In this document: positions 1 through 64,000 of the stretch, in pieces
How positions within the stretch are numbered: the stretch's first letter is position 1
How the letters are laid out: each line of letters opens with the position of its first letter
From: a virus
Taxonomy: Duplodnaviria > Caudoviricetes
DNA length: 64,000 nucleotides
Reading direction: 5' to 3' (one strand)
IMG/VR virus record: IMGVR_UViG_3300005330_000014
Location: 32,001-96,000 of that record
Made by a program: the position numbers and the translations under genes
Notes under the pieces: generated by a model
What the model was told of the DNA's origin: nothing
Seen by the model: the letters and a program-made list of their open reading frames with translations, nothing else
Database searches by the model: none

Positions 1-298
1 CATATAGAATAATAAACCAAACGGCAACTGTTGACTTACCTACACCGCGCCCCATTATACAAAGAACGTTATCTTTATTGAATAACATCTTAAGCAGTAT
101 CTCTTGAAACGGATACATTTCGATACCTTTGCCCGCAGTACCCGTGAGCAACTTCATTGTATAAGCCAAGTTATTTTCCAAGAACTTGGCTAGATAATAT
201 TTAGATTGTTCTTCGTCTATAGTTCCATTGACAGCACCAATTGCTTCATTAATATCTATAATGAATTGTGTTTTTTCGGCTGGTTCTATAAAACTCAT
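1..298 (-). CDS. terL: Terminase large subunit, N-terminal part (runs off window start)
   Basis: Manual translation, absent from ORF track: MSFIEPAEK...EMYPFQEILLKMLFNKDNVLCIMGRGVGKSTVAVW. YPFQ Q-motif and GRGVGKS Walker A; lies downstream of nuclease/sigma/PhoH genes. Confidence 0.8.
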   Translation of the reverse strand, partial: MSFIEPAEKTQFIIDINEAIGAVNGTIDEEQSKYYLAKFLENNLAYTMKLLTGTAGKGIEMYPFQEILLKMLFNKDNVLCIMGRGVGKSTVAVWFIILY

Positions 299-301
299 AA
301 A

Positions 302-1210
302 TTAAATTAGTTTCTTATTAACTAATAATTGTAAATCTGTTTTTTTAACTTTCTTTCCCAATTTTAAAATAAATTCAGCCGTTTTAGCTGCCGATTTCCG
401 GCCATCAACAAACACTATTTGGAAAATATCAAATTGTTCGTATAGGTCGCGCGCCCGCTTCGCAAGATGGTCAAAAGTTGATTGTATATGTTTAGTCTGA
501 GGAAGATACTCGATACTTTTGAAATCCGCCCAAGAACTTTCTACTAAAATAACTAAATATCCATGATCCTTTTTCGCACGCTGTAATTCTTTCTGAAATC
601 GTTCGTATCCCGCTGACATTGTGCCCGCGAAATCACTAATACTCTTACGTTCTATAGAAATTTTCTCATTATTAGCTAAAGCATAGTCACCATAGTGTAA
701 TTTATGCTTAACAATAGTAATATGTTTATCTAAATTTAATTCTTTTTGTTCACGAGTGTCGATAATTACTTCAATTGGGGCTGCCCAATCTATATCTAAT
801 TTCGTATTATTGAATCTAATTTGGAAATCTAATTTCTTACAAATTTCATTAAAAGATAAATTAAATTGTTTTTCAAACCAGAGAATGCTAGGTAATCCAG
901 CCAGCCGTAATTGTGTTTCCCCCGGCGCATACTTCCAATTCTTTTTCAACTTACGTTTAACTAGTAAATCAATAAACAATTCCTTCGCGGCCTCGGGATT
1001 TTTCTTAGCCCAAGCATTTCTATCATTTAAATCTAAAAATTGTGTCTCAAAATATTGTTCAATATCTTTCTTGAATACAACTGGATGACCCGTTAAAGTT
1101 TCGCGCGGCTCATGTCGTTCAAAGTAATCGGCAATTTTAATACTATGAAATTCCCAAAAGTGTTTATTACTTTCGATTTTCTGATTGCATAGTTTACAGA
1201 TATACTCCAT
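302..1210 (-). CDS. ERCC4/XPF-family nuclease with N-terminal C2H2-like finger
   Basis: IIDTREQ, LHYGDY, IERKSISDF ERCC4 motifs; N-terminal CKLC...H. Confidence 0.8.
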   Translation of the reverse strand: MEYICKLCNQKIESNKHFWEFHSIKIADYFERHEPRETLTGHPVVFKKDIEQYFETQFLDLNDRNAWAKKNPEAAKELFIDLLVKRKLKKNWKYAPGETQLRLAGLPSILWFEKQFNLSFNEICKKLDFQIRFNNTKLDIDWAAPIEVIIDTREQKELNLDKHITIVKHKLHYGDYALANNEKISIERKSISDFAGTMSAGYERFQKELQRAKKDHGYLVILVESSWADFKSIEYLPQTKHIQSTFDHLAKRARDLYEQFDIFQIVFVDGRKSAAKTAEFILKLGKKVKKTDLQLLVNKKLI

Positions 1211-1212
1211 AA

Positions 1213-2298
1213 TTAACTAATAGCTTCTTCAGTCGTCAATCCTAAACTCAATAAGATAGTATCATTTAACGTGTCTTGTCTTTTAATTTCCGTTTTTCTA
1301 TTTTCTTTTAACAGTGCTGCTTGCTTGAGCATTTTCTTACGATTTTCCTCTTCTCTGAAAAATTCGTAGAGTTGGGCAAGGTTAGCATTCTTATTTTGTT
1401 TATCTTCCGTACGTTTAGATCGTGCAGTATTTAAAATGCCGTAAATTCTTTCTTGGCGCTTAAGTACCTCGTTAAGATGCCCTGTAACTTTTCCGATTGT
1501 TTCAGCCAAAGCCATTGACGTTTTTCCACCTTCGTCATCGGTAATTCTATCTAACATCACATTTAACTTATCTAACTGTTTCTTTAAATCGGAAGCTTGA
1601 ATAATATCATTGCACCAGTTAATATATAAAGAAACTTCCTCGGGCATTAAATCAGGTTTATCGAATACCCCGCGCACGAATTCTGATTCAAAAGCCACCC
1701 GTTTTTCAACACTAGCATAGTTATTAATTTCTTGAATGAATCGCGGGGAATGTAAAAAGTTAATAGTATTCTCTAAGCATCTCTTCTGATATGCCGTCAT
1801 ACTCTGTAAACTTAATCCCGCATTAAGAAATAAATTAACTTTGGCAAGAATTTGATGAATAGTTTTGGGCGGCTCATATTTTTCATCCACTGGCGTTTCG
1901 TCCCCGCGTCGCACAACTTCTTCTCCAATTTCTTTTAAATAAGCATTGATCGCGCGCACTTCACGCCCTAATGGAGTAACTTTAGTATCAGGATTTAAAA
2001 CGCGGGCAATATCTATAACCCGTTGGTCTTTAATATTGTTTTTAATAAATAACTTGTCACTATCACTTAGAATAACAGGCTCTACTTTTTCCCACTCTTT
2101 AGTCTTGGCGCGAATCTTAGCATCCAAAAGAATTTGGCGAACTTTATGACCCGTTGCACTCCGAGGGTCTGATTCTGTTCCGTCAGTAAAAAAAGTAACA
2201 ATTTCATTAAGTCCCGGCGGAGTCCCTTTCTTGGAATTCCAAAAATTTAAAACCTTGGCTTTTTCTTCCTCTGTATAAGTTACATTTTGCACTGGCAT
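1213..2298 (-). CDS. Hypothetical helical/coiled-coil protein (possible small-terminase-like)
   Basis: 361-aa ORF packed between sigma and ERCC4/terL; role inferred from position only. Confidence 0.6.
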   Translation of the reverse strand: MPVQNVTYTEEEKAKVLNFWNSKKGTPPGLNEIVTFFTDGTESDPRSATGHKVRQILLDAKIRAKTKEWEKVEPVILSDSDKLFIKNNIKDQRVIDIARVLNPDTKVTPLGREVRAINAYLKEIGEEVVRRGDETPVDEKYEPPKTIHQILAKVNLFLNAGLSLQSMTAYQKRCLENTINFLHSPRFIQEINNYASVEKRVAFESEFVRGVFDKPDLMPEEVSLYINWCNDIIQASDLKKQLDKLNVMLDRITDDEGGKTSMALAETIGKVTGHLNEVLKRQERIYGILNTARSKRTEDKQNKNANLAQLYEFFREEENRKKMLKQAALLKENRKTEIKRQDTLNDTILLSLGLTTEEAIS

Positions 2299-2299
2299 A

Positions 2300-2572
2300 T
2301 TACTTTAATTCTAAATAAGATTCTTTATCTACTTTGACTAACTCTAACCCAAAAGGTTTAGTGTGTAATTCTTCAATATATTTCTTGTGCCTAGCATTTT
2401 CTTTATCATAACTTCCGCCTCGATTGGGATTGTAATACTCGTAAGCCCATCCCTGAATATCTTCGTACTCTTTTGATCCAATCACTAACTGAGTAGGGTC
2501 TGATTTATAAGTCCGCCGGAATTTAGTCCAAAGCTCATTTAAATCTTCTATTTTAAAGTAATCATCGTTCAT
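2300..2572 (-). CDS. Hypothetical protein
   Basis: Co-oriented, tightly packed ORF. Confidence 0.65.
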   Translation of the reverse strand: MNDDYFKIEDLNELWTKFRRTYKSDPTQLVIGSKEYEDIQGWAYEYYNPNRGGSYDKENARHKKYIEELHTKPFGLELVKVDKESYLELK

Positions 2573-2581
2573 ATTTTAAAA

Positions 2582-3253
2582 TTAAATCATTTCTTCCTCA
2601 ATTAGTATGCTTTTAACTAAATCAACTATCATATCTTTTAATTGCTTAATTGCCCTCATTCCCTGCGCCCGGCTCGAAAACTTTAAATCATTAATTATTT
2701 CAAGATCAGTTTTGTCTTCCAAGTAAATTGCATTAAAAATATAAAATTCATTATAGTTAAGTTTTTCCCTTAACTTATCTTTTAATTCCTCTAACTCTTC
2801 AAAAATATTTGATTCATCCCACGGCTTTTCACTTACTTCTTGGGTATGATGATCTAAAGCTACCGGGAGATTTATATCACACTGCGTTTTTTTTTCGGCT
2901 ACCCAATTCTTGTATATTTTGCAATTTAACGATTCGGTTTGTCCAAATAATTTGCATTGCCCGCCCGTTAGATTGGCAGGACACCCGGCGCAAGGAGAAC
3001 TAAATTTATAATAATGATTTCGTAAATGAGTTTTAATAGCATTACTACAAACTGTAGATAACCACTGAGGTAGTGGTCCCTTATCTGGATCGTATAAATG
3101 CCATTTATTCCATAATCTCATTCTTAATTCCTGCTCAATGTCTTCTTTGGAAATACTGGGAATTGCACCTTGGAGCTTCCACTTCCCAATATTAATAGAA
3201 ATAATCCTATTTATCTCAGGCAAACTTTCTTCAAAATCTAAAGTATTAGCCAT
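2582..3253 (-). CDS. Phage sigma-70-like factor with Cys-rich insertion
   Basis: Region-2-like EDIEQELRMRLW..YDPDKGPLPQWL..VCSNAIKTHLR; C-terminal HTH; four-Cys insert. Confidence 0.75.
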   Translation of the reverse strand: MANTLDFEESLPEINRIISINIGKWKLQGAIPSISKEDIEQELRMRLWNKWHLYDPDKGPLPQWLSTVCSNAIKTHLRNHYYKFSSPCAGCPANLTGGQCKLFGQTESLNCKIYKNWVAEKKTQCDINLPVALDHHTQEVSEKPWDESNIFEELEELKDKLREKLNYNEFYIFNAIYLEDKTDLEIINDLKFSSRAQGMRAIKQLKDMIVDLVKSILIEEEMI

Positions 3254-3255
3254 AC

Positions 3256-4083
3256 TTACTTTTTAGAAGGAGAATACTCTTCAATTTCCCCGAGAGATGT
3301 TGGATACCCTCTCCCCGGCGGATAATTATGTTTTGAATGACTTACATTCTGATTATGATTATTTTGATTATTTAATTCACGGAATTTCTTCGTAATAAAC
3401 TTGCATAAATCGGAACGCATAACATCCTCCTCTGTAAATTCCCAGCAATAGATGCCTTGATCGCGGGACTCTTGATTGTTAAACAAATTATATACAATAT
3501 CGAATCCGCTATTCTTAATATCAGCTTGTTCTGGATCGCCGCATACGAAAGTCTTGCAATATCTACCAATTCTACTTAAAAAAGTCAAAATCTCTTTAAC
3601 TGAACTATTTTGAGCTTCATCTAAACAGAGTGCTTTAACTTGATAATCTAGGCCGCGCAGAAACCCTAATGGCTGGCATACCAAACGATTTTCACTTTCT
3701 AATTTTTTAATTTCGGCTGGAGATAAGAACATATCTAACTTATCCAAGAAAGGCATCATGAAAGGTTGAATTTTCTCAGAGCTATTACCGGGCAGATAAC
3801 CCATTTTAGAATCTGCGCTCTCAACATTGCCGCGCACTAATATTAAATCAGATACTTTCTTTTGATTAAGTAACTGTAACATTGTAAAAATAGAAATACT
3901 TGTTTTGGAAGTGCCCGCGCACCCCTTAACAATCATAATTTGAGTATGAGGATCAAGTGCTAAATCTAAAAATGCTCTCTGATTTTCAGTCCAATTCAGT
4001 TCTTTGATTCTTAATTCAAAATCTATCTTATTCTTTTGAACTACTTTAGGGGACCGATCCTGCTTATTTTTATTTTGTGCCAT
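3256..4083 (-). CDS. phoH: PhoH-family ATPase
   Basis: GCAGTSKT P-loop, GYLPG, LGFLRG, DEAQN, GDPEQAD. Confidence 0.92.
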   Translation of the reverse strand: MAQNKNKQDRSPKVVQKNKIDFELRIKELNWTENQRAFLDLALDPHTQIMIVKGCAGTSKTSISIFTMLQLLNQKKVSDLILVRGNVESADSKMGYLPGNSSEKIQPFMMPFLDKLDMFLSPAEIKKLESENRLVCQPLGFLRGLDYQVKALCLDEAQNSSVKEILTFLSRIGRYCKTFVCGDPEQADIKNSGFDIVYNLFNNQESRDQGIYCWEFTEEDVMRSDLCKFITKKFRELNNQNNHNQNVSHSKHNYPPGRGYPTSLGEIEEYSPSKK

Positions 4084-4150
4084 ATATTATTGATTATTTA
4101 ATTATATAATTTTGTTTTAACTATTTACTGTGTAAATTATTGACTCCATT

Positions 4151-4423
4151 ATGAATATCGATATGATTAAAAGTTTAGAACATATAGAACCTACCCAACT
4201 TAACAAAATACTTATTATTTACCATACTTTTGAAATATTCGCGAAATTATATAAAAATTTATTAGAATCTAAAAAAATTTCACATTACTCTGTAGAAACT
4301 CAAATTGCATTATCTAAATTAGATAAATGGTGGGAGAACAGAAAGAAAATCCAATATTTTGAACCCAACCAAGATAAACAAGCATTACTTAAATTATTAG
4401 AACTTTGGGAATACTTAGGTTAG
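4151..4423 (+). CDS. Hypothetical protein
   Basis: 90-aa ORF preceded by GTGTAAA; convergent with tail-collar gene. Confidence 0.55.
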   Translation: MNIDMIKSLEHIEPTQLNKILIIYHTFEIFAKLYKNLLESKKISHYSVETQIALSKLDKWWENRKKIQYFEPNQDKQALLKLLELWEYLG

Positions 4424-4998
4424 TATTTAATAATATAATTTAGAATAATTGTTGGCTGTAATTTACTAACAGGATTATTACTTCCTGTATCCCCGGTAGC
4501 CACACTACTACTAGCAGTAGCAACAACAGCATCGCCACCAGAAGCTACTGAAGCTGTGCCACCGTCAATAGGTGAAACTGAATGATGATGAATAGGCAAT
4601 TCACTAATATCAAATACATGACTTTCTTCACCATTTGATGCCCCTAACGTTGTTCCTCCAATATAAGTTGTAGTTAAACGGCCAGCAGCAACGCCACCCA
4701 TATTATCCTTACCCGCCGGGATATTACCTCTTAAATCAGGTAAAACGAACGTGCTAACGCCATCCCCCGCCCCAAAAGTTGTTCCTATAATACCAAATAA
4801 ACTAGAATAAGTAACTCTACTTACTGTCTGACCATAAGAAAGTAGCCAACCAGTCGGAGCAGTAGCTCCCGCATAAGGTAAAACAATACCGGGTGGCAAT
4901 AAAGCAGTTAAACTATTCAAGAAAAGATTTTGCCCGTCAGTGGATAAAGTTGCTGTTCCTAAGAGGATTGAATTCGCGGCAAGTGCTGGAGTAGACAT
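4420..4998 (-). CDS. Phage tail collar domain protein
   Basis: PPGIVLPYAGATAPTGWLL..GQTVSR..YSSLF.IIGTTFGAGDG.STF.LPDLRG, C-terminal QPT..LNYIIKY. Confidence 0.9.
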   Translation of the reverse strand: MSTPALAANSILLGTATLSTDGQNLFLNSLTALLPPGIVLPYAGATAPTGWLLSYGQTVSRVTYSSLFGIIGTTFGAGDGVSTFVLPDLRGNIPAGKDNMGGVAAGRLTTTYIGGTTLGASNGEESHVFDISELPIHHHSVSPIDGGTASVASGGDAVVATASSSVATGDTGSNNPVSKLQPTIILNYIIKY

Positions 4999-5090
4999 TA
5001 TTTAAAAAATGAAATAAATTAACAAAGTTTCGTTAATCTTTACACTTTTCTGAGATTTTCTCTGTATTCACCGAATAAATTTATCAAAAG

Positions 5091-5118
5091 TTGACTTCCT
5101 TAATCTGAGTGATACACT
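5091..5118 (+). promoter_or_regulatory. Sigma-70-type promoter
   Basis: TTGACT-N16-TACACT with extended TG, upstream of plus cassette. Confidence 0.75.
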
Positions 5119-5162
5119 GGTAGAATCATATAGGAAGGAAAGCAAATCAAAAGACGAGGAAA

Positions 5163-5720
5163 ATGAACAATATCAAATTACCCTTTTCAGTAGTAAAAAT
5201 TTTAAGTGAGTCCGATGCCATTGATTTAGTAAATAAAGAGCCGAAGAAATGGAATGTTGTTTCTATTTGGTCGGGAGGCGGCGGAAAACACGGCAATACC
5301 CGGCCTGAACACCGCGCGGCCAAAACCTTATGTCAGCATCGTTTTCATGACATAACTTGTACGGAATGGGAAGCACAAGCGGGCGGCTGGATTTTATGTA
5401 GTAAATGGCATATTTTAACTATTTTAAACTATGCAAAAACTAAATACGATGAACCATTATTGGTGCATTGTCACGCGGGAGTTTCTAGAAGTAGCGCAAT
5501 CACTTTCTTAATTCTATTAGATTATTTTAAAGATAAATCAGAAAATCCAATTGACGATACTTTAACTTATTTAAATCAAATCAAACATTGGAGCATGATT
5601 ATTCCCAACAAACATATTTTAAGTTTGGGTATGCACATTCTGGCAAAAGATGCGGGACAAGAGATGGAATGGAATCGCATACTTTACAATCATAATATAT
5701 TTGCTAAATACTACAACTAA
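5163..5720 (+). CDS. Cys-dependent protein-tyrosine/dual-specificity phosphatase-like protein
   Basis: LLVHCHAGVSRSSA (HCxxGxxRS). Confidence 0.85.
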   Translation: MNNIKLPFSVVKILSESDAIDLVNKEPKKWNVVSIWSGGGGKHGNTRPEHRAAKTLCQHRFHDITCTEWEAQAGGWILCSKWHILTILNYAKTKYDEPLLVHCHAGVSRSSAITFLILLDYFKDKSENPIDDTLTYLNQIKHWSMIIPNKHILSLGMHILAKDAGQEMEWNRILYNHNIFAKYYN

Positions 5721-5729
5721 CTAATTTAC

Positions 5730-5803
5730 GCGGTGCTGGTGTTTAATGGCTAGCACGGGAGTTTTCCAAACTTTAGGAAAGGATTCGAGTTCCTTGCGCC
5801 GCA
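5730..5803 (+). tRNA. trnG: tRNA-Gly (TCC)
   Basis: Cloverleaf GCGGTGC/GCGCCGC, loop TTTCCAA, T-loop TTCGAGT; no encoded CCA. Confidence 0.85.
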
Positions 5804-5818
5804 CTTTTTAAACAATTT

Positions 5819-6040
5819 ATGTCAACATTTTTATCTGAAAAAAGAGAGTTATTGAATTCACTTTTGAAACAAAGAGAAATTGAATATAATAAATTAGTGC
5901 AAGCCTGTCAGTCGGGCGCTTACAAAGCTTGGAAAAAACGCAGAAAGAATTTAGACAAACTAAATGAACAATTACGAAATTTAAATTGTGGATATGGCGA
6001 TGAAAAATTTTATCAGAATACAAATTCCAAATCACAATGA
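5819..6040 (+). CDS. Hypothetical protein
   Basis: Packed ORF. Confidence 0.65.
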   Translation: MSTFLSEKRELLNSLLKQREIEYNKLVQACQSGAYKAWKKRRKNLDKLNEQLRNLNCGYGDEKFYQNTNSKSQ

Positions 6041-6669
6041 TAGAATATCCTTCAATACCTAATTCCAGCAAAGCTCCGCGAAAACATTGCGTAGCTTTTA
6101 ATAAATACGATGGGTCAAATTTCCGAGCTAAATGGACACAAAAACAAGGATTTAATCTATTTGGCACGCGGACCCAATTAATAGATGTTAATACTGAATT
6201 TTGGGGAGAAATGGTAGCAATCTTCCAAGATAAGTATGCAAAAATCTTAGATAAATATTTTAAATCCGAGAAGGATTATAGGAACGAAAGAGAAATAATA
6301 GTCTATGGAGAATTTTTCGGAGAACATTCATTCGCAGGCAGACATGAAAATGAGCCACACGATTTAGTTTTCTTTGATATTTTAGTTGGACATAAAAATC
6401 GCAAATTCATCTCCCCTTTAGAGTATGTAAAAGAATTTCAAGAGATAATTCCCGTTCCTGAGATTATATACGTAGGAAATCTAAACAACGACTTGATTCA
6501 AGACGTAAGAGATAATAAGTATAATTTAAAAGAAGGGGTAATTTGCAAAGGCACCGAAAAATCCGGGGCTTATGTTGGCGGTATTTGGAATTGCAAAATT
6601 AAAACGACCGATTATTTTAATAAATTAAAAGAATTACACGCAGAAGATTGGCAAAAATATTGGGAATAA
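6037..6669 (+). CDS. ATP-dependent RNA ligase (Rnl2-like)
   Basis: KYDGSN (motif I), YGEFFG, FDI, EGVICK, KIK. Confidence 0.8.
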   Translation: MIEYPSIPNSSKAPRKHCVAFNKYDGSNFRAKWTQKQGFNLFGTRTQLIDVNTEFWGEMVAIFQDKYAKILDKYFKSEKDYRNEREIIVYGEFFGEHSFAGRHENEPHDLVFFDILVGHKNRKFISPLEYVKEFQEIIPVPEIIYVGNLNNDLIQDVRDNKYNLKEGVICKGTEKSGAYVGGIWNCKIKTTDYFNKLKELHAEDWQKYWE

Positions 6670-6673
6670 ATCT

Positions 6674-6880
6674 ATGAACGATAGATCAGAACGGCAAGGA
6701 TGTTATATTAGCGTAGAGGAAGCTAGAAAAATAATTACAGAGTTTATCAAAAGTAAATATAATAGAACAGTTGATTACATAGATGAAGATTACGAAATGG
6801 CAACTTATGATTTAGAAACTGGGCAAACTCTTTCTGAAGTGCTGGCGGGATTTAACGTCAAATTTAAAAAACAACATTAA
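6674..6880 (+). CDS. Hypothetical protein
   Basis: Packed ORF. Confidence 0.65.
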   Translation: MNDRSERQGCYISVEEARKIITEFIKSKYNRTVDYIDEDYEMATYDLETGQTLSEVLAGFNVKFKKQH

Positions 6881-6889
6881 AAAATAACA

Positions 6890-7291
6890 ATGAATACTAT
6901 AATCAACCTCTTAATTCAACATGACTTTTTAGTTTTACTAATTAGTTCAATTTGGGTATCGGCAATGATTTCCCTTGCGGCAAAAGAGGAAGGAATATTT
7001 ATTCCCTTAATCGTATTGTCGTTTCTTGTATTATTTGTAATAACAAATTTACTCCCGCCTTATGGCAATTGGGAAACTGCAACTGTTACCGGAATAATTC
7101 CAGCCGCCGAGTTACAATCAATAGAAATGCCCGACCATACTATTGAAATTTGGCATGGCGAAAAGAAAATATGGGTTTTGAGTCAACTGAAAGATTATTT
7201 AAAGAAAGATAAAATAGATCATATGGAATATAGGCATAAGGATTTGTTTGGAATTGATTATGATAGCAATAGATTGATATTTGAAGACTAA
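6890..7291 (+). CDS. Membrane protein (2 N-terminal TM)
   Basis: Two hydrophobic segments. Confidence 0.65.
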   Translation: MNTIINLLIQHDFLVLLISSIWVSAMISLAAKEEGIFIPLIVLSFLVLFVITNLLPPYGNWETATVTGIIPAAELQSIEMPDHTIEIWHGEKKIWVLSQLKDYLKKDKIDHMEYRHKDLFGIDYDSNRLIFED

Positions 7292-7682
7292 GTTTATGAG
7301 CAATACTTATAAAGACGCTAAATTACAACGTAAACGACGTTTAGTTAAAGAAATTAGAAAACGTAAAAAAGAATTAGGCTTGTCTGATGTTTTATATTTT
7401 GAATGTGTTGATTCTGAATTGAATGGAATGATGAAAGAATTAAAGAATATTCAAATTGAACTTGGAATTAAGAAAGGATTTAAACAAGAGCGCCGACATT
7501 CTGCCGCGCATCGCCACGCCGCCATGAAAAATTCTAAGAAATGCGCCCGAATTAATAAACATGTTAAAAATCGAAAAGAATTACAAGCTACGTTGAAAGA
7601 AGATTTTTGTCATAATTGCAATTGTATTCCTTGTTGTTGTCAAATCGGGGGATACTCTGGCGATGAAGAATGCGGCTACTAA
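7281..7682 (+). CDS. Basic hypothetical protein with Cys-rich C-terminus
   Basis: CHNCNCIPCCC motif. Confidence 0.6.
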   Translation: MKTKFMSNTYKDAKLQRKRRLVKEIRKRKKELGLSDVLYFECVDSELNGMMKELKNIQIELGIKKGFKQERRHSAAHRHAAMKNSKKCARINKHVKNRKELQATLKEDFCHNCNCIPCCCQIGGYSGDEECGY

Positions 7683-7685
7683 ATT

Positions 7686-7973
7686 ATGAAACTTTTTAAA
7701 TTAAAACAACAATTGTTAAAACGAATTTCCAAACTAGAAAATAGATATGGAAAAGGTTATCCTATAAAACGTTTAGAGTATGCTCAAGAAGCAGTAATTA
7801 ACGTTCTTTTAAATTATCTAAAATCTTTAGAGTATCATTATCGAGATGACATATTTTTGAAGCCGCGCGGCCATAAAAACCATCCAGAATATAACGAAGC
7901 AATGAACTTTCTCAAATTACATGGAGAACAAATAGATGACGATGTATTCTCAGAATATAGATTAAAAAAATGA
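7686..7973 (+). CDS. Hypothetical protein
   Basis: Packed ORF. Confidence 0.65.
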   Translation: MKLFKLKQQLLKRISKLENRYGKGYPIKRLEYAQEAVINVLLNYLKSLEYHYRDDIFLKPRGHKNHPEYNEAMNFLKLHGEQIDDDVFSEYRLKK

Positions 7974-8176
7974 ATATCCCAAAACATTTAGTTCCATTTA
8001 CAGATGGAGATTTAGTATGTTATAGGCAATTACACCCACCCGGGGAAGATGAACACTATGAAATAGTTGACAGATTGGATACTAACGCGGGATTCGCTAG
8101 AAGTTTACAAACAGCCAAATTTATAGTAGATTCAATTAACTTAGCTTATAAAATAAGCAAAATACACGGAGAATGA
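7970..8176 (+). CDS. Hypothetical protein
   Basis: Packed ORF. Confidence 0.65.
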   Translation: MNIPKHLVPFTDGDLVCYRQLHPPGEDEHYEIVDRLDTNAGFARSLQTAKFIVDSINLAYKISKIHGE

Positions 8177-8187
8177 ATCCGCGCTGC

Positions 8188-8361
8188 TTACTTATGAAGC
8201 AATCCACCAATTAAAGGAATAGCAAAGTAAAGTAATTGAACCAAAGCAACTAAGCCTAAAACAATATCAACAACTTTCTTAAACCACTCTGGAGTGACTG
8301 GGATTGCGTGATTGATAAGGTATAAACCAAGTAAAACAACTAATAGTATTAATAGTGACAT
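8188..8361 (-). CDS. Small 2-TM membrane protein (Thivi_2564-like)
   Basis: Manual 57-aa ORF MSLLILLVVLLGLYLINHAIPVTPEWFKKVVDIVLGLVALVQLLYFAIPLIGGLLHK; fills the gap antisense. Confidence 0.65.
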   Translation of the reverse strand: MSLLILLVVLLGLYLINHAIPVTPEWFKKVVDIVLGLVALVQLLYFAIPLIGGLLHK

Positions 8362-8394
8362 ATATAGAGTTTACACTAAATGACTGAATAATTT

Positions 8395-8616
8395 ATGAAA
8401 ATACATTTTCCTTTCGTTTATCCGCCGATTTCTTGGGGCGACGTAATCTATCTTATTAACATACGATTTCTTTTTTGGCATTTCCAAATACTTGAAGAAA
8501 CTAGAAAAAGAGGATATTGGATTTGTTTGAAATTCAATAAAACTCAATTGTGGCTATTCTTAATCGCTTTAAGATATAAGAAACAGTATTGGACAGCTTT
8601 TAAAAACCATCAATAA
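8395..8616 (+). CDS. Hypothetical protein
   Basis: Packed ORF. Confidence 0.55.
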   Translation: MKIHFPFVYPPISWGDVIYLINIRFLFWHFQILEETRKRGYWICLKFNKTQLWLFLIALRYKKQYWTAFKNHQ

Positions 8617-8634
8617 ACAATTTAACTTTCAAAT

Positions 8635-8718
8635 TCTTGGGTGGCGAAATTGGTAGACGCACTTTCCTGTTAAGAAAGAGTCGAAAGACACTTGCTGGTT
8701 CGAGGCCAGCCCCAAGAG
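8635..8718 (+). tRNA. trnN: tRNA-Asn (GTT) with class-II-type long variable arm
   Basis: TCTTGGG/CCCAAGA acceptor, CTTTC-CTGTTAA-GAAAG, V-arm GTC-GAAA-GAC, T-arm GCTGG-TTCGAGG-CCAGC, G73. Confidence 0.85.
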
Positions 8719-8731
8719 TTACTTTAAAATT

Positions 8732-8895
8732 ATGAACAAACGAACAAAACTTAAATCAATAACAAAAAGGATAGGCTCTTGTGATTTTGCTGCGCGGATA
8801 ACGTTGAAATCGAATTTATAAATAACCGTACGATGGCGGGATTCGCTTTTTGTAAAGATACAGAAGCTTGTCATAAAAGGGATAAATCAAAATAG
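8732..8895 (+). pseudogene. Small Zn-finger gene with apparent 1-nt frameshift
   Basis: Adding one T to TTTT at 8785-8788 gives MNKRTK...GSCDFCCADNVEIEF...AFCKDTEACHKRDKSK. Confidence 0.5.
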
Positions 8896-8945
8896 AAAAT
8901 ATGACTAAATCACAAGAATTTTTATCTCAACATTGTAATTAAATA

Positions 8946-9473
8946 ATGAAAACTAAAGAAATCAACGGCTCTCCATATCATTCAAGTTATTCCATGTCTC
9001 AAAAGTATATAGATCATCTTGTTTTAGAAAGAGATAGATACTTGCACCGCGCGCAAACCGCCGCTTTACAATACTGCGAAACAGGAAATGAAAAATACAA
9101 ACGCAGTGCTTTAGGTTTAAAACAACAATATCAGAAAAGAGCTAATAAGATTGATAATATCAGTCAACATTTGTACGGCTCAATTTGGTGTGTTGCGGCA
9201 TCTTTCGGTAAAGAAAAAGTAGAAGAAAGAAGGCGACAAGAATTAGCCGCACGGATTAAATGGATGATTGAGAATAATCAGTTGCCAAACAATATAGGAT
9301 TTGGTGGATTAGACCCTATTGAATACTATCACTCGAAAGGGATATGGAGGTTCTATACTGGTAATAGCATGGATGGTCATGCTTTTGTTTACGGACCTAT
9401 TAAAGCTCCTAATTTGGAAGTCCGCCCAGAATACAATTACAATTCATCAACTTGGTATTGGGTAAAAAGATAA
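8946..9473 (+). CDS. Hypothetical protein
   Basis: 175-aa ORF. Confidence 0.7.
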   Translation: MKTKEINGSPYHSSYSMSQKYIDHLVLERDRYLHRAQTAALQYCETGNEKYKRSALGLKQQYQKRANKIDNISQHLYGSIWCVAASFGKEKVEERRRQELAARIKWMIENNQLPNNIGFGGLDPIEYYHSKGIWRFYTGNSMDGHAFVYGPIKAPNLEVRPEYNYNSSTWYWVKR

Positions 9474-9475
9474 AT

Positions 9476-9991
9476 ATGAATAATAACCTAGAAATCGAAC
9501 GAAAATTCTTACTTAAAGAATTACCAAAACTTGAACAATGCCGTCCAACTTCAATTGGCGCAACTCAAGGATATATATGTGTAACCCCGGATAAATCCGC
9601 AAGACTTACTCATAAAGATGGTAAATACAAACTTACTTATAAAGGTGGAACAGACCCATTAGAAAGAGTAGAAATAGAACAAGAAATAAGCAAAGAAATG
9701 TATGATATTTTGTGGCCTAAAACTGAAGGCGCGCGAATTGAAAAAACTAGATATTATTATAAATACGAATTTAAAAGTAAGCCGATAATTATGAGTGATG
9801 GTCGGTCTGGATTTTATTCTAGCATTTTTCTAATTGAAGTAGATGTATTCCACGGCAAGCATGAAGGATTGATTGTTGCTGAAATTGAATTTGCTAGCCG
9901 CGCGGAAGCACTTAATTTTGAGCCGCCCGATTGGTTTGGAGAAGAAGTAACTAATGATCCTAAGTATTTAAATGCTAACTTAGCAAGTTAA
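9476..9991 (+). CDS. CYTH-domain protein (triphosphate tunnel metalloenzyme / class IV adenylate cyclase-like)
   Basis: EIERKFL, QGY, IEKTRY, EVD.F, AEIEF, P.WFG.EVT.D..Y.N..LA; ATG at 9476 preferred. Confidence 0.88.
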   Translation: MNNNLEIERKFLLKELPKLEQCRPTSIGATQGYICVTPDKSARLTHKDGKYKLTYKGGTDPLERVEIEQEISKEMYDILWPKTEGARIEKTRYYYKYEFKSKPIIMSDGRSGFYSSIFLIEVDVFHGKHEGLIVAEIEFASRAEALNFEPPDWFGEEVTNDPKYLNANLAS

Positions 9992-9993
9992 TT

Positions 9994-10197
9994 ATGAATA
10001 AAACTAAATATCGAATAATTTTAAGAGAAGGTTGGTTCTATCCTCAATACAAAGGATGGATTTTATGGCATGATATTCAATACATAGGATTAGCTAGATA
10101 TTGTTTTGATAAATTAGAAGATGCCGAACGATTTATAGAAAGTCGTCGCGACTACAAACAAGAAAACGGATTTGAAATAGTAAAAGAATATGAATAA
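9994..10197 (+). CDS. Hypothetical protein
   Basis: Packed ORF. Confidence 0.65.
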   Translation: MNKTKYRIILREGWFYPQYKGWILWHDIQYIGLARYCFDKLEDAERFIESRRDYKQENGFEIVKEYE

Positions 10198-10396
10198 ACT
10201 AGACGAATTCCTATTTGTAGAAAACCATAACGGGAATAGTATTGATAAAGAGTCCGCCGAGAAGGGTTGGAATGCAGCGATTGAAGCCGTTTCAAGATTC
10301 TTAAAAAGTAAATGCAGAAGTAGTTATGATATTTATTGGTGTAAAAGTTATGACCACTTACCTTTATCAGTAATAGAAGAAATCAAGAAACTATGA
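10190..10396 (+). CDS. Hypothetical protein
   Basis: Packed ORF. Confidence 0.65.
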   Translation: MNKLDEFLFVENHNGNSIDKESAEKGWNAAIEAVSRFLKSKCRSSYDIYWCKSYDHLPLSVIEEIKKL

Positions 10397-10593
10397 AATG
10401 TACAAATTGCAAACTATTTGGAAAATGTCGTGAAATCCGCGCAGCTACCCGCGAGCATTTCCGCTGGAGTTTTCATAATCTTATAGCTCATCCTTTAAGT
10501 GAAATAGTATTTCTATTAGGGTTTGAAGAGTTAAGTAATAAGATTCATGATAAGAGTATTCCTGAACATGAAGTAAATCAAGGAAGAGGATAA
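10393..10593 (+). CDS. Hypothetical protein
   Basis: Packed ORF; FHNLIAHPLSE motif. Confidence 0.65.
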   Translation: MKCTNCKLFGKCREIRAATREHFRWSFHNLIAHPLSEIVFLLGFEELSNKIHDKSIPEHEVNQGRG

Positions 10594-10597
10594 ACTA

Positions 10598-10849
10598 ATG
10601 ACTAATCTAACTATGATGCTAAAAGCCGGATACGTCCCGCCGCCCGCGTGGATGGATAAGAAAACTGCACAATTTTTTGTTTGTGTGGCTTATTTAGGAT
10701 ATAGAAAGTCTAGAGAGTTATACTATCGTCTTAAAAACTTTCAACCCAACGATAAATTACCAATAACAGAACAATACTTAGTTATGCTAGAAAATTGGAA
10801 TAACCTTCAATTAATTAAAGGGTACTATTATGATATCCCCCGAAACTAA
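10598..10849 (+). CDS. Hypothetical protein
   Basis: Packed ORF. Confidence 0.6.
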   Translation: MTNLTMMLKAGYVPPPAWMDKKTAQFFVCVAYLGYRKSRELYYRLKNFQPNDKLPITEQYLVMLENWNNLQLIKGYYYDIPRN

Positions 10850-11045
10850 ACATTTGTTATATTGGTGGAAAGAATGGGCCGCGCGCCTACTTCGCACCAC
10901 CTACCATTTATTTAATCGGAAAGCTTATCGGCGATGGAAAACTGAATTTTATAAGAAAAGACTTAAAAGAAAGTTTGATTTATATAAAAGTTTAAGCAAA
11001 GAGGATTATAAACTATTTTTTGAATTGGATGAAAAGGAATTTTAA
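10830..11045 (+). CDS. Hypothetical protein
   Basis: Packed ORF. Confidence 0.6.
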   Translation: MISPETKHLLYWWKEWAARLLRTTYHLFNRKAYRRWKTEFYKKRLKRKFDLYKSLSKEDYKLFFELDEKEF

Positions 11046-11056
11046 GGATTGACGGT

Positions 11057-11608
11057 ATGATTAAGTATTATAAACAAAAGTTCAAAACAGATTGTCTATT
11101 AGCCGCCGCTGAGAACTTCACCCAACAACCACGTAATCACTTTGGTAAATTAGAATGGCGAGAGCATAATGGGGACAAATATTTAAAATATCATAGTTTT
11201 GCTAAAGCTCTATGTAAATGGGGTGGCGCTCAAATTGTATTTCAAGGAACTGTCCATTTAAATGATAAACCTGCGATTTTAGGGTCGGTGGCTAAATTAA
11301 GCGGGCACTATATTTGTCATGCGCTGTTTTGGGATGGGCGACACGCCTATTGTCCCCAACGAGATTCCTTTGTTGATTTAAATGAATTGGATATATCGTA
11401 CGTAATATTACATCCACACTATAATCATCCATTAGCTTACAAGAATATCAAACATGTTTGCCATGATTGGGACCGATATATATCAGAATATAAAAACGAA
11501 GATACAAAGGAACCCGAGAGAAAAGAATTAATTACTTTATTTTATAATGGCCGCGCATATCCCGGGGATTTAGTTCGAGCAAACACTAATAGAGAATATC
11601 CTAAATAG
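11057..11608 (+). CDS. Possible papain-like (C39-type) peptidase domain protein
   Basis: KQKFKTDCLLAAA (Q..C) and CHALFWDG (H..D). Confidence 0.45.
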   Translation: MIKYYKQKFKTDCLLAAAENFTQQPRNHFGKLEWREHNGDKYLKYHSFAKALCKWGGAQIVFQGTVHLNDKPAILGSVAKLSGHYICHALFWDGRHAYCPQRDSFVDLNELDISYVILHPHYNHPLAYKNIKHVCHDWDRYISEYKNEDTKEPERKELITLFYNGRAYPGDLVRANTNREYPK

Positions 11609-11619
11609 AAATTACTGGT

Positions 11620-11907
11620 ATGAATACTTTTAATAAAATCTGCGCGTGGTTTATGGTTTTAATGATGGTAGTAATAAGTAATGTAGTGACGTATCGCTGG
11701 ACAACTTACCACGACGAATGCGCGGCCATCGAACATGACTTCGCTAAATATAACCAGTATTTAGATTTTGAATGGAAATCCACCCATGATTTAGGCATAG
11801 AAGAAATTAATAAACAATATAGATTATTTCAGATAAAAAAGGCTATTGAAGATGCTAACGCCCACGCCACCCCACTTGTCCCGCCCGAATCCAAGAGATT
11901 TTTTTGA
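11620..11907 (+). CDS. Membrane-anchored hypothetical protein
   Basis: N-terminal hydrophobic helix. Confidence 0.6.
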   Translation: MNTFNKICAWFMVLMMVVISNVVTYRWTTYHDECAAIEHDFAKYNQYLDFEWKSTHDLGIEEINKQYRLFQIKKAIEDANAHATPLVPPESKRFF

Positions 11908-11910
11908 ATT

Positions 11911-12219
11911 ATGAAACAAACAAATAAAATAAAACCTAAACAATACGAACAAAATTTAAATACTTTACGAAAAAACTCTCCGCATACTCTTTCTATTTCT
12001 AATCAACAGGTAGATAAAAGGTCTAAAATGAAATGTTCTACATGCGGTAATAGCGGCATTGTATATCCTAAATATAGATCAACTGTAGGATATGGCGGCT
12101 CAGGCGGAGAAGATAACGCATCTATGTGTCCCAAATGCTATGGGCTATCTTGCGCCCAATTTTTTCTAGTTGAATCGGGCGGCGGCTATTTTGCCTATAA
12201 AGCCAAACCACTTTGGTAA
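11911..12219 (+). CDS. Hypothetical Zn-ribbon protein
   Basis: CSTCG...CPKC. Confidence 0.55.
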   Translation: MKQTNKIKPKQYEQNLNTLRKNSPHTLSISNQQVDKRSKMKCSTCGNSGIVYPKYRSTVGYGGSGGEDNASMCPKCYGLSCAQFFLVESGGGYFAYKAKPLW

Positions 12220-12322
12220 TTAATTAATTAAATAATTAAAATGGTTTCAGCCAAATCGCTCCCGAATTTTTTTTGAGAATCGGAGATCAAATAAATAAAC
12301 AAACTTCAAAAAATTTAGACTT

Positions 12323-12670
12323 TTGCCAATGACTCCAGAACAACTTATTAAAGATTTAGAATCGCGCGGTTACAAACCCACCCGACAACGTAATAAAACA
12401 AACGCGGACAATACAACTTTATTAGAATATATTGAACTACCTTTCAATTCGGGCGGCTGCATTGATATTTATCCAATATTACCAGATGGATCGGGCGGAG
12501 AAGTAATAATTATCTACACAGAGAATTATAGAGATATAAAGAATCGCGTGGATAATGTATTTGAGTTATCTCTCAATGATAGTGACCCTAATTTTAATTT
12601 AGTCAATTGGATAGTAGAATTATTTGATAAAGGACTAGAGAATTTACCGAAATACGAAAAACCTTCCTAA
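12323..12670 (+). CDS. Hypothetical protein
   Basis: Last gene of plus cassette. Confidence 0.65.
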   Translation: MPMTPEQLIKDLESRGYKPTRQRNKTNADNTTLLEYIELPFNSGGCIDIYPILPDGSGGEVIIIYTENYRDIKNRVDNVFELSLNDSDPNFNLVNWIVELFDKGLENLPKYEKPS

Positions 12671-12947
12671 ACTAGAAGAACTAAGTAAGTATATAACTGG
12701 TGAAAATTTAACGAATTTATTAAATTAAATATTATATTTATTGAATTTATTGAATTACTCTGTAAAATTGCTTTTCGATTTTTATTTTAAGTTTAAAACA
12801 TGCACCCCGTGCGGGCAAAAAAATTTTTGGCACCCCCCGCATTTTCCAAAAACCGTAGGGCACCTATGTTACTAACTATCTTATTAGTTCTCATGTTATA
12901 GTTATCTATGCTATATGTTATCTAGTTAGTTAGTTATCTCTATGTTA

Positions 12948-13012
12948 GTACAAAACAAAAGCCGCGCAACCTAGCTAGTTAGCAGTTATGCTGTAGCATA
13001 GGCGCGCGGCTC
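12948..13012 (-). terminator. Long-hairpin terminator followed by TGTAC
   Basis: GCCGCGC...GCGCGGC stem, TTTTGTTTTGTAC. Confidence 0.65.
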
Positions 13013-13024
13013 TTAGTTAGTTAA

Positions 13025-13393
13025 TTACTCTCCGCTGATTACAGCTTGGCAACCGTCAGCGAACGCTTGCGCATATCGCGTGTCATGTTTGCGGTTATGC
13101 TCAATATAACGCTTGGCTTTATTCACCATTGCGTTGCGTTCATCCGCTAGCCTTGCTATCAGTAGTAATTCATCCCTCGCCGCTAGCGAACTTTTTTCTC
13201 CGTATTCGACCGCATGTATCAGCACGACGCTTTCCCATGTTGGCGTACAATCAATACTCCCCACTGGTGTCTTATTCTCCGCTTGTTGCGCTCTAAACGC
13301 GTCTACTTGCTCGCCCTTGCCTTGCCAGTGTTTGCGTTGGCGTTCGTTTCCCTTGTTGGATTGTTTGATTAGGTCAGTCTGCTTTTGTTTCAT
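13025..13393 (-). CDS. Hypothetical early protein
   Basis: ORF with AACT-repeat leader. Confidence 0.7.
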   Translation of the reverse strand: MKQKQTDLIKQSNKGNERQRKHWQGKGEQVDAFRAQQAENKTPVGSIDCTPTWESVVLIHAVEYGEKSSLAARDELLLIARLADERNAMVNKAKRYIEHNRKHDTRYAQAFADGCQAVISGE

Positions 13394-13411
13394 AGGTAAT
13401 AGGTTAGTTAG

Positions 13412-13561
13412 TTAGTTGTTAAGGAGTTGAATGATTGAGTTGATAGGTTGCGCGTGGGAATAGATGGCAAGCTTAAGCTCGCGACCAATGCCAGCGATGA
13501 AGAAAGCCGCGCGACTAGGGCGGCGAATGATGCACACGAGATGGAGGGCGATGTTTCGCAT
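13412..13561 (-). CDS. Small hypothetical protein
   Basis: ATG directly after stop of 13563-13835 (MRNIALHL..., 49 aa). Confidence 0.45.
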   Translation of the reverse strand: MRNIALHLVCIIRRPSRAAFFIAGIGRELKLAIYSHAQPINSIIQLLNN

Positions 13562-13562
13562 A

Positions 13563-13835
13563 CTAGCCTTTCTTCGCTTGCTGTGCGCACCGATACGCTG
13601 GCGTATGGTGGGGCCAAGCTTCATGTCCGCTAAGGGTAAGGCGGAAATGAGACAACGCATATACAGCCATAGGGCCACAAGCTGACAGTCCGCCTTGCGC
13701 GTTTATCCATCCTTCTGCATAGCCTATATAATACGCCATTTCTACGGGGGACAATTCCCCGTTAGCGTTGTATTTAGGTTGCTCAATTATCTCTGTCAGC
13801 TTTGCTAGCAGTACTTGATACGGTGTTTTTGGCAT
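13563..13835 (-). CDS. Hypothetical early protein
   Basis: ORF with AACT-repeat leader. Confidence 0.6.
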   Translation of the reverse strand: MPKTPYQVLLAKLTEIIEQPKYNANGELSPVEMAYYIGYAEGWINAQGGLSACGPMAVYALSHFRLTLSGHEAWPHHTPAYRCAQQAKKG

Positions 13836-13919
13836 ATGATTGAATTAGTTAGTTAGTTGATTAGTGAGGCTAGGCAAACGGATGGAACGTCACGCTTTAG
13901 CGGCTTTAGCCATTATGGG

Positions 13920-14474
13920 TTACACACACTCTTCAGGGTCAATCTCTGTTAGTCCCTCAGTGTCCACGCTAGGCGCATCGCCCGCACTGCTAGCGCCATT
14001 TCCGCCCTCCCCTGCTAGCTTGTTGAGATTTTGACCGTTGAGCCAATAAACGTTATTCACGTCCTTGGTTAGCATGCCGCTATCGCGCAAAGCGAGTACC
14101 TTGCCTATCTGCTCCTCACGCGTGAGGCCGTTGATACCAAGCGCAATTTCCTTTGCCGGGGTGAACGTCCTAAACGTCCCATAACGCGCGTTAAAGGCTG
14201 CTTCGTTCGCTCCCCGCGTAGGCTGCATTACTGGCGATGATGCGCGCGCTACGCTAGCCATGTCGCTCACTTGTCGCACGCTAGCCGCAATGCGTTGCGG
14301 ATTCACTCCCGCTGCAACAAGCCCATCATATATCTCCAGAGCGTGTTTCACGTCACCTGCCACTAGCATAATTGCAAAGCTAATTGGCGCGTTAATTGGC
14401 GTTTCACGCGGCTCGATAGTTTCCGCTTGCGCGGCTTTTGCCGCTTTCTTCTTTTGAGTCGTTTTCTTTTTCAT
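13920..14474 (-). CDS. Hypothetical early protein (basic N-terminus, acidic C-terminus)
   Basis: 184-aa ORF. Confidence 0.7.
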   Translation of the reverse strand: MKKKTTQKKKAAKAAQAETIEPRETPINAPISFAIMLVAGDVKHALEIYDGLVAAGVNPQRIAASVRQVSDMASVARASSPVMQPTRGANEAAFNARYGTFRTFTPAKEIALGINGLTREEQIGKVLALRDSGMLTKDVNNVYWLNGQNLNKLAGEGGNGASSAGDAPSVDTEGLTEIDPEECV

Positions 14475-14483
14475 CGAAATTGA

Positions 14484-14711
14484 TTAGTTAAGGGTTTCCA
14501 TTTGATTTGCCCATTTCCAGAAAACACTTTGTTTCGCCTTGTCGTTTGTGGCGTCAATTTCCTTGTCGCGGGTTATGTAACCCTGCCAGTAAGAAATTGT
14601 TGAATGAATTAGACGCGAACGAGAAACGGGAGAATCTGCCAATTGCAAAATAGCCGTTTGTGTGTCGCGGAATTGATCATCTAGCTTTGCTTTGATTTCC
14701 AAGGTAGTCAT
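14484..14711 (-). CDS. Hypothetical early protein
   Basis: Packed ORF. Confidence 0.65.
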   Translation of the reverse strand: MTTLEIKAKLDDQFRDTQTAILQLADSPVSRSRLIHSTISYWQGYITRDKEIDATNDKAKQSVFWKWANQMETLN

Positions 14712-14794
14712 ATACTTATACTCAGTTAATTAGTTAGTTAGTTAAATTGACGGGAAAGGGGACGGATGGAACGTCTAACCTTGCCCTTTGTTAA

Positions 14795-15772
14795 TTACTT
14801 GCGCGCGGCTTTCGCGGCTTTTTGCTTGGTCGCAATCATTTCCATATAATCCGCCCCCCCTTTGGCAAGCTGCCATCCTCCGCGCACAGGTTCTACCATT
14901 CCTTCGCTCGCGAGCCAGTTAACGCGGTCAAGCGTGCTCTTTTTCTTTTCGTCGCGTACTTTGAAGCGGAGAACATCTGCCGTAACGTGTTTCTCTTTTA
15001 CGATAGTGTTGAGGATCGTAATGTCTTCCCTCCGCAATCCCTTGGGGAAAAATCCCTTTGACCTAAGCAATTCCGTTACGTCGTCGCCTTTCAGTTTGCG
15101 AATGTCTTTCGCCTTCGCGCGATTGACGATAGGTCCAACTACTTCCTCCAAATCCCCCGGGAATGGCTTAACGCGGTCAAGTAACGCGTTCATGCCATCC
15201 TCCGTAAGCGCAACATCCTCACGGGCCAGAAATAGCTCGGCAATTTTCTCCATCTCGTTGCGCTTGTAAGCGCCAGTGATGAAGGAGCGACAACGGCGTT
15301 GCATCGCCTTATCGAGTGGCATGTTGCTGGCGAAAATATGAATATGATTTGTTGGGTCGAAATGGAAACAGTTTCCTTGCTTCCAAATCGTATGAGCCTC
15401 CGTTACTTGCGTCGTCAGTGCTTTAATCAAATCCAGTCCCTGCTTTTGCGCGTGGAATTCATCCCACAGAATTACGTAGGGGATTGCGCTCACTTGTTGC
15501 GTGTCAGGGTCAAACGACGCGATTTTATTCGCCATTTGATACAACTCCTTCATGCCAGCGTTTGGGGGCACTTCGTGATAATTGAATCCGAAATTGACCA
15601 ATTGCTCGGCCAACGCACGGGCGAGATTGCTTTTCCCCGTTCCTGTGTAGCCTCCCAAAAAGATTGGACGCCATTTGTACACCTCATTTTTCTTTGCGCT
15701 ATTGGCATGCGCCAAAAGCATTTCATTCAATTCCCCGACAATTTCAGTCTGTCCGATATACTTAGTAATCAT
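14795..15772 (-). CDS. ruvB: RuvB-like AAA+ ATPase with C-terminal winged helix
   Basis: YIGQ start, GYTGTGKS Walker A, WDEFH Walker B, QRR arginine finger, GL...D..IL and C-terminal wHTH; RuvB-like length. Confidence 0.7.
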   Translation of the reverse strand: MITKYIGQTEIVGELNEMLLAHANSAKKNEVYKWRPIFLGGYTGTGKSNLARALAEQLVNFGFNYHEVPPNAGMKELYQMANKIASFDPDTQQVSAIPYVILWDEFHAQKQGLDLIKALTTQVTEAHTIWKQGNCFHFDPTNHIHIFASNMPLDKAMQRRCRSFITGAYKRNEMEKIAELFLAREDVALTEDGMNALLDRVKPFPGDLEEVVGPIVNRAKAKDIRKLKGDDVTELLRSKGFFPKGLRREDITILNTIVKEKHVTADVLRFKVRDEKKKSTLDRVNWLASEGMVEPVRGGWQLAKGGADYMEMIATKQKAAKAARK

Positions 15773-15829
15773 AATCAGTTTTCTAGTTAGTTAGTTAATT
15801 TGTTTCCTCTGCATTTGCTTATCAGCTTT

Positions 15830-16140
15830 CCCGCCTTGGAACGGTTTAGAGTCTAGCGGATATGCCAGATTGTCTAAGGTGCATTAAACCGGCAAATCGC
15901 TTGTCTTGAATCGGCATCGTAATGGATGCCTAAACGACTAAGGTTTGCCAACGATGCCAGCGTGACTGTGAGGCTAATACTCGCCAGTCCTAACGTGCCC
16001 ATGCTGTCCAATCGTATCTAGTCGGCAATTCCCGCGTTTCGCAACGCGTTCTCTGCTCTGCATTCTCTCTCTTTATCCGCGCCGAGCACTGAGTTTGTGT
16101 CCTCTCGGCATCCCCATTTCCACACTGCATAGAGAGAATA
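15830..16140 (-). ncRNA. Candidate structured RNA / long leader of RuvB operon
   Basis: No ORF of 60 aa or more; several nested stems and a GCGA tetraloop. Confidence 0.45.
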
Positions 16141-16576
16141 ACCCGTACCCATATAAGGAGCAACATTTAAATACTTAATTTCAGTCAATTTTTAAAATAA
16201 TTCCGCGCGGCAATGTGATGATTGGCATAAAACTTGTTTTCGATTGTTTTGTTTAATCGAAAGTTTGGCACGCTTCTTTTCTATAATCTTTAGAAAATCT
16301 TTAAATAAGTCAAATAAGTCAATTTAATTAATTAGTTATTTACTTTAGCCAATCTAATCAACCCTGCCAAATAATCAATATCCCTAGATAATCAATACGT
16401 CTTAACTATTTAGTTTACTTAAGTTAATAGTTAACCTATCTGAAGTATCCGCCGCGTAGCCGCGCGGCCAAATTGCCGGGTGCCCCTTATTACGTTCCTC
16501 ATACGTTCAAACGGAGGGTCTGTTTTCGCCGCTAGGCATTATTAAGAGTTTAATTGTTTAAAACTGAGGGCCAGCC

Positions 16577-16618
16577 GTACAGCAAGAATGCCGCCCATAT
16601 TAAAGAGCGGCAATCTTG
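16577..16618 (-). terminator. Hairpin followed by TTCTTGCTGTAC
   Basis: TGCCGC...GCGGCA stem after gene 16645. Confidence 0.55.
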
Positions 16619-16644
16619 AAAAGTGAGATTTATTATTTAGTTAC

Positions 16645-17121
16645 TTAATACTCTTCGGGTTCGATGGGTTCATCCATGTCGCTTTCATCGTAACCACTCA
16701 AAACGCAAGGGCGATAACGGCTCATTTTCTCGGCGTGGCAAGACTTACAGGTGCGGCAAAGATAAATTCCGCGCGCATCGCTGTTTGAATGGGAGGGCAA
16801 ACCACTGCCACAATTGCAAAGGCGGGTGACAACGGAGAAAGCCATTACCTCGATACTTTCCCACTCTTGCGCGATTGCCTTTTCATAATTTGGCCGCGCG
16901 CATTCATTCAAGCTTTCCACGTCCACCTTGCCCATCGAATCGCAGGAGAAACTATACCCGCCGTTCTTGGTAGTGAAGTGCAACGAGAAAGTTGTCTCGA
17001 TGATTTCGTGATCATCACGTTCAATATGTTTAGTTAAACCGGCAGCCACTTCATGAGTGTCAAACCAGCGGGAGAAGGAGATGGATGGATATTTCATATA
17101 TTCCTTTTTTAATCCACTCAA
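16645..17121 (-). CDS. Hypothetical protein with C-terminal Zn-binding motif
   Basis: CNCGSG...DARGIYLCRTCKSC; start may be MKYPS (17097). Confidence 0.65.
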   Translation of the reverse strand: MSGLKKEYMKYPSISFSRWFDTHEVAAGLTKHIERDDHEIIETTFSLHFTTKNGGYSFSCDSMGKVDVESLNECARPNYEKAIAQEWESIEVMAFSVVTRLCNCGSGLPSHSNSDARGIYLCRTCKSCHAEKMSRYRPCVLSGYDESDMDEPIEPEEY

Positions 17122-17191
17122 TCAATTCGTGCAACAAAAATTTTTAAATTCTTTCTTAATTACTTATTTACTCTGGAAAATAGTCTAATCA

Positions 17192-17235
17192 GTACAAAAG
17201 GAAACCCCCACTGCCGCGCGGACAATGAGGGTTTC
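17192..17235 (-). terminator. Terminator followed by TGTAC
   Basis: GAAACCC/GGGTTTC stem, CTTTTGTAC. Confidence 0.65.
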
Positions 17236-17470
17236 AAGGTGCTTTGCCTTGCGGCCTATCTTTGAGTTTTAAGCCATCGGCATTTCAGGCGGGCTGTCCG
17301 TTAGGACTTTTATTTGTTTACTTAGTTATTTGTCAGAGACTATTTCCGCCTTCACTGCCCATTACATATCTGCTAGCTAGACAGACTCGGGGACTCGACC
17401 GACGGTTTATTTCAATTTGAGTTTTTCACTTTTCAACATCGCTCTTATTATTGAGCAGGTTATTTCTAAC
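17195..17470 (-). ncRNA. Candidate phage sRNA A (~275 nt)
   Basis: Own promoter and terminator; longest ORF seen 10 codons; multiple stems. Confidence 0.6.
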
Positions 17471-17476
17471 GAGTCC

Positions 17477-17505
17477 ATTTTACCATACCAATCCAAACGC
17501 GTCAA
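17477..17505 (-). promoter_or_regulatory. Sigma-70-type promoter
   Basis: TTGACG-N17-TAAAAT with extended TG. Confidence 0.85.
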
Positions 17506-17665
17506 CAAAAATTTTCAACTATTTTCAAAAATCTTTTTCCATCTTAATTATCCGCCCGAATTGATAGTTTGTTTTAATCTGTTTTAATCCGATTGTTTAG
17601 TTAATTAGTAATTAGGTTATTTGTTTTCTTCATTTAATTATTTAGTTGTTTAGTTATTTGAATCA

Positions 17666-17707
17666 GTACAAGAAAAAACCCGCCACCCTCTTTCGAGAGT
17701 GACGGGC
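17666..17707 (-). terminator. Terminator followed by TGTAC
   Basis: CCCGTCACTCTC-GAAA-GAGGGTGGCGGG, TTTTTTCTTGTAC. Confidence 0.8.
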
Positions 17708-17721
17708 TTCCGTAGGCGATA

Positions 17722-18132
17722 TTACTTCGCGGGCGTCAAAACAGCCTTTGCCGTCTTCACGTTTTTCTTTGCGACGGGCTTCGCGGCCTTTGCCTTCGAC
17801 TCCGCCGCCTTCTTTGGCTTGTTCGTGCTGCCGACGGGACGACCCGACTTCGCGGCTGCCATCTTGATGCCGCTCTCGATAGGGTACGGGATTTTCGCGT
17901 TGCCCTTGGAAGGCTCCTCGGTGAGAAACACGCGAACGAATTCCTTGCCACCCTTGTGCGTTTCATGCCGCGCGGACACGGTTGCATCCATTTGCTTCGC
18001 TCCCGTGTGAGCCATCGCGTAAATATTCGCGATTTTCTGACCGTTCACGGGAACGACGAACGATTGACCCTTCCGCATAAGGCGGAGCGTGGCGGAGATG
18101 CTGAACTTGTTTTTATTGGAGTTGTTTTTCAT
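17722..18132 (-). CDS. Basic DNA-binding protein with AT-hook-like motif and histone-H1-like tail
   Basis: SGRPVGS, Lys/Ala/Pro-rich tail. Confidence 0.6.
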   Translation of the reverse strand: MKNNSNKNKFSISATLRLMRKGQSFVVPVNGQKIANIYAMAHTGAKQMDATVSARHETHKGGKEFVRVFLTEEPSKGNAKIPYPIESGIKMAAAKSGRPVGSTNKPKKAAESKAKAAKPVAKKNVKTAKAVLTPAK

Positions 18133-18216
18133 ACTGTTATTTAGTTTTTTAGTTTAGTTGTTTGTTTCGAGTTTTTCTAGTCTTTCAAGCTAAGGGATTG
18201 AACCTTTTCTGTCACT

Positions 18217-18244
18217 ACTTTAGCACATATTGAGATTCTGTCAA
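18217..18244 (-). promoter_or_regulatory. Sigma-70-type promoter
   Basis: TTGACA-N16-TAAAGT with extended TG. Confidence 0.8.
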
Positions 18245-18297
18245 CAATTATTTTAGGAAATTTTTTGGTTATGTAATTTTCTCTGTATTTGAATTGT

Positions 18298-18522
18298 TTA
18301 AATTGTTTGTTTACTTACTTTCCAAACGGGTGCCCGCAAACAATTCTGTTTCCGAAATTTCCGCAATTCTTTCCGCTTGGCTTTCAGTCCCGCCGCAATC
18401 TTTTCATTCAAAATTCCCGTGCATGTTCCCGCTTTCAAATCTTTATAATGTTTTTGTGCAATATCCGCCGCCACAGTTCCCATGATCAAATCGTTTACCG
18501 TTGGAAGATTCTTTTTGTTCAT
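18298..18522 (-). CDS. Hypothetical protein
   Basis: Co-oriented ORF. Confidence 0.6.
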   Translation of the reverse strand: MNKKNLPTVNDLIMGTVAADIAQKHYKDLKAGTCTGILNEKIAAGLKAKRKELRKFRKQNCLRAPVWKVSKQTI

Positions 18523-18558
18523 ATTTTTAGTTTTTTTAGTGTTTGGTTTAGTTAATTA

Positions 18559-18810
18559 TTAGTTTTTAATTAAGCTGTGCCACGTTCCCTTGCCACGTCC
18601 CCGGATTTTTACCTCCAGTATTTCGGCGGGCTCAAAATTCCTCTCAATCCTCCGCATGATTTCATAAAGGTGAAAAGAATGATCCGCGCGAATCCAGAGA
18701 ATGTGCCCGCGTCCCTCGCCATCAGTAACGCGGAAAGAATAATCCCGGCATTTGTTGGCGGAACTACCGAAAACGAAAGGCAAACCTTGGGGAATAAAAG
18801 TAGTGATCAT
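18559..18810 (-). CDS. Hypothetical protein
   Basis: Co-oriented ORF. Confidence 0.6.
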   Translation of the reverse strand: MITTFIPQGLPFVFGSSANKCRDYSFRVTDGEGRGHILWIRADHSFHLYEIMRRIERNFEPAEILEVKIRGRGKGTWHSLIKN

Positions 18811-18862
18811 ATTATTTATGTATTTATGTTGATTGTTTATTTAGTTTAAGTTAGTTAATTGT

Positions 18863-19069
18863 TTAGTCTTGAAAATCGCCGTAGGGGAAACCCATATCCA
18901 TTTCTTCATCGCTGCCACGTTCCAAACATCCAGAGCAGATTGAGAAACGCGAGCCTCGGGGCACTTTCGCCCCACAAGTGCATTTCATATTGAGTTGTTC
19001 TCCAGTTTCCGCATCGAAATCGGGGCAGCAACCGGATTCATGACCGCAGCAAGGGAAATCTTCGCACAT
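18863..19069 (-). CDS. Small Cys-rich phage protein (CEDFPCCGH type)
   Basis: MCEDFPCCGH..GCC...CTCG...CSGC. Confidence 0.7.
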   Translation of the reverse strand: MCEDFPCCGHESGCCPDFDAETGEQLNMKCTCGAKVPRGSRFSICSGCLERGSDEEMDMGFPYGDFQD

Positions 19070-19112
19070 AATTTTGTTTATTTTTAAGGTTAAAGGTTAA
19101 TCTGACACAGCC

Positions 19113-19141
19113 AATTTATCAGCTATTCAATCATCCGTCAA
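19113..19141 (-). promoter_or_regulatory. Sigma-70-type promoter
   Basis: TTGACG-N17-TAAATT with extended TG. Confidence 0.75.
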
Positions 19142-19174
19142 TAGAAAAATTTAGAATTTTTTTAGCTTAGATTT

Positions 19175-19222
19175 GTACAGCAAAAAAGCCGCGCGCCTTA
19201 ACCCTGACGGGTGGACACGCGG
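19175..19222 (-). terminator. Terminator followed by TGTAC
   Basis: GCCGCG...CGCGGC, TTTTTTGCTGTAC. Confidence 0.75.
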
Positions 19223-19432
19223 CCTTTGTATTTATTTATTTAATTAAATTTTACATTCCTTGTTTCCGCGCCCATTTCTCGAATGCCTTATCGATACTCA
19301 ACTCCGCCACCTTTTCTTTTCGGTCCATCCGTTCATTTTGATTCGGGCGCGTATATTCGAGTTTTGTATTTTTGCGGGAGGTATGTTTTTTCATGAGTTA
19401 TTTTAGTTAGTAGTTATTTGTTTGTGGGAGAG

Positions 19433-19516
19433 TGGTGGCCCGCCTCGGACTCGAACCGAGAAACCTTTCGGTCAGGGATTTTAAGTCCCCCGTGTTTGCC
19501 ATTTCACCAGCGGGCC
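19433..19516 (-). tRNA. trnL: tRNA-Leu (TAA), CCA encoded
   Basis: GGCCCGC/GCGGGCC, GGGGA-CTTAAAA-TCCCT, long V-arm, A73-CCA. Confidence 0.95.
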
Positions 19517-19791
19517 AAAGTGTTTATTTAGTTAATTAAATATATGATTCTGCCCGCTGCTCCCACGCCTGCTGCTCCCACATATCATTTGCGGCTGCCA
19601 TCGTAATTGCAAGGGCTCGATCAGCTTTGCTCATGCGTCGGATTTGTTCATGCGTAAATCCCGCGCGGCTCAATTGTTTAAGTATGTAGATATTCATTAG
19701 TTTTTAGTTATAATTGATTAAACCGTTTTGAAAATCACAACGATTCCGATTGCAAGGAAGATTACAAATGGGTCCATGAGTTATTTATTAG

Positions 19792-20067
19792 TTAGTCAAT
19801 GAAAACGTGTGCATAATCCCCGTTAGGTAGTGATCCCGTAACAAAGTTCTTATTCCAAGAATTGCCCGCTTGTGGATTGCCAAATTTCTCAACATCTTCC
19901 GCCGCAAATTTTTCGCATAACTTTTGTGCCCCGTAAATATGTGCGGCATCGTGCCCGTCTACCTCCACCGGAATTGAAAGGGTAATTGAGCCGCGCGTAC
20001 AAAACGCTTTAATACGTGTTGGCTTTGTGTTTGTCCAAGGCAGGATTTTTGTTTGGATAGCTTGCAT
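19792..20067 (-). CDS. Conserved-type phage hypothetical protein
   Basis: MQAIQTK...TNTKPTRIKA N-terminus. Confidence 0.7.
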   Translation of the reverse strand: MQAIQTKILPWTNTKPTRIKAFCTRGSITLSIPVEVDGHDAAHIYGAQKLCEKFAAEDVEKFGNPQAGNSWNKNFVTGSLPNGDYAHVFID

Positions 20068-20104
20068 ATTAGTATTTAGTTAAGTAGTTAAGTTAGTTAA
20101 TTGA

Positions 20105-20341
20105 TTACTTTGATTCTTCCGTACTCCATTCAATATGATTGTTATGTTCAGTTTCGATATTGCTGATATATCCGTACTCATACAATCCGCGTTTCACGGG
20201 AATTTTGAAGTCATTTGGGCGGGTTTTCCACGTTTTCACTTTCCCGTTAACGCGGACGCGCCCGGCCAAATTGTTAATGTGATAAAGGTATTGACCGTGC
20301 TTAAGAGTGAGGGCGATTTCTTTTGTAATGTGTGGCTTCAT
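20105..20341 (-). CDS. Conserved-type phage hypothetical protein
   Basis: RVNGKVKTWKTRP..F.IPVK.GLYEY. Confidence 0.7.
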   Translation of the reverse strand: MKPHITKEIALTLKHGQYLYHINNLAGRVRVNGKVKTWKTRPNDFKIPVKRGLYEYGYISNIETEHNNHIEWSTEESK

Positions 20342-21386
20342 ATTTCCAATTTAAATCAGATTTTGTGCCGTAACAAGGATTATTTCTAAAAATGTTTTTA
20401 CAGAGAAAAATGCGGTTTTTGAATGGTTTTAAAGTCTTTTGAATCCGCGCGGCCAAGTTCTGTTTACTTTCAGGCGGATTTTTTAAGTTTTTCGCGGCTT
20501 TTATTAGTACTTTTACCAAAACTGATTACTTTTTTCTGATTTTTTAGTATAGTATTTAACCCAACAAGCGCCAACGTAACCAAGATACTATCCCAGAATA
20601 TCCAGAGGATTAAAGAAATCATATAGTTATATTAAGAATTATTAAGAGTTATATTAAAGTTAATTAGTTATTACCTTTAATCGCGGGGATTCTCGAATTT
20701 TGTTCACACCGATGATACGCGCGCATACATGCAGAACGAAAAACATCATTAGGTGCCCGCTTTGCCAAATCCAAATATTTTGCCGCGAGAATTTTCTGCT
20801 CGTTGCGGAATATATTAAATCCGCCCGGCTAATCTTGTCAATAGGATTTTTCAAGAAAAAGATTTAGGAAAAATTATTCATTTTTATTGTTTAAATCGCG
20901 CGGCTTTACGTTTTAAATGTGTAAATATAATAGTTAAAGTTAATTATTTAAGTAGTATTGTTATTAGTATTGGATTCGCTCCGTCGCCCTAACGCTAATT
21001 AACCCTAAACGAAAAAGTAGATAACCTAAACAAAGATATATTAAACTGTTAGTATAAGCCAGCTTTTAAAAGCAATTACGACTTATATTAAATTTTTTTT
21101 GTTTATTAAGTAGCTACACTTAGACAAAATGAACATGCCAAAATAATAATAATACAGAAAACTACAAACCAAAATGTTTCTTCATTATTCATATAATTGT
21201 TGAATTATCAGAGTAAAATAGTTAATTGGAAAATTATTAAATAGTATCCGTAAGGATGATTATTAAGAAAAGGAATAAAATAAGAAGGGGAAGACTATAA
21301 TTTTTATTACAAATTTTGTTTAAATCTTAGTTAATTAGCTTGTTTTTCTATTATCTTTTTTATTATCTATATCTATCCTAGTTATT

Positions 21387-21617
21387 CTAGTTTATTTCTA
21401 ATTTAATATGCATTGTATCCGCCATACTTTGATCAAACCTATTTCTTCTCATAAAGACTTTTAATGTTTGAACTTTAAAGGCATCATCTGGGATTGTAAG
21501 ATCACTAAATGGTTTGTCCGCCGAGATTGTTTCTGCTCCTACTGTAAAAACTATTTTAGTGGCCCCGCATTCTGATTGCGCGCGTTTCAGTAATTTAATA
21601 AGTTTATTGATTTCCAT
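21387..21617 (-). CDS. Hypothetical protein
   Basis: Co-oriented ORF. Confidence 0.6.
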   Translation of the reverse strand: MEINKLIKLLKRAQSECGATKIVFTVGAETISADKPFSDLTIPDDAFKVQTLKVFMRRNRFDQSMADTMHIKLEIN

Positions 21618-21822
21618 ATTCTTTATTTTTATTTATTTCTTCTTATTCTTCTTAATTACTTTTGTTATTTCTCTCTTTACCTTAATATCACAAACCACTT
21701 TCTTATTATTACTTACCTCGATTAATTCCTTATTAATCCATTTATAAGTAAACTTAGGGAATATTCTTTTTAACTCGTCCACCAGAGTAATTTGAGCGCG
21801 CGGCTTCATATTATTTTAGTTT

Positions 21823-22026
21823 TTACTCTGGTTTATTAATTAGTTTTTTAATTCCATATTCTATCCCATCATAACATCCTACGATAACTTTTTCCATTAA
21901 TTCTCCAGTTATATTATTCCAGTAAACTGAGCCGCCCGTAGTTTCGCCCACAAATTCCCATTCTTCTTTCTCTAATAGTTTATCGCCTTCTTCTTTAGAA
22001 ATAATTTGTTCTTCAGAGTAATTCAT
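21823..22026 (-). CDS. Hypothetical protein
   Basis: Co-oriented ORF. Confidence 0.6.
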   Translation of the reverse strand: MNYSEEQIISKEEGDKLLEKEEWEFVGETTGGSVYWNNITGELMEKVIVGCYDGIEYGIKKLINKPE

Positions 22027-22055
22027 AAAATTTATTGTTTTTCCTTAGTTATTTC

Positions 22056-22286
22056 TTACTTATTTAAATCTTTAAATCCTTCAAGGGCGAAACCAAATCC
22101 AAGTATTGAAATTCCAAAACCATAATAGTTATCTTTTATATCTGTAGCCGCGCGAATTACAGTGTCCAACTTAATATAATTGTCCGCGCGGCTTATTAAG
22201 AATGAAGGATAAAGTAATTGGAATTTTATTTTGATATTGCGGGGACTTCTGAGGTAGAAAGTCTTATGACCAGTTGAATGAATCAT
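22056..22286 (-). CDS. Hypothetical protein
   Basis: Co-oriented ORF. Confidence 0.55.
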   Translation of the reverse strand: MIHSTGHKTFYLRSPRNIKIKFQLLYPSFLISRADNYIKLDTVIRAATDIKDNYYGFGISILGFGFALEGFKDLNK

Positions 22287-22529
22287 ATCATTTTTTCTCT
22301 GTAATATACCATTTACTTAGTTTGTTTAATTCTCTAATTGATTTGATTGCCTTTTTATATCTTTTAACTTTAAGATTAAAAATCCAATTATTCCAAATTG
22401 TTATGAATATGTCAATCATATTGTATTGTTTATTAGTTAAAACACCATCTATCTAAAATATCATTTTGATACTCGCCACGAATCCAACCGCCCAAATTAT
22501 CAGAGTAATTAGTATGTCTAGTCTCATGA

Positions 22530-22763
22530 TTATTTTTTTAAACTATCCCAAATACGCGCGGCCTCTTCATGATTTTCAGCAACCATATCAGCATAGAAAT
22601 CTACGTCGCAATTTTCTAAGCAATAATAAGTTAATTGTTTCCCGTTGTATTGCGGTTTATAAATCACTTTCTCAATCCTAGACTGAATAATTGATTGATC
22701 CCAAATACCAAAAACTACATCGCCAACTTGGAATCGGGCGCGTTGAAGTACTGTCATTTTCAT
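22530..22763 (-). CDS. Hypothetical protein
   Basis: Co-oriented ORF. Confidence 0.6.
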   Translation of the reverse strand: MKMTVLQRARFQVGDVVFGIWDQSIIQSRIEKVIYKPQYNGKQLTYYCLENCDVDFYADMVAENHEEAARIWDSLKK

Positions 22764-22893
22764 AATTTTTATTGATTTTTTTGTTTAGTTATTTTCTTCT
22801 GCCGTTAGGCTATCTCTGTAATCCGCCGCCGCGTGGCTTTATATATGTCCACCAATTCTCTTATTGTTTAGTTATTTGGAGTTTGTAATGAGG

Positions 22894-23202
22894 TTAATCA
22901 ATGTGCTGATTAATTATTGCTGCGATGTCGCCCAAGGATGCCCTGACTGAATTAGGTCCATGTCCATGCTCGCAAATTATAAAACTGTCTTGCAGATGTT
23001 GAGCGAGCGTGGCCACGTTTGGTCTTTCACTTTCTTCTTTAACTTTATCTTCCAAGTCTTTATTATACTTGTTTATTGAATTTACAATTTCATTATGAAT
23101 TGGTAATGTAACTCTATAGAAAATCGATGGAATCGCAAACCATATTAGCCGCGCGATTAATCCTAGTATCTTCAATAACAATTGAAATTGAGTATTATTC
23201 AT
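22894..23202 (-). CDS. Hypothetical protein
   Basis: Co-oriented ORF. Confidence 0.6.
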   Translation of the reverse strand: MNNTQFQLLLKILGLIARLIWFAIPSIFYRVTLPIHNEIVNSINKYNKDLEDKVKEESERPNVATLAQHLQDSFIICEHGHGPNSVRASLGDIAAIINQHID

Positions 23203-23237
23203 AATAGTTTTTAATTAGCTAGTTTTTAAATATTTTA

Positions 23238-23576
23238 TTATCGTTCGTCAATCATATGGGCTGAATATGTAGCTTTTGCAGTAAAGCCGCGCGGCGGCAA
23301 TTGTACCCGCTTACCTTTACAACAATGACTTTCGCAGAAGTAACCCGTTTTCTTTGCGCGGCTCAAATCTTTTTTATCCACAAAGTTTCGTATGTATACT
23401 TGTTTAGTTTTTAAATTAATTTGAATGCGAGCCATTTCTCCACAACTCCCATATTCAACAATCGCAAAATGAGTAAATCCTGATTGTTTCCAGTCAGGAG
23501 ATACAATCTCACATATTAGCAATACTTTTAAATTGTCGCCACCGATTCCGCGCGGATTACTAAGTTTGATATTCAT
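23238..23576 (-). CDS. Hypothetical protein
   Basis: Co-oriented ORF. Confidence 0.65.
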   Translation of the reverse strand: MNIKLSNPRGIGGDNLKVLLICEIVSPDWKQSGFTHFAIVEYGSCGEMARIQINLKTKQVYIRNFVDKKDLSRAKKTGYFCESHCCKGKRVQLPPRGFTAKATYSAHMIDER

Positions 23577-23610
23577 ATCATTATATAAGTAGTATAATAT
23601 AGTTTGTTAG

Positions 23611-23805
23611 TCAGTCAGTTAATTTATGGATATCAGGGATTTTAGAATGCAGTTTTAAGTACGAGTTGTGACTATTAACGCGGAATTCAATCATTGAATC
23701 GTCAGTAAAGTAAATACCTACCCAATCGCCGTCTAGCCCAACTTGGGCAGTATCCGCACGGACTTCTTTAATTGTTTTACCTTTAAGCTGATCAAATAAA
23801 TGCAT
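23611..23805 (-). CDS. Hypothetical protein
   Basis: Co-oriented ORF. Confidence 0.6.
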   Translation of the reverse strand: MHLFDQLKGKTIKEVRADTAQVGLDGDWVGIYFTDDSMIEFRVNSHNSYLKLHSKIPDIHKLTD

Positions 23806-23822
23806 ATGATTAGTTAGTTTAA

Positions 23823-24614
23823 TTACTTAGCCAAATACAGCCATTGGCACCCGGGGGACTTCAATTGTTTCAATACTTTAACTGCACATTCAGCAATTTT
23901 ACTTAGTAGTTTATCAGTAATTTTGAAACAGTCGGGAATATTTTCAATTAGTTCGGTAGGGTAAGGATATTTATTAATCAAGTTATGCTGTAGCTGATCA
24001 AATTCATCATTATAACCACCCAAATCACGCAAATAATTATTCAGTTTAACTACTTGTTTGGATTTGATTTTAGGAGATTTCATCGATTTCAATCCAAGCA
24101 GTGTTTTAACTTGTTTTAATAATCTTTGATACTCGCTAAATTCATCATTTTCCATTCTATCCCAGCCCTTATTTTTCTTTTTCAATTCTTTATCAACTAC
24201 TTCTTTAATTTTTGGCAGCAAAATTTCTGTAAATAGCAGTTTAGATAGTAATTCATTAAAATCATCTCCATCAAGCATATCACTGCCCAATTGCGCGATT
24301 GCCACCCGTTTCAAGCCTTGGGCGCGGGCCTGTTTAGATGACCATTTCAAATCATTTAATTGTATTTTAAAATCCCTAACGTCTGGATGCACGCAATCAG
24401 GTTTATCATTATGAGGCAAACCCATTGCGTAATTAACGGCGGCTTCAACGCACATTTGACCCTTGCGCGGGCGACCTAATCCACAGGACAAACCAAAAGA
24501 TAATACTTTAACTACTCGTTGAGCAGTATCTTTAGTGGGCGTTTCCACTTCTTCACTCGGGCGCAAGTCAGAGAATTTAACGTTAGTGTGAGTCTTGGTA
24601 TTGGATGTTTTCAT
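23823..24614 (-). CDS. Conserved phage hypothetical protein
   Basis: GLG.P..G.MCVEAAV.YA.GLPH.D.P.CV...LND..WSS..ARA.GL.R.AIAQLGS block recalled from other phages. Confidence 0.75.
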   Translation of the reverse strand: MKTSNTKTHTNVKFSDLRPSEEVETPTKDTAQRVVKVLSFGLSCGLGRPRKGQMCVEAAVNYAMGLPHNDKPDCVHPDVRDFKIQLNDLKWSSKQARAQGLKRVAIAQLGSDMLDGDDFNELLSKLLFTEILLPKIKEVVDKELKKKNKGWDRMENDEFSEYQRLLKQVKTLLGLKSMKSPKIKSKQVVKLNNYLRDLGGYNDEFDQLQHNLINKYPYPTELIENIPDCFKITDKLLSKIAECAVKVLKQLKSPGCQWLYLAK

Positions 24615-24854
24615 TGATTTGTTTGTTTTTATTTATTGCGGTTAATTAGTTAGGTTTAGTTAATTAATTCTTTTCACTTCAACTTCAATATCCCAAACGG
24701 GCGCGAGTTCGTTAAGGATATAAGCATAACCAATTCGTCGGAGGCGCGCGGGCTTAGATTCGCGCGGATTCGTGATGATGAAAAACCAAATTAGGAAAAG
24801 AATTTCACCGAATAGATAGAATAGAATGAATGAGAGCATAGTTAAGTTAGTGAA

Positions 24855-25127
24855 TTAGTTAATATTTGTAGTAATATATCCCCAAACATCCGTTTTGGGT
24901 GAGTGTCCATCGCCCGATTTCAAATAGCACAAATCCAAATATTTGTTTGGCGTGCCATTTCGCTGATTAAATACTTGAATGGTTGCTAATTGTTTGCCTA
25001 TTGAGTCTAACCAAGCTTTTTCATTTAGTTTTTTAACTTCAAAGGCCGCGCGGGCCTCTTCCATCGAAACAAACATAACGCTGGCGGGATATTTTTCAGG
25101 GTAAACGATTGCTTTATCTTTATCCAT
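24855..25127 (-). CDS. Hypothetical protein
   Basis: Co-oriented ORF. Confidence 0.6.
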   Translation of the reverse strand: MDKDKAIVYPEKYPASVMFVSMEEARAAFEVKKLNEKAWLDSIGKQLATIQVFNQRNGTPNKYLDLCYLKSGDGHSPKTDVWGYITTNIN

Positions 25128-25154
25128 AAAACAAAATTAGTTATTTATTGAATC

Positions 25155-25397
25155 TTATTGAATCAACCATTTGAAAGCTGCTTCGTCGCCCGGCTGCGCG
25201 GACAATTTCAGAGAATGAGATTCTCCAAAACACTTAATTACTGATTTATAACCCGGAGTTATTTCGATAAATCCCGCACTAATGGGCGTCCAACCTTGGA
25301 ATTTCCGCGCGAAGTCCGCGTGTTCAATCCACTTGGGGAAAATGAAACCGTCAAAGCCCGTTGTTCCTTCAAATATGATATATTTACCTGATTGCAT
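25155..25397 (-). CDS. Hypothetical protein
   Basis: H.DFA...PISAGF...C.GES.SL.L motif. Confidence 0.65.
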   Translation of the reverse strand: MQSGKYIIFEGTTGFDGFIFPKWIEHADFARKFQGWTPISAGFIEITPGYKSVIKCFGESHSLKLSAQPGDEAAFKWLIQ

Positions 25398-25419
25398 GAT
25401 TTTTAATGATTTAATTTAT

Positions 25420-25608
25420 TTAGCGTTCAGCGTCAACAAGCTCCCCATATTCCCTTGCCAACAAGACAAGAGTTTCTCCCATCTTTTTATGATCGTACGC
25501 CCGAAATGCGGCAGTATATTTCATAGCTGGAAATTTAATTGTTATTTCCGTGGGGTTTTTGGAGTCGATTAGTATTTCAGCTTTGAGAGTAATGATAGAG
25601 CGAGCCAT
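25420..25608 (-). CDS. Hypothetical protein
   Basis: Co-oriented ORF. Confidence 0.6.
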   Translation of the reverse strand: MARSIITLKAEILIDSKNPTEITIKFPAMKYTAAFRAYDHKKMGETLVLLAREYGELVDAER

Positions 25609-25644
25609 AGAATTTAGTTAATTAAAGTTATTTGAATTGTTTAG

Positions 25645-26055
25645 TTATTCAGCACGATCATTAATTTTAATTGGATTACTAAAGAATCGACTGTCACCCG
25701 TCCAAACGAAATTACCGCCGAACATCGTCCATTTACCAGAGACAATCAAAGAAACAGGAATCGCGCGGAGTCGAATGCCGTAGCACATATCTTGTACAAT
25801 AATGAAATCGTCATTAAATCCTTGTTTAGCTAAATCATTAGCTAGATTCCTAGCCTCTATTTGAGAGTAACCAAGAGCTTCGCAGCCGCGCGTGTTCAAG
25901 CTAAGTGAATCCGGGGCGGAAGTCCGTTCAGCTTTATAATGACAATCAACCGTTTTAGAGCGTTTAGATACTCCATTTTTGCTACCATCACCATAATCAG
26001 AGCGATAGATATCAGCGGGCAGGCAAGGAGTTTTAGAAGAGAAACGAATTTTCAT
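25645..26055 (-). CDS. Conserved-type phage hypothetical protein (likely leaderless)
   Basis: MFGGNFVWTGDSRF...IND R motif; ATG 6 nt after -10 box. Confidence 0.7.
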   Translation of the reverse strand: MKIRFSSKTPCLPADIYRSDYGDGSKNGVSKRSKTVDCHYKAERTSAPDSLSLNTRGCEALGYSQIEARNLANDLAKQGFNDDFIIVQDMCYGIRLRAIPVSLIVSGKWTMFGGNFVWTGDSRFFSNPIKINDRAE

Positions 26056-26061
26056 ACCTTT

Positions 26062-26090
26062 ATCTTAAATTGTTTGGCGGAATCAGTCAA
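26062..26090 (-). promoter_or_regulatory. Sigma-70-type promoter
   Basis: TTGACT-N17-TAAGAT. Confidence 0.7.
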
Positions 26091-26124
26091 GGATTAATTT
26101 TCTTTAAATTCGTCTTTGATTTTC

Positions 26125-26487
26125 TTAATAATTTGAATCTTGTCCGTTAGTTTTCTTAATTTGTTTAGTTACTTTCTTGGCTTTAGCCGCCGTTTTAATG
26201 ACACTTTCGCGCGGCTCAAATTCATAAGTTACTTTATCAATAGTTATTTGTTTAATACCGTCAACAGAGATATTCCGATAGTCTTGAACTGAAGTATCAA
26301 AAACAGTAATTAACTTATAATCTTTTGGTTTATAAGGTTGTTGCCCGCCTTGTAAATGAGCAGTGACATGACGCCTGCATACCATCTTTCTTTCTTCCCC
26401 CGTGCTGCGTTTGATAAATACAACTGAAAAGATACGATTGCCCGCCGCATCAATTGCCGCTTTGATATTTTCGTAATTTGGTTTCAT
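26125..26487 (-). CDS. SH3-barrel WYL_2/DUF2693-like protein
   Basis: FSVVFIKRSTGEERKMVC...LITVFD....YRNI pattern. Confidence 0.55.
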   Translation of the reverse strand: MKPNYENIKAAIDAAGNRIFSVVFIKRSTGEERKMVCRRHVTAHLQGGQQPYKPKDYKLITVFDTSVQDYRNISVDGIKQITIDKVTYEFEPRESVIKTAAKAKKVTKQIKKTNGQDSNY

Positions 26488-26535
26488 AACTTACTTATTA
26501 TTTTAATTATTTTAATTGTTTAGTTAGTTAATTAG

Positions 26536-26621
26536 TGAGAAGCGGGACTACCACCCCGTTTATTGCTCTTGGGCTTTCAGGCTGATTTCTCGAAGTTCTA
26601 GCCTTTTCATCCCGCTTCTCA
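26536..26621 (-). ncRNA. Three-way-junction RNA in 5' leader of WYL_2-like gene
   Basis: 12-bp closing stem TGAGAAGCGGGA/TCCCGCTTCTCA with two inner stems. Confidence 0.55.
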
Positions 26622-26624
26622 AAT

Positions 26625-26942
26625 CTAGTCTAGACTATCGGGCGCGTTAGTCAAGCACTTTTTATTTCGGCAAATATATCTATTTTTCTTTTTGTTAAAG
26701 TTACCTTCACGGTGACAGTCGGGGCATTCATCTTCAAACAAAGCAATTTTAATAGAAGTACCTGAAATATTCCGCAATGCTTCCATAAATTGACTCCGGT
26801 AAATCGCGCGGCTTTCAATGTCCATGAAGGGGAAATGCGTTTCAATTTCCACACCAGTAGCTTCCAATCCAACGCTTCTGTCCCCATCATTTGCTTCAAT
26901 AAATAGTTTAAATGAAGTGTTGGAACGTTTATTTGTTTTCAT
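26625..26942 (-). CDS. Hypothetical Zn-binding protein
   Basis: CPDC...CRNKKC. Confidence 0.65.
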   Translation of the reverse strand: MKTNKRSNTSFKLFIEANDGDRSVGLEATGVEIETHFPFMDIESRAIYRSQFMEALRNISGTSIKIALFEDECPDCHREGNFNKKKNRYICRNKKCLTNAPDSLD

Positions 26943-26953
26943 TTGTGTGTTAT

Positions 26954-27205
26954 TTAGTTCTTAAAATAGTTATTCATATAAGTCTTAAGATGATCGTCAT
27001 TGCAAGTTCGATATACTTCATCCATTAGTTTTTTGTTCGGCCACAATTTATTTTGAGCCGCGCATTTTGGACTCGTTAAAGCAAGGTGAAGAATCCTCCA
27101 ACGGACGCTCGGGGGAATCACTTTGATTTTATGAGGATTGCAGAGCGCAACCGCTTTATCCATCGCCTTATCTAACTTCTCTTTTAATTGTCCTTGAATT
27201 TTCAT
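26954..27205 (-). CDS. Hypothetical protein
   Basis: YRTCNDDHL motif. Confidence 0.65.
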   Translation of the reverse strand: MKIQGQLKEKLDKAMDKAVALCNPHKIKVIPPSVRWRILHLALTSPKCAAQNKLWPNKKLMDEVYRTCNDDHLKTYMNNYFKN

Positions 27206-27226
27206 AATATTTAAAGAATTAATTAG

Positions 27227-27544
27227 TTAAACTATTTCACTTTCCAATTTGATTAACTTTTTAAGCAATTCTCCGCCGATGCATGAGTAAAGAGAGTGAC
27301 TGTCTTCTTCGCGTTGCTGACTGATTGCCCAAGCTTTATTTTCGGGGATATTATAAGTATATTCACAATCTTTTAAATGATGAACATTAGCCGTGCCAAC
27401 AAATTGTTCTTCATCCAACCTTTCTTGCTCGGCGCTTTCAACCGTCATTGTCATTGCGTCCAATGTTTCCTTGGGGAAGTAGCCACGCGCGGCTGCCCAT
27501 TGGAGAGTTTCCATTTCGGCATTTGAAAGAGTGATTTGATACAT
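27227..27544 (-). CDS. Hypothetical protein
   Basis: Co-oriented ORF. Confidence 0.65.
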   Translation of the reverse strand: MYQITLSNAEMETLQWAAARGYFPKETLDAMTMTVESAEQERLDEEQFVGTANVHHLKDCEYTYNIPENKAWAISQQREEDSHSLYSCIGGELLKKLIKLESEIV

Positions 27545-27569
27545 TGTATTATTTAGTTAATTATTTAGA

Positions 27570-27749
27570 TTAAGCAGAAAGTGTCATTTCATCAGAATTA
27601 AGATATTTAATATATTCACGTTCTGTATAAATAGAAGCTAGTTTTTGTTCATGATGTTTTAACCGCGCAGCCAAACGTTTTGCGTCGCGAGTATTTTTTA
27701 CCGTGAAAATTTCGGGGCGGGTATGCGCGGAGTAGGCAATAACTTTCAT
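27570..27749 (-). CDS. Small hypothetical protein (likely leaderless)
   Basis: Manual 59-aa ORF MKVIAYSAHTRPE...; ATG 6 nt after -10 box. Confidence 0.55.
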   Translation of the reverse strand: MKVIAYSAHTRPEIFTVKNTRDAKRLAARLKHHEQKLASIYTEREYIKYLNSDEMTLSA

Positions 27750-27755
27750 ACCTTA

Positions 27756-27784
27756 AATTTAATCCCTTTTGTTTAATCCGTCAA
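27756..27784 (-). promoter_or_regulatory. Sigma-70-type promoter
   Basis: TTGACG-N17-TAAATT. Confidence 0.7.
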
Positions 27785-27821
27785 GAGAAATCTTGTGGAT
27801 TTTACCTTGTATATTTGACCA

Positions 27822-27860
27822 GTACAAACAGCAAGCCCGGCGCTTTTCGGGCACCGGGCT
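27822..27860 (-). terminator. Terminator followed by TGTAC
   Basis: AGCCCGGTGC-CCGAAAA-GCGCCGGGCT, TGCTGTTTGTAC. Confidence 0.7.
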
Positions 27861-28055
27861 CTATTGTTTCCGCGTTTCCTTGCTATATTTAACTCTAAGT
27901 TAACTAATTATTTTTCGGCTCAGGAGGCGGGGAGCGTCTTTCGACTCACGTATACTTCATTATAGTTTCCTTATTTAGTTTAATGGTTAATGGTTAATGG
28001 TTTAGTTACTTACTTTATTGCCGCCTAACTGCATGACACGCGGCCCATCCTTGGC
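27826..28055 (-). ncRNA. Candidate phage sRNA B (~230 nt)
   Basis: Own promoter and terminator; contains only a 4-codon ORF (MKYT) with an SD-like site; shares architecture with sRNA A. Confidence 0.55.
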
Positions 28056-28061
28056 AAATCC

Positions 28062-28090
28062 ATTTTACCACTTCAAATCCAATCAGTCAA
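28062..28090 (-). promoter_or_regulatory. Sigma-70-type promoter
   Basis: TTGACT-N17-TAAAAT with extended TG. Confidence 0.85.
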
Positions 28091-28119
28091 GAACTATTTT
28101 CAAAAATTTTTAATGCTCC

Positions 28120-28386
28120 TTAATCTTTCAAATCCTCGAATTGTTTAATTTCTTTAAATGTTAAAGTCGTGATACTTCTTTTTTGACCATGTAAATGTTT
28201 AATTATTGGGTGCATCGCGCGGCCACACAGCTTTAACCCAGCTTCGACTCCAGCAATAAAATCTTGTTCAATAGCCCATGATTGGGCGTTCGGTTTCTTA
28301 GCTATTCCTTTACATTTAAATCGGGCGCATATTCCTAATGCTAAAACGAATACTTCAATTGCCAGCATTCTATTATTTGTGCTCAT
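28120..28386 (-). CDS. Hypothetical protein
   Basis: Co-oriented ORF. Confidence 0.6.
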   Translation of the reverse strand: MSTNNRMLAIEVFVLALGICARFKCKGIAKKPNAQSWAIEQDFIAGVEAGLKLCGRAMHPIIKHLHGQKRSITTLTFKEIKQFEDLKD

Positions 28387-28419
28387 TTATTACAGTTAAT
28401 TATTAATTAAAATTCTAAA

Positions 28420-28480
28420 GTACAGCAATCCGCCCGATTCGCTGCTCCTAGTCCATAGGCGGGGCAGTCAAATCGGGCGG
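28420..28480 (-). terminator. Long hairpin followed by TTGCTGTAC
   Basis: CCGCCCGATT/AATCGGGCGG. Confidence 0.6.
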
Positions 28481-28732
28481 GCGTCTTTATTCCGTGTTTT
28501 AGCGTTAAGTTCTAATTATATTTAATCTAGTATAACAATAACAAGTTTTTATTTAGTTATTTAAGGCGGTGAGCGGATTTTCATAAATTATTTAAGCGAG
28601 TTTCGCGTTTAGTTTTCGTATCCTCAGATACACAGTATGTCACTATTTAGTTAACTTGGCGGATTGGTGGCACTCTTCAATTAGTTATTTAGCTACATAT
28701 ATGAGGGATTTAGATTCCCTGAGTCGATTTAC

Positions 28733-28760
28733 AGTCTAGCATATCCGCCGGGACTGTCAA
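28733..28760 (-). promoter_or_regulatory. Sigma-70-type promoter
   Basis: TTGACA-N16-TAGACT with extended TG. Confidence 0.75.
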
Positions 28761-28830
28761 CGAAAATCTTTGATTTTTATTTTTGAAAAACTTTTGGGAG
28801 TTAGTTTCTTCCTCCCATTTAGTTAATTAT

Positions 28831-29235
28831 TTACTTGCGAGACTTCTTAGGCGCGGAAGGCTTTGCCTTTTTAACCGCCTTAGCGACGGGCTTTGCCTTG
28901 GTCTTGCTCTTAGGCGCGGTTTTAACCTTGCGCTTGGCAGGGGCAGCTTTAGCCTTACTCTTAGCCTTAGCTTTGGCGCGCACAAAGCGCGGCTTATTGC
29001 TCAGGGTTGGCTTTGCAGCTTTTTCGCGCGGCGGCTTATTTGTCTTAATTGCCTTATCGGAGATTTCCACGGGAGCAGAAACAGCAACAGGAGGCGCGGC
29101 TTTCGGCTTAGGTTCGGGCGGTTGAATCTTGGGCATCGTGCGATAGGAAGCGCGCGGATTATTTTGTTTTGCAGCATCACGACGGGCTTTGAGACGGGCA
29201 AAACGATCATGGCGGAGAATTGCATTTTTAGTCAT
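28831..29235 (-). CDS. Histone-H1-like (Lys/Ala/Pro-rich) basic protein
   Basis: AKAKAKSKAKAAPAKRKVKTAPK..KAKPVAKAVKKAKP. Confidence 0.7.
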   Translation of the reverse strand: MTKNAILRHDRFARLKARRDAAKQNNPRASYRTMPKIQPPEPKPKAAPPVAVSAPVEISDKAIKTNKPPREKAAKPTLSNKPRFVRAKAKAKSKAKAAPAKRKVKTAPKSKTKAKPVAKAVKKAKPSAPKKSRK

Positions 29236-29277
29236 ATTTTTAGTTATTTTAGTTGTTTTATATAGCGATACTATTAA

Positions 29278-29457
29278 TTAATTACGGGGATGTTGCTTCC
29301 AGCGAAGCAGCCAACCGTAAGCGTGGGACGTTTTCGCCGCGTGCAATCCACTGCCACCCTTTGCTTTTGCCGCGTCATTCAATTCTTTAATCGCTTCATC
29401 CGCTGAAATTTCGCCTGACTTCACGCGTTCTTTCAGCATCATTTGAGAGATGTTCAT
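29278..29457 (-). CDS. Small hypothetical protein
   Basis: Manual 59-aa ORF MNISQMMLKERVKSGEISADEAI... Confidence 0.55.
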   Translation of the reverse strand: MNISQMMLKERVKSGEISADEAIKELNDAAKAKGGSGLHAAKTSHAYGWLLRWKQHPRN

Positions 29458-29552
29458 ATGTTTTAGTTAGTTAATTAGGTTACTAAGTACTGAGTTGTTT
29501 TGTTTGTTTTTAGTTACTGATTATTTAGTTGTTTAATATGTAATATGTTTAG

Positions 29553-29747
29553 TTATTCCGCCGCTGCATTGACTGGGGCGCGGAAACGATTGGAGATTGC
29601 CCGGCGAAAAACCGCTTTCGGCAAGCAATCGTACTTCTTTTGAAAGTGCCGCGTTCCACCCGTCAGAGCTTGCGCGGTGTCATGGCGCAAAGTCCCAAGT
29701 TGTTCGTTGTAGTCGGCGGCGCTTTTGGCATGGATGATGTTGTTCAT
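29553..29747 (-). CDS. Hypothetical protein (likely leaderless)
   Basis: ATG 6 nt after putative -10 box of TTGACT-N16-GAAACT (29754-29781). Confidence 0.55.
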   Translation of the reverse strand: MNNIIHAKSAADYNEQLGTLRHDTAQALTGGTRHFQKKYDCLPKAVFRRAISNRFRAPVNAAAE

Positions 29748-30018
29748 GGATGCAGTTTCGCAGGATTTTAAAAACAGTCAACAACTTTTTTCGTTTATTT
29801 TTGCTAAAGGAAATTACCGGGATTTGTTTATTTCTTAAACCCAACCAAAGCATCTTTTACTTTTTCAACTAAAATTTGAGGCAATCCATGATATATATAT
29901 TTCCCTATATAATAGGGAATTAATTCCCCTACCATCAATTGCACATGGTTATCAGTTAAATATTTGTCTTCTTCTTTAGTTAAGGAAACGGTCGAAGTAA
30001 TTTGCATAAGTTTATAAT

Positions 30019-30213
30019 TTATTCTTTAAAATTCTTTAAGGCCGCGCGGACTTCATTTAATAGTTTATCTGAAATATTGCCAATTAGAATATCATTCATT
30101 CCGGGGCAAGGTTCAAATCTAAGTAATCTTTCCCACAAACTTCTTTTGTTTTTATATATATAATCCCATTCTTTTTGAGTTAAAGTCAAATTAGTAATTG
30201 TCGAAACTTTCAT
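30019..30213 (-). CDS. Hypothetical protein
   Basis: Co-oriented ORF. Confidence 0.6.
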   Translation of the reverse strand: MKVSTITNLTLTQKEWDYIYKNKRSLWERLLRFEPCPGMNDILIGNISDKLLNEVRAALKNFKE

Positions 30214-30239
30214 GATTAATTATCTAGTTTCAAATTAAG

Positions 30240-30311
30240 ACTCCCGTGGCTGAATCGAACAGCCGAATATCTGGATTGCAAACAGATGCCTTCCCACTTG
30301 GCGAACGGGAG
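30240..30311 (-). tRNA. trnC: tRNA-Cys (GCA)
   Basis: CTCCCGT/ACGGGAG, loop TTGCAAT (one U-C mismatch in the stem), U73. Confidence 0.85.
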
Positions 30312-30330
30312 ATTGAAATTGATTAGTTAA

Positions 30331-30693
30331 TTAACCCCAATCAAACATTTCATCAGCTTTCTCAATCTTTTTCTTAATTGCTTCTTCCTTAAATCCAAAG
30401 AGTTTATAATAATTAATGATATCCTTGTCAGGCATTCCTTGATAAATCATTTCCCTAATATCTTTTAGTTTAATTACTCGTTTAGTGGCGCGCGGCTTTT
30501 CATTCAGCATTGTCAATCGCCGCCAGAAATGCCCGCCTTCCAAGGCAATATTCCCAATACGATTTGCATCATACGATTTAATTACTACTAAATACTTGCG
30601 CCCGGTTTCTGAATTTTCCGCGCCAAGATAAACAATCCCATGATTTTTATAGTTTGTATATTTGCGGCCCTTAATGATATCGGAAGAATCCAT
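30331..30693 (-). CDS. Hypothetical protein
   Basis: Co-oriented ORF. Confidence 0.65.
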   Translation of the reverse strand: MDSSDIIKGRKYTNYKNHGIVYLGAENSETGRKYLVVIKSYDANRIGNIALEGGHFWRRLTMLNEKPRATKRVIKLKDIREMIYQGMPDKDIINYYKLFGFKEEAIKKKIEKADEMFDWG

Positions 30694-30825
30694 GAACTTT
30701 ATTACTTATTTACTTATGAATATTAAACTTAAAATAAGACTTGGAATCCAGTATTAGAACTATAGCTGCAACTACGAGCACGATGAACACGCAGCCACAA
30801 GCAAAGCCAAGAGCAAACATATTGA

Positions 30826-31152
30826 TTAATTAGCTAAATTATTGAATGACACTTGGACATTTTCATTCGGCGGCAATTGAATAAATCTATAATTACGATC
30901 TGGGTCTGCCCAATGATTATTATTAATATCAATTTGCTCGCATCGATTAGGAGAAATCATAATTAGAAGCTTAAATCCCACCACAATTCTGATATCTGCT
31001 TCTTCACGATTTGCTGATGTACGTAAAGGCGTTCCATCTGAATGAACTACTCTATATACTCCATGCCGAAGATTCCTTGGGTGAATAGCATCCCAAGTTA
31101 GCAATTCGGGCTCAACGGGAAAAGCTTGACGATTAGTAGTAATGTTTAACAT
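30826..31152 (-). CDS. Hypothetical protein
   Basis: Co-oriented ORF. Confidence 0.65.
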   Translation of the reverse strand: MLNITTNRQAFPVEPELLTWDAIHPRNLRHGVYRVVHSDGTPLRTSANREEADIRIVVGFKLLIMISPNRCEQIDINNNHWADPDRNYRFIQLPPNENVQVSFNNLAN

Positions 31153-31303
31153 ATTGAATTATTGATTAGTGATTTAGTTGTTTAGTTAAAACAGTTGGCA
31201 AACAAAGAAAGCCGCGCGGCCAAGCAACTCGGCGGACTTCATTATAAAAGTATTTAATTTAGGAAATTGGATAGTCATGTTTTTTTTGAATTATTTAAGT
31301 TAG

Positions 31304-31558
31304 TTAGTTAACTGTTTGCGTATTCGTTACCGGCAAAATTACATATTCCATACAATCCCCGGCTTTTTCGATTTGCTCCAAACAATCGCGTTCGGTTAAG
31401 CCATCATCATACTTTTCAATATTTCTGCCATATTGATTTCGTGTAGGCTTTTTAAGTAAACCATTTTCGTCAACATAATAGATACGATATCTAAAATCGA
31501 CTTTTACTTTTCTTTCAATCGGTTTTTGAACAATTTTATGAATTCCACAGTTAGCCAT
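31304..31558 (-). CDS. Hypothetical protein
   Basis: Co-oriented ORF. Confidence 0.65.
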   Translation of the reverse strand: MANCGIHKIVQKPIERKVKVDFRYRIYYVDENGLLKKPTRNQYGRNIEKYDDGLTERDCLEQIEKAGDCMEYVILPVTNTQTVN

Positions 31559-31614
31559 ATAATAATAATTAGTAATTAAATTAGATAATTAGGTATTAAA
31601 TAAATATTGTTATG

Positions 31615-31797
31615 TTAACAGTTATTAACGGAATAACTCCACTCTTGGGGCAGCGTATTACAAATGCTTTGGACTTGTTGAACAGTATAGTTAATATAGT
31701 AACCGTATGTCTGCATTTCGCCGCGCGGCGTCGTTTTAACGCAAACCCGGAATTTTCCCTCGATTTCGGGCGCGTAAATAATATTTTGTTTTTTCAT
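31615..31797 (-). CDS. Hypothetical protein
   Basis: Co-oriented ORF. Confidence 0.55.
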   Translation of the reverse strand: MKKQNIIYAPEIEGKFRVCVKTTPRGEMQTYGYYINYTVQQVQSICNTLPQEWSYSVNNC

Positions 31798-31822
31798 GTA
31801 GTTTAAAGTTAATTTTTATTAT

Positions 31823-32326
31823 TTATTTATTTCGCTTCTGACGGTATGGGAATAACTCGGGATATTTTGCACGATACCTGCAAACTATATTATTTATCTC
31901 TTTTATTTTCCATTTGGCTGACAGTTCTTGTACGCTTAAGCCATTTTTCCAATCAATAGAACGCTGTAAAGCTAATTCTTTAGACTGTTTTCTTATTCCG
32001 TCAAGCATGGTTGGAATTCCTAATGCATGTAATTTTGATTTTGCTTTGGAAGATATTTTACTACTTTTCCCGAGGATATAATCATTTAAACTATTTTTGC
32101 CCCGAATAGTCAAACGATTTTTACTAAAACCCTCCCATGCTCCACGCTCGGCCCATCTATCCAACATAATTTTAACATATTGTCTAGAAAATGGTTTCGC
32201 CCGGCCAATGACCTGTGCAGTAATCCGCCCTATATCAGCTAAAGTATTGAATTTAATATCCGGGGAATTTCTTGCTAATTCAATCATGAACCTATGAATC
32301 TTGCCCGGATTCTTAAAATGTTTCAT
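31823..32326 (-). CDS. Hypothetical basic protein (possible HTH)
   Basis: 167 aa; C-terminal LSVQELSAKW. Confidence 0.6.
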   Translation of the reverse strand: MKHFKNPGKIHRFMIELARNSPDIKFNTLADIGRITAQVIGRAKPFSRQYVKIMLDRWAERGAWEGFSKNRLTIRGKNSLNDYILGKSSKISSKAKSKLHALGIPTMLDGIRKQSKELALQRSIDWKNGLSVQELSAKWKIKEINNIVCRYRAKYPELFPYRQKRNK

Positions 32327-32756
32327 TATTTATTCCCCTCTTAGATTTTTAGATTTCAAGATAAAATTAGTTAATTAATTAGTTACTTAACTAAGTCATT
32401 GAACATGATGCCAAATCGAATGATTGAATCAGAACATAGAAATTTGAAATTTGTTAAACTAAAATTAGCAAACAACCATTTAGTATTATGTTTGATTGCG
32501 TTAAAAGACCATTTGAGCAGAATATATTTACGATACATAATTTAGTTTATTTGGTTATTAGTAAATTAATGTTTAGCCAGCCAATTATCAATGACCGCGC
32601 GGATTTCTTTATAGTTATATTCTAAATGTTCAAAGTAAGTTACAACGTCCAATTCCGCCCAACCGTCGCAAAGCATTCCTTCCAGTAATTCAATTGGATT
32701 CAAGCAAGATGATTTTGGTTGCATAAAAAAGTTTAGCAGCACAAACAGAAAGGAAA

Positions 32757-32987
32757 ATGCAATTTGTTAATTATAAAGGAGGGAAATGTTGTTGCTGCGA
32801 TTATGATAGATATTTAGGAGCGTTGGAATTCCATCATGTTGACCCTACTCAGAAAGATTTTGAATTATCTAATATTAAGTGTTACGTTTTAGAAACTATA
32901 CAACAAGAATTAGATAAATGTATTCTACTTTGCTCTAATTGTCATCGAGAAGTGCATGGAGGTAACATATTAGTTATTGTAGAATGA
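32757..32987 (+). CDS. Small HNH endonuclease
   Basis: YKGGKCCCC.Y...ALEFHHVDP..K...ELDKCILLCSNCHREVH. Confidence 0.8.
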   Translation: MQFVNYKGGKCCCCDYDRYLGALEFHHVDPTQKDFELSNIKCYVLETIQQELDKCILLCSNCHREVHGGNILVIVE

Positions 32988-33058
32988 ATCCGGTTGGATT
33001 TGAACCAACGTAAGGCAACTTAAAAGGTTGCTGCTAGACCGGACTTAGCGACGGATTC
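32985..33058 (-). tRNA. trnK: tRNA-Lys (TTT)
   Basis: GAATCCG/CGGATTC, GCAAC-CTTTTAA-GTTGC, GTTGG-TTCAAAT-CCAAC. Confidence 0.92.
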
Positions 33059-33085
33059 TTTTGAAATTGTTATTGTTTACTTAGT

Positions 33086-33496
33086 TTAGTTATTTACTGA
33101 ATATTCTCCGTAAACATAATTATTAGAACTTGCCACGCGAACCATTTCCCGGCCAAGCTCTTTGGCAAATCGGATCACGCTTTCAATTTTCTTGAATCGG
33201 CGCTTGGGTCCGTCGTACGTCATCGGCAGCACGGGGACAAGTTGCCCTTTTACCTTTTTAACTACCAGCACGAGAGGCTTTTTCTTTTCGTGATTAGTTA
33301 AAGATTTAATACGATCCAAGTAAGATTCTTGCGAAAGGCGGGACTGAATCACGGAAGGCCGAACAATCGGCAAAATGCGACGTTGCAAATTCCACGGCTT
33401 TTGCTTGTCGCTGGGATCAACGGAAATCATTTTTTCCTCGAAACGACGTTGCGCGGAAGGGATGCGATTAGTAGGGATAAACATGCGAGTGCTCAT
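33086..33496 (-). CDS. Hypothetical basic protein
   Basis: Follows promoter 33506-33533. Confidence 0.65.
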   Translation of the reverse strand: MSTRMFIPTNRIPSAQRRFEEKMISVDPSDKQKPWNLQRRILPIVRPSVIQSRLSQESYLDRIKSLTNHEKKKPLVLVVKKVKGQLVPVLPMTYDGPKRRFKKIESVIRFAKELGREMVRVASSNNYVYGEYSVNN

Positions 33497-33505
33497 AGTG
33501 TCATT

Positions 33506-33533
33506 ATTTTAGCATCTCAATTCCTACTGTCAA
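33506..33533 (-). promoter_or_regulatory. Sigma-70-type promoter
   Basis: TTGACA-N16-TAAAAT with extended TG. Confidence 0.85.
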
Positions 33534-33598
33534 GATTTATTTTAAAGATTTTTAAACCCTATTTTTGACTCTATTTCTTTGTTTTGTTTGTTTAAATC

Positions 33599-33790
33599 TT
33601 ACCATCGAATCAGTCTTCCTAAAGATACTAGCAATTCACTTAATTCGTTCGCGCGGACACATTCTGAAATTACTTCTTTAGTATAAGGATCACGGACAAC
33701 CCAATGAACAGGCCCGGTCGGATACTTAATTAACCAATTTTTAACTTCTTGGATTTCTGAGCGGCCATATCTAATCCAGTGACTATCCAT
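33599..33790 (-). CDS. Hypothetical protein
   Basis: Co-oriented ORF. Confidence 0.55.
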   Translation of the reverse strand: MDSHWIRYGRSEIQEVKNWLIKYPTGPVHWVVRDPYTKEVISECVRANELSELLVSLGRLIRW

Positions 33791-33807
33791 TACGTTGTTT
33801 ATTTAAA

Positions 33808-34098
33808 TTAAATTCCAAGAGGTTTAACCAATCCAAATCTTTTAATTATTCCAATCAACTGTTCTTTACTTAAAGCGTTAACAATACTGGCTTGCTGTGG
33901 CGTGCATCCGCCCGAGCCTAAAATTTTTTGCCTCAACATTAGTAAATTACTTTGTTCAAATATGGCGGGATTTATTGATGGAATTTTAAAAGTGAAAAGA
34001 TGCATATTACTTATTGTTCTTATTCTTATTGAGTGCTTAAAGAATTCCCTTGCAATGTCCGGGGCTGCCGTACTGAATTTCCCTATCTTTCCATTCAA
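33808..34098 (-). CDS. Hypothetical protein (true start probably internal)
   Basis: Overlaps upstream ORF. Confidence 0.45.
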   Translation of the reverse strand: MNGKIGKFSTAAPDIAREFFKHSIRIRTISNMHLFTFKIPSINPAIFEQSNLLMLRQKILGSGGCTPQQASIVNALSKEQLIGIIKRFGLVKPLGI

Positions 34099-34510
34099 CC
34101 CATTCCTTCCAAAGATTTACTAATTCATCAACTTGTTTCTGAGATTCTTCTTGCGCTTTGATGATATTATCAGTCAATTTTGCTTCGTATGCTTCCCCTT
34201 CTAATTTGAGCCGTGTATCAACCCTTACTTTTCTAATCAAATGGTTATCACGATATTTACTGATGATATGAACGCGCAATTTTCCTATTTTGAGTAGTTT
34301 TTCAGCTAAAACATTCTCTTCATCATCAAATACATCAGTAGATACGTCAACGTCACTAACTTCAATTATACTATCCAAGTCAATATGCCGCCCGAAGACT
34401 TTAACGATACGCGCTGGGCGCTCTGGTTTTTCAGTATTCATATTTTTATTTATATTTGTTTGATTGCAAGTGCAACCTGTTCCATCATCTTCTCCCTGAC
34501 AGCAACTCAT
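34037..34510 (-). CDS. Hypothetical protein
   Basis: Co-oriented ORF. Confidence 0.65.
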   Translation of the reverse strand: MSCCQGEDDGTGCTCNQTNINKNMNTEKPERPARIVKVFGRHIDLDSIIEVSDVDVSTDVFDDEENVLAEKLLKIGKLRVHIISKYRDNHLIRKVRVDTRLKLEGEAYEAKLTDNIIKAQEESQKQVDELVNLWKEWVEWKDREIQYGSPGHCKGIL

Positions 34511-34561
34511 AAATTTGATTAGTTTTAGTTAGTTATTGATTGTTGATTGTTAGTTATTAAT

Positions 34562-34939
34562 TTAACAGGAGCCGGGGCAATATCCTTTTTGGCACCACAA
34601 TAATCCCTTTTCTAAATCCTTAATTAATTTCTTCATTTGATCTTCATTCATTGTCACATTTTCTTTCCCGCCTAAACCTAAAACCACATACGGTTCTTCA
34701 TATCCGCTAGCAACTAAACTAATTGTCTTATCTAAACTAAAATTTTCTTCATATTTGCATCCTGTTTCATATTCACATTTCCATTTCTCTAATTCGCGCA
34801 CAACCCAACAATCGCAGCCTCGCGAACAAATCTTTAATCCATAAATTACCTTTTTAGGATGCCGACATTTCTTCAAATCTGATTTTAACTCTGTTACTTG
34901 AGTTACTGTTAAATGATCGTTAATATTATAAGGTTTCAT
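34562..34939 (-). CDS. Hypothetical Cys-containing protein
   Basis: Co-oriented ORF. Confidence 0.65.
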   Translation of the reverse strand: MKPYNINDHLTVTQVTELKSDLKKCRHPKKVIYGLKICSRGCDCWVVRELEKWKCEYETGCKYEENFSLDKTISLVASGYEEPYVVLGLGGKENVTMNEDQMKKLIKDLEKGLLWCQKGYCPGSC

Positions 34940-34970
34940 AATTGAGTTTTAAAAAGTTAGTTAGTTAAAG

Positions 34971-35384
34971 TCAAACAATAAAGAACATCACGGGCACCAA
35001 TTCTTGGAGCATTTTATTAAATCTTAGAACATTATTAATATGAGTTTCAGTATACTCTTTGTTATTAAAATCTCCATTATCTACCATCACTTGGAAGTCG
35101 CGTGCCAATCTTCCAATATTATTAATTTTAAGAACTAGATTATCAAAACCCAGCGCGCGGAGTTCGTCTCCAAAATATTTAACTAACATTTCGCATGGAG
35201 AGGCAAGATTATGCCACATAAAGCCGCCGAAATCCCCGGACTGAATATCCGCGCCGATTCGCTCGGGCAACAATTCAATTTCTCTTTTAATATGATTGGC
35301 GTAACGATTGCCAATGATGATGACGGATTCGCGCGGGGCAGTTGTATTTGTGCAATAACGAGTAGTTGGTTGATTAGTATTCAT
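34971..35384 (-). CDS. Hypothetical protein
   Basis: Co-oriented ORF. Confidence 0.65.
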   Translation of the reverse strand: MNTNQPTTRYCTNTTAPRESVIIIGNRYANHIKREIELLPERIGADIQSGDFGGFMWHNLASPCEMLVKYFGDELRALGFDNLVLKINNIGRLARDFQVMVDNGDFNNKEYTETHINNVLRFNKMLQELVPVMFFIV

Positions 35385-35422
35385 TAGTTTAGTTTGGTTT
35401 TTTAGTTAATTGTTTTTATTTG

Positions 35423-35800
35423 TTATTCCCCAATTTGTTCTAGTTTGTGATCCCAATATTCAATAAATGTAATGAATCTAGTAGGGATTACATCGCACAG
35501 ACAACTGTTAAAAACTTCATCATAAAATTGATCAATTGTTTTCACCATATACTGAATGAAGTTTTTTAAATCAGTATCATCATATTGAATTAGCGCAATA
35601 TTATGCAAATTTTCTTCCAAATCAGCTAAATCATTAATTGTATATTCCCTATATTCATGATTCCGGGGCAAATAACAAACGTTGCGGCCCTGAAATCCAA
35701 TTTTTTCACGCAATTTATCCGCCGCGATTGCTACTTGGATTAATTGACGCTGTTCCTGTTTAGAAACAGTTAATTGTGATTGTGATTTCTTGGCTTTCAT
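35423..35800 (-). CDS. Hypothetical protein
   Basis: Co-oriented ORF. Confidence 0.65.
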   Translation of the reverse strand: MKAKKSQSQLTVSKQEQRQLIQVAIAADKLREKIGFQGRNVCYLPRNHEYREYTINDLADLEENLHNIALIQYDDTDLKNFIQYMVKTIDQFYDEVFNSCLCDVIPTRFITFIEYWDHKLEQIGE

Positions 35801-35825
35801 ATTATTTGTTATTATTTCTAGTTAA

Positions 35826-36320
35826 TTAGTCAGTTATTTCGTTGGTTATCAGAAGTATATTCCGGGCGATTTCTCTATAGTTATTAATAAATTGTTTATA
35901 AGTCGCACTAATTCTTGATAGGTTAAATAAAGCATTAGTAATTGAAGATCGTTTATTGCCACGGAATATCTTAAATCCCCAACGATAAATTTGATCATTT
36001 AGTTTATCTAGTTTGGCTTGAACTTCATTAGTTAATTGAAATCCATGACAAAAATAAGAGCGGCACATGATAGCTTTAACAGTGCATCCGCGCGGGCCAA
36101 GATACGGGCAGCCGCCGCAACAAAATAGAGCGCCACCATTATGCTTATCTTGTTTGCGCCCGCATTTACCCTCACAAACATTACAATAGTTATACTTTTT
36201 CACATAACCCACAGCAATCTTATACAAACGTTCAAATACTCTATTAAGTAAGTAGTATTGACGTTCCAGTGGCAATTTACTCCACCGCTTTAAAATTTGT
36301 TCAATAGTCGGGCGGCTCAT
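35826..36320 (-). CDS. Cys-rich protein (possible metal/Fe-S binding)
   Basis: CNVCEGKC...CCGGCPYLGPRGCTVKAIMCRSYFC. Confidence 0.65.
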   Translation of the reverse strand: MSRPTIEQILKRWSKLPLERQYYLLNRVFERLYKIAVGYVKKYNYCNVCEGKCGRKQDKHNGGALFCCGGCPYLGPRGCTVKAIMCRSYFCHGFQLTNEVQAKLDKLNDQIYRWGFKIFRGNKRSSITNALFNLSRISATYKQFINNYREIARNILLITNEITD

Positions 36321-36332
36321 TGTGTTAGTTAG

Positions 36333-36593
36333 TTAATTTATTAAATCTGATTCATCGTAAATCTTCGTAACATCCAAATTATCCAATATCCACCGAATCA
36401 TTATGTCTTTATTTTTAAAGGAAATCGGCGGCATCGGAAGGCTTGCAATAGCTAAATCACTTGTTCTATTAAAACAAAGGGTATTGTTAATATCGTGCCA
36501 ATATTCCCCAAAGTATCTATTATTAACAATTAACTCAGTATAACAATAAGGATTACTTCCTTGTAGTTTTTTGTGAGTAATTGAAAGCATCAT
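36333..36593 (-). CDS. Hypothetical protein
   Basis: Co-oriented ORF. Confidence 0.6.
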   Translation of the reverse strand: MMLSITHKKLQGSNPYCYTELIVNNRYFGEYWHDINNTLCFNRTSDLAIASLPMPPISFKNKDIMIRWILDNLDVTKIYDESDLIN

Positions 36594-36601
36594 ACTGATT
36601 A

Positions 36602-36829
36602 CTATGTTTGATAAAATTCGCGCGTAGATTGTTCAGTAAATTTTTCCGCCGTATTTTCCTTCAGTATATGATTCGCGCGGCTAACTATACAAGTATCTCG
36701 ATGCTTATAACCATCGTTTCTATATTCTAAATACCCGCAAGATAAGCATTCCATATTTTCACTATCATAACATAGTGATCCGTTGTTTTCTACTATTTCT
36801 TCAAGAATTTTTCTAATTTCTTCATTCAT
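36602..36829 (-). CDS. Hypothetical Zn-binding protein
   Basis: CLSCG...H...C. Confidence 0.6.
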   Translation of the reverse strand: MNEEIRKILEEIVENNGSLCYDSENMECLSCGYLEYRNDGYKHRDTCIVSRANHILKENTAEKFTEQSTREFYQT

Positions 36830-36970
36830 AATATTAAGTTTAGTTAGAATGCGCGGCTACAAATCTGTTAATATTACTACTTAATTTAGTTAAGAATTCC
36901 GAGATTGTTAAAAGTAGTAAACGGTACGGTTTGGGAAGCATTTAATTAATTAGTTAAATAATTGGTTAAT

Positions 36971-37318
36971 TTATTGAGTAGCTAAAATGTTATGATTTTT
37001 CTTATCCCCGTTTAATCTAGCCACCATTTCTAGAGCCAACGCATAAGTCTCGCGGGATTCAAAATGACTGTCACAAACTTCATAAATTTCCCGCGCGGGC
37101 ATTTGGTCAATTTCCCGACTTTCCGCGTCTAGCAAAGTTACAATCTCATTATTAACCCATTGTTTTTCAGTTAATCCGGCGAGTTCCAGTTCTCGCGCGG
37201 ACGGAACATAAGAACCTGAATTCCACAACTTAATATCATATTCAAATCCTTCATTGGTAGTGATTTTGATAATCGTGCCGTAGTACTTACCTTTTAATTC
37301 TTGAAGAACTGCTTTCAT
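36971..37318 (-). CDS. Hypothetical protein
   Basis: Co-oriented ORF. Confidence 0.65.
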   Translation of the reverse strand: MKAVLQELKGKYYGTIIKITTNEGFEYDIKLWNSGSYVPSARELELAGLTEKQWVNNEIVTLLDAESREIDQMPAREIYEVCDSHFESRETYALALEMVARLNGDKKNHNILATQ

Positions 37319-37330
37319 ATTATTAGTTAT

Positions 37331-37894
37331 TTACTTCTTTGAAGTTAAGATGCCGTTCAATGGGACTGTGGCGCATTTCACACAGCACACAGTAATATTT
37401 TTAATATGATTATTACCTAATTTATTAATTCGGACATATTTTCCCTCCCGGTCGCAACGTTCGCCATTGCGCCCGGTTTTACAGCGTAATGTGCCAAGCT
37501 GGGCGCAAATCTTATCCGCTTCATCGTCATCTTGAAATGGGCGGAATCCGTCGCGAAGCTGAGTCCCTTTAGGACAAATCAACTTCACTCGCGGAGTTTT
37601 AGTTTTAAATGTTTTATAAGCTGCAAAAATTTCATCATGCTCAGGGAAATCAACAATTTGAAAATCCTTATCAATAAGCAGTTTAGTTAGTTCAGCATTC
37701 TTGCGCCGGTCGCCGGGAGTCTTAGGCGTTTGAATAATAACACTATTAATAGAAATTTCCTTGCCATTCTGCACAAAACGAATTACCCTTTTATTCTTTT
37801 TATTAGTAAAATCGGGAAGGGTGGCATTGTAAGTTTTTCCTACTTTAAATGGAGTGCCCCAGCGATTAAAGGATGGAAGTAGTTGGATTTTCAT
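37331..37894 (-). CDS. Hypothetical protein
   Basis: 187 aa; C-terminal Cys cluster. Confidence 0.65.
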   Translation of the reverse strand: MKIQLLPSFNRWGTPFKVGKTYNATLPDFTNKKNKRVIRFVQNGKEISINSVIIQTPKTPGDRRKNAELTKLLIDKDFQIVDFPEHDEIFAAYKTFKTKTPRVKLICPKGTQLRDGFRPFQDDDEADKICAQLGTLRCKTGRNGERCDREGKYVRINKLGNNHIKNITVCCVKCATVPLNGILTSKK

Positions 37895-38061
37895 GATTTA
37901 ATTATTTAGATTAAGTTGATTATAGTTGATTACTTGGCTTGTGTATCAATTACAAATTTGCCAAACAAAACTTCAAAACGTGCGCCCTTAAATTGTTTAG
38001 CTTTGTCTTGTTTGGACAGACGATTGCGACGAATAACAGGTTTAGAATTTTTCATAATCCA

Positions 38062-38090
38062 ACCTTAAACCCTGAGCCGCGCGGCGTCAA
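38062..38090 (-). promoter_or_regulatory. Sigma-70-type promoter (ATG at 38055, leaderless)
   Basis: TTGACG-N17-TAAGGT; spacer contains CCGCGCGG. Confidence 0.7.
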
Positions 38091-38118
38091 GATTTAATTT
38101 TGCCTTTGTTTATGGAAA

Positions 38119-38454
38119 TTATAGGACTTGAAATGCCTCGGGCAGCTTAATTGTTTCTCGTTTATTATCTTGTTTGATTTGTTCTGCGAGCCATTTATTA
38201 AAATTCAAATCATAATCATCACCCAACTTTTCTAGTTTGCCATTAGAATCTTTTTCGGGAACAATTGGTTTTTTATTTTCAATTCTATATATTACTTCAT
38301 TAAAGAAGTCCGCGCCGAATCGCGTGGAGAAAATTAAGGTTTTTTGATAACGATTATGAAATTTAATTTTTAGTTTAACCCAATTGACCCCATAATTCTT
38401 ACCACTTTTATTAAGAATGGGTAAAGCTGTTTTGGCGAATTGAAGAGGATTCAT
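38119..38454 (-). CDS. Hypothetical protein
   Basis: Co-oriented ORF. Confidence 0.65.
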   Translation of the reverse strand: MNPLQFAKTALPILNKSGKNYGVNWVKLKIKFHNRYQKTLIFSTRFGADFFNEVIYRIENKKPIVPEKDSNGKLEKLGDDYDLNFNKWLAEQIKQDNKRETIKLPEAFQVL

Positions 38455-38458
38455 AAAA

Positions 38459-38881
38459 TTATTTAGTTAACAAAATTCTAATCAATTCATCAGTTACTTC
38501 ACTCAATGAGTGGCCGCGCGAGGCATTCAATTTCAATGGATTATGAGTAACCATTTCATCATAAACTTTTTGACTGACAGTATCAATTGACTTTCTATTA
38601 AGATAATCAACGCACGGATTATCTAGAAAGAAATAAATTAATTGTTTACCGCAAGAACATTGCCAGTGCGATTGGAAAATAGACGCCCATACATAACCAT
38701 TATTAATCCATACTTTAGTTTGTTCTAAGCTAGGATAATGATAGTAATTGGGATGTTCAATATATTCTTTTAATTCTGATACTTGCCCGAAATGTTTGCC
38801 ATAACCAATACATTTAAAATCGCAAACATGAGGGATTGGCGGGGCCGGACGGAAGAAACTGAGAAACTTTTTAAGTGTCAT
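38459..38881 (-). CDS. Hypothetical protein
   Basis: HVCDF...CSCG. Confidence 0.65.
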   Translation of the reverse strand: MTLKKFLSFFRPAPPIPHVCDFKCIGYGKHFGQVSELKEYIEHPNYYHYPSLEQTKVWINNGYVWASIFQSHWQCSCGKQLIYFFLDNPCVDYLNRKSIDTVSQKVYDEMVTHNPLKLNASRGHSLSEVTDELIRILLTK

Positions 38882-38894
38882 AGAATTAGTTTAG

Positions 38895-39185
38895 TTAACT
38901 TTGCCGTAAGGCTTCATCCACTTTAGTAATATCCCCCGAAAGCAATTCTGCCTCAAAAGGTAGCGGAGCAATACTATCCAGCAAAAACACTTCCAATTCG
39001 TGCAGATTCATTTTAAATTTTGAATCAAAAGAGTGATCTTTTTTAAGTTTAGTTAGTTTATCACGTAATCGTTTAACGCGGCAGGCCACGTTACAAACAA
39101 TCGCTGGGGCTTTCCGCGCGATTTCTTCATCAGGGGAATAAGTCCGCGCGCCGATAGGATCAGTTATTTCTTCTTTAGTTTTCAT
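38895..39185 (-). CDS. Hypothetical protein
   Basis: Packed ORF. Confidence 0.65.
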   Translation of the reverse strand: MKTKEEITDPIGARTYSPDEEIARKAPAIVCNVACRVKRLRDKLTKLKKDHSFDSKFKMNLHELEVFLLDSIAPLPFEAELLSGDITKVDEALRQS

Positions 39186-39187
39186 AA

Positions 39188-39478
39188 TCAGTCTTTTTTG
39201 GGCGGCATTGCAAATCCAACTATTTGATTATCCAGTCCTCGCGTCTGAAGATTTTTAGCTAAATGAACAATCGCGCCCATAGCTTCTTCGCTAAAAGCGG
39301 TAGTATGTGAATCAATTTTCTTTGTTCCGTCAAACTGCCGAGCCAGCGAGCGGGTTTTAATAATAAATTCAATTTTGCCATTTCGCGTTTTGTGCATTGT
39401 GACGCCCAGCCGCCGATTGAGCATTTTAATTACAGCGCCCGAGAATGAATTTGGCTTTAATTTACGTGGAGTTTTCAT
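39188..39478 (-). CDS. Hypothetical protein
   Basis: Packed ORF. Confidence 0.65.
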   Translation of the reverse strand: MKTPRKLKPNSFSGAVIKMLNRRLGVTMHKTRNGKIEFIIKTRSLARQFDGTKKIDSHTTAFSEEAMGAIVHLAKNLQTRGLDNQIVGFAMPPKKD

Positions 39479-39495
39479 AATATTATATTTTTAGT

Positions 39496-39873
39496 TTATT
39501 GATTTGTTTCTCTGAATGTTTCTAAATGGCTAATCTTAAGTAATTCTCTAAAACTTAAATGAGGATTAAATACTCTAATTCCTTCAAATTTAAATCCTTC
39601 CATGATTTCATGTTCAATGGTTGCGCGGAATGCTGCATAAGCCGTTTTAACTATTTCATCTTCTGACATGTAATCACTAAGATACCATTTGCGCCCGTTC
39701 CATGTTTTCAATTCCCCGGATTTAGTACATTTACTTTGATATTTACATTGAATGAATATCCGCCCAGTTTTAGGATGTTTCAAATCGCGGGCAACAAAGA
39801 AAGTAACTGGAGTATCTAAAACGCTGGCAGAACATAATTGAACAATCGCGCGGATATCTTTAAGAGTTTTCAT
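39496..39873 (-). CDS. Conserved-type phage hypothetical protein
   Basis: GRKWYLS..M..DEIVKTA.AA......HE..E.FK......FNPH. Confidence 0.72.
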   Translation of the reverse strand: MKTLKDIRAIVQLCSASVLDTPVTFFVARDLKHPKTGRIFIQCKYQSKCTKSGELKTWNGRKWYLSDYMSEDEIVKTAYAAFRATIEHEIMEGFKFEGIRVFNPHLSFRELLKISHLETFRETNQ

Positions 39874-39888
39874 AAAATTATTTGATAG

Positions 39889-41409
39889 TTACTTACTTGC
39901 TTTAATTGCGTCAGTGATTTCTTTGCGCCGCTTCATTACTCGAATCATCAGCATTGTGAATAAAGAGCTAAATGATTCGTTATGATATTGGCAATCTGGT
40001 AAACAATGGGTCGCTTCGTGGCAAGCCAATACAATCATTTCATAATGATCATCTTTAGAATTAACTGAGAATTTAAGTTTTAAATCTTTAGTTATTGGAT
40101 TGAGCAGGAGATAATGCACTCCTTCATCGTGCAAATGAACGGCGTGCGTGCTTTCCCCTTCTTCTTCATCGGAGAAAACCCATCCCACGGCAAATCCAAA
40201 TGATTGTTTAGTATAATTAGATAATTCATCCATTACAATTTGACAAACAGCGAACCATTGACGCAAGAGTTGATAACGCGTGGCATCCCGATTCGCCCAT
40301 TTCTCAGGCATGTAAAAAGTCTTAATTAGTTGTACAGTTTTGGGATCATTACTTTCATTTAGCACCATCATCGACGCTAAAATTGGATCAGTTTGATATA
40401 CGGGCAAAACTTCCCGGTCAATGGGATTCGCGCCGAAACTAATAATAGTAGAATCACTAGTTGTTCCACTAGAATTAAGTATTTGTTTAGTTACAGTTTC
40501 TTCTGTCCATTTTTTCGATTCGACAATTTCCCCCGATACGTCTTCGATTTTAATTTTTTCGCTAGGGCGGGATTTAAAACATACTTCTTTATTAACGAAT
40601 TTCTTAAAATGGCGAGTTTTATCTTTTAATGCACTTTTAGTATCCGCCGCCAATTCACCAAGAAAAGAATCTAGTTCTTTTTTATATTCCCATTTCAAAC
40701 CATCTCGATTAGACGTTAGACATTCTTTTGCTTTGTCGGGATCAATTTCTATAATTACTTGCACTTTAATAGAAATCGCATGATCAAACATATACATGCC
40801 ACCAGCACGAACAATTAATTGAGAATTTTCAGCAGATTTATTAACCCATACATCCCCAAAACTCAATTGTCGTACCAATTTCCCGCGCCTTAAGTTATTT
40901 GAATATCTATCTCCATTGATATAAACAGTTTGAGGCAAACTAGAACGATCAATTATATATTTAATATGGGAAACCCAATTGGATTGCTCTACATCAATTT
41001 CAAATGTGCAACCTTTATGAAAACTACTTCTTTTGTTTTTAATTTCGTAAGCCGCGCCGCATCCCTCTACCAAATAATCGCTGGAAGAAATAACATACTT
41101 ATTAGCTGAAAAACAAATTAAATTGCGCGCAATTCCTAGTCCTCCTACTTCCCCAAAACCTTTGGAAGATTCACCTAATACTAAAAATACATTTTGCAGA
41201 ACATCGCGAGACATTCCCGCGCCGTTATCAGAACAAATAATTCGATTGCTATCTTTTATTTCTTCAACGTGAAAATCAATTCTAGTAGCGTTTAGATTGC
41301 GAGCACTGGCATTTTGCAATAATTCTCGAATCGTGGCCGTGTGCCAATTGGCATAAGCGCGCTTTTCATGAGCGAACCAAGAGGGGCCGATAGTGAGAGT
41401 ATTTTTCAT
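39889..41409 (-). CDS. GHKL (Hsp90-like) ATPase with C-terminal HExxH metallopeptidase-like motif
   Basis: RELLQNA, DNGAGM, GGLGIA; CHEATH...HNESF. Confidence 0.75.
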   Translation of the reverse strand: MKNTLTIGPSWFAHEKRAYANWHTATIRELLQNASARNLNATRIDFHVEEIKDSNRIICSDNGAGMSRDVLQNVFLVLGESSKGFGEVGGLGIARNLICFSANKYVISSSDYLVEGCGAAYEIKNKRSSFHKGCTFEIDVEQSNWVSHIKYIIDRSSLPQTVYINGDRYSNNLRRGKLVRQLSFGDVWVNKSAENSQLIVRAGGMYMFDHAISIKVQVIIEIDPDKAKECLTSNRDGLKWEYKKELDSFLGELAADTKSALKDKTRHFKKFVNKEVCFKSRPSEKIKIEDVSGEIVESKKWTEETVTKQILNSSGTTSDSTIISFGANPIDREVLPVYQTDPILASMMVLNESNDPKTVQLIKTFYMPEKWANRDATRYQLLRQWFAVCQIVMDELSNYTKQSFGFAVGWVFSDEEEGESTHAVHLHDEGVHYLLLNPITKDLKLKFSVNSKDDHYEMIVLACHEATHCLPDCQYHNESFSSLFTMLMIRVMKRRKEITDAIKASK

Positions 41410-41415
41410 GTTCTC

Positions 41416-41443
41416 ATACTACCTATTCAAATCCCGCCGTCAA
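41416..41443 (-). promoter_or_regulatory. Sigma-70-type promoter (leaderless GHKL mRNA)
   Basis: TTGACG-N16-TAGTAT, ATG 6 nt downstream. Confidence 0.75.
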
Positions 41444-41511
41444 TGAAATAATTGCGAAAAATGCGAATTAATTTTCAGAATCCTTATAATTGCTAGAAAA
41501 CCGCAATTCCC

Positions 41512-41814
41512 TCATTTTCCACAACATTTTTTAAATTTTAATCCACTGCCACAATTACAACGTTCATTTCTTCCCTGAATTTTTTCTTTTTTAATTGATT
41601 CCTTTAATTCTTCCCATTCATTCCCAAATATATTAATTAATCTAAATGAGCCGCCGGGATTTATTATTTCTTTAACTAATATTACGCCGTTATCCAGCAA
41701 TTCCAGCACGCGGCGGGGATAAGTATCGGGTGGCGGCGCGTGATTTACCCAAAATTCTAAGAATGCGCCCGCTTCTGGATATTCTTGTTCAAAAGGAATT
41801 GGATAATTAGTCAT
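41512..41814 (-). CDS. SEC-C motif protein
   Basis: GRNERCNCGSGLKFKKCCG. Confidence 0.8.
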   Translation of the reverse strand: MTNYPIPFEQEYPEAGAFLEFWVNHAPPPDTYPRRVLELLDNGVILVKEIINPGGSFRLINIFGNEWEELKESIKKEKIQGRNERCNCGSGLKFKKCCGK

Positions 41815-42344
41815 GCCGCTTTCCTATTATTTAGATACTCAACAAATTCTTCATAATCTTCTAACGGAATATATTCAGTGTCATCAGTTAATTGCATCCA
41901 TGCTACTTTAGTTAGGGCACGTTCTTCCCATTTAATTCCTTTAGCAAAAATAGCACGCTGCCCCCGGAATTTATTATAGTTATCAAAATCGGGATGAATT
42001 AGCCAGCCATCAGGCGGAATAATTAGACCATTAGGACAAAAACATTGGAGTTGCTCATAAGAGCCAACTCTGCCATGTTGATTTAATACAACCACTCTTT
42101 CGCGCCGCTCTTTATACCAATTATTTATATTACGATCAAAATTATATCCATATCTAGGCAGCCAATCCCAATGGCGATCCAGCATTTTCGCGCGCCATTC
42201 TGCGACATTAGCTTTTCTAGTATAATGATAGGTATTGATTTCTAATAATACTGCCAAATCCAAACTTTCTGGTTTTTTAAGTAAACTACCAACAACCGGC
42301 ATATCGCCGATCATCCAAAGAGGTTCCCAAGGTAAAGCATTCAT
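41811..42344 (-). CDS. Hypothetical protein
   Basis: Packed ORF. Confidence 0.7.
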   Translation of the reverse strand: MNALPWEPLWMIGDMPVVGSLLKKPESLDLAVLLEINTYHYTRKANVAEWRAKMLDRHWDWLPRYGYNFDRNINNWYKERRERVVVLNQHGRVGSYEQLQCFCPNGLIIPPDGWLIHPDFDNYNKFRGQRAIFAKGIKWEERALTKVAWMQLTDDTEYIPLEDYEEFVEYLNNRKAA

Positions 42345-42550
42345 TAACTTTTTTTATTTTTAAGCAGTTTATATCCTTCTAAAAAGCTTTCAATTTCGCG
42401 GATTTGTTCTTTAGTTACTAAATCATATTGATTCCCAACACTTCTCAATAGAATTCCTTGGGCTAAAATTGCCGCCGCTGCTAGCTGGAAATTGGATTCA
42501 CGAGATTTTTTAGTTACAGTTTCTAAATTTTCTATGAGTTTAGTTAACAT
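42344..42550 (-). CDS. Hypothetical protein
   Basis: Packed ORF. Confidence 0.6.
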   Translation of the reverse strand: MLTKLIENLETVTKKSRESNFQLAAAAILAQGILLRSVGNQYDLVTKEQIREIESFLEGYKLLKNKKS

Positions 42551-42565
42551 ATTATGATTAAATTA

Positions 42566-42757
42566 TTACAAACTAATATCCCGGCGGATTTTTAATCCTC
42601 TCTTGCCTTGATACGTATGTGGAACAATTTCTAAATTAGTTAATTGACTGTTAATTTCAAAACAAGATTCACTATAACTATATGACGTTGCGAAAACTTC
42701 TTTTCCATCTTCAAAATCTTGGATATCCGAACTATCAATAAATAATTTGATTGTCAT
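42566..42757 (-). CDS. Hypothetical protein
   Basis: Packed ORF. Confidence 0.6.
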   Translation of the reverse strand: MTIKLFIDSSDIQDFEDGKEVFATSYSYSESCFEINSQLTNLEIVPHTYQGKRGLKIRRDISL

Positions 42758-42769
42758 AAAATTTGTTAG

Positions 42770-43171
42770 TTATTTAACTTCAAATATTTTTTCAAAATTA
42801 TATATTTCCGTTGCGTGGGTTTTAACCATTTTTGCAATATGGCCATATGGCCTACCTTGCATATATTCAATCGCCTGTTTCATCGTGTCGTACGATTCAC
42901 CAATTTGCCCGCTACTATTCCAAATAGCGCCCCAAAACCATTTATATTGATAATTTGCTTGATCGTCCGGCAGTCTACCCAACCGCATACAAGTTAATTT
43001 GTAAATTATATGTTTATCCTCGGGTTTTTCATTTGGGTAATATGCTAAGATAATCATACCCGTGTCTTTTACTTCTTCCTCAGTTACTTCTTTAGTAGTT
43101 AATATGAGTTTATCTCCACGAAATTCAAACGACTGAGAAATTGTTTTGTTTTTATTCATAAAATTTACCAA
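42770..43171 (-). CDS. Hypothetical protein
   Basis: Packed ORF. Confidence 0.65.
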   Translation of the reverse strand: MVNFMNKNKTISQSFEFRGDKLILTTKEVTEEEVKDTGMIILAYYPNEKPEDKHIIYKLTCMRLGRLPDDQANYQYKWFWGAIWNSSGQIGESYDTMKQAIEYMQGRPYGHIAKMVKTHATEIYNFEKIFEVK

Positions 43172-43572
43172 TTAGGATTATCATTAATTCGACGATTGGC
43201 ATACGCGGCCAATTCTTTTCTTCTTTTTAAACTTTTGTTTATTTCAAATTTAGTTGGAAAATCACTTGGCCGAAATGTGTGATTAGGCAGCCGTTTAGCA
43301 AAACAACATAAACAAATCATACCATGACCATTATTAACAAGAAATTGAGTATCAAATAGTTTATGGCTAACCATCCAGTGGAAAAATCTTTCTTTATAAT
43401 AAGAACCATATTTGGGTGGTTTCAACTGGTCCGTTCCAATCGGAGCAATTTTCAAGCAATCACAACAAAATCTAATTCTATTATGAAAAATCCGAAAGAC
43501 ATCCTTTCTTAATTCTTCGCCCCAAGTAATCATTCCATGATCATGTTTACTTAAATCTCCTATATGAAGCAT
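43165..43572 (-). CDS. Hypothetical Zn-binding protein
   Basis: CCDC...ICLCC. Confidence 0.6.
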   Translation of the reverse strand: MLHIGDLSKHDHGMITWGEELRKDVFRIFHNRIRFCCDCLKIAPIGTDQLKPPKYGSYYKERFFHWMVSHKLFDTQFLVNNGHGMICLCCFAKRLPNHTFRPSDFPTKFEINKSLKRRKELAAYANRRINDNPNW

Positions 43573-43576
43573 AATT

Positions 43577-43795
43577 TTAATATTTAAACAATTCCGCCAA
43601 TTTCAAATCTCGATCAGTCAATGGGAAAACTTCCTCACTTTTAATTTTGTAGTTAGCGGCAGTAATTTCCCAAGGAAACTCGGCGGCATCGTGCGCCAGA
43701 ATCCGTGCGACGACTCGATAAATGGTCGGCCCATTAGTAATCATTGGGCTTTTAATTAAATAGAATCCGCCGGGTTTAATATCGCTGGCTAGCAT
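43577..43795 (-). CDS. Hypothetical protein
   Basis: Packed ORF. Confidence 0.6.
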   Translation of the reverse strand: MLASDIKPGGFYLIKSPMITNGPTIYRVVARILAHDAAEFPWEITAANYKIKSEEVFPLTDRDLKLAELFKY

Positions 43796-43817
43796 ATATA
43801 AATAACAATAGTATAAA

Positions 43818-44033
43818 TTACTTAATTAGATTCACAAACTCAATTAAACAAGTTGTTAAAAACCATCCGGGACCGAGAATAAGTTTCCAAACCATATTTT
43901 TAATTGCCTGCTTACATTTAACTTTTTCATTTTCCATATTTAGATCGAACAGAATGGCGTCGATATAGGCCGCGTAGCAACCAAACACAAACCACGCGCA
44001 GAAAACGATTAGACAGATAGTTGAGATAGTCAT
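43818..44033 (-). CDS. Small membrane protein
   Basis: Two hydrophobic segments. Confidence 0.6.
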   Translation of the reverse strand: MTISTICLIVFCAWFVFGCYAAYIDAILFDLNMENEKVKCKQAIKNMVWKLILGPGWFLTTCLIEFVNLIK

Positions 44034-44302
44034 TTAGTTACATTTTTAATATCAAGTATCCAATTATAGAATTTACCATGTTGAGGGAAAAATAATCCGG
44101 GCATCCAAAAGATAATTACTTTCCACGCGAATTTATATTGTTTGTAGTTAATTACTCCTTGGAAGAACCCAAAAACAGCACAAATCAAACCGCACAATAG
44201 ATACCAAAGTAAGACAATCGGGCCACCAGTATAAAAGTTATACAGCCAAGCTAGTGCGACCACTACATTAATAATCAAGTTAATTTCTTTCGAGTATTTC
44301 AT
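44030..44302 (-). CDS. Small membrane protein
   Basis: Three hydrophobic segments. Confidence 0.6.
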   Translation of the reverse strand: MKYSKEINLIINVVVALAWLYNFYTGGPIVLLWYLLCGLICAVFGFFQGVINYKQYKFAWKVIIFWMPGLFFPQHGKFYNWILDIKNVTK

Positions 44303-44321
44303 ATTTATAGTAGTTAAAAAG

Positions 44322-44582
44322 TTAAGTTAGTTGCTTATGTTTATACATTCTCTTGTATTGAGTCAATGAAATTTCAACATCATATCGAGCTGATAATGCG
44401 TCATAACTCGTGTCAATTCCATCAATTAAATTGACGATATTATAATCGTACCAAATGATTTTAGCAGCCCGGTTTCTCCATTTGAACAATTCTTTTAGAT
44501 GATTACTTTTTTGACGCTGGCGATAAAGAGCAATCAGTTTTTCAACTGGGATATTATAAAGCTTTTGAGTTGAGGCTTTCAT
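44322..44582 (-). CDS. Hypothetical protein
   Basis: Packed ORF. Confidence 0.6.
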   Translation of the reverse strand: MKASTQKLYNIPVEKLIALYRQRQKSNHLKELFKWRNRAAKIIWYDYNIVNLIDGIDTSYDALSARYDVEISLTQYKRMYKHKQLT

Positions 44583-44597
44583 GATTTTTTGAGTTAG

Positions 44598-45011
44598 TTA
44601 CTTATTTAATTTTGCAAACGGATTCCGGCGGACTTGTTTCTTAGTAATATAGTTAAGTTTTAAAAGGATACAATCACCCAATGAGTACGGGTGGCTGGAT
44701 GTTGAATTGTAAGAATCTGCTAAGTAGGCCATAGTCAACATTGTATCTATGGTTAAACGACTTATGCCATGTCTATTGACTAATATTTGATTTAACTCTT
44801 TAATTCGGCGCGAGCGGACGTTTTTAATAATTACTTTCTTGAAACAGTTAGCATAATAAGTGCAACCAAACTCCTTGCAAAGTACTTTGTTATTATGTGT
44901 ACCATCCACCGACTCTACTTTAAATATTTCTTTATTTGGATCGTCCTTCAAATATACAAAATCCCCCGGTTGGATGTTTTCGGGGTTAAAGATATTCTTT
45001 TTAGTTTTCAT
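44598..45011 (-). CDS. Hypothetical protein (KOW/SH3-like N-terminus)
   Basis: IQPGDFVYL...IFKVESV. Confidence 0.6.
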   Translation of the reverse strand: MKTKKNIFNPENIQPGDFVYLKDDPNKEIFKVESVDGTHNNKVLCKEFGCTYYANCFKKVIIKNVRSRRIKELNQILVNRHGISRLTIDTMLTMAYLADSYNSTSSHPYSLGDCILLKLNYITKKQVRRNPFAKLNK

Positions 45012-45025
45012 ATTAGTTATTTAAA

Positions 45026-45334
45026 TTAGTTAGTTTCTTTGCTAACGAATATACTTTTGCTATTATATAGTTTTTGAGCTTTCTTTTCCGCCGAGAATGC
45101 TGAATATGCTTGGATACGGTCGGTTTGTTCTTCCCCGCAAAGATAAACAATGAAACTTTTTAAAACCTTGGACTTTTTATTAAATCCTTTATTTGTCCGC
45201 GCGGACTTTTTGAATTTCCGGCGACGCTTCCGGCGAACACGTTTGGTTTTAGTTACTTTAGTAGTTTTAAGATTGACGGGAAGTTTGCCCGCTTTCTTTA
45301 AGGCCCAGTACGCTTTTCTAGGAATCCATTTCAT
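45026..45334 (-). CDS. Highly basic hypothetical protein
   Basis: KRVRRKRRRKFKK. Confidence 0.65.
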   Translation of the reverse strand: MKWIPRKAYWALKKAGKLPVNLKTTKVTKTKRVRRKRRRKFKKSARTNKGFNKKSKVLKSFIVYLCGEEQTDRIQAYSAFSAEKKAQKLYNSKSIFVSKETN

Positions 45335-45425
45335 GATTTTGATTTTTAGTTAATCGTTTAATAAACTTGTCTATCCCCACCGGGGGATTTATCGTCCGCC
45401 CGGCGGGATAGGTGTTGGTACAGAT

Positions 45426-45454
45426 AATTTACACTACCGTAAACAATCCGTCAA
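45426..45454 (-). promoter_or_regulatory. Sigma-70-type promoter
   Basis: TTGACG-N17-TAAATT. Confidence 0.7.
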
Positions 45455-45530
45455 GGATTAATTCTAAAAATCTTGCTCCCCTTTTCAATCCACTTTACTT
45501 ACTTGTACTGCCGCAACCGATTCACGGATT

Positions 45531-45731
45531 TTATTTAATTGCGCCCGCTGTGCTTGCATGATCCGCTTGCATACTAGCCATTTGCTTTAAACAGTCATCC
45601 GCCAATTGTATTAAAAGTCTGTTTTTCTCCTTATAGAAGTTAAGTAACTGTTCATTATCATTATCCTTGTTATCCTTGTTCTGATCCTTCTTATCCTTAT
45701 CCCCTTCAATGTTCCCTTCATCGTTATTCAT
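45531..45731 (-). CDS. Hypothetical acidic protein
   Basis: Co-oriented ORF. Confidence 0.5.
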   Translation of the reverse strand: MNNDEGNIEGDKDKKDQNKDNKDNDNEQLLNFYKEKNRLLIQLADDCLKQMASMQADHASTAGAIK

Positions 45732-46034
45732 ATTATTATTATTCTGACTCTTAACTATTAAATTGTTTGTTGATTATTCTATTAGTTAGTTAGTTTTATG
45801 CAAGTATTTTGGCAACCAATACTATTAAGATAGCTAAACAGGTAATTGGTAGGGTGGCGTCAGATTCGAGATTGGCTAATGTTACACAATTCACCAAAAT
45901 ATTAAATATATAGTTCATAAGTTAAGCATAAATCGCTAGATTTTATATAGAGAAAAAAGAAAGCGCCGGGCAAAGTGTATTTCAACTCCACCCGGCGTTT
46001 CGTTGCCATTAGCAGTTAATTGTTAATGTTGTAA

Positions 46035-46298
46035 TTAGGCTACCAGCGTATAAACATAAATGGGATGGCCGCGACCACGAGGAACGGAAACCGCGCGGGC
46101 TTCACCCTCTTGCGTCATTTTATTAAGACGCTGGCGCACTGTAAGCGGGCTTACATCAATACGCTTCTTTTTATTCAAATCCACCGCTTCTTGCACGGTG
46201 AATCCAGTCTTGCGCTTGGGGAATTGCAAATCCAGAGGAATGCGGCCCCGGCGAGTGTCTTGGCTTTGATTTGGCTTATTAGCGAGTTTAGTTTTCAT
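46035..46298 (-). CDS. Winged-helix DNA-binding protein with AT-hook-like motifs
   Basis: RRGRIP...FPK..FTVQE...PRGRGHPIYVY; similar to 53569-54369. Confidence 0.65.
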   Translation of the reverse strand: MKTKLANKPNQSQDTRRGRIPLDLQFPKRKTGFTVQEAVDLNKKKRIDVSPLTVRQRLNKMTQEGEARAVSVPRGRGHPIYVYTLVA

Positions 46299-46354
46299 TG
46301 GTTATTTAGTTTAGTTGTTTGATTGAGAGAGCTTTCTATTCTCCCTCTAGTATC

Positions 46355-46382
46355 ATCCTAACACCAATCCTAATAACGTCAA
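46355..46382 (-). promoter_or_regulatory. Sigma-70-type promoter
   Basis: TTGACG-N16-TAGGAT with extended TG. Confidence 0.75.
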
Positions 46383-46547
46383 GAAAAATATTGAATTTTT
46401 TTGCTAAGTAAGGCTACGTATATCCACTAAACATTTGTTTTACAGGGTATAAACGAATATCCTATGTTCGACTGAACACTATTTTCCTTATCCTCTTATT
46501 CTCTACTTTACCTTTTATTTTATTTTTTCTTAATTATTAGTTATTAA

Positions 46548-46856
46548 TTACTCTAAATCACTCTCAATAACCAATGTTCTTTCCTGATTACTTAGAATCT
46601 CCGCATTTTCTAATACTTTCTTTATACTAGCATCGAAATGCAACCCTTGGCAAACAGGACAAATATCTATTTCTTTAAGAGTTAAACTTTCACACCCTTC
46701 ACAAACATGAAATCTATATGGATGATTTAATATTACTTCTCCATGTAATTGTCGCCGGGCTAGATCGAGCAATGCGGGCTGAGAATGAATATATTGTAAT
46801 TCAAGTAAAAGTGAGTCTGCGTCTTCATCATCATCATCGGGGATACAATGAGCCAT
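46548..46856 (-). CDS. Zn-ribbon hypothetical protein
   Basis: VCEGCES......ICPVC. Confidence 0.65.
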   Translation of the reverse strand: MAHCIPDDDDEDADSLLLELQYIHSQPALLDLARRQLHGEVILNHPYRFHVCEGCESLTLKEIDICPVCQGLHFDASIKKVLENAEILSNQERTLVIESDLE

Positions 46857-47054
46857 AAAAATTATTTAGTTGTTGACTGCATGATTGAGGGGGTTTTGGG
46901 CGGAATGCCATTCCAACAGATTGCGCGCGAACGGTCAAGATTTCTTTTGATTTTTGTTTTTTCGTTTCTTTCGTCTTTTTTTCTTATTCGGCAATGGTTC
47001 TACGTCATTGCGACCAAGTAATCCAATTGGACAAAGGCTCATAAATTTAGTTAG

Positions 47055-47573
47055 TTAATTTCCAAACCACCACTTATAAAAACATATCATACTCACTAGA
47101 TGAAAGAATTGATCGGTTACGACATAACAGATTGCAGAAAAGGAGCCGCGCAAAATGCGATAGTTTAGTTTTCTATTTTGACTTTCTTGTTCAGTTGCGG
47201 GCCACAAAAGAATATCGTTAATAGCTTTATCATTTCCTGCTTCGCCGTACCATTCCTTTGCAATTTCTTTTTTGAAATCAGGTATATCTAAATCACCGTT
47301 TTTCAAAAATCCAGTTAACGGACGACTGTGGATAATTTTTAGCCAAACATCTGCCAAAGAAAATCTATCAATAATCCAATGACTAACAAAAACGAAAGCT
47401 AACCAAACAGGATTTAGATTAGTTAGTAATGCAATACTCGCAGTATAAATTAGAACATGTAAAGTGCAAGTCCAATTACTTGCGCCCTTTTTTACAGCAA
47501 GAGAAGAGGGTTGAAGCAAAAAATCCCCCAAAATGTGTCCTACTACGACGGCAAAGAAAATATCAAAATTCAT
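47055..47573 (-). CDS. DUF3307-like membrane protein
   Basis: GHILGDFLLQ, H...Y, SHWIID, DQFFH. Confidence 0.75.
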   Translation of the reverse strand: MNFDIFFAVVVGHILGDFLLQPSSLAVKKGASNWTCTLHVLIYTASIALLTNLNPVWLAFVFVSHWIIDRFSLADVWLKIIHSRPLTGFLKNGDLDIPDFKKEIAKEWYGEAGNDKAINDILLWPATEQESQNRKLNYRILRGSFSAICYVVTDQFFHLVSMICFYKWWFGN

Positions 47574-47787
47574 AAAAATTAATTAAGTTAATTAATTAGT
47601 TAGTCAATTAGTTAAAACAAGTCCGTTTGATTCTTATCTTTATTTTGGTTATTCTTATTATATTTTCTTTTAGTTTGTATCGGGCTGGGCGGCTCAGTTA
47701 TCTCAATAATTTCCGACCCGGGGAATACCTTATCAACTAATTCAATTATTTCTTTAAGTTTCATTAAATTTAAACTTATTATTTTAT

Positions 47788-48096
47788 TTATTCTATTGTT
47801 TGTTCGGGCAACAAAACTGCTCCACCTTGGCTACTGACGAAAATCCGCCGCCCGGTTTTCTGATCCGTCCAAACAGAATGATATTCACCATTACTATATC
47901 CTGATTCAATGCAAATAACAGTGTAATTATTATTTGAATTTGTTTTTACCCGTTCTTTTAATTTGTTGTCACCAACTTGATTAATACCAACCACGTAAAT
48001 AATAAGCGCTGTTACAATAGCTAAAGCCACAACTATTCCAAAAAATTCCGGTAAGCCAAAAGCAGCCGTTGATTTAGTTAATTTTGAATTTTTCAT
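47788..48096 (-). CDS. Membrane-anchored hypothetical protein
   Basis: Single N-terminal TM. Confidence 0.65.
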   Translation of the reverse strand: MKNSKLTKSTAAFGLPEFFGIVVALAIVTALIIYVVGINQVGDNKLKERVKTNSNNNYTVICIESGYSNGEYHSVWTDQKTGRRIFVSSQGGAVLLPEQTIE

Positions 48097-48108
48097 ATTG
48101 ATTTAAAT

Positions 48109-48408
48109 TTAATTAGTTTTATCAGGCAGTCGTAGATAATCATATAATTTAGCCGCCCGGTTAATTGTTTCTTCGTCTGGATAAGTATCACCTTTTTTAG
48201 TATTGCACGGTTCACAACATGCAACTAAATTAGTTAATAACCATTGTTCGCCTCCGTGCATTAAAGGAATTACATGGTCAATTGTAAAAGATTGCCTAGT
48301 TAATTGTTTACTACAATAAAAGCATCGTCCGCGCGTAGCAATAAAAACAAGTATTCGCCCTTTTTTACTAAATTTATTTTTTGCGCCGCGAATTACAATA
48401 TCTAACAT
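48109..48408 (-). CDS. HNH endonuclease
   Basis: CFYC...TIDHVIP...GG...NLVACCEPCNTKKGD. Confidence 0.88.
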   Translation of the reverse strand: MLDIVIRGAKNKFSKKGRILVFIATRGRCFYCSKQLTRQSFTIDHVIPLMHGGEQWLLTNLVACCEPCNTKKGDTYPDEETINRAAKLYDYLRLPDKTN

Positions 48409-48525
48409 ACTTAGTTACTTAACTATTTAAAATCAGTAATGGGCGGAGCGCCGGAAATCGGCTCGTAAACGCTTTTATTTTCCACGGGTGCAACTTTAAT
48501 ATTACTAGAAATTTCTTCAATTCTT

Positions 48526-48909
48526 TCAAGGAAAATCCCCCCCACTATCTGAAGTATTAATATTATATACCCCTTTTTGCCGATAGTAAATTTTTACCTC
48601 TTTTTGATTATCCATGCTGGATTTTACCTGTTCAACTAAAAATGGCGGCACCGTGAAGTGAAAAGGAGCCGCGCCAAATGATCCGCTGCCATTGTTCATC
48701 CCGCCGCGAATCAATTCAGCTTCATATGTTTTATATTTAAATCCTTGATAATTTAGTTTAATAATTATCCCAATTTTTTCCCCTTCGGCGGGTTGATTAA
48801 ATCCGACACGCCCGAGAACAGGAATACAAATTCCAGCTAGAATAAGTATAATAGAAATAACCGTTAGTAACTCAATTAAAGTGAACGCTTTTAGCTTATT
48901 TATTTTCAT
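48526..48909 (-). CDS. Prepilin-type (class III signal) exported protein; probable frameshifted C-terminus extending to 48423
   Basis: KA/FTLIELLTVISIILILAG; paralog of 57660-58013. Confidence 0.7.
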   Translation of the reverse strand: MKINKLKAFTLIELLTVISIILILAGICIPVLGRVGFNQPAEGEKIGIIIKLNYQGFKYKTYEAELIRGGMNNGSGSFGAAPFHFTVPPFLVEQVKSSMDNQKEVKIYYRQKGVYNINTSDSGGDFP

Positions 48910-48934
48910 AGATTTGTTTTGTTAGTTAAAGAAG

Positions 48935-49008
48935 TGTCACTGGCGGAATTTGAATCCGCAACGTTCGGATTAGAAATCCGATGCTCTATCCAGTTGAGCT
49001 ACAGTGAC
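48935..49008 (-). tRNA. trnR: tRNA-Arg (TCT)
   Basis: GTCACTG/CAGTGAC, TCGGA-TTTCTAA-TCCGA, GCGGA-TTCAAAT-TCCGC. Confidence 0.93.
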
Positions 49009-49022
49009 GTATAAAGAGTTAA

Positions 49023-49328
49023 TTATTTAATTTTCATTACTATCTCACCTTTAACCTCCAAATTAATTAAAGGCGCGGGGATTGTAATTATTTCAACTAT
49101 TTTTGCGGGTTGCTCGGGCGGCTCAATTACAGTAATCGTCCCTTCAAAAACTGTTTCTTGTTCTTTTTTATATTTTTCTCCAAAATACCAAACTTCTTTA
49201 TCGTTAATCCGCCGGAATTGTAAAACTCCCAAATCTTCGCATACCACCCCAAGACTAAAAAATATAAAAGCAAAGAAAATCGCTATAAAAGGCAGAAGTA
49301 ATTTATCTGCTAGATCGTCTAGTAACAT
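49023..49328 (-). CDS. Membrane-anchored hypothetical protein
   Basis: N-terminal TM. Confidence 0.6.
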   Translation of the reverse strand: MLLDDLADKLLLPFIAIFFAFIFFSLGVVCEDLGVLQFRRINDKEVWYFGEKYKKEQETVFEGTITVIEPPEQPAKIVEIITIPAPLINLEVKGEIVMKIK

Positions 49329-49337
49329 AAAAATAAA

Positions 49338-49610
49338 TTAATTAGACGAAGAAGGAGCCCCTAAATGTATTAAACATTTCTTAGTAATTTCGCGCGCCTC
49401 AGTTAAGTCTTGTTCCGGGAAATCTTTTTTCTTAGCATTTTCAATAGCCCAGCCCGGTATATTTCGCTCTTGACCGTCAGAACAAGACATTAAGGCGATT
49501 CCGGGATCAGTTGTCCATTGTTTGAAAGTAGCTGTATATTTAGCTTTCCCGCCGGTCAATCCCCCTGTGAATCCATTATACGTAAAATTAAGAATAGAAT
49601 AAGATTTCAT
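49338..49610 (-). CDS. Hypothetical protein
   Basis: WT.DPGI...CSDG..R.IP motif. Confidence 0.65.
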   Translation of the reverse strand: MKSYSILNFTYNGFTGGLTGGKAKYTATFKQWTTDPGIALMSCSDGQERNIPGWAIENAKKKDFPEQDLTEAREITKKCLIHLGAPSSSN

Positions 49611-49627
49611 AAAATTTATTACTTTAT

Positions 49628-49945
49628 TTAACTAACCAATTCAATTTTAATCCGCCGGAATTTAGTATGAAAAGTTTCATTAGTGTCGGCCAAAATCTGA
49701 TTCCGCCGCCCGTGCAAATCTTGTTTAGTTACTTCCCGGACGCCCATATCTTTCCAAACGTCTCCCACTTGGACTTTCTTATTGCCCGGTTTTACCAATT
49801 TAATTACCAATTCATTTTGTTTAGCACCCGACTTACAAAACAAAACTTGGAAACCTTTAACTTCTTGCTTAACACTGTCCAGCAAAGTTTTTTGATAAGT
49901 AGATTTATTAGAATTAGACTTAGAATTAGATTGTTTGGGATTCAT
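49628..49945 (-). CDS. Hypothetical protein
   Basis: Follows promoter. Confidence 0.6.
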   Translation of the reverse strand: MNPKQSNSKSNSNKSTYQKTLLDSVKQEVKGFQVLFCKSGAKQNELVIKLVKPGNKKVQVGDVWKDMGVREVTKQDLHGRRNQILADTNETFHTKFRRIKIELVS

Positions 49946-49993
49946 AGAGTTGTTAATGTTAATGTAGTCGATTGGAATTTTGTGTGGATTTAT

Positions 49994-50021
49994 ATCCTAA
50001 CACGTAGCTGCACGGCGTCAA
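49994..50021 (-). promoter_or_regulatory. Sigma-70-type promoter
   Basis: TTGACG-N16-TAGGAT with extended TG. Confidence 0.75.
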
Positions 50022-50073
50022 GGAAAATCTTTGGATTTTTTATTTTTTTGCTTTTCTGTAATTTGCCAAGAAA

Positions 50074-50316
50074 TTACTTTAAATAATCATCTTCATCCAC
50101 TTTAAAATACATGTAAGCATCTGGATAATTAATTACTTGTTCGGCCTCAGAAACCAGCCGCGCGGCCCATTCATCCTCGCTAATTTCAGGTTTATGAGCA
50201 GAAATTTGATTAATTATTTGACCAGTTTGAGCATCAAATTTAAATGTAGCATTCAAGGAATTTAAATCGATGTTATAAGTATGTTTATTATTATTTGGAT
50301 TATTTAGATTGTCCAT
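50074..50316 (-). CDS. Hypothetical protein
   Basis: Co-oriented ORF. Confidence 0.55.
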   Translation of the reverse strand: MDNLNNPNNNKHTYNIDLNSLNATFKFDAQTGQIINQISAHKPEISEDEWAARLVSEAEQVINYPDAYMYFKVDEDDYLK

Positions 50317-50348
50317 AATTGTAATATTTAATAATTTAAGCTATTTAA

Positions 50349-50606
50349 TTACGCAAAATAAATAGTTACTCCACATTGGCGATATCCTTGTGTTTTTAGT
50401 TCCGCTTCGACAATCAGACGATTTTTGTCCTCCAAAGCACTAAACGAAGCGGGCAAGGTAACATCTGTTTGCTTATTTGCAGTCGCCCTTCTAATGGCTT
50501 CATTAATATCATTATAAACAATAGATAATTTTTCTCTTTCTCTCACAATCGCTGCTTGATACATTTGCCGAGCTTCTGTTTGAGGTATTAAAGTAATTTT
50601 GTCCAT
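50349..50606 (-). CDS. Hypothetical protein
   Basis: ATG at 50606 (MDKITL) avoids overlap. Confidence 0.6.
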   Translation of the reverse strand: MDKITLIPQTEARQMYQAAIVREREKLSIVYNDINEAIRRATANKQTDVTLPASFSALEDKNRLIVEAELKTQGYRQCGVTIYFA

Positions 50607-50619
50607 AATTTTATTATTA

Positions 50620-50892
50620 TTAATGTGTCCCCGCAGTGACTTCGGGCGCTTGCAAAATAAAAGCAGCACTACCACTATCTTTATTGTTTATTGATTTAAT
50701 CTGTCCATCCTTGTCATCCAAAAATTCAATACCATTAGAAGTATATTTGTAATATTGAGTGTGATAAATAGTAACTCCGTTAATACAATCCATTACTTCA
50801 ATATCCGCGCGGATATTAACAAAATTGTGACTGTATACATAACTCAAAACCAAGGCAGAAAACGCGGCTTTAGCATAAAAAATAAAAGGCAT
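50620..50892 (-). CDS. Hypothetical protein
   Basis: Co-oriented ORF. Confidence 0.5.
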   Translation of the reverse strand: MPFIFYAKAAFSALVLSYVYSHNFVNIRADIEVMDCINGVTIYHTQYYKYTSNGIEFLDDKDGQIKSINNKDSGSAAFILQAPEVTAGTH

Positions 50893-51028
50893 AAATTAAA
50901 TAGTTAGAGCTAGCTACAGAGAACTTACAAACAGTATAGCTATAAAAGTGAATATGGACAAAACCAGATATTGAACGGGCATAACGTTAATTGTTAGTTG
51001 TTAACTATTTGATTTTTATCTTAATTGG

Positions 51029-51706
51029 TCAATCCAAATATACTACTTTCCCATTAACAATTTTATATCGCCGCCCGTTGTCATCCGTGCGAATATTACT
51101 ATGACTATCAATTTTATTGTGTGCTCCTTTATCTAGAGAAGTTCCGCCGCGCGATGGAACGGGAGTTGTTTGCGCGGGTGCATCCGGCGGGGCAGGAGTG
51201 GCAGAAGGAACAGGAGTAGTAGGCACATATTTCGCCCGAGCTTGTGCTAATTGATCTGCTGAAATATACTTTTGAGCAATATCTAAATCATTAGTATATT
51301 CATTTTCCTTAAGAGTTAATTTATCTCCTTCTCCAGTAACTAAAAATTCTCCTTGCTTGGTCAACATAGAGCCGGGCTTATAACCTTTAATCGAATCGGG
51401 CGTTTCCACCGATTTATAAACAATTAAAATAAAACTACCTTCTTGCAGAATATGCGGAGGCGTGACTACGGGGGGCGGCGTTACACTAGGAGTCCGCGCG
51501 GGAGCAGTAATAACAGGCTTAGGCGTTTCCAAAACCACGGCAGGCGGTAGCGTTGCCGGGGCAGCCTCAATTACTTGATTAGTTTGATTAACTTGATTAT
51601 CATTATTTGCCACAGTAGTTTTCTCGTGGCAGCCCAAAAGCCCAAAGAGCCCAAAGGCACAAAGGGCAATAATGAAACAGTTTCGATAATTACGATTAGT
51701 TTTCAT
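51029..51706 (-). CDS. Pro/Thr-rich lipoprotein
   Basis: Signal peptide with LLG/C lipobox; two Pro-rich linkers. Confidence 0.7.
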   Translation of the reverse strand: MKTNRNYRNCFIIALCAFGLFGLLGCHEKTTVANNDNQVNQTNQVIEAAPATLPPAVVLETPKPVITAPARTPSVTPPPVVTPPHILQEGSFILIVYKSVETPDSIKGYKPGSMLTKQGEFLVTGEGDKLTLKENEYTNDLDIAQKYISADQLAQARAKYVPTTPVPSATPAPPDAPAQTTPVPSRGGTSLDKGAHNKIDSHSNIRTDDNGRRYKIVNGKVVYLD

Positions 51707-51918
51707 GTTGTTAGTTTAGTTAGTTTTGAGTTTAATACTGCTTATACTATATATACTATACTTATGTTCTTATGTTTTATGCTTATACTTCATTTTTCTT
51801 TCTTTTTCTTCCTCTAGTTGAATCTTTAAAAGTTGTCCTAATTTATGGAATTCCGCGCGGCCTTTCCTCATTCGCTTTTCTTGTTTAGCTTCTAATTTAA
51901 GAAATTGTTGTTGTTGCT

Positions 51919-52110
51919 TCATACTCCGCCGGATTCACATAGAGCTTTTTCTTTTTTAGTTAAAGAGCCCCAAAGATTTTTCGCCGTTTTTCGAGGCTTT
52001 CCTTTTAGAGTCATAAAAGCCGACCAAAATAATGCCCCTAAAGATGTATAATCTTTTTCTTTTTTGAGCAATGTAAATTGTTTAGTTAGTTCTTTGGATT
52101 TCATAATCAA
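51919..52110 (-). CDS. Hypothetical protein
   Basis: Packed ORF. Confidence 0.55.
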   Translation of the reverse strand: MIMKSKELTKQFTLLKKEKDYTSLGALFWSAFMTLKGKPRKTAKNLWGSLTKKEKALCESGGV

Positions 52111-52309
52111 ACTGAATTAGTGGTACGTCAGATTCCGCCATTACATACGCATTTATAAACGCTCGTTTGATGTCTGTCAAGAACTTTTTTCGTTCCTCTG
52201 TGGTTCTCAAATCATCTAATTTATCCAAGTCAATATTCACTCCGCACGCATAAGTAATATGAGGAAATACTACAAATAGTTGTTTAATTGGGCCGGGCGG
52301 AAGATTCAC
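52082..52309 (-). CDS. Hypothetical protein
   Basis: Packed ORF. Confidence 0.6.
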   Translation of the reverse strand: MNLPPGPIKQLFVVFPHITYACGVNIDLDKLDDLRTTEERKKFLTDIKRAFINAYVMAESDVPLIQFDYEIQRTN

Positions 52310-52563
52310 GATTGATTATCTTTTGATTTTTGAATCAATACGGTCAATAATTTAATTATATATTTAGATAGTAATTTCCCTAATGATTGAAATAGGAGTA
52401 TCACATATCCAATAAACACCACCAATAAAAACGTCGGCCAAAATAACAAGGGTAAAAATATAAACTCATTCTCGACGATATCTATAAAATGAGCAATGTA
52501 GGCTATGCATACTCCGATAAACAAATAGCCCAAAATACCCAAAAAGATAATTAAAATTGTCAT
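52306..52563 (-). CDS. Small membrane protein
   Basis: YL.IG...LFWP pattern, 2 TM. Confidence 0.65.
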   Translation of the reverse strand: MTILIIFLGILGYLFIGVCIAYIAHFIDIVENEFIFLPLLFWPTFLLVVFIGYVILLFQSLGKLLSKYIIKLLTVLIQKSKDNQS

Positions 52564-52777
52564 AGTTTATTCTTTTATTCTTTTGTTCTTTATTGTTAAT
52601 TAATCCAAGTTGCCCGTGCGGACTAATCGAGTATTAGCTTCCATTGCTAAACTCCAATACTCATTTATTTTAGTTAGGTCGTTAGTGCGCCGGGCTTTGA
52701 ATTTATAATATTCCCGCGCGGCAAAATGTTTAATTGATTGAAGCAGAGTATGCATAATTTTATTTTTTGATTAATCA

Positions 52778-53209
52778 TTAATTAATCTTAATATAACTAA
52801 AATATAATCTATCAATGTCCATTTTAACAATTGACCCTAAGAATACGTTGTTAAAAATTACTTTAAGTTTTACTTTTTCTTCTCTGCAATCGACCACTTC
52901 ATATTTCATACTATATTCATTCCAAGGATCGGGATAACCCGAACAGAAAACAAAAATATCTCCAATATGGATTGGCGGGAGGATTTTAGTATAAAATTCG
53001 TAAATTGCGCGTTTATCCCTGCTGGTAGAAATTGTTGATTTATCCGCAAACCGGACAAAATCTAAATTAACTATATTGCCCCGGATTTTAGTTACTTTAT
53101 AATAATGACCATCAGTACGAAATACGCTTACAAAGCAATCTCCCACTTGGATTTTAGGTAAAAAACAATACAGCCCGAAATGATAGAGTAATGATTTTAG
53201 AACATTCAT
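52778..53209 (-). CDS. Hypothetical protein with two SH3-like repeats
   Basis: IQVGDCF... and IHIGDIF... repeats. Confidence 0.6.
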   Translation of the reverse strand: MNVLKSLLYHFGLYCFLPKIQVGDCFVSVFRTDGHYYKVTKIRGNIVNLDFVRFADKSTISTSRDKRAIYEFYTKILPPIHIGDIFVFCSGYPDPWNEYSMKYEVVDCREEKVKLKVIFNNVFLGSIVKMDIDRLYFSYIKIN

Positions 53210-53275
53210 ATTATTTATTATTTATTTATGTTTGTGGTATTTAATTAACAAGACAGCAAGACAAAACTTAACAAC

Positions 53276-53524
53276 TTAACATTCGGCATCTTCAATTTTT
53301 TCAAATAGTTCCTCGTGATGAATTAAAAGACTTAAAACGTAAGTTTCCGCGCCGGGGGCATTCGCGGTGCTTTCAGTAATCGAAGCCCTCCAAATTTCTT
53401 TACGATTATTTTTAATTTTAATTATTCGGACAGGCACCCATTTACGAGAAACCAATGATTCGCTTTTTGGCTTAGTATACGGGTTGCCGAATCTAACATG
53501 AATAGAATCATTATGATTACTCAT
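53276..53524 (-). CDS. Hypothetical protein
   Basis: Co-oriented ORF. Confidence 0.55.
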   Translation of the reverse strand: MSNHNDSIHVRFGNPYTKPKSESLVSRKWVPVRIIKIKNNRKEIWRASITESTANAPGAETYVLSLLIHHEELFEKIEDAEC

Positions 53525-53568
53525 AGCTTAATACAATGTTGAGTAACTTGAATAATTAATAATTACAA

Positions 53569-54369
53569 TTACCTTTTCGCCTGTTTGGTTTTAATCTTGT
53601 TAGATTGCTTATTCTTCTTCTTCTTATTCTTACTTTTAATTATCTTAATTACTTGTTTGGAAGATTTTACGGCAGGTTTAGAAAGTTTTTTTACTACTTT
53701 AACTGCTTTCTTAATTAATTTCTTAGTCTTGGGTGATTGTGCCTTAACTACTTTAGTTTGAACTTCGGTAACGATTTTAAACACATTAGTTGGACGCCCC
53801 CGGCCACTCGGCTGCGGAATTTGTTTAACTACTTCAAATTTAGCTATTTTTAGCTTAGTTTGCCGTGCGATTTCATTTGAAATAATATATGGCTTAACGT
53901 TTAATTTATCCGCCAATTCCTTGACTGTAAAATTGCCTTTGGGGAATTCAATAACTGCTTGATTAAGGCGCGGCCTACCTCTTTTCCCGGCCACCCTATT
54001 CTTATCTTTTACTACTTCAATATATTTTAGTTCACTTGGAACGTTGCGGGCAGGATTGCTAGTGCCGTGGCTTTCTCGATTTTCTCCAGATTGAGTTTTT
54101 TCTTTTTGGTTAGATTTAATCGTTTCCGCCGCTGAGTGAGTATCGTTAGTTTTCTGTTTATTTTCTTCATTTTTTGCCAAAGCTAATTGATCTTGATCAT
54201 ATAATACTCTATAATTTAATTTAACATTTTTATCTTTAAAACTGAAAGTGCTAACTTTAGTTTGCGAAGTCTTGGCCCGATGCCAAACATGTTTACGCCA
54301 AATTACTTTACTAATATCAGCGGGGGCATCACTTAGGGAAACGAGAGTTTTTGGAGTGAGAGTTTTCAT
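53569..54369 (-). CDS. AT-hook + winged-helix DNA-binding protein with Lys-rich tail
   Basis: GKRGRPR, FPK..FTVKELADKL, SGRGRPTNVF, H1-like tail. Confidence 0.7.
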   Translation of the reverse strand: MKTLTPKTLVSLSDAPADISKVIWRKHVWHRAKTSQTKVSTFSFKDKNVKLNYRVLYDQDQLALAKNEENKQKTNDTHSAAETIKSNQKEKTQSGENRESHGTSNPARNVPSELKYIEVVKDKNRVAGKRGRPRLNQAVIEFPKGNFTVKELADKLNVKPYIISNEIARQTKLKIAKFEVVKQIPQPSGRGRPTNVFKIVTEVQTKVVKAQSPKTKKLIKKAVKVVKKLSKPAVKSSKQVIKIIKSKNKKKKNKQSNKIKTKQAKR

Positions 54370-54378
54370 AGCGTCACC

Positions 54379-54406
54379 ATTTTAACACACGCGGATTCAC
54401 TGTCAA
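54379..54406 (-). promoter_or_regulatory. Sigma-70-type promoter
   Basis: TTGACA-N16-TAAAAT with extended TG. Confidence 0.85.
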
Positions 54407-54528
54407 GGAAAACTTTCGTTTTAAATTTTAGAACAAATCAGTCCAAAATACAGGAGAAAATGAAACCGACAATAAATGCCCACAAGAATAATTTAACCCA
54501 ATCGATTTCCATAAATTAATATATAATA

Positions 54529-55560
54529 TCAAGGATTCATTTCTAATTTCAGAAAATAAACGAAATCCTTTTTAATTGTTTCTGAAGATTCTTTTTCCAG
54601 ATAAGAGATATAAGATTCTTGTGGATCGCCAGTTTCAATGAACCTTTTAAATCCATTTAAGGCCGCGCCCAAGTCTTTTCCTTCTAGTCCACTAATTTCT
54701 CGTGCAATATTGCCATTAAATTTCTTGCTATTTTCCCTAATCTTTAAAAACTTTTGTCTTTCTTCTTCAATTCTTTGCTTAATAGGCCATTTTTGGTCAA
54801 TTATATTAATCCAATCGCGTTTCCGCCCGAATTCATAATTTTTATCATATTGAGGATGCGCTTCCAGCCATTTAAGAAATTGCATGAAAACCGTCCGCTT
54901 TCTATTCCGCGTGCGATTCTGATGATTTAAATTTTCTAGTTTGAAATTTTTCCCACAAAAATATCTAGTGGAAGTAATATATATAAACATTTCTTCCAAG
55001 GTATCGAAGCCGCGCGAATAAACATCGCAATCATAACCTAAAAATTCCATGATTTCGCGCGGATTTTTAGATAGAGTCAAAGTATCAATAATATGGTCCG
55101 AAGAATTTTCGGTAGATTCATCAAATAACTTTTGTCTAATTGGAAATCTTAAACCCTGCCAACCGTGATTCAGCCCCATATGGTGAGCAGTTCTTCCAAT
55201 TAAATTATTACAATCGTTATAGGATAAATAATTAACAACACACTCAATATCTGCCGGTTGTCGGCAAATCAAATCACATTGGAAATTCTGAAAATCAAAA
55301 CTATATACTCCGTCATTGGTATGAATGGCGCGCGGATTAAACTGAGTTTCGATTACTTTCTTTAAATCAATTTTTTGATTATATTCAACCACTGCGTCCA
55401 AGTCACCAAAATCCGGCTTATTTCTGTAAAATGGTAACTTAAAAATTTTTAATCCGGCGGATTCAATTCTTTTAATTACTTCAGATTCTAATATTAAGTA
55501 CTCTGATTGAGGTAATCGAATAGTCTCGATGCCATATTTTTGTAATGCGACGCCGCCCAT
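54529..55560 (-). CDS. Pol-beta-superfamily nucleotidyltransferase-like protein
   Basis: FYRNKPDFGDLDAVV (GDxD), FQCDLI third acidic residue. Confidence 0.7.
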   Translation of the reverse strand: MGGVALQKYGIETIRLPQSEYLILESEVIKRIESAGLKIFKLPFYRNKPDFGDLDAVVEYNQKIDLKKVIETQFNPRAIHTNDGVYSFDFQNFQCDLICRQPADIECVVNYLSYNDCNNLIGRTAHHMGLNHGWQGLRFPIRQKLFDESTENSSDHIIDTLTLSKNPREIMEFLGYDCDVYSRGFDTLEEMFIYITSTRYFCGKNFKLENLNHQNRTRNRKRTVFMQFLKWLEAHPQYDKNYEFGRKRDWINIIDQKWPIKQRIEEERQKFLKIRENSKKFNGNIAREISGLEGKDLGAALNGFKRFIETGDPQESYISYLEKESSETIKKDFVYFLKLEMNP

Positions 55561-55582
55561 ATAATTAATAGATTATTACATA

Positions 55583-55626
55583 AATAGAAACGCGCGGAAC
55601 AAATCTTAGACTTTTGTCCGCGCGTT
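55583..55626 (-). terminator. Terminator closing the TROVE transcript
   Basis: AACGCGCGGA/TCCGCGCGTT stem followed by TCTATTT. Confidence 0.65.
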
Positions 55627-55639
55627 GCGTTGATTAGGC

Positions 55640-55690
55640 TAGATTCGGTTTTTTGTTTTTGCAGAACGTTTTAGTTGCTGAACGAATCTA
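55640..55690 (-). ncRNA. TROVE-associated hairpin repeat, copy 4
   Basis: TAGATTCG-TTCAGCAA...AAAC-CGAATCTA. Confidence 0.7.
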
Positions 55691-55716
55691 AAATTTAGAA
55701 GTAATTAAGTAATTAG

Positions 55717-57261
55717 TTAAATAGTCACTCTATTATACATTTCGTTATTGAGAGTTTCCAATACTTGGTCCAGTGGCGAATACTGACAACCACTAAGTAA
55801 AGTTTTAAATACGCTTGGAGAACTGCCGCTAACAAGCAGAATACCTTTTGCATCAGCCGTGGCTGCACAATTATTTTGTCTAGAATTTACATTCCAAAAT
55901 ACTAATTGAGGCATTTTATATCCAGCCGCCGCATATTTATCTTGAATAGTTTCTAGATTAGTTTTGCCGTTTTGAGGGCTATTAAATTCTACATCAGTAA
56001 TAACAAGAATTTGCGCGGGCATATCTTCCTGTTTGACATTACCTTTTACCGCTTGAATTAAAAGCATATCAAATACTGATTGTAAATTAGTTGAATAAGC
56101 AGGATTTTCTTGCAAACACCGGACTTTTTCTCGAATATTTGCGCCGACAACTTTTTGTAGCACTGGATTGTCTGAATAAGTAATAAAGTAGCCGCCGAAT
56201 GGTCCTTTGTTTTTTTCAGCAGTATAAATACCTAAACTGATAGCAGTTGCCATTGGACGGCCCATCATCGAACCGCTAACATCAACAACAGTTAAAATAT
56301 TTCTAGTTTTATCTTCCATGTAATCAGGAAGTGCATTCCACAAAATATCTAAGGTTTCATCATTATCCCGGGCCATGACTTTTTCAACAATTTCATAAGG
56401 GAAAAGTGCCCCGGCATTAATTTTAGTTTCCCCTTTTTTAACTGCATCAATAAACTTTTGATATCCGGTTTCATCATGCTTCATAAAGGCTTTTTTATAT
56501 CTTAAAGAAGCTTTAGATGGAACAGAGCGATAATTAATATCAGTCCAATGGTTATCTGACATTTTAACTTCAACTACATTAGAATAAGCGCGCAAAGCAG
56601 AAAGAGTTTTACGATATTGTTTAGGAGTCCAACCTAAATAGTGTCTGATTCGCGCCCCTAAAGCACGAGTAATAGTAGAAGAAGTATTTTCACTTGGCAT
56701 CCATTTAGCGCAAGTAGTAATTGGTTTATTGTCATTATACGCTTCTACGTCATTATTAAGAGAAACTTTAATGAATTCAAGTGCTTGATTTGCTACTTTA
56801 GTCCCGAAAAGTACAAATAAATCATCAAATCGACCATAATGAACAATATTACCCAAATTTTGGACTACAATTTCGGGATAATTATCGCCAAGATATTTAA
56901 GAATAATTCGGCAAGTGCGCCGTTCACCTTGTCCGCCGCGAATATTCCGAATATGGAATAACAATTTAATTGAAAGTAGCGGGTCTTCAGCAAAAGACTT
57001 AATAAATAAGTTAACAATATCTTGTTCAGGCCGGGAACGCAAGGCCGCACCCATAGCAAAGAAATCTACTAATGCGTTTAGAGTAGATTTATAAGTTGGC
57101 GCACCGTTTTCAGTCAAAGTCTTATTATCTTCTTTGATCAAACTAGAAAGAAGAGAGTTTGTAACCGGAGCGGCAGGCAATTTAACTTTAACTTTATTTG
57201 CTTTGCGTGGCGCAGTTACAAAATTATTACCAATTTTTTGTTTTTTAGTTGCAGTTTTCAT
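55717..57261 (-). CDS. TROVE/Ro60-like protein with C-terminal vWA domain (DUF2828 type)
   Basis: TENGA..YKST.NALVDFF, F..R.IRGGQGER, KWMPSE, VVDVSGSM MIDAS, ITDVEF, LVFWNV, SGSSP. Confidence 0.88.
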   Translation of the reverse strand: MKTATKKQKIGNNFVTAPRKANKVKVKLPAAPVTNSLLSSLIKEDNKTLTENGAPTYKSTLNALVDFFAMGAALRSRPEQDIVNLFIKSFAEDPLLSIKLLFHIRNIRGGQGERRTCRIILKYLGDNYPEIVVQNLGNIVHYGRFDDLFVLFGTKVANQALEFIKVSLNNDVEAYNDNKPITTCAKWMPSENTSSTITRALGARIRHYLGWTPKQYRKTLSALRAYSNVVEVKMSDNHWTDINYRSVPSKASLRYKKAFMKHDETGYQKFIDAVKKGETKINAGALFPYEIVEKVMARDNDETLDILWNALPDYMEDKTRNILTVVDVSGSMMGRPMATAISLGIYTAEKNKGPFGGYFITYSDNPVLQKVVGANIREKVRCLQENPAYSTNLQSVFDMLLIQAVKGNVKQEDMPAQILVITDVEFNSPQNGKTNLETIQDKYAAAGYKMPQLVFWNVNSRQNNCAATADAKGILLVSGSSPSVFKTLLSGCQYSPLDQVLETLNNEMYNRVTI

Positions 57262-57285
57262 AATTAGTTAGTAGTTAAAAAAGAC

Positions 57286-57336
57286 TAGACAAATTTTGTT
57301 TCTTATCAAGAGAAGTTTAATTACTGGATTTGTCTA
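57286..57336 (-). ncRNA. TROVE-associated hairpin repeat, copy 3
   Basis: TAGACAAA-TCCAGTAA...-TTTGTCTA. Confidence 0.7.
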
Positions 57337-57380
57337 AATTGATAAAGTTAAGGAAATGTTTAGGTATTAGGTAAATAGAC

Positions 57381-57427
57381 TAGATGCAGTTTGTTCCATG
57401 AAAAGGGTTAATTGCTGGATGCATCTA
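57381..57427 (-). ncRNA. TROVE-associated hairpin repeat, copy 2
   Basis: TAGATGCA-TCCAGCAA...AAAC-TGCATCTA. Confidence 0.7.
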
Positions 57428-57497
57428 AATTGAGAAAGTTTAAAGAGGTTATTTAGCTATAGCTTATAGTTTATATAATTTCAGAATTTAAAAATAC

Positions 57498-57548
57498 GAG
57501 ATTCAGTTTTTTCTTTACGTAGAAGATTTTGTTTGCTGGATGAATCTC
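57498..57548 (-). ncRNA. TROVE-associated hairpin repeat, copy 1
   Basis: GAGATTCA-TCCAGCAA...AAAC-TGAATCTC. Confidence 0.7.
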
Positions 57549-57574
57549 TGACCTATGACACAATGAAGGATTTT

Positions 57575-57602
57575 AGATTAGCATCTATTCCGCGATAGTC
57601 AA
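57575..57602 (-). promoter_or_regulatory. Sigma-70-type promoter for the hairpin-array/TROVE transcript
   Basis: TTGACT-N16-TAATCT with extended TG. Confidence 0.8.
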
Positions 57603-57659
57603 GTTTTTTCTGAAATTATTTTTTCTTGGGTTGTTTTAGTTACTTCTTTTTGACACTTA

Positions 57660-58013
57660 CTAAGAATGTCCGCCGGAATCAGTACGAAAAACTGAATAAA
57701 CACCTTCACTACGATATTTAATCAATACTTCCGTTTGATTTTCAAGATATTCTTGTAATACAGGAATCAATGATTCATCCTCCACGGTGAAATCAAAGGG
57801 TTGGATACCAACCGTTCCGCTGCCGCCACTCATGCCGCCGCGAATTAGTTGTCCTTCCCAAGTATCACAAAGAATTCCACTCTTATTTAATCGTACAATT
57901 TGCCCAATTTTTTCGCCTTGGGATGGATTATTTAGACCACAGCCGCCCAAAGACATAGCGATTGTAGTAATTGACAGGATTAGGGATAGCAACGTTAGTT
58001 TATTGATTTTCAT
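57660..58013 (-). CDS. Lipoprotein; probable frameshifted C-terminus extending to 57640
   Basis: LGG/C lipobox; paralog of 48526-48909. Confidence 0.72.
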   Translation of the reverse strand: MKINKLTLLSLILSITTIAMSLGGCGLNNPSQGEKIGQIVRLNKSGILCDTWEGQLIRGGMSGGSGTVGIQPFDFTVEDESLIPVLQEYLENQTEVLIKYRSEGVYSVFRTDSGGHS

Positions 58014-58040
58014 ACTGGTTATTTGTTTGTTTGGTTTTGG

Positions 58041-58355
58041 TTAGTTATTTACTGATTTATTACTGGCACTGACATTATTTATACTTTTAGTTACTTTAGT
58101 TTCATTTAACTGATATTGAGCCGGGGAGTAAATCGACTTATATACATAAGTTATTTCTTTTTCTTCCTTATCTAGCCAAACGTAAATATATAATTTTTCG
58201 GTTGGATTATAATAGTAATACCGCCCGGGGCCATTATCTAACTTAATTACTTCTGCCCCGTAGACATTAGGCCCGTGAGCCAATGCTATAACAATAAGCA
58301 ACGTAAGAGGAAATAATATCATCCAGAAAAGTAATTGTAATTTTTCTATTTTCAT
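58041..58355 (-). CDS. Secreted/membrane-anchored hypothetical protein
   Basis: N-terminal hydrophobic segment. Confidence 0.65.
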   Translation of the reverse strand: MKIEKLQLLFWMILFPLTLLIVIALAHGPNVYGAEVIKLDNGPGRYYYYNPTEKLYIYVWLDKEEKEITYVYKSIYSPAQYQLNETKVTKSINNVSASNKSVNN

Positions 58356-58537
58356 TCTGGTTCTTCTCCTGAAAAAATATCAAATTGATCACTTTCTGAT
58401 TCACCGCCAAAAAATTCTTCTAATTCCCGTTTGGTTTCTTCATCATCTAAAACTTCACGGAATTTCTTTGGTTTAGTTATTTCTCGCTTGCCCTTGAAAT
58501 GTTTCTTTTCTTCTTTATATGGCTTTTCGTCTCGCAT
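58352..58537 (-). CDS. Small charged hypothetical protein
   Basis: Packed ORF. Confidence 0.55.
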   Translation of the reverse strand: MRDEKPYKEEKKHFKGKREITKPKKFREVLDDEETKRELEEFFGGESESDQFDIFSGEEPE

Positions 58538-58756
58538 AACTTTAATTAGTTAATTATTGGAATTTTAAATATTTGTCAAATGTTTCAAACGCGCAGCCCT
58601 CATTTTCTCGTGAAATACAGTAATTTTATTGATAGATTTTTGAATTAAGGATCGGTGCATGTGTTTTGCTAAATGCCCGTAACCATTGCGCAAATACAAT
58701 GGTTTATTTGGGATTAGTTCGATAGTGTTCGCGTGCATTTTTAATCCTTAAATGAT

Positions 58757-58933
58757 TTAAATAATTTTAGTTCTGTGCCACTGATTACAATAAGGACATT
58801 TATAAAATCGTTGCCCTTTTTAATAAGCAGATTCTTCGTTTGGGTAAGCAGTTTTACGCCCACAGGTTTTAAATTGTTTTAGTAATTTCCTTGTTTCTTT
58901 GACTTTAGAAAAAGAAAAATATTTATTGCTCAT
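58757..58933 (-). pseudogene. Small Zn-finger gene interrupted by in-frame TAA (58820-58822)
   Basis: ...CGRKTAYPNEESAY*KGQRFYKCPYCNQWHRTKII. Confidence 0.55.
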
Positions 58934-58934
58934 G

Positions 58935-59567
58935 CTATACTGACTTTATTGAAACGGGCCAAACATAATCTCCCCGGGGATTTTCTTTAAAGTGTCCGTA
59001 ATGATTCTTATCATAAACCTTGATTTTGTTTTTGTCAATAAATTTTTTCAATTTCAAAACATCGCCATAATCTAATTGATTTTTTACTTTTCCAAAATTT
59101 TCTTTAAGCCAATTGTTTATATTTCTTAGTTTAAGATGTTTTTTGATAGCCGCGCAGTAAATATCAGCAAATCCTTTTTTCTTTAAGTTAGATCGCATAC
59201 CTGAAATTATATCAGGACGACCCCACCAAGCAGGATTTTGATAGTTTCTTATATAATTAGGCCAGTTAGATTGTTTTTTCTTAAATTCGTTAAGAATTAC
59301 CCAAGCTTTGTTATATATTTGACTATTTTTAGCTATATCGCGATTTTGACACTCGCGCCAAATACTAGTTATATATCTAAATAGCGTAACCTCATGACTA
59401 ATCCATTGTTTGACTGTAGGATGGTTGCGCCACGGATTTTTCTTATTATTAACCAATATATCTAAAATTTGGTAATTTTCTAAAAGCATTTTAAAAAGTC
59501 TTTTTCCGTCAAGTAGCCGCGCGGACTTTTTAAGATCATAAGAATAATCACAAATAAAGCTTTGCAT
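58935..59567 (-). CDS. Pyrimidine-dimer DNA glycosylase (endonuclease V / MSMEG_6728-like)
   Basis: MQSF...SA..LD.KRL.K...E..QIL....W.NHP.V..W. Confidence 0.75.
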   Translation of the reverse strand: MQSFICDYSYDLKKSARLLDGKRLFKMLLENYQILDILVNNKKNPWRNHPTVKQWISHEVTLFRYITSIWRECQNRDIAKNSQIYNKAWVILNEFKKKQSNWPNYIRNYQNPAWWGRPDIISGMRSNLKKKGFADIYCAAIKKHLKLRNINNWLKENFGKVKNQLDYGDVLKLKKFIDKNKIKVYDKNHYGHFKENPRGDYVWPVSIKSV

Positions 59568-59624
59568 AAGAATTTAATTTAATAATTTAAAAAATGAATT
59601 ATTAGATCGAGTAGTCTGGGAATG

Positions 59625-59652
59625 AGAATAACACCCGTTTATAAAGAGTCAA
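59625..59652 (-). promoter_or_regulatory. Sigma-70-type promoter
   Basis: TTGACT-N16-TATTCT with extended TG. Confidence 0.7.
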
Positions 59653-59660
59653 GATTTATT

Positions 59661-59834
59661 TTAAAATTTCCTCAACGATTCGTGTTCAGCTCCATAATAT
59701 CCCGCCAACCAGCATCTATACTCCTTAGAATTAACTTTATAAGGATTATATGATTTAGGTAATTGTTCTAGACAAGCGTTATATCCGCCGGAATAAGCGT
59801 TGCCCGCAGGACGATCAATAAATTCAGTTAACAT
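59661..59834 (-). CDS. Rmf/CrpP-fold small protein (ribosome modulation factor-like)
   Basis: Manual 57-aa ORF: NAYSGGYNAC......NPY........WLAGY. Confidence 0.55.
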   Translation of the reverse strand: MLTEFIDRPAGNAYSGGYNACLEQLPKSYNPYKVNSKEYRCWLAGYYGAEHESLRKF

Positions 59835-59882
59835 AGTACATAGTATTTAGAGTTTAATACTGAATGAAGATTTGGCTTAATA

Positions 59883-60635
59883 TTAATATTTATATTTAAT
59901 TAAATTTTGCCTGAAATCTTTAATACCATCTCTATTATATTTAGGCAATTCAATTAAAGGATTTGGGGTATTATTGTCGTCTCGGATTTCAATCGGGCAA
60001 AAGGAAAGCCTAATAAAAGTTCTAACTACGTTGTTCGGTATTTTTGGGCGACGATGAACAATATAAGGGTCAAAGCAATAAATCATATTATTCCTCATTC
60101 TTTTTATAAATTCAAATCCATCAATTCTGTCTTGAAAATATAAATGAATATTATAAATGGAAGGATCAAAATCCGCCGGAATTTCAAAAGTCCGTTGCAC
60201 ATACTCGGTGGGATATACGTTAGACCAACAATAATTTTGTTCGGGCAAATGGTTAATGTTTAAAGAAAATCCATCCACATGCCATTCGTCATCGTTAATA
60301 GATTCAACTACTCCATGCCTCACCGTTAGATAGCAAAATGGATGTTTTATTTTGACAACATTTTTTTGATATTGGTAGCATTTTTCTACAAAAGATTTAA
60401 GCCACGCGCAGCCAGTAGGAAATTGAAAATCTCCAAAAGGCTGTTTAATTAACATTCTTAAGATATATTGTTTAGAAAAAGGACAATTTAGTTCAATTCT
60501 ACCCACTTTTTCTAGAGTGTTTAAGTAAGAATATTGCTTAAGATTTAAGGCGTGCAAGCCACGGGCAGCAATGGTATTCGCGTGAAACATTTTTATTTTT
60601 ATTTTTTTAAGTAATTCTCCAAAAAGTGCGCCCAC
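59883..60635 (-). CDS. 2OG-Fe(II) dioxygenase-like protein
   Basis: WHVDG (HxD), VHRRP (distal H), RTFIRLSF (R). Confidence 0.65.
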   Translation of the reverse strand: MGALFGELLKKIKIKMFHANTIAARGLHALNLKQYSYLNTLEKVGRIELNCPFSKQYILRMLIKQPFGDFQFPTGCAWLKSFVEKCYQYQKNVVKIKHPFCYLTVRHGVVESINDDEWHVDGFSLNINHLPEQNYCWSNVYPTEYVQRTFEIPADFDPSIYNIHLYFQDRIDGFEFIKRMRNNMIYCFDPYIVHRRPKIPNNVVRTFIRLSFCPIEIRDDNNTPNPLIELPKYNRDGIKDFRQNLIKYKY

Positions 60636-60820
60636 TTTACTTTGGCAAGAACAGCGTCTTTATAATCTTTAAACCCATCGTAAAATCCGGGGCAATTGGG
60701 ATGAAGGGGAAAGGCGGTAGAAGAAATTGGTTGACATTCGCTAATATATCTATTCCCAAAATTCATTGCTATTAAAAGCTTTGGATTTTGAACATCTTCT
60801 ATAGCTAGAATAAAGTTCAT
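60599..60820 (-). CDS. Hypothetical protein
   Basis: Packed ORF. Confidence 0.55.
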   Translation of the reverse strand: MNFILAIEDVQNPKLLIAMNFGNRYISECQPISSTAFPLHPNCPGFYDGFKDYKDAVLAKVKWAHFLENYLKK

Positions 60821-60844
60821 TAACTTTTAAGATTCTTTAATACT

Positions 60845-61348
60845 TTAAACAGGATCAGTAATCAAAATACCTAAATTGTGATTTATTTCATGCAAAATTG
60901 TGAAAGAGCCCGAATATCTATCAACTTTAGTTTCAACAATCTTTTCACATTCAATTGTATAGTATTCTAAATCAATAAACTCTTTTCTAATAACTGGAAT
61001 AGGCTTTTCTAAAGTTAATGATCCACAATTGGATAACGTTTTGATTTCCTCTCCATATTCTTTAGTTATTTTAGGATTAATCATTACTACTGCGCGGCCT
61101 TCACGCATAACTGCAATAATATTAAAAGGAACCCCAGCGTTTGCCCCGGACCAACCATGAGGCTTTTTGTAACCTTTTTTCTCGGCTCGCGCAGCCCAAG
61201 CAATTTCGTCACAACATACTTGAATAATATGACGATAACTTAAGCTTGTTTTAAGTAATCTAATATTAACATCAAATAGCCGCCGCGTCAGAATATCCTT
61301 ATCTTCAGGATTTTTAATATGAGTACAATAATCAGAATGAGTAAACAT
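60845..61348 (-). CDS. def: Divergent peptide deformylase
   Basis: MINPKI, C..SL, HEINHNLGILI; motifs 1 and 2 non-canonical. Confidence 0.7.
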   Translation of the reverse strand: MFTHSDYCTHIKNPEDKDILTRRLFDVNIRLLKTSLSYRHIIQVCCDEIAWAARAEKKGYKKPHGWSGANAGVPFNIIAVMREGRAVVMINPKITKEYGEEIKTLSNCGSLTLEKPIPVIRKEFIDLEYYTIECEKIVETKVDRYSGSFTILHEINHNLGILITDPV

Positions 61349-61352
61349 GACT

Positions 61353-61820
61353 TTAACTTTTTAATAATTCAGGATTCATATGGATATTACCAATGATTTC
61401 TTCATCTTCTCTTGCGGATTGGCAACCTGTGAATTGATTATCGAATACTGTGATTCTAGGCCAACGATTTTGTTCAAGATTTCTAATTATTAACTGATAT
61501 TTATCATATCCAACGACCCCTTTCATTTTTTTACCAAATTTGCCGTGCCCCGAACTATGATTTTGAAAAGTTACTATATCATTCTCATAAATCTCCGCGC
61601 CATTCTTATCATATAAACCAGTAAATTGATCCCGGCGGACTTCGTTCATATTTTCAAACCAATGAGATGGGATTGTTCCGTCGCTATCTATTTTGAAATC
61701 ACTAACTTCACTGCTATAACGCCACCCAAGCTCAGTCAAATATTCATATCCAAAAATTTCACCTTTATAGATAACACGGAATTTAACCACGCGTTTGTTG
61801 GCTTGTTTGTCAGTTTTCAT
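61353..61820 (-). CDS. YopX-family protein
   Basis: KFR...QFTGLYDKNG.EIYE.DIV...EIIGNIH.NPELL. Confidence 0.88.
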   Translation of the reverse strand: MKTDKQANKRVVKFRVIYKGEIFGYEYLTELGWRYSSEVSDFKIDSDGTIPSHWFENMNEVRRDQFTGLYDKNGAEIYENDIVTFQNHSSGHGKFGKKMKGVVGYDKYQLIIRNLEQNRWPRITVFDNQFTGCQSAREDEEIIGNIHMNPELLKS

Positions 61821-61837
61821 AATATTATTATATTAGA

Positions 61838-62572
61838 CTAATTAACTAAATGTGCATATTCCATGCCTAAAGTTTCTACTCTATCTTCCTTATCTATCTT
61901 TCCTTTCCTTTTTGTTTCTTTAGAATCTTTAATTTCGTCTTTAATCCCGTTTGTAAGGACATACTTATCTCCAAGTAAATATTCTTGTAGTTCTTCATCG
62001 ACTAACGCGTGCCAGATTTTACACGAGGCATGACTTGGCGCGGTTCCGCTAGACATAAAATAAAATGGAAAAATGCGACTTGGCGCGGCCAAATACACTT
62101 TTGGATTCAGGGGATAGTTATGAGTAACCCAAATAACATCTTTTCTAATTGTCGGGCACCACATTGCATACAAAATCGGGGTACTGTAATCAATTTGCGA
62201 ATATTGCGTAGGCGTTCCAGCAAGATAAATATTTATTTTAGCGCGACTGGCAAAATAAGCCGCCGCCGCGAATAAATCTTGAAAATATTGCTTTAATTGG
62301 TAATTTGCCGGGCCATCAAAATAGCTAGTTAAAACATCATATATTTCTTGCACTGAACGGTTGCGTCCATACCCGTTTTTAGTATCTGTAACTAAAGCTC
62401 CATTTTCATTCACCGTATCATACATCAAGTTATAGCTACTAAAAAAATTAATTAAAAATTGCACAGGGTCGCGCGGATAATCGTCGGGCAAGCCTTTGAG
62501 TTTTAATCCCGGCACGCGGGCCGTTTCGTTGAATAACTTAACTAATTCGTTGAATTTATTTTCAGCACTCAT
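61838..62572 (-). CDS. Hypothetical protein (tandem paralog A)
   Basis: LVKLFNE..R..GL.L.G, NRSVQEIY..LTSYF. Confidence 0.75.
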   Translation of the reverse strand: MSAENKFNELVKLFNETARVPGLKLKGLPDDYPRDPVQFLINFFSSYNLMYDTVNENGALVTDTKNGYGRNRSVQEIYDVLTSYFDGPANYQLKQYFQDLFAAAAYFASRAKINIYLAGTPTQYSQIDYSTPILYAMWCPTIRKDVIWVTHNYPLNPKVYLAAPSRIFPFYFMSSGTAPSHASCKIWHALVDEELQEYLLGDKYVLTNGIKDEIKDSKETKRKGKIDKEDRVETLGMEYAHLVN

Positions 62573-62621
62573 AAATGAAAAAATTGATATTAATACTTGC
62601 TATTACTGTTTTATTTTATTA

Positions 62622-63248
62622 TTATTTAGCAGCTATACCTATATACTTATTACCTACCAATAATTTTTGAATATCTTCATCATACATCAATTTCCAGATT
62701 TTACCGCTGGAGCTTTCACTATCCAAATTACGCGTGACAATAGAATCACTCACAAAGTGAATGGGGAAGGTATTTGTCGGAACGCCGAAATGTTGGGGCC
62801 ATCTGTTACCCCGATAACTAAAAATATTTCTCTGAATATCGGGGCACCAAAAACATTTAAGATGCAGAGATTGGATTATCGGAGTCCCATCTGTATATCC
62901 TATCTCTGCATCTCGTTTATTAACTATATAAACTAGCTCATAAATATCTTTAAAATACTGTTCCAAACTATAATCTTTGAAATAAGAAGTCAGAATGAAA
63001 TAAATTTCTTGAACGGAACGATTCTTGACCGGGCCACCATTTCTAATATCCGTAACTATCTCTCCATGTCTATTAAGTGTAGGATTAGCAACATTATATT
63101 TATTAAAAAATTCAATTAGAAATTCTACAGGGGTAATGGGGAACGCATTTGGATCATTTGGATCAACTCCCTGCAACGTCAAACCCTCCATGCGGGGGAC
63201 TTCATTAAACAGCTTAATTAGTAATTCGTATTTTTGCGTAGTGTTCAT
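62622..63248 (-). CDS. Hypothetical protein (tandem paralog B)
   Basis: LIKLFNE..R..GL.L.G, NRSVQEIY..LTSYF. Confidence 0.75.
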   Translation of the reverse strand: MNTTQKYELLIKLFNEVPRMEGLTLQGVDPNDPNAFPITPVEFLIEFFNKYNVANPTLNRHGEIVTDIRNGGPVKNRSVQEIYFILTSYFKDYSLEQYFKDIYELVYIVNKRDAEIGYTDGTPIIQSLHLKCFWCPDIQRNIFSYRGNRWPQHFGVPTNTFPIHFVSDSIVTRNLDSESSSGKIWKLMYDEDIQKLLVGNKYIGIAAK

Positions 63249-63272
63249 TTTGAATTATTTTTTAATTATTTA

Positions 63273-63476
63273 TTATTTGTTATGACTTTTAATCACTTCG
63301 ATTCCATTATGATTCTTTAGTCCAATTAATTCGGCCATTTCTTGACGTAAAATCCGGCGGTTATCAGGTCCATCGGCGGACGCAATAGATAAATATTTGG
63401 TAAGAAAGAATTTCAATCTTAATAAGTTACTGTATTCATCCTGTGATATTTGAATAGTTGAATTATCAGCGCTCAT
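63273..63476 (-). CDS. Hypothetical protein
   Basis: Co-oriented ORF. Confidence 0.6.
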   Translation of the reverse strand: MSADNSTIQISQDEYSNLLRLKFFLTKYLSIASADGPDNRRILRQEMAELIGLKNHNGIEVIKSHNK

Positions 63477-63668
63477 TCGTATTGCTATTAATTTATTTTA
63501 TTTACTGGAATGGTTGCAAATCTTTTAACTTAACAAAACATTTAATAGCAACAACGTGTGACCCAAGGCGGCGGCGAAAACAACGAGAATCCCCGCGACC
63601 GCATTGAGGGCAAATCGCGCGCCATGTTTTAGATTTTGGATCGTAAATTGAATTAGCTGATGTAGCAT

Positions 63669-64000
63669 TCATAGTCTCATTAATATATCTAGTTTATAAT
63701 CAGGCCAGCTATTATTCATATCTGTGAAATGCCCTCCATTGTCTGCTTGATAAGGGCGATCATGGGCAGGATGCCCCGGCAAATGCAATTTAAATTGAAA
63801 ATAATCCTTATTAATTCTCTTTTCTAAAACTCGGGCGCGGATTTCATCGAATATTAGACAATTAGAATAAGAGAATATACTATCATTATTACTGTTAGTA
63901 GATAAAAAATTTTGAATATCATCAACCGCTTCATTGATTTTCCCATCTGGGGCACCCGTTTTAGAAAAACGGAGTAAACCGAGCGGATCATATATGATAG
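63669..64000 (-). CDS. Hypothetical protein, C-terminal part (starts outside window)
   Basis: Open frame from window end: ...IYDPLGLL...LIFDEIRARV...KLDILMRL*. Confidence 0.65.
   Translation of the reverse strand, partial: IIYDPLGLLRFSKTGAPDGKINEAVDDIQNFLSTNSNNDSIFSYSNCLIFDEIRARVLEKRINKDYFQFKLHLPGHPAHDRPYQADNGGHFTDMNNSWPDYKLDILMRL

Follow-up and report, generated by a model that had tools for sequence, protein, structure and literature searches.

A candidate long 5′ leader of a RuvB-like early operon in the largest gene-free gap of a soil phage genome of 208 kb

Introduction

What does a phage keep in the longest gene-free stretch of its genome, and is the GC-balanced part of that stretch a structured RNA? 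The question arises for a soil phage known from a 208,233-bp IMG/VR record with an estimated completeness of 95%, of which bases 32001–96000 form the 64,000-nt window studied here (positions below are counted within the window, except those on related contigs). The whole genome has a GC content of 34.8%; its GC-richest island, at about 49% in 1-kb bins, lies at 13000–20000, where GC-rich minus-strand genes are interleaved with AT-rich spacers. Within this island, 15791–16644 is the longest stretch without any ORF of at least 60 aa on either strand in the 208 kb scanned, and it includes the block considered here, 15830–16140 (minus strand), which is bounded by an AT-rich spacer (16140–16440) on one side and the start of an AAA+ gene (14795–15772) on the other.

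A preliminary description had presented this block as an ORF-poor, GC-balanced, structured RNA of about 310 nt upstream of a RuvB-like gene, serving either as a large cis-regulatory leader or as an independent non-coding RNA (ncRNA). Its compositional part is borne out: no ORF reaches 60 aa, and the GC content is about 47–52%, against 34.8% for the genome. At roughly 50%, the block is at the level of the neighbouring genes, not at that of the AT-rich spacers.

Anatomy of the gap and the gene that follows it

In the order in which the minus strand reads, the gap and its surroundings comprise the following parts (z values refer to folding energy against shuffled sequence):

16577–16612, minus strand: intrinsic terminator of the preceding 158-aa gene unit, a hairpin followed by TTCTTGCTGTAC (z −3.7 to −4.3)
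16448–16494, minus strand: conserved element ahead of the promoter, in which a CGTAATAA box precedes about 40 GC-rich nt ending in GCGGCGGA (GGCGGA)
16371–16434, minus strand: AT-rich repeats of the TAACTATT and ATTGATTAT type, flanking the −35 box
16342–16370, minus strand: sigma70-like early promoter, TTGGCA-17 nt-TAAAGT, from a consensus scan; transcription would start near 16335
16150–16335, minus strand: AT-rich part of the putative 5′ leader (about 30% GC), with an 8-bp hairpin at about 16240–16265 and a CCGCGCGG site and then a U-rich run at 16216–16190
15956–16149, minus strand: GC-balanced part of the putative leader, with the nested stems and the GNRA hairpin (100-nt windows at z +0.65 to −1.97, not above chance)
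15851–15950, minus strand: three-hairpin domain, an irregular hairpin of about 60 nt and then two 6-bp hairpins; the only above-chance stability in the block
15826–15846, minus strand: small hairpin CCGUU-CCAA-GGCGG, about 60–72 nt upstream of the ATG (z +0.4)
15773–15805, minus strand: translation-start region of the RuvB-like gene, with the phage-typical TAACTAACTAA motif and no Shine–Dalgarno sequence, predicted to be unpaired
14795–15772, minus strand: gene for a RuvB-fold AAA+ ATPase of 325 aa, the first after the leader, with its ATG at 15772

The label ‘RuvB-like’ is upheld at the level of the fold. An AlphaFold model of the 325-aa protein (pLDDT 91) has only RuvB among its top Foldseek matches, which extend over the full length (TM 0.77, 16% identity); Pfam and PHROG return nothing beyond generic AAA or clamp-loader matches. 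Across the related contigs the gene has a GC content of 48–53% and a GC3 of 49–64%, and since it is GC-rich in all of them, the high GC of the early genes is maintained in the lineage and is no mark of recent transfer.

A separate observation concerns the other end of this gene, where T-arm-like hairpins – a stem of 4–10 bp closing a UUC(A/C)AUC loop – lie 15–20 nt past the stop codon. The scan for them required a stem of at least 4 bp closing a 7-nt UUCNANN loop, and returned the following:

14762–14775 and 13878–13891, minus strand: GACG-UUCCAUC-CGUC in this phage
L004, 5989: one hairpin in this relative
L005, 5165 and 5745: two hairpins
L009, 1314, 2399 and 2948: three hairpins

The RuvB-like gene is thus followed by such a hairpin both here and in L004, L005 and L009, and the last two relatives have further copies past the next gene; the stem of one L005 hairpin reaches 10 bp and resembles a tRNA minihelix. 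Together they make up an intercistronic RNA signal that is conserved and may be a processing site. A variant at 15831–15844 was rejected as a member of this class, as it folds as CCGUU-CCAA-GGCGG.

Folding of the block

All the stems named in the preliminary description are present where it had placed them, as a direct check confirmed, and a listing of inverted repeats also recovered the perfect 9-nt repeat 16062–16070/16131–16139. What does not hold is the claim built on them. The minimum free energy (MFE) of the whole block of about 310 nt is no better than that of dinucleotide shuffles (z −0.69 on the minus strand, −1.45 on the plus strand); the preliminary description had itself said that folding at shuffle level would count against a structured RNA, and this is the level at which the block as a whole folds. 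Its parts behave similarly, with z −1.4 for the nested stems (16055–16145, dinucleotide shuffles), −2.0 for the GNRA hairpin (16033–16048) and +0.8 for the sub-domain 15955–16030, and the ATTCTCTCT/AGAGAGAAT stem within 15956–16149 is lost when the full leader is folded to its MFE. For the most part, random sequence of such composition would yield a multi-stem picture like the one obtained from the sequence alone.

A scan of 13.1–18.2 kb in sliding 100-nt windows gave strong signals at the terminators, 16526–16675 and 17626–17775 (z −3.7 to −5.9), and a single one in the block, at 15851–15975 (z −4.4 and −2.4). Narrowed to 15851–15950, the latter has a z of −4.24 on the minus strand (0/1000 shuffles) and −2.46 on the plus strand, a stability at about the level of this region’s terminators, the significance of which is modest because the window was picked post hoc from some 10–14 overlapping windows across the block. 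The core hairpin, 15885–15955, reaches z −3.5 (3/1000 shuffles) and is about equally stable on both strands. In the main hairpin, 15888–15951, an 8-bp lower stem is followed by internal loops and a 6-bp GGCAUC/GAUGCC top; it is the hairpin that the preliminary description had drawn as GGCAAA/TTTGCC around GGCATC/GATGCC, and the two small hairpins lie on its 3′ side. The pairs of 15851–15950, a domain 79–178 nt upstream of the start codon, persist in the full-leader fold, with unpaired probabilities near zero. A large structured RNA is therefore not supported, and only a sub-domain of about 100 nt is thermodynamically unusual.

No intrinsic terminator or attenuator was found on the minus strand of 15773–16340, the main hairpin being followed only by UUUAAU.

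Promoter and putative leader

The promoter at 16370–16342 belongs to a family of the form TTGnCn-17-TAAAnT, with at least nine sites on the same strand of the early region (54406, 45454, 33533, 28090, 27784, 19141, 18244, 17505 and 16370, all minus), in many of which the spacer contains GATTG and an A/T-rich tract lies upstream. This family suggests that the early region may be transcribed by the host RNA polymerase. With this promoter upstream of the RuvB-like gene and no terminator between them, the gene would have a 5′ leader of about 563 nt; the other promoters of the family lie some 10–200 nt from the next start codon, and the leader is thus an outlier that needs explaining. A same-strand promoter, the lack of an intervening terminator and the lack of an ORF – the sequence signals expected of a 5′ leader – are all present here. 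Of the two-sided proposal of a large cis-regulatory leader or ncRNA, the leader is the part that fits the anatomy, and the large structured RNA, with its shuffle-level fold and no Rfam match, the part that is not supported.

The AT-rich part of the leader holds a 15-codon ORF beginning with ATG (MPIITLPRGIILKID, 16185–16232, minus strand), which crosses the CCGCGCGG site and the U-rich run; a leader-peptide or attenuator arrangement is one reading of it, chance another. A weak hairpin with a U-run at 16216–16190 might bring about a partial transcription stop.

At the other end, the TAACTAACTAA motif of the start region recurs upstream of many starts in the phage. Genome-wide, the genes have no Shine–Dalgarno sequence; ahead of their starts lie A/T-rich tracts, often TAACTAACTAA, and this places stops in all three frames. 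Starts of this kind would be in keeping with a host, such as a member of the Bacteroidota, in which initiation is not dependent on the Shine–Dalgarno sequence. Masking of translation by the leader was considered and rejected, the start region being predicted to remain open in the full-leader fold.

Untranslated RNA ahead of a phage early gene has well-known precedents: the leader of the lambda N gene, of about 220 nt, carries nutL and an RNase III-sensitive hairpin, and the early mRNA of T7 carries RNase III processing hairpins. The present leader resembles both in that an irregular, internally looped hairpin lies at some distance ahead of an unmasked start, but at about 560 nt it is longer than that of lambda N, has no sequence relation to either and contains no identified boxA- or boxB-like motif. 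Within the same phage, the neighbouring unit one gene upstream, at 17196–17505, has a promoter of the same family on the same strand and is likewise ORF-free and without an Rfam family; it ends, however, in a strong terminator (17235–17201), whereas the block has none and runs into the gene. BLAST of 15773–16644 found no similarity to this unit beyond short AT-rich motifs and, against the whole genome, no paralogue of the block, with only start-region and promoter motifs recurring. The 5′ untranslated regions (UTRs) of phage phiKZ, which likewise separate the first gene of an operon from its promoter, are mostly 31–40 nt long by dRNA-seq, and its host, Pseudomonas aeruginosa PAO1, has none above 300 nt (PMC8244752); the leader proposed here would be more than 10 times longer than the former and, at about 563 nt, would exceed the maximum of the latter.

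Comparison with related contigs

The AAA+ protein has 11 homologues, all metagenomic, with 44–54% identity, and 11 related contigs (labelled L003 and so on) were compared, the nearest relatives having 44–55% identity in this protein. Ahead of their copy of the gene, L003, L005 (with its near-copy L006), L009 and L011 have an ORF-free gap of 570–880 nt. Other relatives encode, directly upstream of the RuvB-like gene, a small conserved protein of 71–79 aa with the C-terminus SFLAIAQ/LARIRAGQSFLAIAQ, which is absent here:

L004, 4682–4921: small protein of the SFLAIAQ family
L010, 2086–2301: small protein of the SFLAIAQ family
L016, 433–660: small protein of the SFLAIAQ family

L012 has a different ORF, of 61 aa, at this place, and the 61-aa ORF called in L017 is doubtful as a gene because it sits in AT-rich repeat DNA.

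From the promoter onwards, the leader, with the block in it, has no similarity to any relative by BLASTN, by Smith–Waterman alignment with shuffles or by translated search. Close relatives at the DNA level are likewise lacking: the phage collection gave no match, and an exact 31-mer is absent from IMG/VR. Protein searches of IMG/VR returned one distant match with the single protein and none with a profile, and a metagenome protein scan two loci, one of them already known. In the one other contig with available DNA that encodes the identical AAA+ protein, L015, the DNA is identical too, except for four bases (13720–13723) at the contig end.

Nor is shared structure detectable. RNAalifold predicted 0 pairs in the ATG-proximal 75 nt of nine loci, which are poorly alignable, and a comparable GC-balanced block in L009 folds no better than shuffles (z −0.69). 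A stable hairpin within 200 nt of the ATG does occur in L009 (z −3.4) and L011 (z −4.9); none was found in the 400 nt nearest the ATG in L003, L005, L007 or L012. A motif CAAGCG(R)(R)AA, loosely like the 15826–15846 hairpin, lies at an equal distance in several relatives.

The GC content of the leader varies from 28% to 48% across relatives, with L003, L005 and L011 at 28–30% and this phage at about 48%. As the relatives’ genes are GC-rich but their leaders vary in this way, the high GC of the present leader is not simply inherited from the island; its gene-like level hints at constraint or at recent coding ancestry, and is the chief point in favour of a functional or recently-coding origin.

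Conserved elements around the promoter

By sequence comparison, it is the promoter-region elements, not the block, that make up the conserved part of the gap. The element at 16448–16494 aligns to 151–197 of L017 (z 3.3), and the same layout is found in L003, L004, L005, L007, L009, L010 and L011; a CGTAATA(T/A) box with about 40 GC-rich nt ending in GGCGGA is kept ahead of the RuvB-like operon in all relatives examined, and the TAACTATT-type repeats after it belong to the conserved region too. The region resembles a second promoter or an operator. The TTGGCA box of the 16370 promoter is also common to L009 and L010 in the alignment.

An observation of wider extent is the palindrome CCGCGCGG, of which the genome has 57 copies against 0.71 expected under a first-order Markov model, an 80-fold excess; the next most enriched 8-mer palindrome reaches only 6-fold. 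Copies lie in genes and in spacers (for example, at 16203–16210, 16460–16467 and 17214–17221), often as GCCGCGCGGC; some make GCGC-loop mini-hairpins before U-runs, and the motif also occurs in related contigs.

Coding potential and decayed genes

The block is real non-coding DNA. A codon log-odds model, trained on the genes of the island and of the relatives and evaluated by leaving out one locus at a time, scores real genes at −0.05 to +0.34 per codon and all six of the six block frames negatively, the best at −0.20 to −0.26. Reassignment of stop codons was ruled out: no single reassignment opens a frame in the block, and none of the phage’s 7 tRNAs is a suppressor. The idea of a pseudogene was also rejected, since the number of stops is at chance level, Pfam and PHROG give no match and HMMER finds only the sequence itself.

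A broader version of the latter idea is that the block is the remnant of one or two small accessory genes, passively transcribed and without a present function. The slot does hold small ORFs in relatives (the 71–79-aa SFLAIAQ family in L004, L010 and L016, and the 61-aa ORF of L012), the GC content matches genes and not AT-rich spacers, and one block frame, that with the least negative codon score, contains only three stops, all of them TAG. A frame with three stops or fewer, however, arises in 52% of shuffles (P = 0.52); tblastn detects no similarity between the block and the relatives’ small upstream proteins; and the read-through of the TAG frame matches neither Pfam nor PHROG and, in a HMMER search of 1.84 billion representative proteins, nothing except its own 56-aa ORF. 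Decay would also leave the locally stable hairpin domain unexplained. On balance, we regard a decayed gene as unlikely.

Known RNAs and a possible independent transcript

That no known RNA is recognisable in the block was confirmed with the 4227 models of Rfam, among them riboswitches, ribozymes, ROOL and GOLLD, group I and II introns and sRNAs, for which cmscan gave no match to it even at E ≤ 10. Over the whole window, gathering thresholds were passed only by four tRNAs, all elsewhere; between 15600 and 16800, relaxing to E ≤ 10 added one chance match, to HULC (26.6 bits against a threshold of 45); and the relatives’ loci also gave no match.

These results bear on the proposal that the 16370 promoter yields an RNA of 300–560 nt that is released from the mRNA and acts alone. 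Intergenic DNA that is rich in GC and devoid of ORFs is, in an AT-rich genome, a classic sign of an ncRNA, and here it lies inside the genome’s largest ORF-free gap and has a GC-balanced counterpart in L009. In being long, GC-enriched, ORF-free and set in a phage, the block is like ROOL, GOLLD and riboswitch or ribozyme families; unlike them, it has no Rfam match, no excess of global folding energy and no detectable conservation in the contigs compared, which are relatives at 44–55% identity. Neither a terminator nor a T-arm-like processing hairpin follows the block, the global folds of both this block and that of L009 stand at z −0.69, and no similarity to relatives is detectable in sequence or structure. 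An RNA of this kind is, in our estimate, quite improbable.

Small proteins and DNA-level elements

Very improbable is a small protein gene, for which the candidates are ORFs of 58 aa (15990–16166), 56 aa (16018–16188; 44 aa from an internal ATG) and 45 aa (15874–16011). The 58-aa ORF has its ATG in an A/T-rich context like the phage’s other starts and would encode a hydrophobic N-terminus, and the 56-aa ORF was predicted by a gene caller (the HMMER self match); against this, codon scores are −0.48 for the 58-aa and −0.33 for the 44-aa ORF (about −0.05 to +0.34 for real genes), Pfam has no match, the 56-aa frame has no homologue among 1.84 billion proteins, no relative has a matching ORF upstream of the gene, and none of the candidates is preceded by TAACTAACTAA.

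We consider least probable of all that the gap is a replication origin or protein-binding DNA with incidental palindromes as its stems: no non-coding region of the genome is larger, and this one adjoins an AAA+ gene, includes an AT-rich tract with short direct and inverted repeats (TAACTATT, ATTGATTAT, TTGACTTAT) of a type conserved among relatives, and has a main hairpin about equally stable on either strand, but those repeats lie at 16300–16440, outside the block, the fold of the AAA+ protein is that of RuvB and not of the DnaA or Orc initiators, and cumulative GC skew has no extremum here.

The proposed leader and its hairpin domain

We favour, with about even confidence, the reading of the block as the promoter-distal, GC-balanced part of an unusually long (about 563 nt) untranslated leader of the RuvB-like early operon. 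Minus-strand transcription would begin near 16335, directed by the sigma70-like promoter at 16370–16342, and would continue through the leader into the operon; this start, the co-transcription with the gene and the ends of the RNA are what we infer from the sequence signals. Most of the leader would be under no detectable constraint on structure or sequence and would evolve freely.

The domain at 15851–15950, if active, would most likely serve as a processing or stability site – an irregular hairpin of the RNase III type – or as a site for protein binding, and would less likely act as a riboswitch-like translation switch, as it is predicted to leave the start region unmasked. If an RNase III site is defined by cleavage within an irregular duplex of at least about 20 bp, the predicted shape of 15888–15951, with its 8-bp lower stem, internal loops and 6-bp upper stem, is suggestive of one. 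That the hairpin has a function at all is a tentative proposal, which we think somewhat doubtful.

A bolder extension of the leader reading, to which we give a small chance, is that the leader or its GC-balanced half of 300 nt functions as an RNA specific to this lineage, in a jumbo phage that is rich in RNAs; it could be a stable RNA derived from the 5′ UTR, say, or a platform for regulation to which a phage protein binds. The slot would then be swappable, with relatives placing different RNAs or small proteins there, at the head of a conserved early operon.

Implications

The object thus appears to be of an already-known kind, a 5′ leader, notable for its length and for its position in the largest gene-free gap of the genome. 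No new RNA class is added, and the useful outcome is a negative one on the multi-stem picture: attention should narrow to the hairpin domain of about 100 nt and to the conserved promoter-region elements further upstream. If the leader reading holds, this is an ordinary object of a length extraordinary for a phage, and the gene-free upstream region, which recurs in several relatives even as its sequence is not kept, may be a place in which to seek the regulation of early genes in this uncultivated phage group.

Follow-up and report, generated by a model that had tools for sequence, protein, structure and literature searches.

What is known of orphan non-coding RNAs (ncRNAs) in lytic phages comes largely from a small number of cultured phages of Pseudomonas and E. 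coli, and a function has been assigned to almost none of these RNAs. PA5oct, a Pseudomonas jumbo phage that depends on the host RNA polymerase, produces two such RNAs, ncRNA1 and ncRNA2 (236 and 451 nt), which are ORF-less and highly transcribed, are located near the genome end with early genes, have neither sequence similarity nor a known function, and were reported without recognised promoters (PMC7318152). ORF-less small transcripts have also been proposed as ncRNA candidates in phiKZ, PAK_P3, LUZ19 and other phages by ONT-cappable-seq; most of these are processed from 5' or 3' untranslated regions (UTRs) and have no start site of their own (PMC10914365). In addition, phages carry RNA anti-CRISPRs and guide mimics (bioRxiv 10.64898/2026.06.03.729762).

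The locus described here, unit A, differs from the UTR-derived phage ncRNAs in having its own strong promoter and terminator. Its nearest analogues are ncRNA1 and ncRNA2 of PA5oct; a blastn search of unit A against GenBank phages found nothing that relates it to them, and it is distinguished from both by an explicit promoter and terminator and by evidence from environmental RNA instead of a timed infection. Base-pairing phage sRNAs, such as DicF and VpdS of phage VP882, possess their own promoter and an intrinsic terminator with a U tail. Unit A is similar to these sRNAs in its signals and size class, but no seed or target was identified for it.

The phage genome and the unit A locus

The window, i.e. 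the whole stretch of 64,000 nucleotides that was analysed, corresponds to bases 32001-96000 of an IMG/VR virus record of 208,233 bp, which is estimated to be 95% complete. Every public run containing the unit A stretch is a rhizosphere metagenome, and the phage is an uncultivated 208-kb rhizosphere jumbo phage. Its G+C content is approximately 35% and is higher in the 12-20 kb segment of the window. ARAGORN identified six tRNA genes across the window, none of which is in unit A. The matches of the DnaE-like polymerase in GenBank phages all share <30% identity, and a tblastn search with the 506-aa neighbour returned no match, indicating that the phage has no close cultured relatives. A related-locus search of IMG/VR that used the two flanking proteins, the polymerase and the RuvB-like protein as queries returned no usable relatives.

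Unit A is contained in the gap of 624 nt that separates two genes on the minus strand, one encoding a 136-aa protein (17722-18132; upstream) and the other a 150-aa protein (16645-17097; downstream). The neighbours of unit A, including the 136-aa protein, belong to no Pfam or PHROG family. The 136-aa protein contains an SGRP (AT-hook-like) motif, and its C-terminal tail is rich in Lys and Ala, like that of histone H1-type bacterial DNA-binding proteins. Within the gap, a perfect tandem direct repeat, two copies of GATTAAAACA (17570-17589, minus strand), is located 65-85 nt upstream of the -35 element of promoter A; it is a possible binding site for a regulator.

Promoter and terminator of unit A

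The first-pass annotation had described a promoter and a terminator approximately 275 nt apart. All elements were found at these coordinates, but on the minus strand. The near-consensus extended -10 sigma-70-type promoter (17477-17505, minus strand) consists of TTGACG (17505-17500), a 17-nt spacer and TGgTAAAAT, with TG at 17485-17484 and TAAAAT at 17482-17477, and matched 10 of 12 positions plus TG in a consensus scan. Upstream of the -35 element, there is a UP-like AT-rich element (17506-17545, minus strand), which holds the 15-mer TTTTTGAAAATAGTT (17531-17517). The predicted primary transcript (17196-17470, minus strand) is non-coding and approximately 275 nt long, with a start placed 7 nt after the -10 hexamer (around G17470). 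The intrinsic terminator (17192-17235, minus strand) comprises a 15-pair hairpin (17235-17201; -23.0 kcal/mol for the hairpin alone) followed by CUUUUGUAC, with a short U tract at 17199-17196 and GUAC at 17195-17192. A Bacteroidota-type promoter reading of an upstream TTTTTG was also considered and was rejected because the RNA contigs described below begin at 17459 and 17455, which fits a sigma-70-type start near 17470.

Strong promoter-like sites, defined as those that match at least 10 of the 12 positions and also have TG, were found five times in the 18-kb early region (12.5-30.5 kb), every one on the minus strand, against 0.63 +/- 0.86 expected from composition-preserving shuffles (approximately 8-fold over expectation). 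Weak promoter-like matches were not enriched in the region (59 versus 47.5 +/- 8.7 expected). Three of the five strong sites head ORF-less cassettes, namely A, B (27822-28090) and C (28424-28760). In 10 TTGAC-type promoter-like sites (e.g. at 28760, 26090, 20841, 54406 and 86538, minus strand), the spacer contains a GC-rich block consisting of TCCGCC, CCGCGCGG, ATCCGCCGGG or its complement, which is absent from promoters A and B; the palindrome CCGCGCGG is present in 57 copies in this genome of 35% G+C. A short U-rich run and then (U)GUAC(UG) come after the terminator hairpins in the early region, at 17192, 17666, 27822, 28420 and other positions (minus strand), and this tail is common to the terminators of A, B, C and the 136-aa gene.

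Detection of unit A RNA in rhizosphere metatranscriptomes

The first-pass annotation had anticipated an abundant RNA, and a discrete, relatively abundant transcript bounded by the promoter and the terminator was recovered as whole contigs from two metatranscriptome runs. These rhizosphere runs (X4 and X6, probably from one sampling campaign) were identified with a word index as containing part of the stretch, and their pieces were placed on positions 12500-29500. The region 17239-17459 is covered by a 220-nt contig in X4 (17240-17459, depth 30.1) and by a 217-nt contig in X6 (17239-17455, depth 6.2), both of which are whole contigs with 0 mismatches and no loose ends. The contigs carry neither strand, exact ends nor timing, and their depth is a single figure per contig. 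Both begin 11-15 nt past the predicted start and end at the foot of the terminator hairpin; the 3'-terminal 40 nt are absent, possibly because the hairpin was poorly primed and not because the RNA was processed.

Unit A showed the highest RNA depth in the 17 kb, at 30.1 versus 3.8-6.8 for the three other phage pieces of X4, which are located inside the 136-aa gene (17750-18061, depth 6.8), inside the gene at 22530-22763 (depth 3.8) and inside cassette C (28492-28683, depth 4.9). In X6, the unit A contig was the only true phage piece across the 17 kb. Neither run contained an RNA contig on cassette B, the 150-aa gene or the spacer 17460-17750, which was not counted as silence. DNA runs from the same habitat covered 26-27 of 30 bins at even low depth, whereas the two RNA runs covered 7 and 2 of 30; DNA carry-over therefore cannot explain the RNA signal. 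In situ, unit A RNA thus exists as a discrete molecule of comparatively high abundance, the strand and exact ends of which are predicted. With its own promoter, its own terminator, a discrete RNA and no plausible ORF (see the next section), unit A is an sRNA gene by the operational definition.

Coding potential

As the first-pass annotation had indicated, no ORF of appreciable length is present: the longest complete ORF in unit A has 10 codons (MLKSEKLKLK). The start context derived from 267 ORFs of the phage combines A-rich leaders that are poor in G and show no Shine-Dalgarno signal with T at -1 and A at +4. The 25 nt upstream of the phage genes are 40-57% A and approximately 9% G, and often include AACUAACUAACUAA, which provides stops in all three frames. 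When scored with the matrix built from these ORFs, all five AUGs of unit A fell below every real start (percentile 0), and the ATGs of the two flanking genes were placed at percentiles 39 and 96. A six-frame comparison of unit A with all ORFs of the phage yielded self-matches only, and two plus-strand TTG ORFs at unit A belong to no Pfam family. From these sequence comparisons, a translated micro-ORF in unit A appears unlikely.

Unit A could still act as a micro-ORF messenger or minigene, being translated into MLKSEKLKLK, MGSEGGNSL or MPMA or trapping ribosomes or tRNA in the manner of the lambda bar minigenes. We consider this highly improbable. Short ORFs are present, and those of cassettes B (MKYT) and C (MKIRSPP) have moderately gene-like start contexts, at percentiles 25-30 of the real starts. 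In unit A, however, every AUG ranks below all 267 real starts, the AUG of the 10-codon ORF abuts the arm of a stable hairpin, and the mini-ORFs of A, B and C cannot be aligned and are conserved neither in length nor in sequence. Another 10-codon ORF, MKKTNNLITN (17630-17660, minus strand), is located in the spacer that separates promoter A from the upstream terminator; its start context is at percentile 67 of the real starts, which indicates that leader-like sequences with an ATG occur also in apparently untranscribed spacers.

Predicted secondary structure

Unit A is predicted to fold into a string of separate hairpins and one long-range clamp. The 5' hairpin UGCUC/GAGCG (17440-17457, minus strand; P 0.91) has the loop AAUAAUAA, and the 10-codon ORF begins directly after it. 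It is followed by the hairpin GUCUG/CAGAU (17368-17386, minus strand; P 0.89), the 9-nt loop of which contains the palindrome CUAGCUAG; this palindrome is not significant by itself. The clamp domain, GGCA-GUGA-AGGCGG / CCGCCU-GAAA-UGCC (17279-17359, minus strand), is formed by pairing of 17359-17346 with 17292-17279. Its stem with a tandem-GA loop, which had been proposed in the first-pass annotation, was present in both the minimum free energy (MFE) and centroid folds with pair probabilities of 0.94-0.99 (0.94 for GGCA/UGCC and 0.99 for AGGCGG/CCGCCU), and the internal loop is predicted to comprise tandem sheared-type GA/GA plus one G.A mismatch. The clamp encloses a 24-nt A-rich strand (17331-17308), predicted to be approximately 90% unpaired, and the hairpin GUCC-UAAC-GGAC (17307-17296; P 0.99), also in line with the earlier proposal. 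Two 3' hairpins follow (17235-17275, minus strand; GGCUUA/UAGGCC, P 0.90, and CAAGG/CCUUG, P 0.79). The sequence GCC-GCAA-GGC, annotated previously as a GNRA hairpin, is present at 17255-17246, but it overlaps these two hairpins and is out-competed by them in the ensemble. The terminator hairpin has a probability of 0.91 in the ensemble of unit A.

The folding energy of the body without the terminator was not better than that of shuffles (z -1.2), and a z of -2.96 was obtained with the terminator included. The two DNA runs X2 and X3 contained an identical sequence with zero variants, and no homologues were found (see below); the helices of unit A are accordingly thermodynamic predictions.

Cassettes B and C

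Cassette B (27822-28090, minus strand) is composed of the UP-like 15-mer, TTGAC and TGGTAAAATGGA, followed by approximately 235 nt without an ORF of more than 10 complete codons. It contains three copies of AACCAUU, a GUC-GAAA-GAC hairpin, the 4-codon ORF MKYT and a terminator plus UGUUUGUACUG. Cassette C (28424-28760, minus strand) begins with TTGACA-16-TGcTAGACT and continues for approximately 300 nt, including four AACUAA motifs, the 7-codon ORF MKIRSPP and a terminator hairpin of -32.5 kcal/mol located approximately 40 nt before an 88-aa gene (28120-28386). It also contains GCUCACCGCCUUA, which resembles the 3' tail of 16S rRNA, being identical to it at 11 of 13 positions.

Several elements are shared by A and B. 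Within the 208-kb genome, exact copies of the 15-mer upstream of the -35 element and of the 12-mer TGGTAAAATGGA, which spans the -10 hexamer and the start, were found only in these two cassettes, and the blocks GCAGU-N1-2-AGGCGG and CCCGCCU-N5-GCCGA are likewise common only to them. They also share the terminator tail TTTGTACTG, one-mismatch copies of which are present at two other terminators of the region. The similarity of A and B outside the promoter is marginal: the score of their local alignment was reached by 13 of 300 shuffles (p ~0.04), and nhmmer gave E values of 0.4-0.8. The B-C alignment covers approximately 130 nt, and its score was reached by none of 300 shuffles; no significant alignment was obtained between A and C, and the mini-ORFs of B and C could not be aligned with each other. 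The equivalent of the clamp stem is not favoured in the ensemble of B, RNAalifold on A and B gave no consensus structure from a poor MAFFT alignment, and the energies of A-B, A-C and B-C intermolecular duplexes were not better than those of shuffles. A, B and C are built alike and are treated here as one class of cassette of uncertain common descent, in which the kinship of B and C to A is weak.

Searches for relatives and comparison with known RNA classes

The homologue search suggested by the first-pass annotation yielded none in Rfam, GenBank phages, IMG/VR, JGI metagenomes or GTDB genomes. Rfam 15 at the gathering threshold detected only four tRNAs, all elsewhere in the window. When E values up to 10 were allowed for 16900-17800, the best scores were 11-18 bits against thresholds of 37-100 (E 0.3-10) and corresponded to terminators or chance. 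A distant blastn search of 17100-17720 against 50,697 GenBank phages gave no match. The promoter pattern gave 52 hits in IMG/VR, all in unrelated phages and all either extended -10 promoters of a generic kind or coding stretches. The A-B core pattern gave 0 hits in IMG/VR, 15 in JGI metagenomes and 6 in GTDB genomes, all being chance matches in GC-rich coding sequence. No antisense target was found in the phage genome, where the only complementarity of unit A was to leader motifs, on the non-transcribed plus strand, and to the abundant CCGCGCGG palindrome.

The first-pass annotation had listed a protein sponge and an RNA polymerase decoy as possible functions; the signatures of the known sponges and of 6S RNA are absent. 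6S RNA is, like unit A, an abundant non-coding RNA of approximately 200 nt, but it forms a long rod with a central bubble that mimics an open promoter, whereas the MFE, centroid and ensemble folds of unit A consist of separate hairpins plus one clamp; no 6S-like rod and no match to RF00013 at E up to 10 were found. The CsrB/RsmZ and CrcZ sponges share with unit A a multi-hairpin architecture, single-stranded motifs, strong expression and an intrinsic terminator. However, the motifs typical of sponges are depleted or at expectation in unit A, and there is no Rfam match to them. CsrA sponges of the CsrB/RsmZ type have many GGA/ANGGA motifs, mostly in the loops of hairpins; unit A contains 2 GGA (5.2 expected) and 1 ANGGA (1.7 expected). 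CrcZ-type Hfq/Crc sponges and class II Hfq sRNAs have several AAnAAnAA or (ARN)n tracts; unit A contains a single AAnAAnAA, located in the loop of the 5' hairpin, and four ARN3, neither above shuffles (p 0.17-0.29). A Y RNA, recognised by a terminal stem with the Ro-binding handle, was also rejected; the mini Y-like hairpins next to the Ro60-like gene of the phage share AGAUGCAUCCAGCAA...CUGCAUCUAG, and nothing similar is present in 17195-17470. No tRNA-like or tmRNA element was detected in unit A by ARAGORN or Rfam. A 64-aa basic protein (genome 192482-192676, plus strand; window ~160482) was considered as an Sm/Hfq-like partner and was not substantiated. It has a sub-threshold match to DUF2642 (E 0.01) and a low-confidence model with one helix plus three strands (pLDDT 66); it had no sequence match in PDB, and Foldseek returned no significant fold and no Sm/Hfq match. 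Judged by its sequence, unit A is an orphan phage-encoded non-coding RNA outside every described family.

An RNA anti-defence decoy, mimicking a host CRISPR repeat or guide, an antitoxin RNA or a part of a tRNA, was also considered. A strong host-type promoter in an early-looking region is a typical anti-defence position, and, as noted above, there are precedents in phages for RNA anti-CRISPRs and guide mimics (bioRxiv 10.64898/2026.06.03.729762). In unit A, however, there are no tandem or CRISPR-like repeats (a tandem repeat of approximately 30-36 nt being the sign of a type III antitoxin or CRISPR repeat), no tRNA-like element and no Rfam match to a CRISPR, tracrRNA or antitoxin RNA. Nothing specific points to such a decoy, and we regard it as very improbable, only slightly less so than the minigene discussed above.

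Relationship to the downstream gene

The 150-aa gene downstream of unit A appears to possess a promoter of its own. A degenerate copy of promoter A, AAAATTTTTG-TTGCAC-17-TAAAAA (17098-17150, minus strand), ends 8 nt before the ATG (17097), and its 17-nt spacer resembles that of promoter A; this copy is too weak for the consensus scan and was read directly from the sequence. In several other early genes (e.g. 25645-26055 and 33086-33496), only 6-9 nt separate a sigma-70-like promoter from the ATG, suggesting leaderless or near-leaderless mRNAs, and the gene following cassette B (27570-27749) is built likewise, with a promoter close before its ATG. The 150-aa protein is Cys-rich and acidic. Only two homologues (54 and 36% identity) were found among 5.8 billion proteins. 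These homologues (P0002 and P0003) are encoded on short GC-rich contigs without synteny, and what precedes them is either a different gene or just a terminator, with no RNA of this kind. On sequence evidence, this distribution suggests that the 150-aa gene was acquired horizontally into the GC-richer 12-20 kb segment.

Unit A might alternatively belong to the mRNA of the 150-aa gene as its 5' portion, i.e. as a cis-acting leader or attenuator whose terminator serves as a regulated, riboswitch-like switch. The two are on the same strand, the terminator is just approximately 100 nt ahead of the ATG, the intervening promoter copy is weak (TTGCAC / TAAAAA), and cassette C seems to need read-through into its 88-aa gene, as the 40 nt between the two contain no promoter. 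On the other hand, the promoter module duplicated 8 nt before the ATG follows the arrangement of the other leaderless-type early genes, the homologues of the 150-aa gene are without the leader, no riboswitch family was matched, and the ensemble offers no obvious anti-terminator alternative to the terminator (P 0.91). The RNA contigs end at the terminator in both runs and none is on the downstream gene, which is a weak argument. A leader is thus rather improbable. The promoter copy of the 150-aa gene suggests that unit A is a stand-alone unit rather than a leader, and an independent unit is favoured by this copy together with the leader-less homologues and the contigs ending at the terminator. 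From the independence of the downstream promoter, it is inferred that the RNA acts in trans.

It is also conceivable, although unlikely, that unit A is a functionless expressed remnant, namely an early cassette that has decayed by losing its ORF while keeping its promoter and terminator. The region is made up, mosaic-like, of cassettes that each carry one gene, with orphan genes among them, the neighbours have no Pfam or PHROG family, the downstream gene looks horizontally acquired, and leader-like A-rich segments and mini-ORFs are scattered through unit A. The lack of conservation in the searches and a body that folds no better than shuffles are also as expected of a remnant. A remnant is less readily reconciled with a promoter that ranks among the best five of the 18-kb region and has retained a 15-nt upstream element identical to that of B, with the highest RNA depth in the region, or with the retention of three such cassettes in one compact phage genome. 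Moreover, there is no trace of a former frame and no similarity to any phage protein.

Proposed role of unit A RNA

On balance, unit A is probably a stand-alone gene for a trans-acting phage ncRNA of approximately 230-275 nt. The host RNA polymerase would transcribe it as soon as infection starts, along with the adjacent one-gene cassettes of the GC-richer 'host-takeover-like' region; this early timing is suggested by a promoter of host type and by the location of unit A among many cassettes. The transcript would end at its own terminator, and the next gene would use its own weak, leaderless-type promoter copy.

Within the stand-alone reading, we tentatively propose a trans-acting role in which the RNA would bind protein as a decoy or scaffold. 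Base pairing with host mRNAs is the main variant and seems less probable. Unit A RNA is U-poor, and the predicted chain of short GC-rich hairpins would fit a protein-binding scaffold or decoy better than a seed-pairing sRNA. The stable GC-rich hairpins and the long-range clamp stem would hold out A-rich, G-poor single strands, which resemble the Shine-Dalgarno-less, AACUAA-type mRNA leaders and spacers of the phage. Ribosomal protein S1 is a possible reader of such leaders. The exposed strands might accordingly titrate or recruit an initiation factor, a ribosomal component (e.g. S1) or another single-strand RNA binder, and titration or recruitment of a leader reader such as S1 would be the preferred concrete mechanism. 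The AACUAA motif occurs once in A, twice in B and four times in C; the idea of a leader mimic is weakened because A has a single copy and because AACUAA is also what the spacers of this genome contain by default, so that the apparent mimicry may simply be default intergenic composition.

A broader view, which we consider distinctly improbable, is that A, B and C form a phage-private family of decoy RNAs, made early, by which translation or RNA surveillance is reprogrammed, or that they are RNA anti-defence decoys of a new type. In such a family, the clamp-held A-rich strands would imitate AACUAA leaders and the shared C(C/A)CCGCCU block, represented in C by GCUCACCGCCUUA, would imitate the anti-Shine-Dalgarno tail, capturing S1, 30S subunits or a host factor that otherwise acts on phage mRNAs.

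For unit A, a sequence-only ncRNA prediction in an uncultivated soil jumbo phage is now backed by environmental RNA. Units of this kind can be called from their promoter-terminator anatomy, and public metatranscriptomes can be used to check them. The genes of this phage have no Shine-Dalgarno sequence and often appear to be leaderless, which is a poorly explored mode of phage gene expression. Should unit A RNA, with cassettes B and C, turn out to act as a decoy, whether for a defence system or for the translation apparatus, an RNA-based tool would be added to the means by which phages take over their hosts.

Follow-up and report, generated by a model that had tools for sequence, protein, structure and literature searches.

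Organization of the locus

The phage is represented by a single 208,233-bp virus record from uncultured material of soil origin (GC content 33–45%), which encodes a terminase, tail genes, a replicative helicase and a Ro60/TROVE-like protein and has a coding density of 89% on a crude ORF map. Coordinates given here refer, unless another genome is named, to the window, that is the whole 64,000-nt stretch of this record that was analysed (positions 32,001 to 96,000 of IMGVR_UViG_3300005330_000014). The genes around the locus all lie on the minus strand and form a string of small early-type ORFs without family matches. A 370-bp ORF-free gap (27750–28119) separates two of them, an 88-aa gene (28386–28120, minus strand) and a 59-aa gene (27749–27570, minus strand, ATG at 27749), and holds a putative transcription unit of ~230 nt, referred to hereafter as unit B, which extends from ~28055 to 27826 on the minus strand.

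Unit B is preceded by an A/T-rich upstream promoter element, the 15-mer TTTTTGAAAATAGTT (28092–28106, minus strand), and by a sigma-70-type promoter of the form TTGACT-17 nt-TAAAAT with a TG extension (28062–28090, minus strand, 10 of 12 matches), which ranks among the best sigma-70 matches in a 16-kb scan and has its probable start site near 28056–28054. At its far end lies an intrinsic-terminator-like hairpin (27861–27833, stem of 11 bp, 8 of them GC) followed by TTGCTGTTTGTACT; the hairpin and its U-poor tail, UUGCUGUUUGUACUG (also read as UUGCUGUUUGUACU), occupy 27818–27861 on the minus strand, with GTAC at 27825–27822. A separate, weaker promoter-like site (27784–27756, minus strand, 9 of 12 matches) is located just upstream of the ATG of the next gene, so that unit B need not be the leader of the 59-aa gene.

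Within the unit, the 5' arm of an outer long-range helix, CCGCGUGUC (28035–28043, minus strand), can pair with 27870–27878 over 9 nt (89% complementary, 8 of 9 pairs). Next comes GCAGT-T-AGGCGG (GCAGTTAGGCGG, 28021–28032, minus strand), the AGGCGG of which (28026–28021) serves as the 5' arm of an inner clamp and is exactly complementary to CCGCCT (27930–27925), 90 nt away; this 3' arm is itself part of a longer motif, CCCGCCT-N5-GCCGA (27915–27931, minus strand). The clamp encloses an A-rich loop of 90 nt (27931–28020, minus strand, 47% A) that is predicted to be mostly unpaired. The loop carries a perfect tandem heptad, AACCATT, in 3.3 copies (27980–28002, minus strand; TRF score 46, 100% matches), a four-codon frame behind an SD-like word, AAGGAAAC-TATA-ATG AAG TAT ACG TGA (27946–27972, minus strand, with the frame, MKYT, at 27960–27946), and, just 5' of the 3' clamp arm, a GTC-GAAA-GAC tetraloop hairpin of only 3 bp (27936–27945, minus strand). 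A further block, ATAG-CAAGGAAAC-GCGG (27870–27886, minus strand), stands ahead of the terminator and includes the 3' arm of the outer helix. The elements listed in the initial annotation (promoter, terminator, long-range pairing, three AACCATT copies, mini-frame and small hairpin) were all recovered, with matching coordinates, on the minus strand.

Much of the loop consists of words that are common between the genes of this phage. TAAGTAACTAA and AACTAAATAA are generic intergenic words of the genome, and TAACTAAAT is present in 20 copies on the gene strand versus 4.6 expected. The 11-mer pattern TAANTAANTAA, 75 of whose 117 copies (64%) start in the 11% of the genome that lies outside ORFs, puts stops in all three frames (for example at 28801–28830, 27545–27570 and 28008–28018), and this TAA-rich filler seems to make up much of the intergenic spacers. 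The tandem heptad, which likewise puts UAA in all three frames when read as AACCAUU, is more than expected by chance.

No frame of at least 20 aa with a usable start was found in unit B, where stop-to-stop frames reach 44 aa at most; none of its frames resembles any protein, and the loop is full of stops. A hidden small protein was dropped as an explanation after this frame check. A replication origin with iterons was dropped as well, GC skew being monotonic across the window. When a 20-mer of unit B (nt 22–41) was searched against the JGI metagenome collection, only three unrelated contigs were retrieved, all of them chance matches, and no contig representing a B transcript was among them.

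Predicted folding of units A and B

A second unit of the same phage, unit A, lies 10 kb away at 17195–17505 and had been paired with unit B in the initial annotation. The minimum free energy of unit B (−56.3 kcal/mol) is ordinary when compared with shuffled sequences (−51.3±4.0 kcal/mol, z=−1.26), while that of unit A is better than shuffles (z=−2.59). The same difference is seen in the clamp. The pairing of 28021–28026 with 27925–27930 is, as had been claimed, an exact 6-nt complement, but its predicted pair probability is only ~0.33 in unit B versus 0.97–0.99 in unit A, and the minimum-energy fold of B prefers the competing outer helix (28043–28035 with 27878–27870). By these predictions, unit B is only weakly folded.

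The loops of the two units are alike in composition and openness, with 47–49% A and 70–76% of positions predicted to be unpaired; in unit B, the 75 nt from the 5' clamp arm to the small hairpin are ~70% unpaired in the model. The open single-stranded bubble described earlier agrees with this prediction as far as openness is concerned, but its sequence is made of the generic TAA-rich words described above, and the fold contains no two-stranded bubble.

Translation starts and the MKYT frame

An SD-like word is found at −20 to −4 in only 26 of 339 ORFs of the phage, and the sequence upstream of its starts is ~45% A, with G falling to ~10% and T occupying position −1 in 64% of cases. The scarcity of SD-like words, together with the depletion of G, indicates that the genes of this phage are translated without Shine-Dalgarno pairing, and the SD-like word ahead of MKYT therefore carries little weight. 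In a position-weight model of true starts, the MKYT ATG ranks at the 22nd percentile among true starts and at the 88th among other ATGs. The combination AAGGA-N5–9-ATG has a frequency of 0.115 per kb per strand, and the occurrence of an SD-plus-ATG mini-frame in unit B is not more than expected by chance. Unit A has no counterpart of this frame and no ATG in its loop. With genes that are essentially SD-less, a mediocre ATG context and no equivalent in unit A, the SD-led ORF proposed in the initial annotation could not be upheld; we regard the MKYT frame as incidental and probably not a gene. A short frame of seven codons is also present in unit C, an ORF-free unit at 28420–28760 on the minus strand, directly upstream of the 88-aa gene; the start context of this frame ranks at the 36th percentile among true starts.

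These observations bear on the idea that the open loop sequesters ribosomes or RNA polymerase, or that the MKYT minigene is translated and traps peptidyl-tRNA in the manner of lambda bar. The long unpaired A-rich loop does resemble the SD-less initiation regions of the phage itself (AACTAAATAA...ATG), the promoter is strong and AAGGA-N5–9-ATG is uncommon; however, SD-like words are found ahead of so few of the ORFs, the ATG of MKYT sits in an ordinary context and the partner unit lacks an ATG in its loop. Lambda bar minigenes are similar to unit B in that a frame with only a few codons between ATG and stop lies behind an SD-like word in a non-coding transcript. The bar effect calls for efficient initiation at an SD, whereas the phage carrying unit B has SD-less genes, and the MKYT frame is missing from unit A.

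On the polymerase side, 6S RNA (RF00013, and 6S-Flavo, RF01685) shares with unit B a small size and an unpaired central region, from which the RNA polymerase idea arose. Nevertheless, 6S RNA is a long, near-continuous double helix with a bubble of two unpaired strands, whereas unit B is predicted to form one single loop, which the 6-bp clamp helix closes and after which the terminator follows, and no match to 6S or 6S-Flavo was found at E≤10. An assignment of unit B as a 6S RNA was rejected on these grounds, and with no two-stranded, promoter-like bubble in the fold and GGA at chance level we consider sequestration of ribosomes or polymerase, and equally a bar-like minigene, very unlikely. Unit B was also tried as a CsrB/RsmZ-type (CsrA) sponge and rejected, since by our own count it contains four GGA in 230 nt versus ~3.5 expected, with one GGA only, in CCAAGGAUGG near its 5' end, falling in a predicted hairpin loop.

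A short scaffold shared by units A and B

The 15-mer TTTTTGAAAATAGTT has only two exact copies in the genome, one upstream of unit B and the other upstream of unit A (17517–17531), and an exact 12-mer around the −10 element, TGGTAAAATGGA, is identical in the two. Judged by these sequences, the two promoters are clearly products of a duplication. The bodies of the units behave differently. With promoter and terminator removed, their best local alignment, the GCAGT...AGGCGG...AATA segment, scored 19, where shuffles averaged 19.4, and in 148 comparisons of unit A with other intergenic segments a score as good as that with B was reached 60 times. Global and lenient alignment schemes gave z values of 0.03–0.71, and a chained-block test with length-independent gaps gave z values of 0.9–2.0 versus shuffles and 1.5–2.1 versus 150 real intergenic segments; body alignments overall ranged from z=−0.2 to 2.0 versus shuffles. 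As these values lie within the shuffle range, the claim of a family fails or is marginal by alignment, and in the comparison that the initial annotation had itself proposed, the two units aligned no better than shuffled sequences or random intergenic pairs.

A different picture emerges from the clamp. In the body of unit A there is a single exact 6-bp helix whose loop measures 30–130 nt, namely AGGCGG/CCGCCT, and this only helix of A was taken as a fixed hypothesis in the search for further occurrences. Among 6,876 control windows of B length on both strands it was present in four, which overlap and represent one coding locus near 13.6 kb, and among 74 intergenic strands in none. The flanked forms are rarer still: GCAGT-N1–2-AGGCGG and CCGCCT-N5-GCCGA each have two occurrences only in 208 kb on both strands, one in A and one in B. 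In addition, both units have a small tetraloop hairpin 2–4 nt ahead of CCCGCCT (GUCC-UAAC-GGAC in A in the place of the GAAA hairpin of B), and the distances from the 3' core to the terminator are ~42 nt and ~54 nt in the two units. The pre-terminator block ATAG-CAAGGAAAC-GCGG is found in the same order in A, although this pattern was derived after seeing the pair and is weak evidence. The core motif, too, was defined after seeing the pair, so its nominal rarity is inflated by an unknown factor; GGCGG and CCGCC words are moreover 6- to 8-fold over-represented in the phage genome.

Units A and B are thus alike in their duplicated promoter, their terminator tail, the AGGCGG/CCGCCU clamp with its GCAGU and N5-GCCGA flanks, the tetraloop hairpin adjoining the 3' arm and an A-rich loop of equal composition. 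They differ in what stands ahead of the core (~115 nt with three hairpins in A, ~25 nt in B) and in the loop itself, which in A measures 53 nt and is devoid of both the ATG and the heptad repeat, whereas the 90-nt loop of B has both. We conclude that A and B have a short scaffold in common to a degree beyond chance and that the remainder has diverged too far to be aligned. Of the two-member family proposed earlier, what stands is this scaffold of promoter, clamp and flanks; the bodies are not alignable, and the link between A and B is narrower than first claimed, but real. MAFFT failed to put the shared motifs of the two cores in register, for which reason a descriptor search (any 6-bp helix, exact flanks) was used instead of a covariance model; its background was ~2.5 matches per Mb of strand, and none of its matches was convincing as a third member.

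The placement of the scaffold raises the possibility that unit B acts in cis as a leader, with the core working on the nascent transcript (by antitermination or processing) and tuning read-through into the downstream early genes, a logic that recalls the putL/putR or nutL/nutR pairs of lambdoid phages. The blocks that A and B have kept are concentrated in the 3' half, by the terminator, and in both A and B the core lies 40–55 nt upstream of it, at a similar spacing; two copies exist, each behind a strong early promoter, the promoter-like site downstream of B is the weaker one (9 of 12), and the U-poor tail suggests that the B terminator may be leaky. However, the downstream genes have promoter-like sites of their own, the core lies at ~+25 relative to the start site in B versus ~+115 in A, and neither an antiterminator protein nor a put-like double hairpin was identified. 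The put RNAs of HK022 (putL/putR) consist of two adjacent stem-loops, ~70 nt in length, and suppress termination. HK022 put and lambda nut resemble A and B in being two paralogous RNA elements per phage, each lying between a strong early promoter and a terminator, but put is made of adjacent stem-loops, whereas the core of B is predicted to be a clamp around a 90-nt open loop and an effect on termination is not supported. On balance we think it unlikely that unit B is a cis-acting leader.

Relatives in sequence databases

Searches of 50,697 GenBank phage records with A and with B (blastn), and with the 88-aa neighbour and a RuvB-like protein (tblastn), gave no match. When IMG/VR was queried with the flanking proteins of 88 and 105 aa, and with an alignment of the 88-aa protein and its one homologue, no relatives came up; the neighbouring gene has one identical and one 58%-identical copy on other contigs. 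IMG/VR scans for the 15-mer and for TTGAC...TGGTAAAATGGA produced >100 matches each, these patterns being too unspecific, and the promoter scans contained one related match, 359 nt long and 66% identical, which corresponds to part of the phage genome beyond the window. The core pattern with a loop of 60–90 nt had no match in IMG/VR.

A clade to which the phage belongs does exist, as its terminase has homologues at 62–83% identity (72–83% for P0004–P0010), and the contig of one terminase relative was binned as Flavobacterium (MAG). In several relatives the large terminase subunits (P0007, P0009, P0010, P0015 and P0021) are ~1,050 aa long and carry intein/homing-endonuclease domains (PF14528, PF14890); the terminase of the phage with unit B is intein-free and has 635 aa.

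The IMG/VR record G001 (167,664 bp), with a terminase 65% identical to that of our phage, shares 93 of the 339 ORFs in collinear order. Its slot syntenic with unit B, between homologues of the genes at 31304 and 26125, contains five small ORFs, with neither B nor the 88-aa gene detectable there, and the A/B core pattern was not found in G001. This genome has ORF-free promoter-to-terminator early units of its own, at 8.06–8.49 kb (~390 nt) and 12.2–12.9 kb (~700 nt), the latter following a homologue of the gene upstream of unit A. They have the same style of promoter and terminator but do not align with A, B or C, which suggests that units of this kind are habitual in the early regions of the clade and evolve fast.

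Unit B might also be a decayed early gene cassette, with promoter, initiation region, ATG and terminator still in place but the ORF collapsed to four codons; any transcription would then serve no function, and the likeness to unit A would reflect common descent and not selection. The loop does consist of the TAA-rich filler also found ahead of real genes, the start context of MKYT is within the range of true starts (22nd percentile), the neighbouring unit C also holds a short frame (seven codons, 36th percentile), the syntenic slot of G001 has ORFs only, and B is not conserved in the GenBank phage, G001 or IMG/VR searches. Yet no B frame resembles a protein, and the preservation of both clamp arms and their flanks in two copies amid an unalignable background suggests selection. 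Further to that, a stretch of 370 bp of junk would be unusual at a coding density of 89%. We find a decayed, functionless cassette an improbable explanation.

Comparison with known RNAs

At gathering thresholds, Rfam 15 identified four tRNAs only in the whole window, and no match was found between 27700 and 28900 on either strand at E≤10. Y RNAs were considered in view of the Ro60/TROVE-like gene at 55717–57261, which is followed by hairpins (57262–57600) carrying a loop handle of the AUCCAGCAA type. Unit B lies 28 kb from this gene and has no TCCAG word, and was rejected as a Y RNA or Ro60 partner.

Small RNAs encoded by phages are few in number, for the most part orphans and seldom understood; we are aware of almost nothing on small RNAs in phages of hosts that translate without Shine-Dalgarno sequences. 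The closest known counterparts of unit B are orphan non-coding RNAs of jumbo phages, as described for the Pseudomonas jumbo phage PA5oct, which has four such RNAs of 236–619 nt, ncRNA001–004 (PMC7318152). Like unit B, they are ORF-free, a few hundred nucleotides long, encoded by a phage of >200 kb and have no known sequence match or function (PMC7318152). The PA5oct RNAs were defined by RNA-seq and are without recognised promoters (PMC7318152), whereas unit B is known from sequence signals alone and has a clear promoter and terminator. Within our phage, unit B is a weaker candidate than unit A.

Possible role of unit B

We suggest that unit B is probably an orphan early non-coding RNA. Its strong promoter and strong terminator hairpin, both on the gene strand, support this reading, as do the missing reading frame, the separate promoter-like site ahead of the next gene and the core halves that only A and B possess; the clamp, predicted to be ~33% populated, the ordinary folding energy, the lack of a homologue in G001 and the unalignable bodies of A and B speak against it. 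In its fuller form, which we favour only tentatively and with somewhat less than even confidence, unit B would be a real, independently transcribed early non-coding RNA and a diverged duplicate of unit A, in which a clamp-and-flank handle surrounds a variable open loop and which acts in trans.

Under this scenario, unit B would be a self-contained early transcription unit yielding a non-coding RNA of ~230 nt. Units A and B would have arisen from the duplication of a cassette comprising promoter, RNA and terminator, followed by almost complete divergence. What would have been kept is a scaffold composed of the GC-rich 6-bp clamp AGGCGG/CCGCCU, the single-stranded GCAGU (5') and N5-GCCGA (3') flanks and the tetraloop hairpin by the 3' arm. 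The clamp would close a long, A-rich and largely unpaired loop, different in sequence and length between the copies. Clamp and flanks may thus represent a handle for a common protein or RNA partner, and the variable open loop a working surface, operating in trans either by base pairing or by titration of a single-stranded-RNA-binding factor. The four-codon frame and the heptad would be by-products of the TAA-rich loop filler. A search for targets of unit B by complementarity within the phage genome returned only chance matches of 12–14 nt.

A bolder version, which we hold to be a long shot, would make A and B the first two members of a class of phage RNAs that combine a conserved clamp-flank handle with a long, unpaired and variable A-rich loop mimicking the SD-less initiation regions of the phage and of its host, and that function early in infection as decoys (for the 30S subunit with S1, an RNA-binding defence protein or a nuclease) or as guide-like RNAs of a handle-binding phage protein. 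If A and B are real RNAs with a common handle, this small pair would lend itself to tests aimed at identifying a partner protein. For the time being the practical value of unit B is low, as it is a candidate from sequence only in an uncultured phage, but it could show how early transcripts are punctuated in this clade, by a conserved hairpin with a GUACUG terminator tail.

Transcription signals of the early regions

The promoter and the TGTAC terminator had been put forward as an architecture common to A and B. Both signals are present in the two units, but they also occur in other early units and in G001. The promoters of A and B fall into a GAAAA(A)TAG...TTGAC...−10 class, members of which are also found at 33577 and 26688, ahead of ordinary genes, and in G001. 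Across the phage, sigma-70-type sites are enriched upstream of genes (18 sense versus 6 antisense), in contrast to the Bacteroidota-type TAnnTTTG element (25 sense versus 48 antisense).

A hairpin with a T-run and GTACTGAT or GTACTGGT likewise ends other early units, both here and in G001. The tetranucleotide GTAC is depleted 3.6-fold in the phage (185 sites versus 669 expected) and 5.6-fold in G001. It follows terminator hairpins on the minus strand of the window at 12951, 16580, 17195, 17669, 19178, 27825 and 28420, and in G001 (L261) at 8478, 9778, 11457, 12173 and 16000. The TGTAC terminator is a clade-wide signal and not private to A and B. This punctuation by GTAC has been kept between phages whose common proteins are mostly only 25–65% identical.

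Unit C has a promoter of the form TTGACA-16-TAGACT with a CCCGGCGG cluster in the spacer and ends in a long compound terminator hairpin with TTGCTGTACT behind it. The unit also carries GAC-TG-CCCCGCCT, which recalls the 3' core found in A and B; it may serve the 88-aa gene as an attenuated leader. Both the phage (28733–28760) and G001 (L261, 7190–7290) have early promoters in which the spacer holds a GC cluster, TTGACAG(N)CCCGGCGGAT, and this suggests a conserved operator or discriminator-like feature.

What the first reader, a model, noticed from the sequence alone, without database searches (positions are those of the whole stretch)
55583..57602. Ro60/TROVE gene transcribed with an array of four covarying hairpin RNAs (candidate phage Y-RNA-like system)
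Seen: a promoter (57575-57602) is followed by three ~50-nt hairpins (57498-57548, 57381-57427, 57286-57336), then the TROVE-vWA gene, a fourth hairpin (55640-55690) and a terminator. The 8-bp outer stems differ in sequence but stay perfectly paired: GAGATTCA/TGAATCTC, TAGATGCA/TGCATCTA, TAGACAAA/TTTGTCTA, TAGATTCG/CGAATCTA. The first loop bases are conserved, T(C/T)CAG(C/T)AA, followed by an A-rich linker, a small variable inner hairpin and AAA(C) before the 3' strand. Established: bacterial Ro60 (Rsr) binds Y RNAs encoded next to it and acts in RNA quality control/repair. Inference: these are excised mini Y-like RNAs or autoregulatory Ro-binding sites. They lack the tRNA-like YrlA fold, so they may be a distinct family. 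I cannot tell without a search whether the family is already catalogued.
Basis: partly seen in the sequence, partly recalled or inferred. Interest (0 to 1): 0.88.

Follow-up and report, generated by a model that had tools for sequence, protein, structure and literature searches.

The report
Phage Ro60-like gene with mini Y-RNAs
A soil phage encodes a ring-shaped Ro60-like RNA-binding protein flanked by four small hairpin RNAs that share a conserved "handle"; the same handle recurs beside this protein's gene in very different phages, sometimes fused to a tRNA look-alike, so the hairpins are most likely an undescribed class of Y-RNA-like partners of the protein.

Summary
Four 47-51-nt hairpins lie on the sense strand, three before and one after a 514-aa gene, between a promoter-like site and a strong terminator. 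Their 8-bp stems differ but stay paired, and each loop starts with YCAGYAA.

The gene is Pfam DUF2828+DUF7788, not canonical TROVE. Its AlphaFold model matches Ro60 structures best (Foldseek E 7e-8).

A covariance model of the hairpins finds 139 copies in 631 kb around 88 DUF2828 genes. All lie on the gene's strand, and about half lie within 200 nt of the gene. Stem covariation is strong (95% paired against 67% shuffled).

In the window's own 208-kb genome the only copies are these four. Five tRNA-bearing phages without DUF2828 have none.

In relatives the same handle closes a permuted tRNA-like domain (YrlA-type) or sits inside tRNA-like genes. The window copies are therefore the minimal form of a Y-RNA-like family.

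No Rfam family matches. The literature holds only a guess, for Bas63 gp130. This scan has already found the family on other DNA (Felix O1-type and freshwater phages).

Binding, processing and function remain untested.

The parts
57575..57602 (-). Promoter-like site: TTGACT, 16-nt spacer, TG-extended TAATCT
   Evidence: Read. The consensus scan does not list it because the -10 hexamer matches only 3 of 6. It is plausible but unverified.
57498..57548 (-). Handle hairpin 1 (mini Y-like RNA): P1 GAGATTCA/TGAATCTC, loop starts TCCAGCAA, inner hairpin UCUU-CUACGUA-AAGA, then AAAAAC
   Evidence: CM R1 85.7 bits, R2 68.3 bits.
57381..57427 (-). Handle hairpin 2: P1 TAGATGCA/TGCATCTA, loop starts TCCAGCAA
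   Evidence: (MFE -11.7, z -2.8). R2 73.4 bits.
57286..57336 (-). Handle hairpin 3: P1 TAGACAAA/TTTGTCTA, loop starts TCCAGTAA, inner hairpin UUCU-CUUGAUA-AGAA. It ends 25 nt before the start codon.
   Evidence: R2 68.4 bits.
55717..57261 (-). 514-aa Ro60-like protein (DUF2828 helical-repeat part + DUF7788 vWA domain with the MIDAS residues D327-x-S329-x-S331, T391, D423)
   Evidence: Pfam PF11443 1.8e-42 and PF25043 5.6e-42. PHROG 850 'RNA-binding protein' 5.7e-135. Conserved columns. AF2 model and Foldseek match to Ro60.
55640..55690 (-). Handle hairpin 4, in the 3' UTR: P1 TAGATTCG/CGAATCTA, loop starts TTCAGCAA
   Evidence: (z -2.4). R2 72.4 bits.
55583..55626 (-). Intrinsic terminator: GC-rich stem followed by UUUCUAUUU
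   Evidence: Fold -20 kcal/mol, z -4.1, 0 of 200 shuffles as good.

Best explanation
The region is one transcription unit for a phage Ro60-like ribonucleoprotein. It runs promoter, three handle hairpins, Ro60-like DUF2828 gene, a fourth hairpin, terminator.

Each hairpin shows the same protein-binding 'handle'. There is an 8-9-bp helix P1 whose bottom is conserved (UAGA...UCUAG) and whose top covaries freely. An asymmetric internal loop follows, with YCAGYAA(UU) directly 3' of the 5' strand and an A-rich 3' strand. A small, weak inner hairpin closes it, often with a 7-nt loop.

Shown:
- the elements exist;
- they belong to a conserved, covarying RNA family;
- that family is tied in position and strand to DUF2828 genes in very different phages;
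- the same handle is fused to tRNA-like domains in relatives.

Inferred, by analogy with Ro60/Rsr and Y RNAs (whose 5'-strand motif GGUCCGA/GNCGAA sits at the equivalent place):
- the ring protein binds the handle;
- the hairpins are released from the mRNA, or act in its UTRs, as minimal Y-like RNAs;
- they gate the protein's RNA-binding surface, stabilise it, or feed back on its own mRNA.

The biological role is probably handling of RNA, especially tRNA, during infection, or counter-defence. A Felix O1-type phage protein with a Ro60-like fold, which sits where felixounaviruses carry their DUF2828 gene, counters the Ppl defence.
For: Family and covariation:
- R2 finds 139 matches at E<=1 in 631 kb. 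All are on the strand of the DUF2828 gene.
- In P1, 94.7% of cells are paired against 67.1% in shuffles. There are 317 double-change cells against 107, 0 of 500 shuffles reach the score, and slid controls give 26-55%.
- Positions 3-8 after P1 read C A G C A A at 81-94%.

Linkage:
- 71 of 88 DUF2828 loci carry at least one element.
- 64 of 135 hits lie within 200 nt of the gene.
- 14 of 22 tRNA-free loci have them.
- In the window's own 208-kb genome there are only the four copies and a single DUF2828 gene.
- In five other 180-200-kb phage records, all 17 hits are on the gene's strand and within 12.5 kb upstream.
- T4, T5, Bxz1, LP65 and SPO1 have no DUF2828 and no hit above 24.7 bits.
- Copies lie beside the gene in the cultured phages Faith1, FADO and CL1.

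Protein:
- Ro60 structures are the top 13 Foldseek matches.
- The MIDAS residues are conserved.

tRNA link:
- L084:5540-5662 has P1 + ACAGCAA enclosing a T arm, a closed 7-bp acceptor-like stem and a D arm.
- 55 tRNA-like genes carry a permuted handle, all on the gene's strand.
- The sequence-only model R3 gives 109 hits in the loci, all on that strand.

Precedent:
- Bacterial Y RNAs lie within 4 kb of rsr, on the same strand, and are cut from a common precursor (PMC4201824).
Against: - There is no direct evidence of transcription, processing or binding. The only RNA library that holds the locus has two short contigs inside the CDS and none on the hairpins.
- The hairpins are AU-rich and thermodynamically ordinary.
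- The handle lacks the GNCGAA motif of known Y RNAs, and no Rfam Y RNA model matches.
- 17 of 88 DUF2828 loci show no element within the flanks held.
- In some phages the elements lie 5-12 kb away in tRNA arrays.
- In the literature the Ro60-like gp130, expressed from a plasmid or inserted into T7, sufficed to counter Ppl, so the RNAs may not be needed for that activity.
Confidence: 0.68

Rival explanations
1. The hairpins are purely cis-acting control sites. The DUF2828 protein, or another factor, binds them in the 5' and 3' UTRs to set translation or stability of its own mRNA, and no free small RNA is made.
For: - All four lie inside the gene's transcription unit.
- hp3 ends 25 nt before the AUG.
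- 41 of 135 family members lie within 200 nt upstream of the gene.
Against: - Many relatives lie kilobases away among tRNA genes.
- Others are built into independent tRNA-like or YrlA-like RNAs. That fits trans-acting RNAs.
- A 3'-UTR copy and tandem triplication are not needed for simple autoregulation.
- This rival can coexist with the main reading.
Confidence: 0.15
2. The elements belong to phage tRNA arrays, as processing signals or spacers for tRNA maturation, or as an intron-like insert. They lie near DUF2828 only because that gene often sits beside tRNA clusters.
For: - In L027, L016, L055, L086 and L087 the copies alternate with tRNA genes.
- 55 tRNA-like genes carry the handle internally.
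Against: - In the window's genome the nearest tRNA is 6.6 kb away, and none of its 7 tRNAs has a handle.
- 14 of 22 tRNA-free DUF2828 loci still have hairpins next to the gene.
- The tRNA-bearing phages T4, T5, LP65, SPO1 and Bxz1, which lack DUF2828, lack the element.
Confidence: 0.08
3. The hairpins are partners or substrates of some other, unidentified protein (a nuclease, ligase or modification enzyme, from host or phage), or decoys for a host defence. The Ro60-like protein is only a co-inherited neighbour.
For: - Binding to DUF2828 is untested.
- Gene neighbourhoods otherwise vary, so a host factor cannot be excluded.
- The tRNA-like versions should attract tRNA enzymes, as YrlA does (PMC4201824).
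Against: - DUF2828 is the only gene shared by all the loci that were fetched, although they were fetched by it.
- The peak of copies directly abutting the gene on its strand mirrors the rsr/Y RNA arrangement.
Confidence: 0.07
4. The hairpins are chance or selfish repeats (MITE-like), or leaky terminators, with no RNA-level function.
For: - hp1 and hp3 are followed by U runs.
- Stability is ordinary.
Against: - Compensatory changes occur in all 8 stem pairs across 133 distinct sequences.
- Strand bias is strict, 139 to 0.
- Loop sequence is conserved across phages of Actinobacteria, Firmicutes and Proteobacteria.
Confidence: 0.02

Closest known systems
Bacterial Ro60 (Rsr) with YrlA/YrlB and Yrn1/Yrn2 Y RNAs (Chen et al. 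2014, PMC4201824)
   Same: - A ring protein with a vWA/MIDAS domain.
- Several small RNAs encoded next to it on the same strand, upstream, in one precursor.
- A terminal stem with a conserved purine-rich motif directly 3' of its 5' strand.
- One class with a permuted tRNA-like domain (T arm, closed acceptor-like stem, D arm), seen here in relatives such as L084 and L061.
- One class of simple hairpins.
   Different: - The protein is DUF2828/DUF7788, not Pfam TROVE. It is only about 12% identical to Ro60 in structural alignments.
- The handle is UAGA-stem + CAGCAA + an A-rich strand, not GNCGAAN0-1G.
- No Rfam Y RNA model matches.
- The window's RNAs are only about 50 nt and have no tRNA-like part.
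- A third topology exists in which the handle is capped and the RNA ends at a tRNA acceptor stem.
Thermus phage phiLo phiRo60 with Yrl1/Yrl2 (PMC12135203; PDB 9KOP, 9L5Y)
   Same: - A phage-encoded Ro60 homologue with hairpin-type Y-like RNAs just upstream of its gene.
- Binding shown there by EMSA and cryo-EM.
- These structures are among the best matches to the window protein's model.
   Different: - The phiLo RNAs were picked by the canonical CGAA motif.
- The RNA family here has a different conserved sequence and is linked to tRNA scaffolds.
Bas63 (Felixounavirus) gp130, a Ro60-like counter of the Ppl defence (PhageMaP preprint 10.1101/2024.10.10.617714)
   Same: - A protein with a Ro60-like fold directly upstream of a tRNA array.
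- Felixounavirus proteins are 35% identical to the window protein over about 90% of its length.
- In Felixounavirus CL1 the DUF2828 gene sits in exactly that position, with a handle RNA in the array.
   Different: - The preprint only suggests that some annotated tRNAs may be Y RNAs and defines no RNA.
- I inferred that gp130 is the DUF2828 orthologue from synteny in CL1. I did not test it on the Bas63 sequence.
- The window phage is unrelated at the DNA level and has no tRNA array at the locus.

Membership tests
Ro60/TROVE protein family | Sequence match to the Pfam TROVE domain or to solved Ro60 chains | tested here: not met
   Pfam reports only PF11443 and PF25043. A profile of 27 homologues finds no PDB chain at E<=10.
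Ro60/TROVE protein family | Helical-repeat ring followed by a vWA domain, as in solved Ro60 structures | tested here: met
   The AF2 model has pLDDT 81.4 and pTM 0.75. Foldseek ranks 1-13 are all Ro60/Rsr/phage Ro60: E 7e-8 to 8e-5, TM 0.34-0.55, 507-588 aligned columns.
Ro60/TROVE protein family | MIDAS motif (DxSxS...T...D) in the vWA domain | tested here: met
   D327, S329 and S331 are nearly invariant; T391 and D423 are invariant in 27 homologues.
Ro60/TROVE protein family | Binds Y RNA on the outer ring surface and misfolded RNA ends in the central cavity | not testable with these tools
   Needs EMSA, CLIP or a structure.
Bacterial Y RNA (YrlA type) | Encoded within about 4 kb of the Ro60 gene on the same strand | tested here: met
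   The four copies lie 25-290 nt upstream or 27 nt downstream, on the same strand. The family-wide pattern is the same.
Bacterial Y RNA (YrlA type) | GNCGAAN0-1G motif near the 5' end (presumed Ro60 contact) | tested here: not met
   The four copies and the family consensus carry (U/A)(A/C)CAGCAA instead. No Rfam family reaches E<=10 on the region.
Bacterial Y RNA (YrlA type) | tRNA-like domain (T arm, closed acceptor-like stem, D arm) | tested here: not met
   It is absent from the window's four copies and from the whole genome. It is present in relatives with the same handle: L084:5540-5662, L061, L024, L019 and others.
Bacterial Y RNA (YrlA type) | Stable small RNA bound by the Ro60 orthologue in vivo | not testable with these tools
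   The only RNA library holding the locus has no cover on the hairpins.
CAGCAA-handle RNA family (defined here and in earlier notes of this scan) | 8-9-bp covarying P1 with a UAGA/UCUA(G) base, CAGCAA 1-3 nt after the 5' strand, an A-rich 3' strand, and the same strand as a DUF2828 gene | tested here: met
   All four copies score 68-73 bits with model R2, which was built from 43 members.

The most novel reading that the evidence does not exclude
The handle defines a large, undescribed class of phage RNAs built on tRNA scaffolds. It occurs in three circularly permuted topologies:
- a free mini hairpin;
- a YrlA-type RNA with its ends at the handle;
- a tRNA-type RNA with its ends at the acceptor stem and the handle inserted between the D arm and the anticodon arm.

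The DUF2828 ring would use the handle to dock onto, protect, repair or hijack tRNA-like molecules as a counter-defence device. Some handle-bearing 'tRNAs' keep an intact anticodon arm, for example the Lys UUU arm in L010:1852-1965. These may still decode, which would make this a protein-docked extra arm on working tRNAs.
Probability: 0.25. Interest if true: 0.88.

Novelty: new variant of a known kind. Interest (0 to 1): 0.72.

Why it matters
Ro60 and its Y RNAs are a conserved RNA-surveillance particle, but only one bacterial Y RNA type is catalogued.

DUF2828 proteins occur in 711 of 50,697 cultured phage genomes, including Felix O1-like, Listeria, Staphylococcus, Campylobacter, Vibrio and mycobacteriophages. 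A protein with a Ro60-like fold at the equivalent locus of one felixounavirus defeats a bacterial defence.

A defined RNA handle gives this family a testable ligand and explains unannotated gaps and odd 'tRNAs' in many phage genomes. The 50-nt mini versions in this window are the smallest natural substrates for binding and structural work.

The three permuted topologies also bear on how tRNA-derived regulatory RNAs evolve.

Tried and rejected
- Rfam at gathering and at E<=10 on the window, on L084 and on 17 related loci gave only tRNA hits, one RAGATH-33 and chance hits.
- blastn of the region against 50,697 phage records found no match.
- A loose regex for 'stem + CAGC' was too permissive (433 + and 285 - hits) and was dropped in favour of covariance models.
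- Model R3 for the tRNA-embedded form was built without base pairs, because RNAalifold found none in the MAFFT alignment. It is therefore a sequence-only profile.
- PhoH was tried as an unlinked marker to sample DUF2828-negative relatives. It found no related contigs, so the negative set is only five well-known phages.
- A pattern scan of the viral collection for the handle was considered and not run. Without a pairing constraint, chance hits would have swamped it.
- Expression: one rhizosphere metatranscriptome holds two short contigs, both inside the CDS, and none over the hairpins. DNA carry-over cannot be excluded, so this says nothing either way.
- Rotating the interiors of 14 long members to recover a tRNA with ARAGORN worked for only 2. 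Two more enclose an ordinary unpermuted tRNA. The rest have acceptor-like stems too short for the program.
- A weak handle-like site at window 19152-19248 (+) scores only 13-19 bits and lacks a 3' partner strand, so I treat it as chance.
- The literature search for DUF2828 returned only plant and tardigrade papers.
Full report
**What is there.**
On the minus strand of the window the order of features is as follows.
- A promoter-like site: TTGACT at 57602-57597, a 16-nt spacer, then a TG-extended TAATCT at 57580-57575.
- Three hairpins at 57548-57498, 57427-57381 and 57336-57286.
- A 514-aa ORF at 57261-55717.
- A fourth hairpin at 55690-55640.
- A GC-rich terminator at 55626-55583. It folds at -20 kcal/mol with z -4.1 and is followed by UUUCUAUUU.

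The four hairpins have perfect 8-bp stems. Their lower half is nearly constant (TAGA/TCTA; GAGA/TCTC in hp1). Their upper half differs but stays complementary.

Their loops begin TCCAGCAA, TCCAGCAA, TCCAGTAA and TTCAGCAA. They contain a small inner hairpin and end in an A-rich run.

A covariance model of the four copies scores them at 84-87 bits and nothing else in the window above 18.8 bits. As single molecules they are not unusually stable (z -0.6 to -2.8; whole leader z -0.3).

**The protein.**
Pfam gives DUF2828 (1.8e-42) and DUF7788 (5.6e-42), with no TROVE hit. PHROG 850 calls the family 'RNA-binding protein'. A profile of 27 homologues finds no solved structure by sequence.

An AlphaFold2 model (pLDDT 81.4) has Ro60 structures as its 13 best Foldseek matches. 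These include Xenopus 1YVR (E 7e-8), human Ro60, Deinococcus Rsr and the Thermus phage phiLo Ro60. The alignments run over the full length, and vWA/MIDAS domains follow in the ranking.

The MIDAS residues D327-x-S329-x-S331, T391 and D423 are conserved. The protein is therefore a divergent Ro60-like ring protein, not a canonical TROVE member.

**The RNA family.**
I fetched 80 viral contigs with DUF2828 homologues at 38-46% identity and seven contigs of closer homologues.
- The model rebuilt from 43 members (R2) gave 139 hits at E<=1 in 631 kb, again all on the gene's strand.
- In the P1 stem, 94.7% of cells pair against 67.1% after shuffling.
- All eight pairs show compensatory changes: 317 cells against 107 expected, with 0 of 500 shuffles reaching the score.
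- Sliding the partner by 1-3 columns drops pairing to 26-55%.
- After P1 the loop reads (U/A)(A/C) C-A-G-C-A-A at 81-94% per position.
- The last seven loop positions are 56-68% A.
- The inner hairpin is weak, and its commonest loop size is 7 nt.

**Linkage.**
- 71 of 88 DUF2828 loci carry at least one element.
- 64 of 135 hairpin-type hits lie within 200 nt of the gene's ends, 41 upstream and 23 downstream.
- 14 of the 22 loci with no tRNA gene still have them.
- The window's own record is a 208-kb phage genome, 95% complete. It has one DUF2828 gene and only these four hairpins.
- In five other 180-200-kb records, all 17 hits are on the gene's strand and within 12.5 kb upstream.
- T4, T5, Bxz1 (which has a canonical Ro60), LP65 and SPO1 all bear tRNAs. 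None has DUF2828 and none has a hit above 24.7 bits.
- DUF2828 homologues occur in 711 of 50,697 cultured phage records.
- The model finds copies beside the gene in mycobacteriophage Faith1 (36 bits, in an unannotated gap), Bacillus phage FADO (48 and 39 bits) and Felixounavirus CL1 (24.5 bits, inside the tRNA array).

**Link to tRNA-like RNAs.**
In L084 the gene is followed by a 123-nt element. Its P1 (AAGAUACAU/AUGUAUCUU) and ACAGCAA enclose four parts: a small hairpin, a T arm (GCCGGGUUCGAGUCCCGGC), a 7-bp acceptor-like stem closed by GAAA, and a D arm (MFE -35.7, z -4.3). This is the YrlA topology described for bacterial Y RNAs (PMC4201824). Other cases are L061:2094-2236, L024:4152-4291, L019:5370-5516 and L086:8723-8877.

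ARAGORN with introns allowed finds 55 tRNA-like genes in these loci, all on the gene's strand. Their 'intron' is the handle in circularly permuted form: A-rich strand, 3' half of P1, a capping loop, 5' half of P1, then CAGCAA (alignment A6). A sequence-only profile of that form gives 109 hits in the loci, all on the gene's strand.

By eye, the handle sits between the D arm and an anticodon-arm-like hairpin in L010, L061 and L084. In L016:5112-5238 it sits inside the anticodon arm.

The window's hairpins correspond to handle plus anticodon-arm-like hairpin, with the rest of the tRNA body missing. The window's genome has no tRNA-fused version.

**Interpretation.**
Five features mirror Rsr and its Y RNAs. 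There, several Y RNAs are cut from a precursor upstream of rsr, and the Ro60 contact is a motif on the 5' strand.
- Position next to the gene.
- The same strand as the gene.
- Several copies per locus.
- A conserved motif directly after the 5' strand of a terminal stem.
- tRNA-like relatives.

I therefore read the hairpins as minimal Y-like partners of the DUF2828 protein, possibly doubling as autoregulatory sites. Binding, excision and function are all inferred.

The handle fails the sequence definition of YrlA: it has no GNCGAA motif and no Rfam hit. The protein fails the sequence definition of TROVE. This makes it a new variant of the Ro60/Y RNA kind, not a member of the catalogued families.

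**Literature and earlier notes.**
- A full-text search for DUF2828 found nothing relevant.
- The phiLo study describes canonical CGAA-type Yrl RNAs.
- The PhageMaP preprint shows that the Ro60-like gp130 of Bas63 counters the Ppl defence. It only guesses that nearby 'tRNAs' may be Y RNAs.
- Earlier notes of this scan describe the same protein-RNA pairing in Felix O1-type and freshwater phages. I re-derived the family independently here. I checked the preprint and the Felixounavirus arrangement, but not the Bas63 sequence itself.

**Limits.**
- The loci were fetched by the DUF2828 gene, so cross-genome co-occurrence rests on six whole positive genomes and five negative ones.
- The inner hairpin is not statistically supported (mean z -0.9).
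- The only RNA library with this phage covers two short pieces of the CDS and is uninformative.

Noticed in passing
window 54529-55560 (-): The 343-aa gene just downstream of the terminator has no Pfam hit. It matches PHROG 24943, labelled 'DNA polymerase' (1.8e-34). It is not a conserved neighbour of DUF2828 in the seven closer contigs.
   Followed up: partly
L050:1433-1577 and L024:5869-6013: A fourth arrangement: the handle's P1 and CAGCAA enclose a complete, unpermuted tRNA that ARAGORN calls directly (Thr tgt, Leu taa).
   Followed up: partly
L010:1852-1965: A handle-bearing tRNA-like gene keeps what looks like an intact Lys anticodon arm (UCGC-CUUUUAA-GCGA). It might still decode.
   Followed up: no
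L055:653-781: A RAGATH-33 RNA (Rfam RF03102, 122.7 bits, just over its cut-off) lies in the tRNA array upstream of a DUF2828 gene.
   Followed up: no
window 19152-19248 (+): UUAGAUUUG-UA-CAGCAA-AAAA followed by a GC-rich hairpin scores 13-19 bits with all three models. It lacks a 3' partner for P1. It is either a decayed copy or chance.
   Followed up: partly
window 57498-57490 and 57286-57276 (-): hp1 and hp3 are followed by U runs (GUAUUUUU, GUCUUUUUU). This is not a family-wide feature. They could cause partial termination or mark 3' ends.
   Followed up: no
L084:5725-5807: A tRNA directly after the handle RNAs has an unusually long anticodon/variable region. It scores only 38 bits and ARAGORN calls it Pro(agg).
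   Followed up: no
window 55300-57900: Near-identical DNA is held by several rhizosphere metagenome runs of 2017, so the phage comes from a plant-root soil habitat. One of these runs may be the source sample.
   Followed up: partly
window 58935-59567 (-): A pyrimidine-dimer DNA glycosylase (Pyr_excise, 1.6e-14) lies 1.7 kb upstream. The contig of homologue P0008 has the same family near its DUF2828 gene.
   Followed up: no
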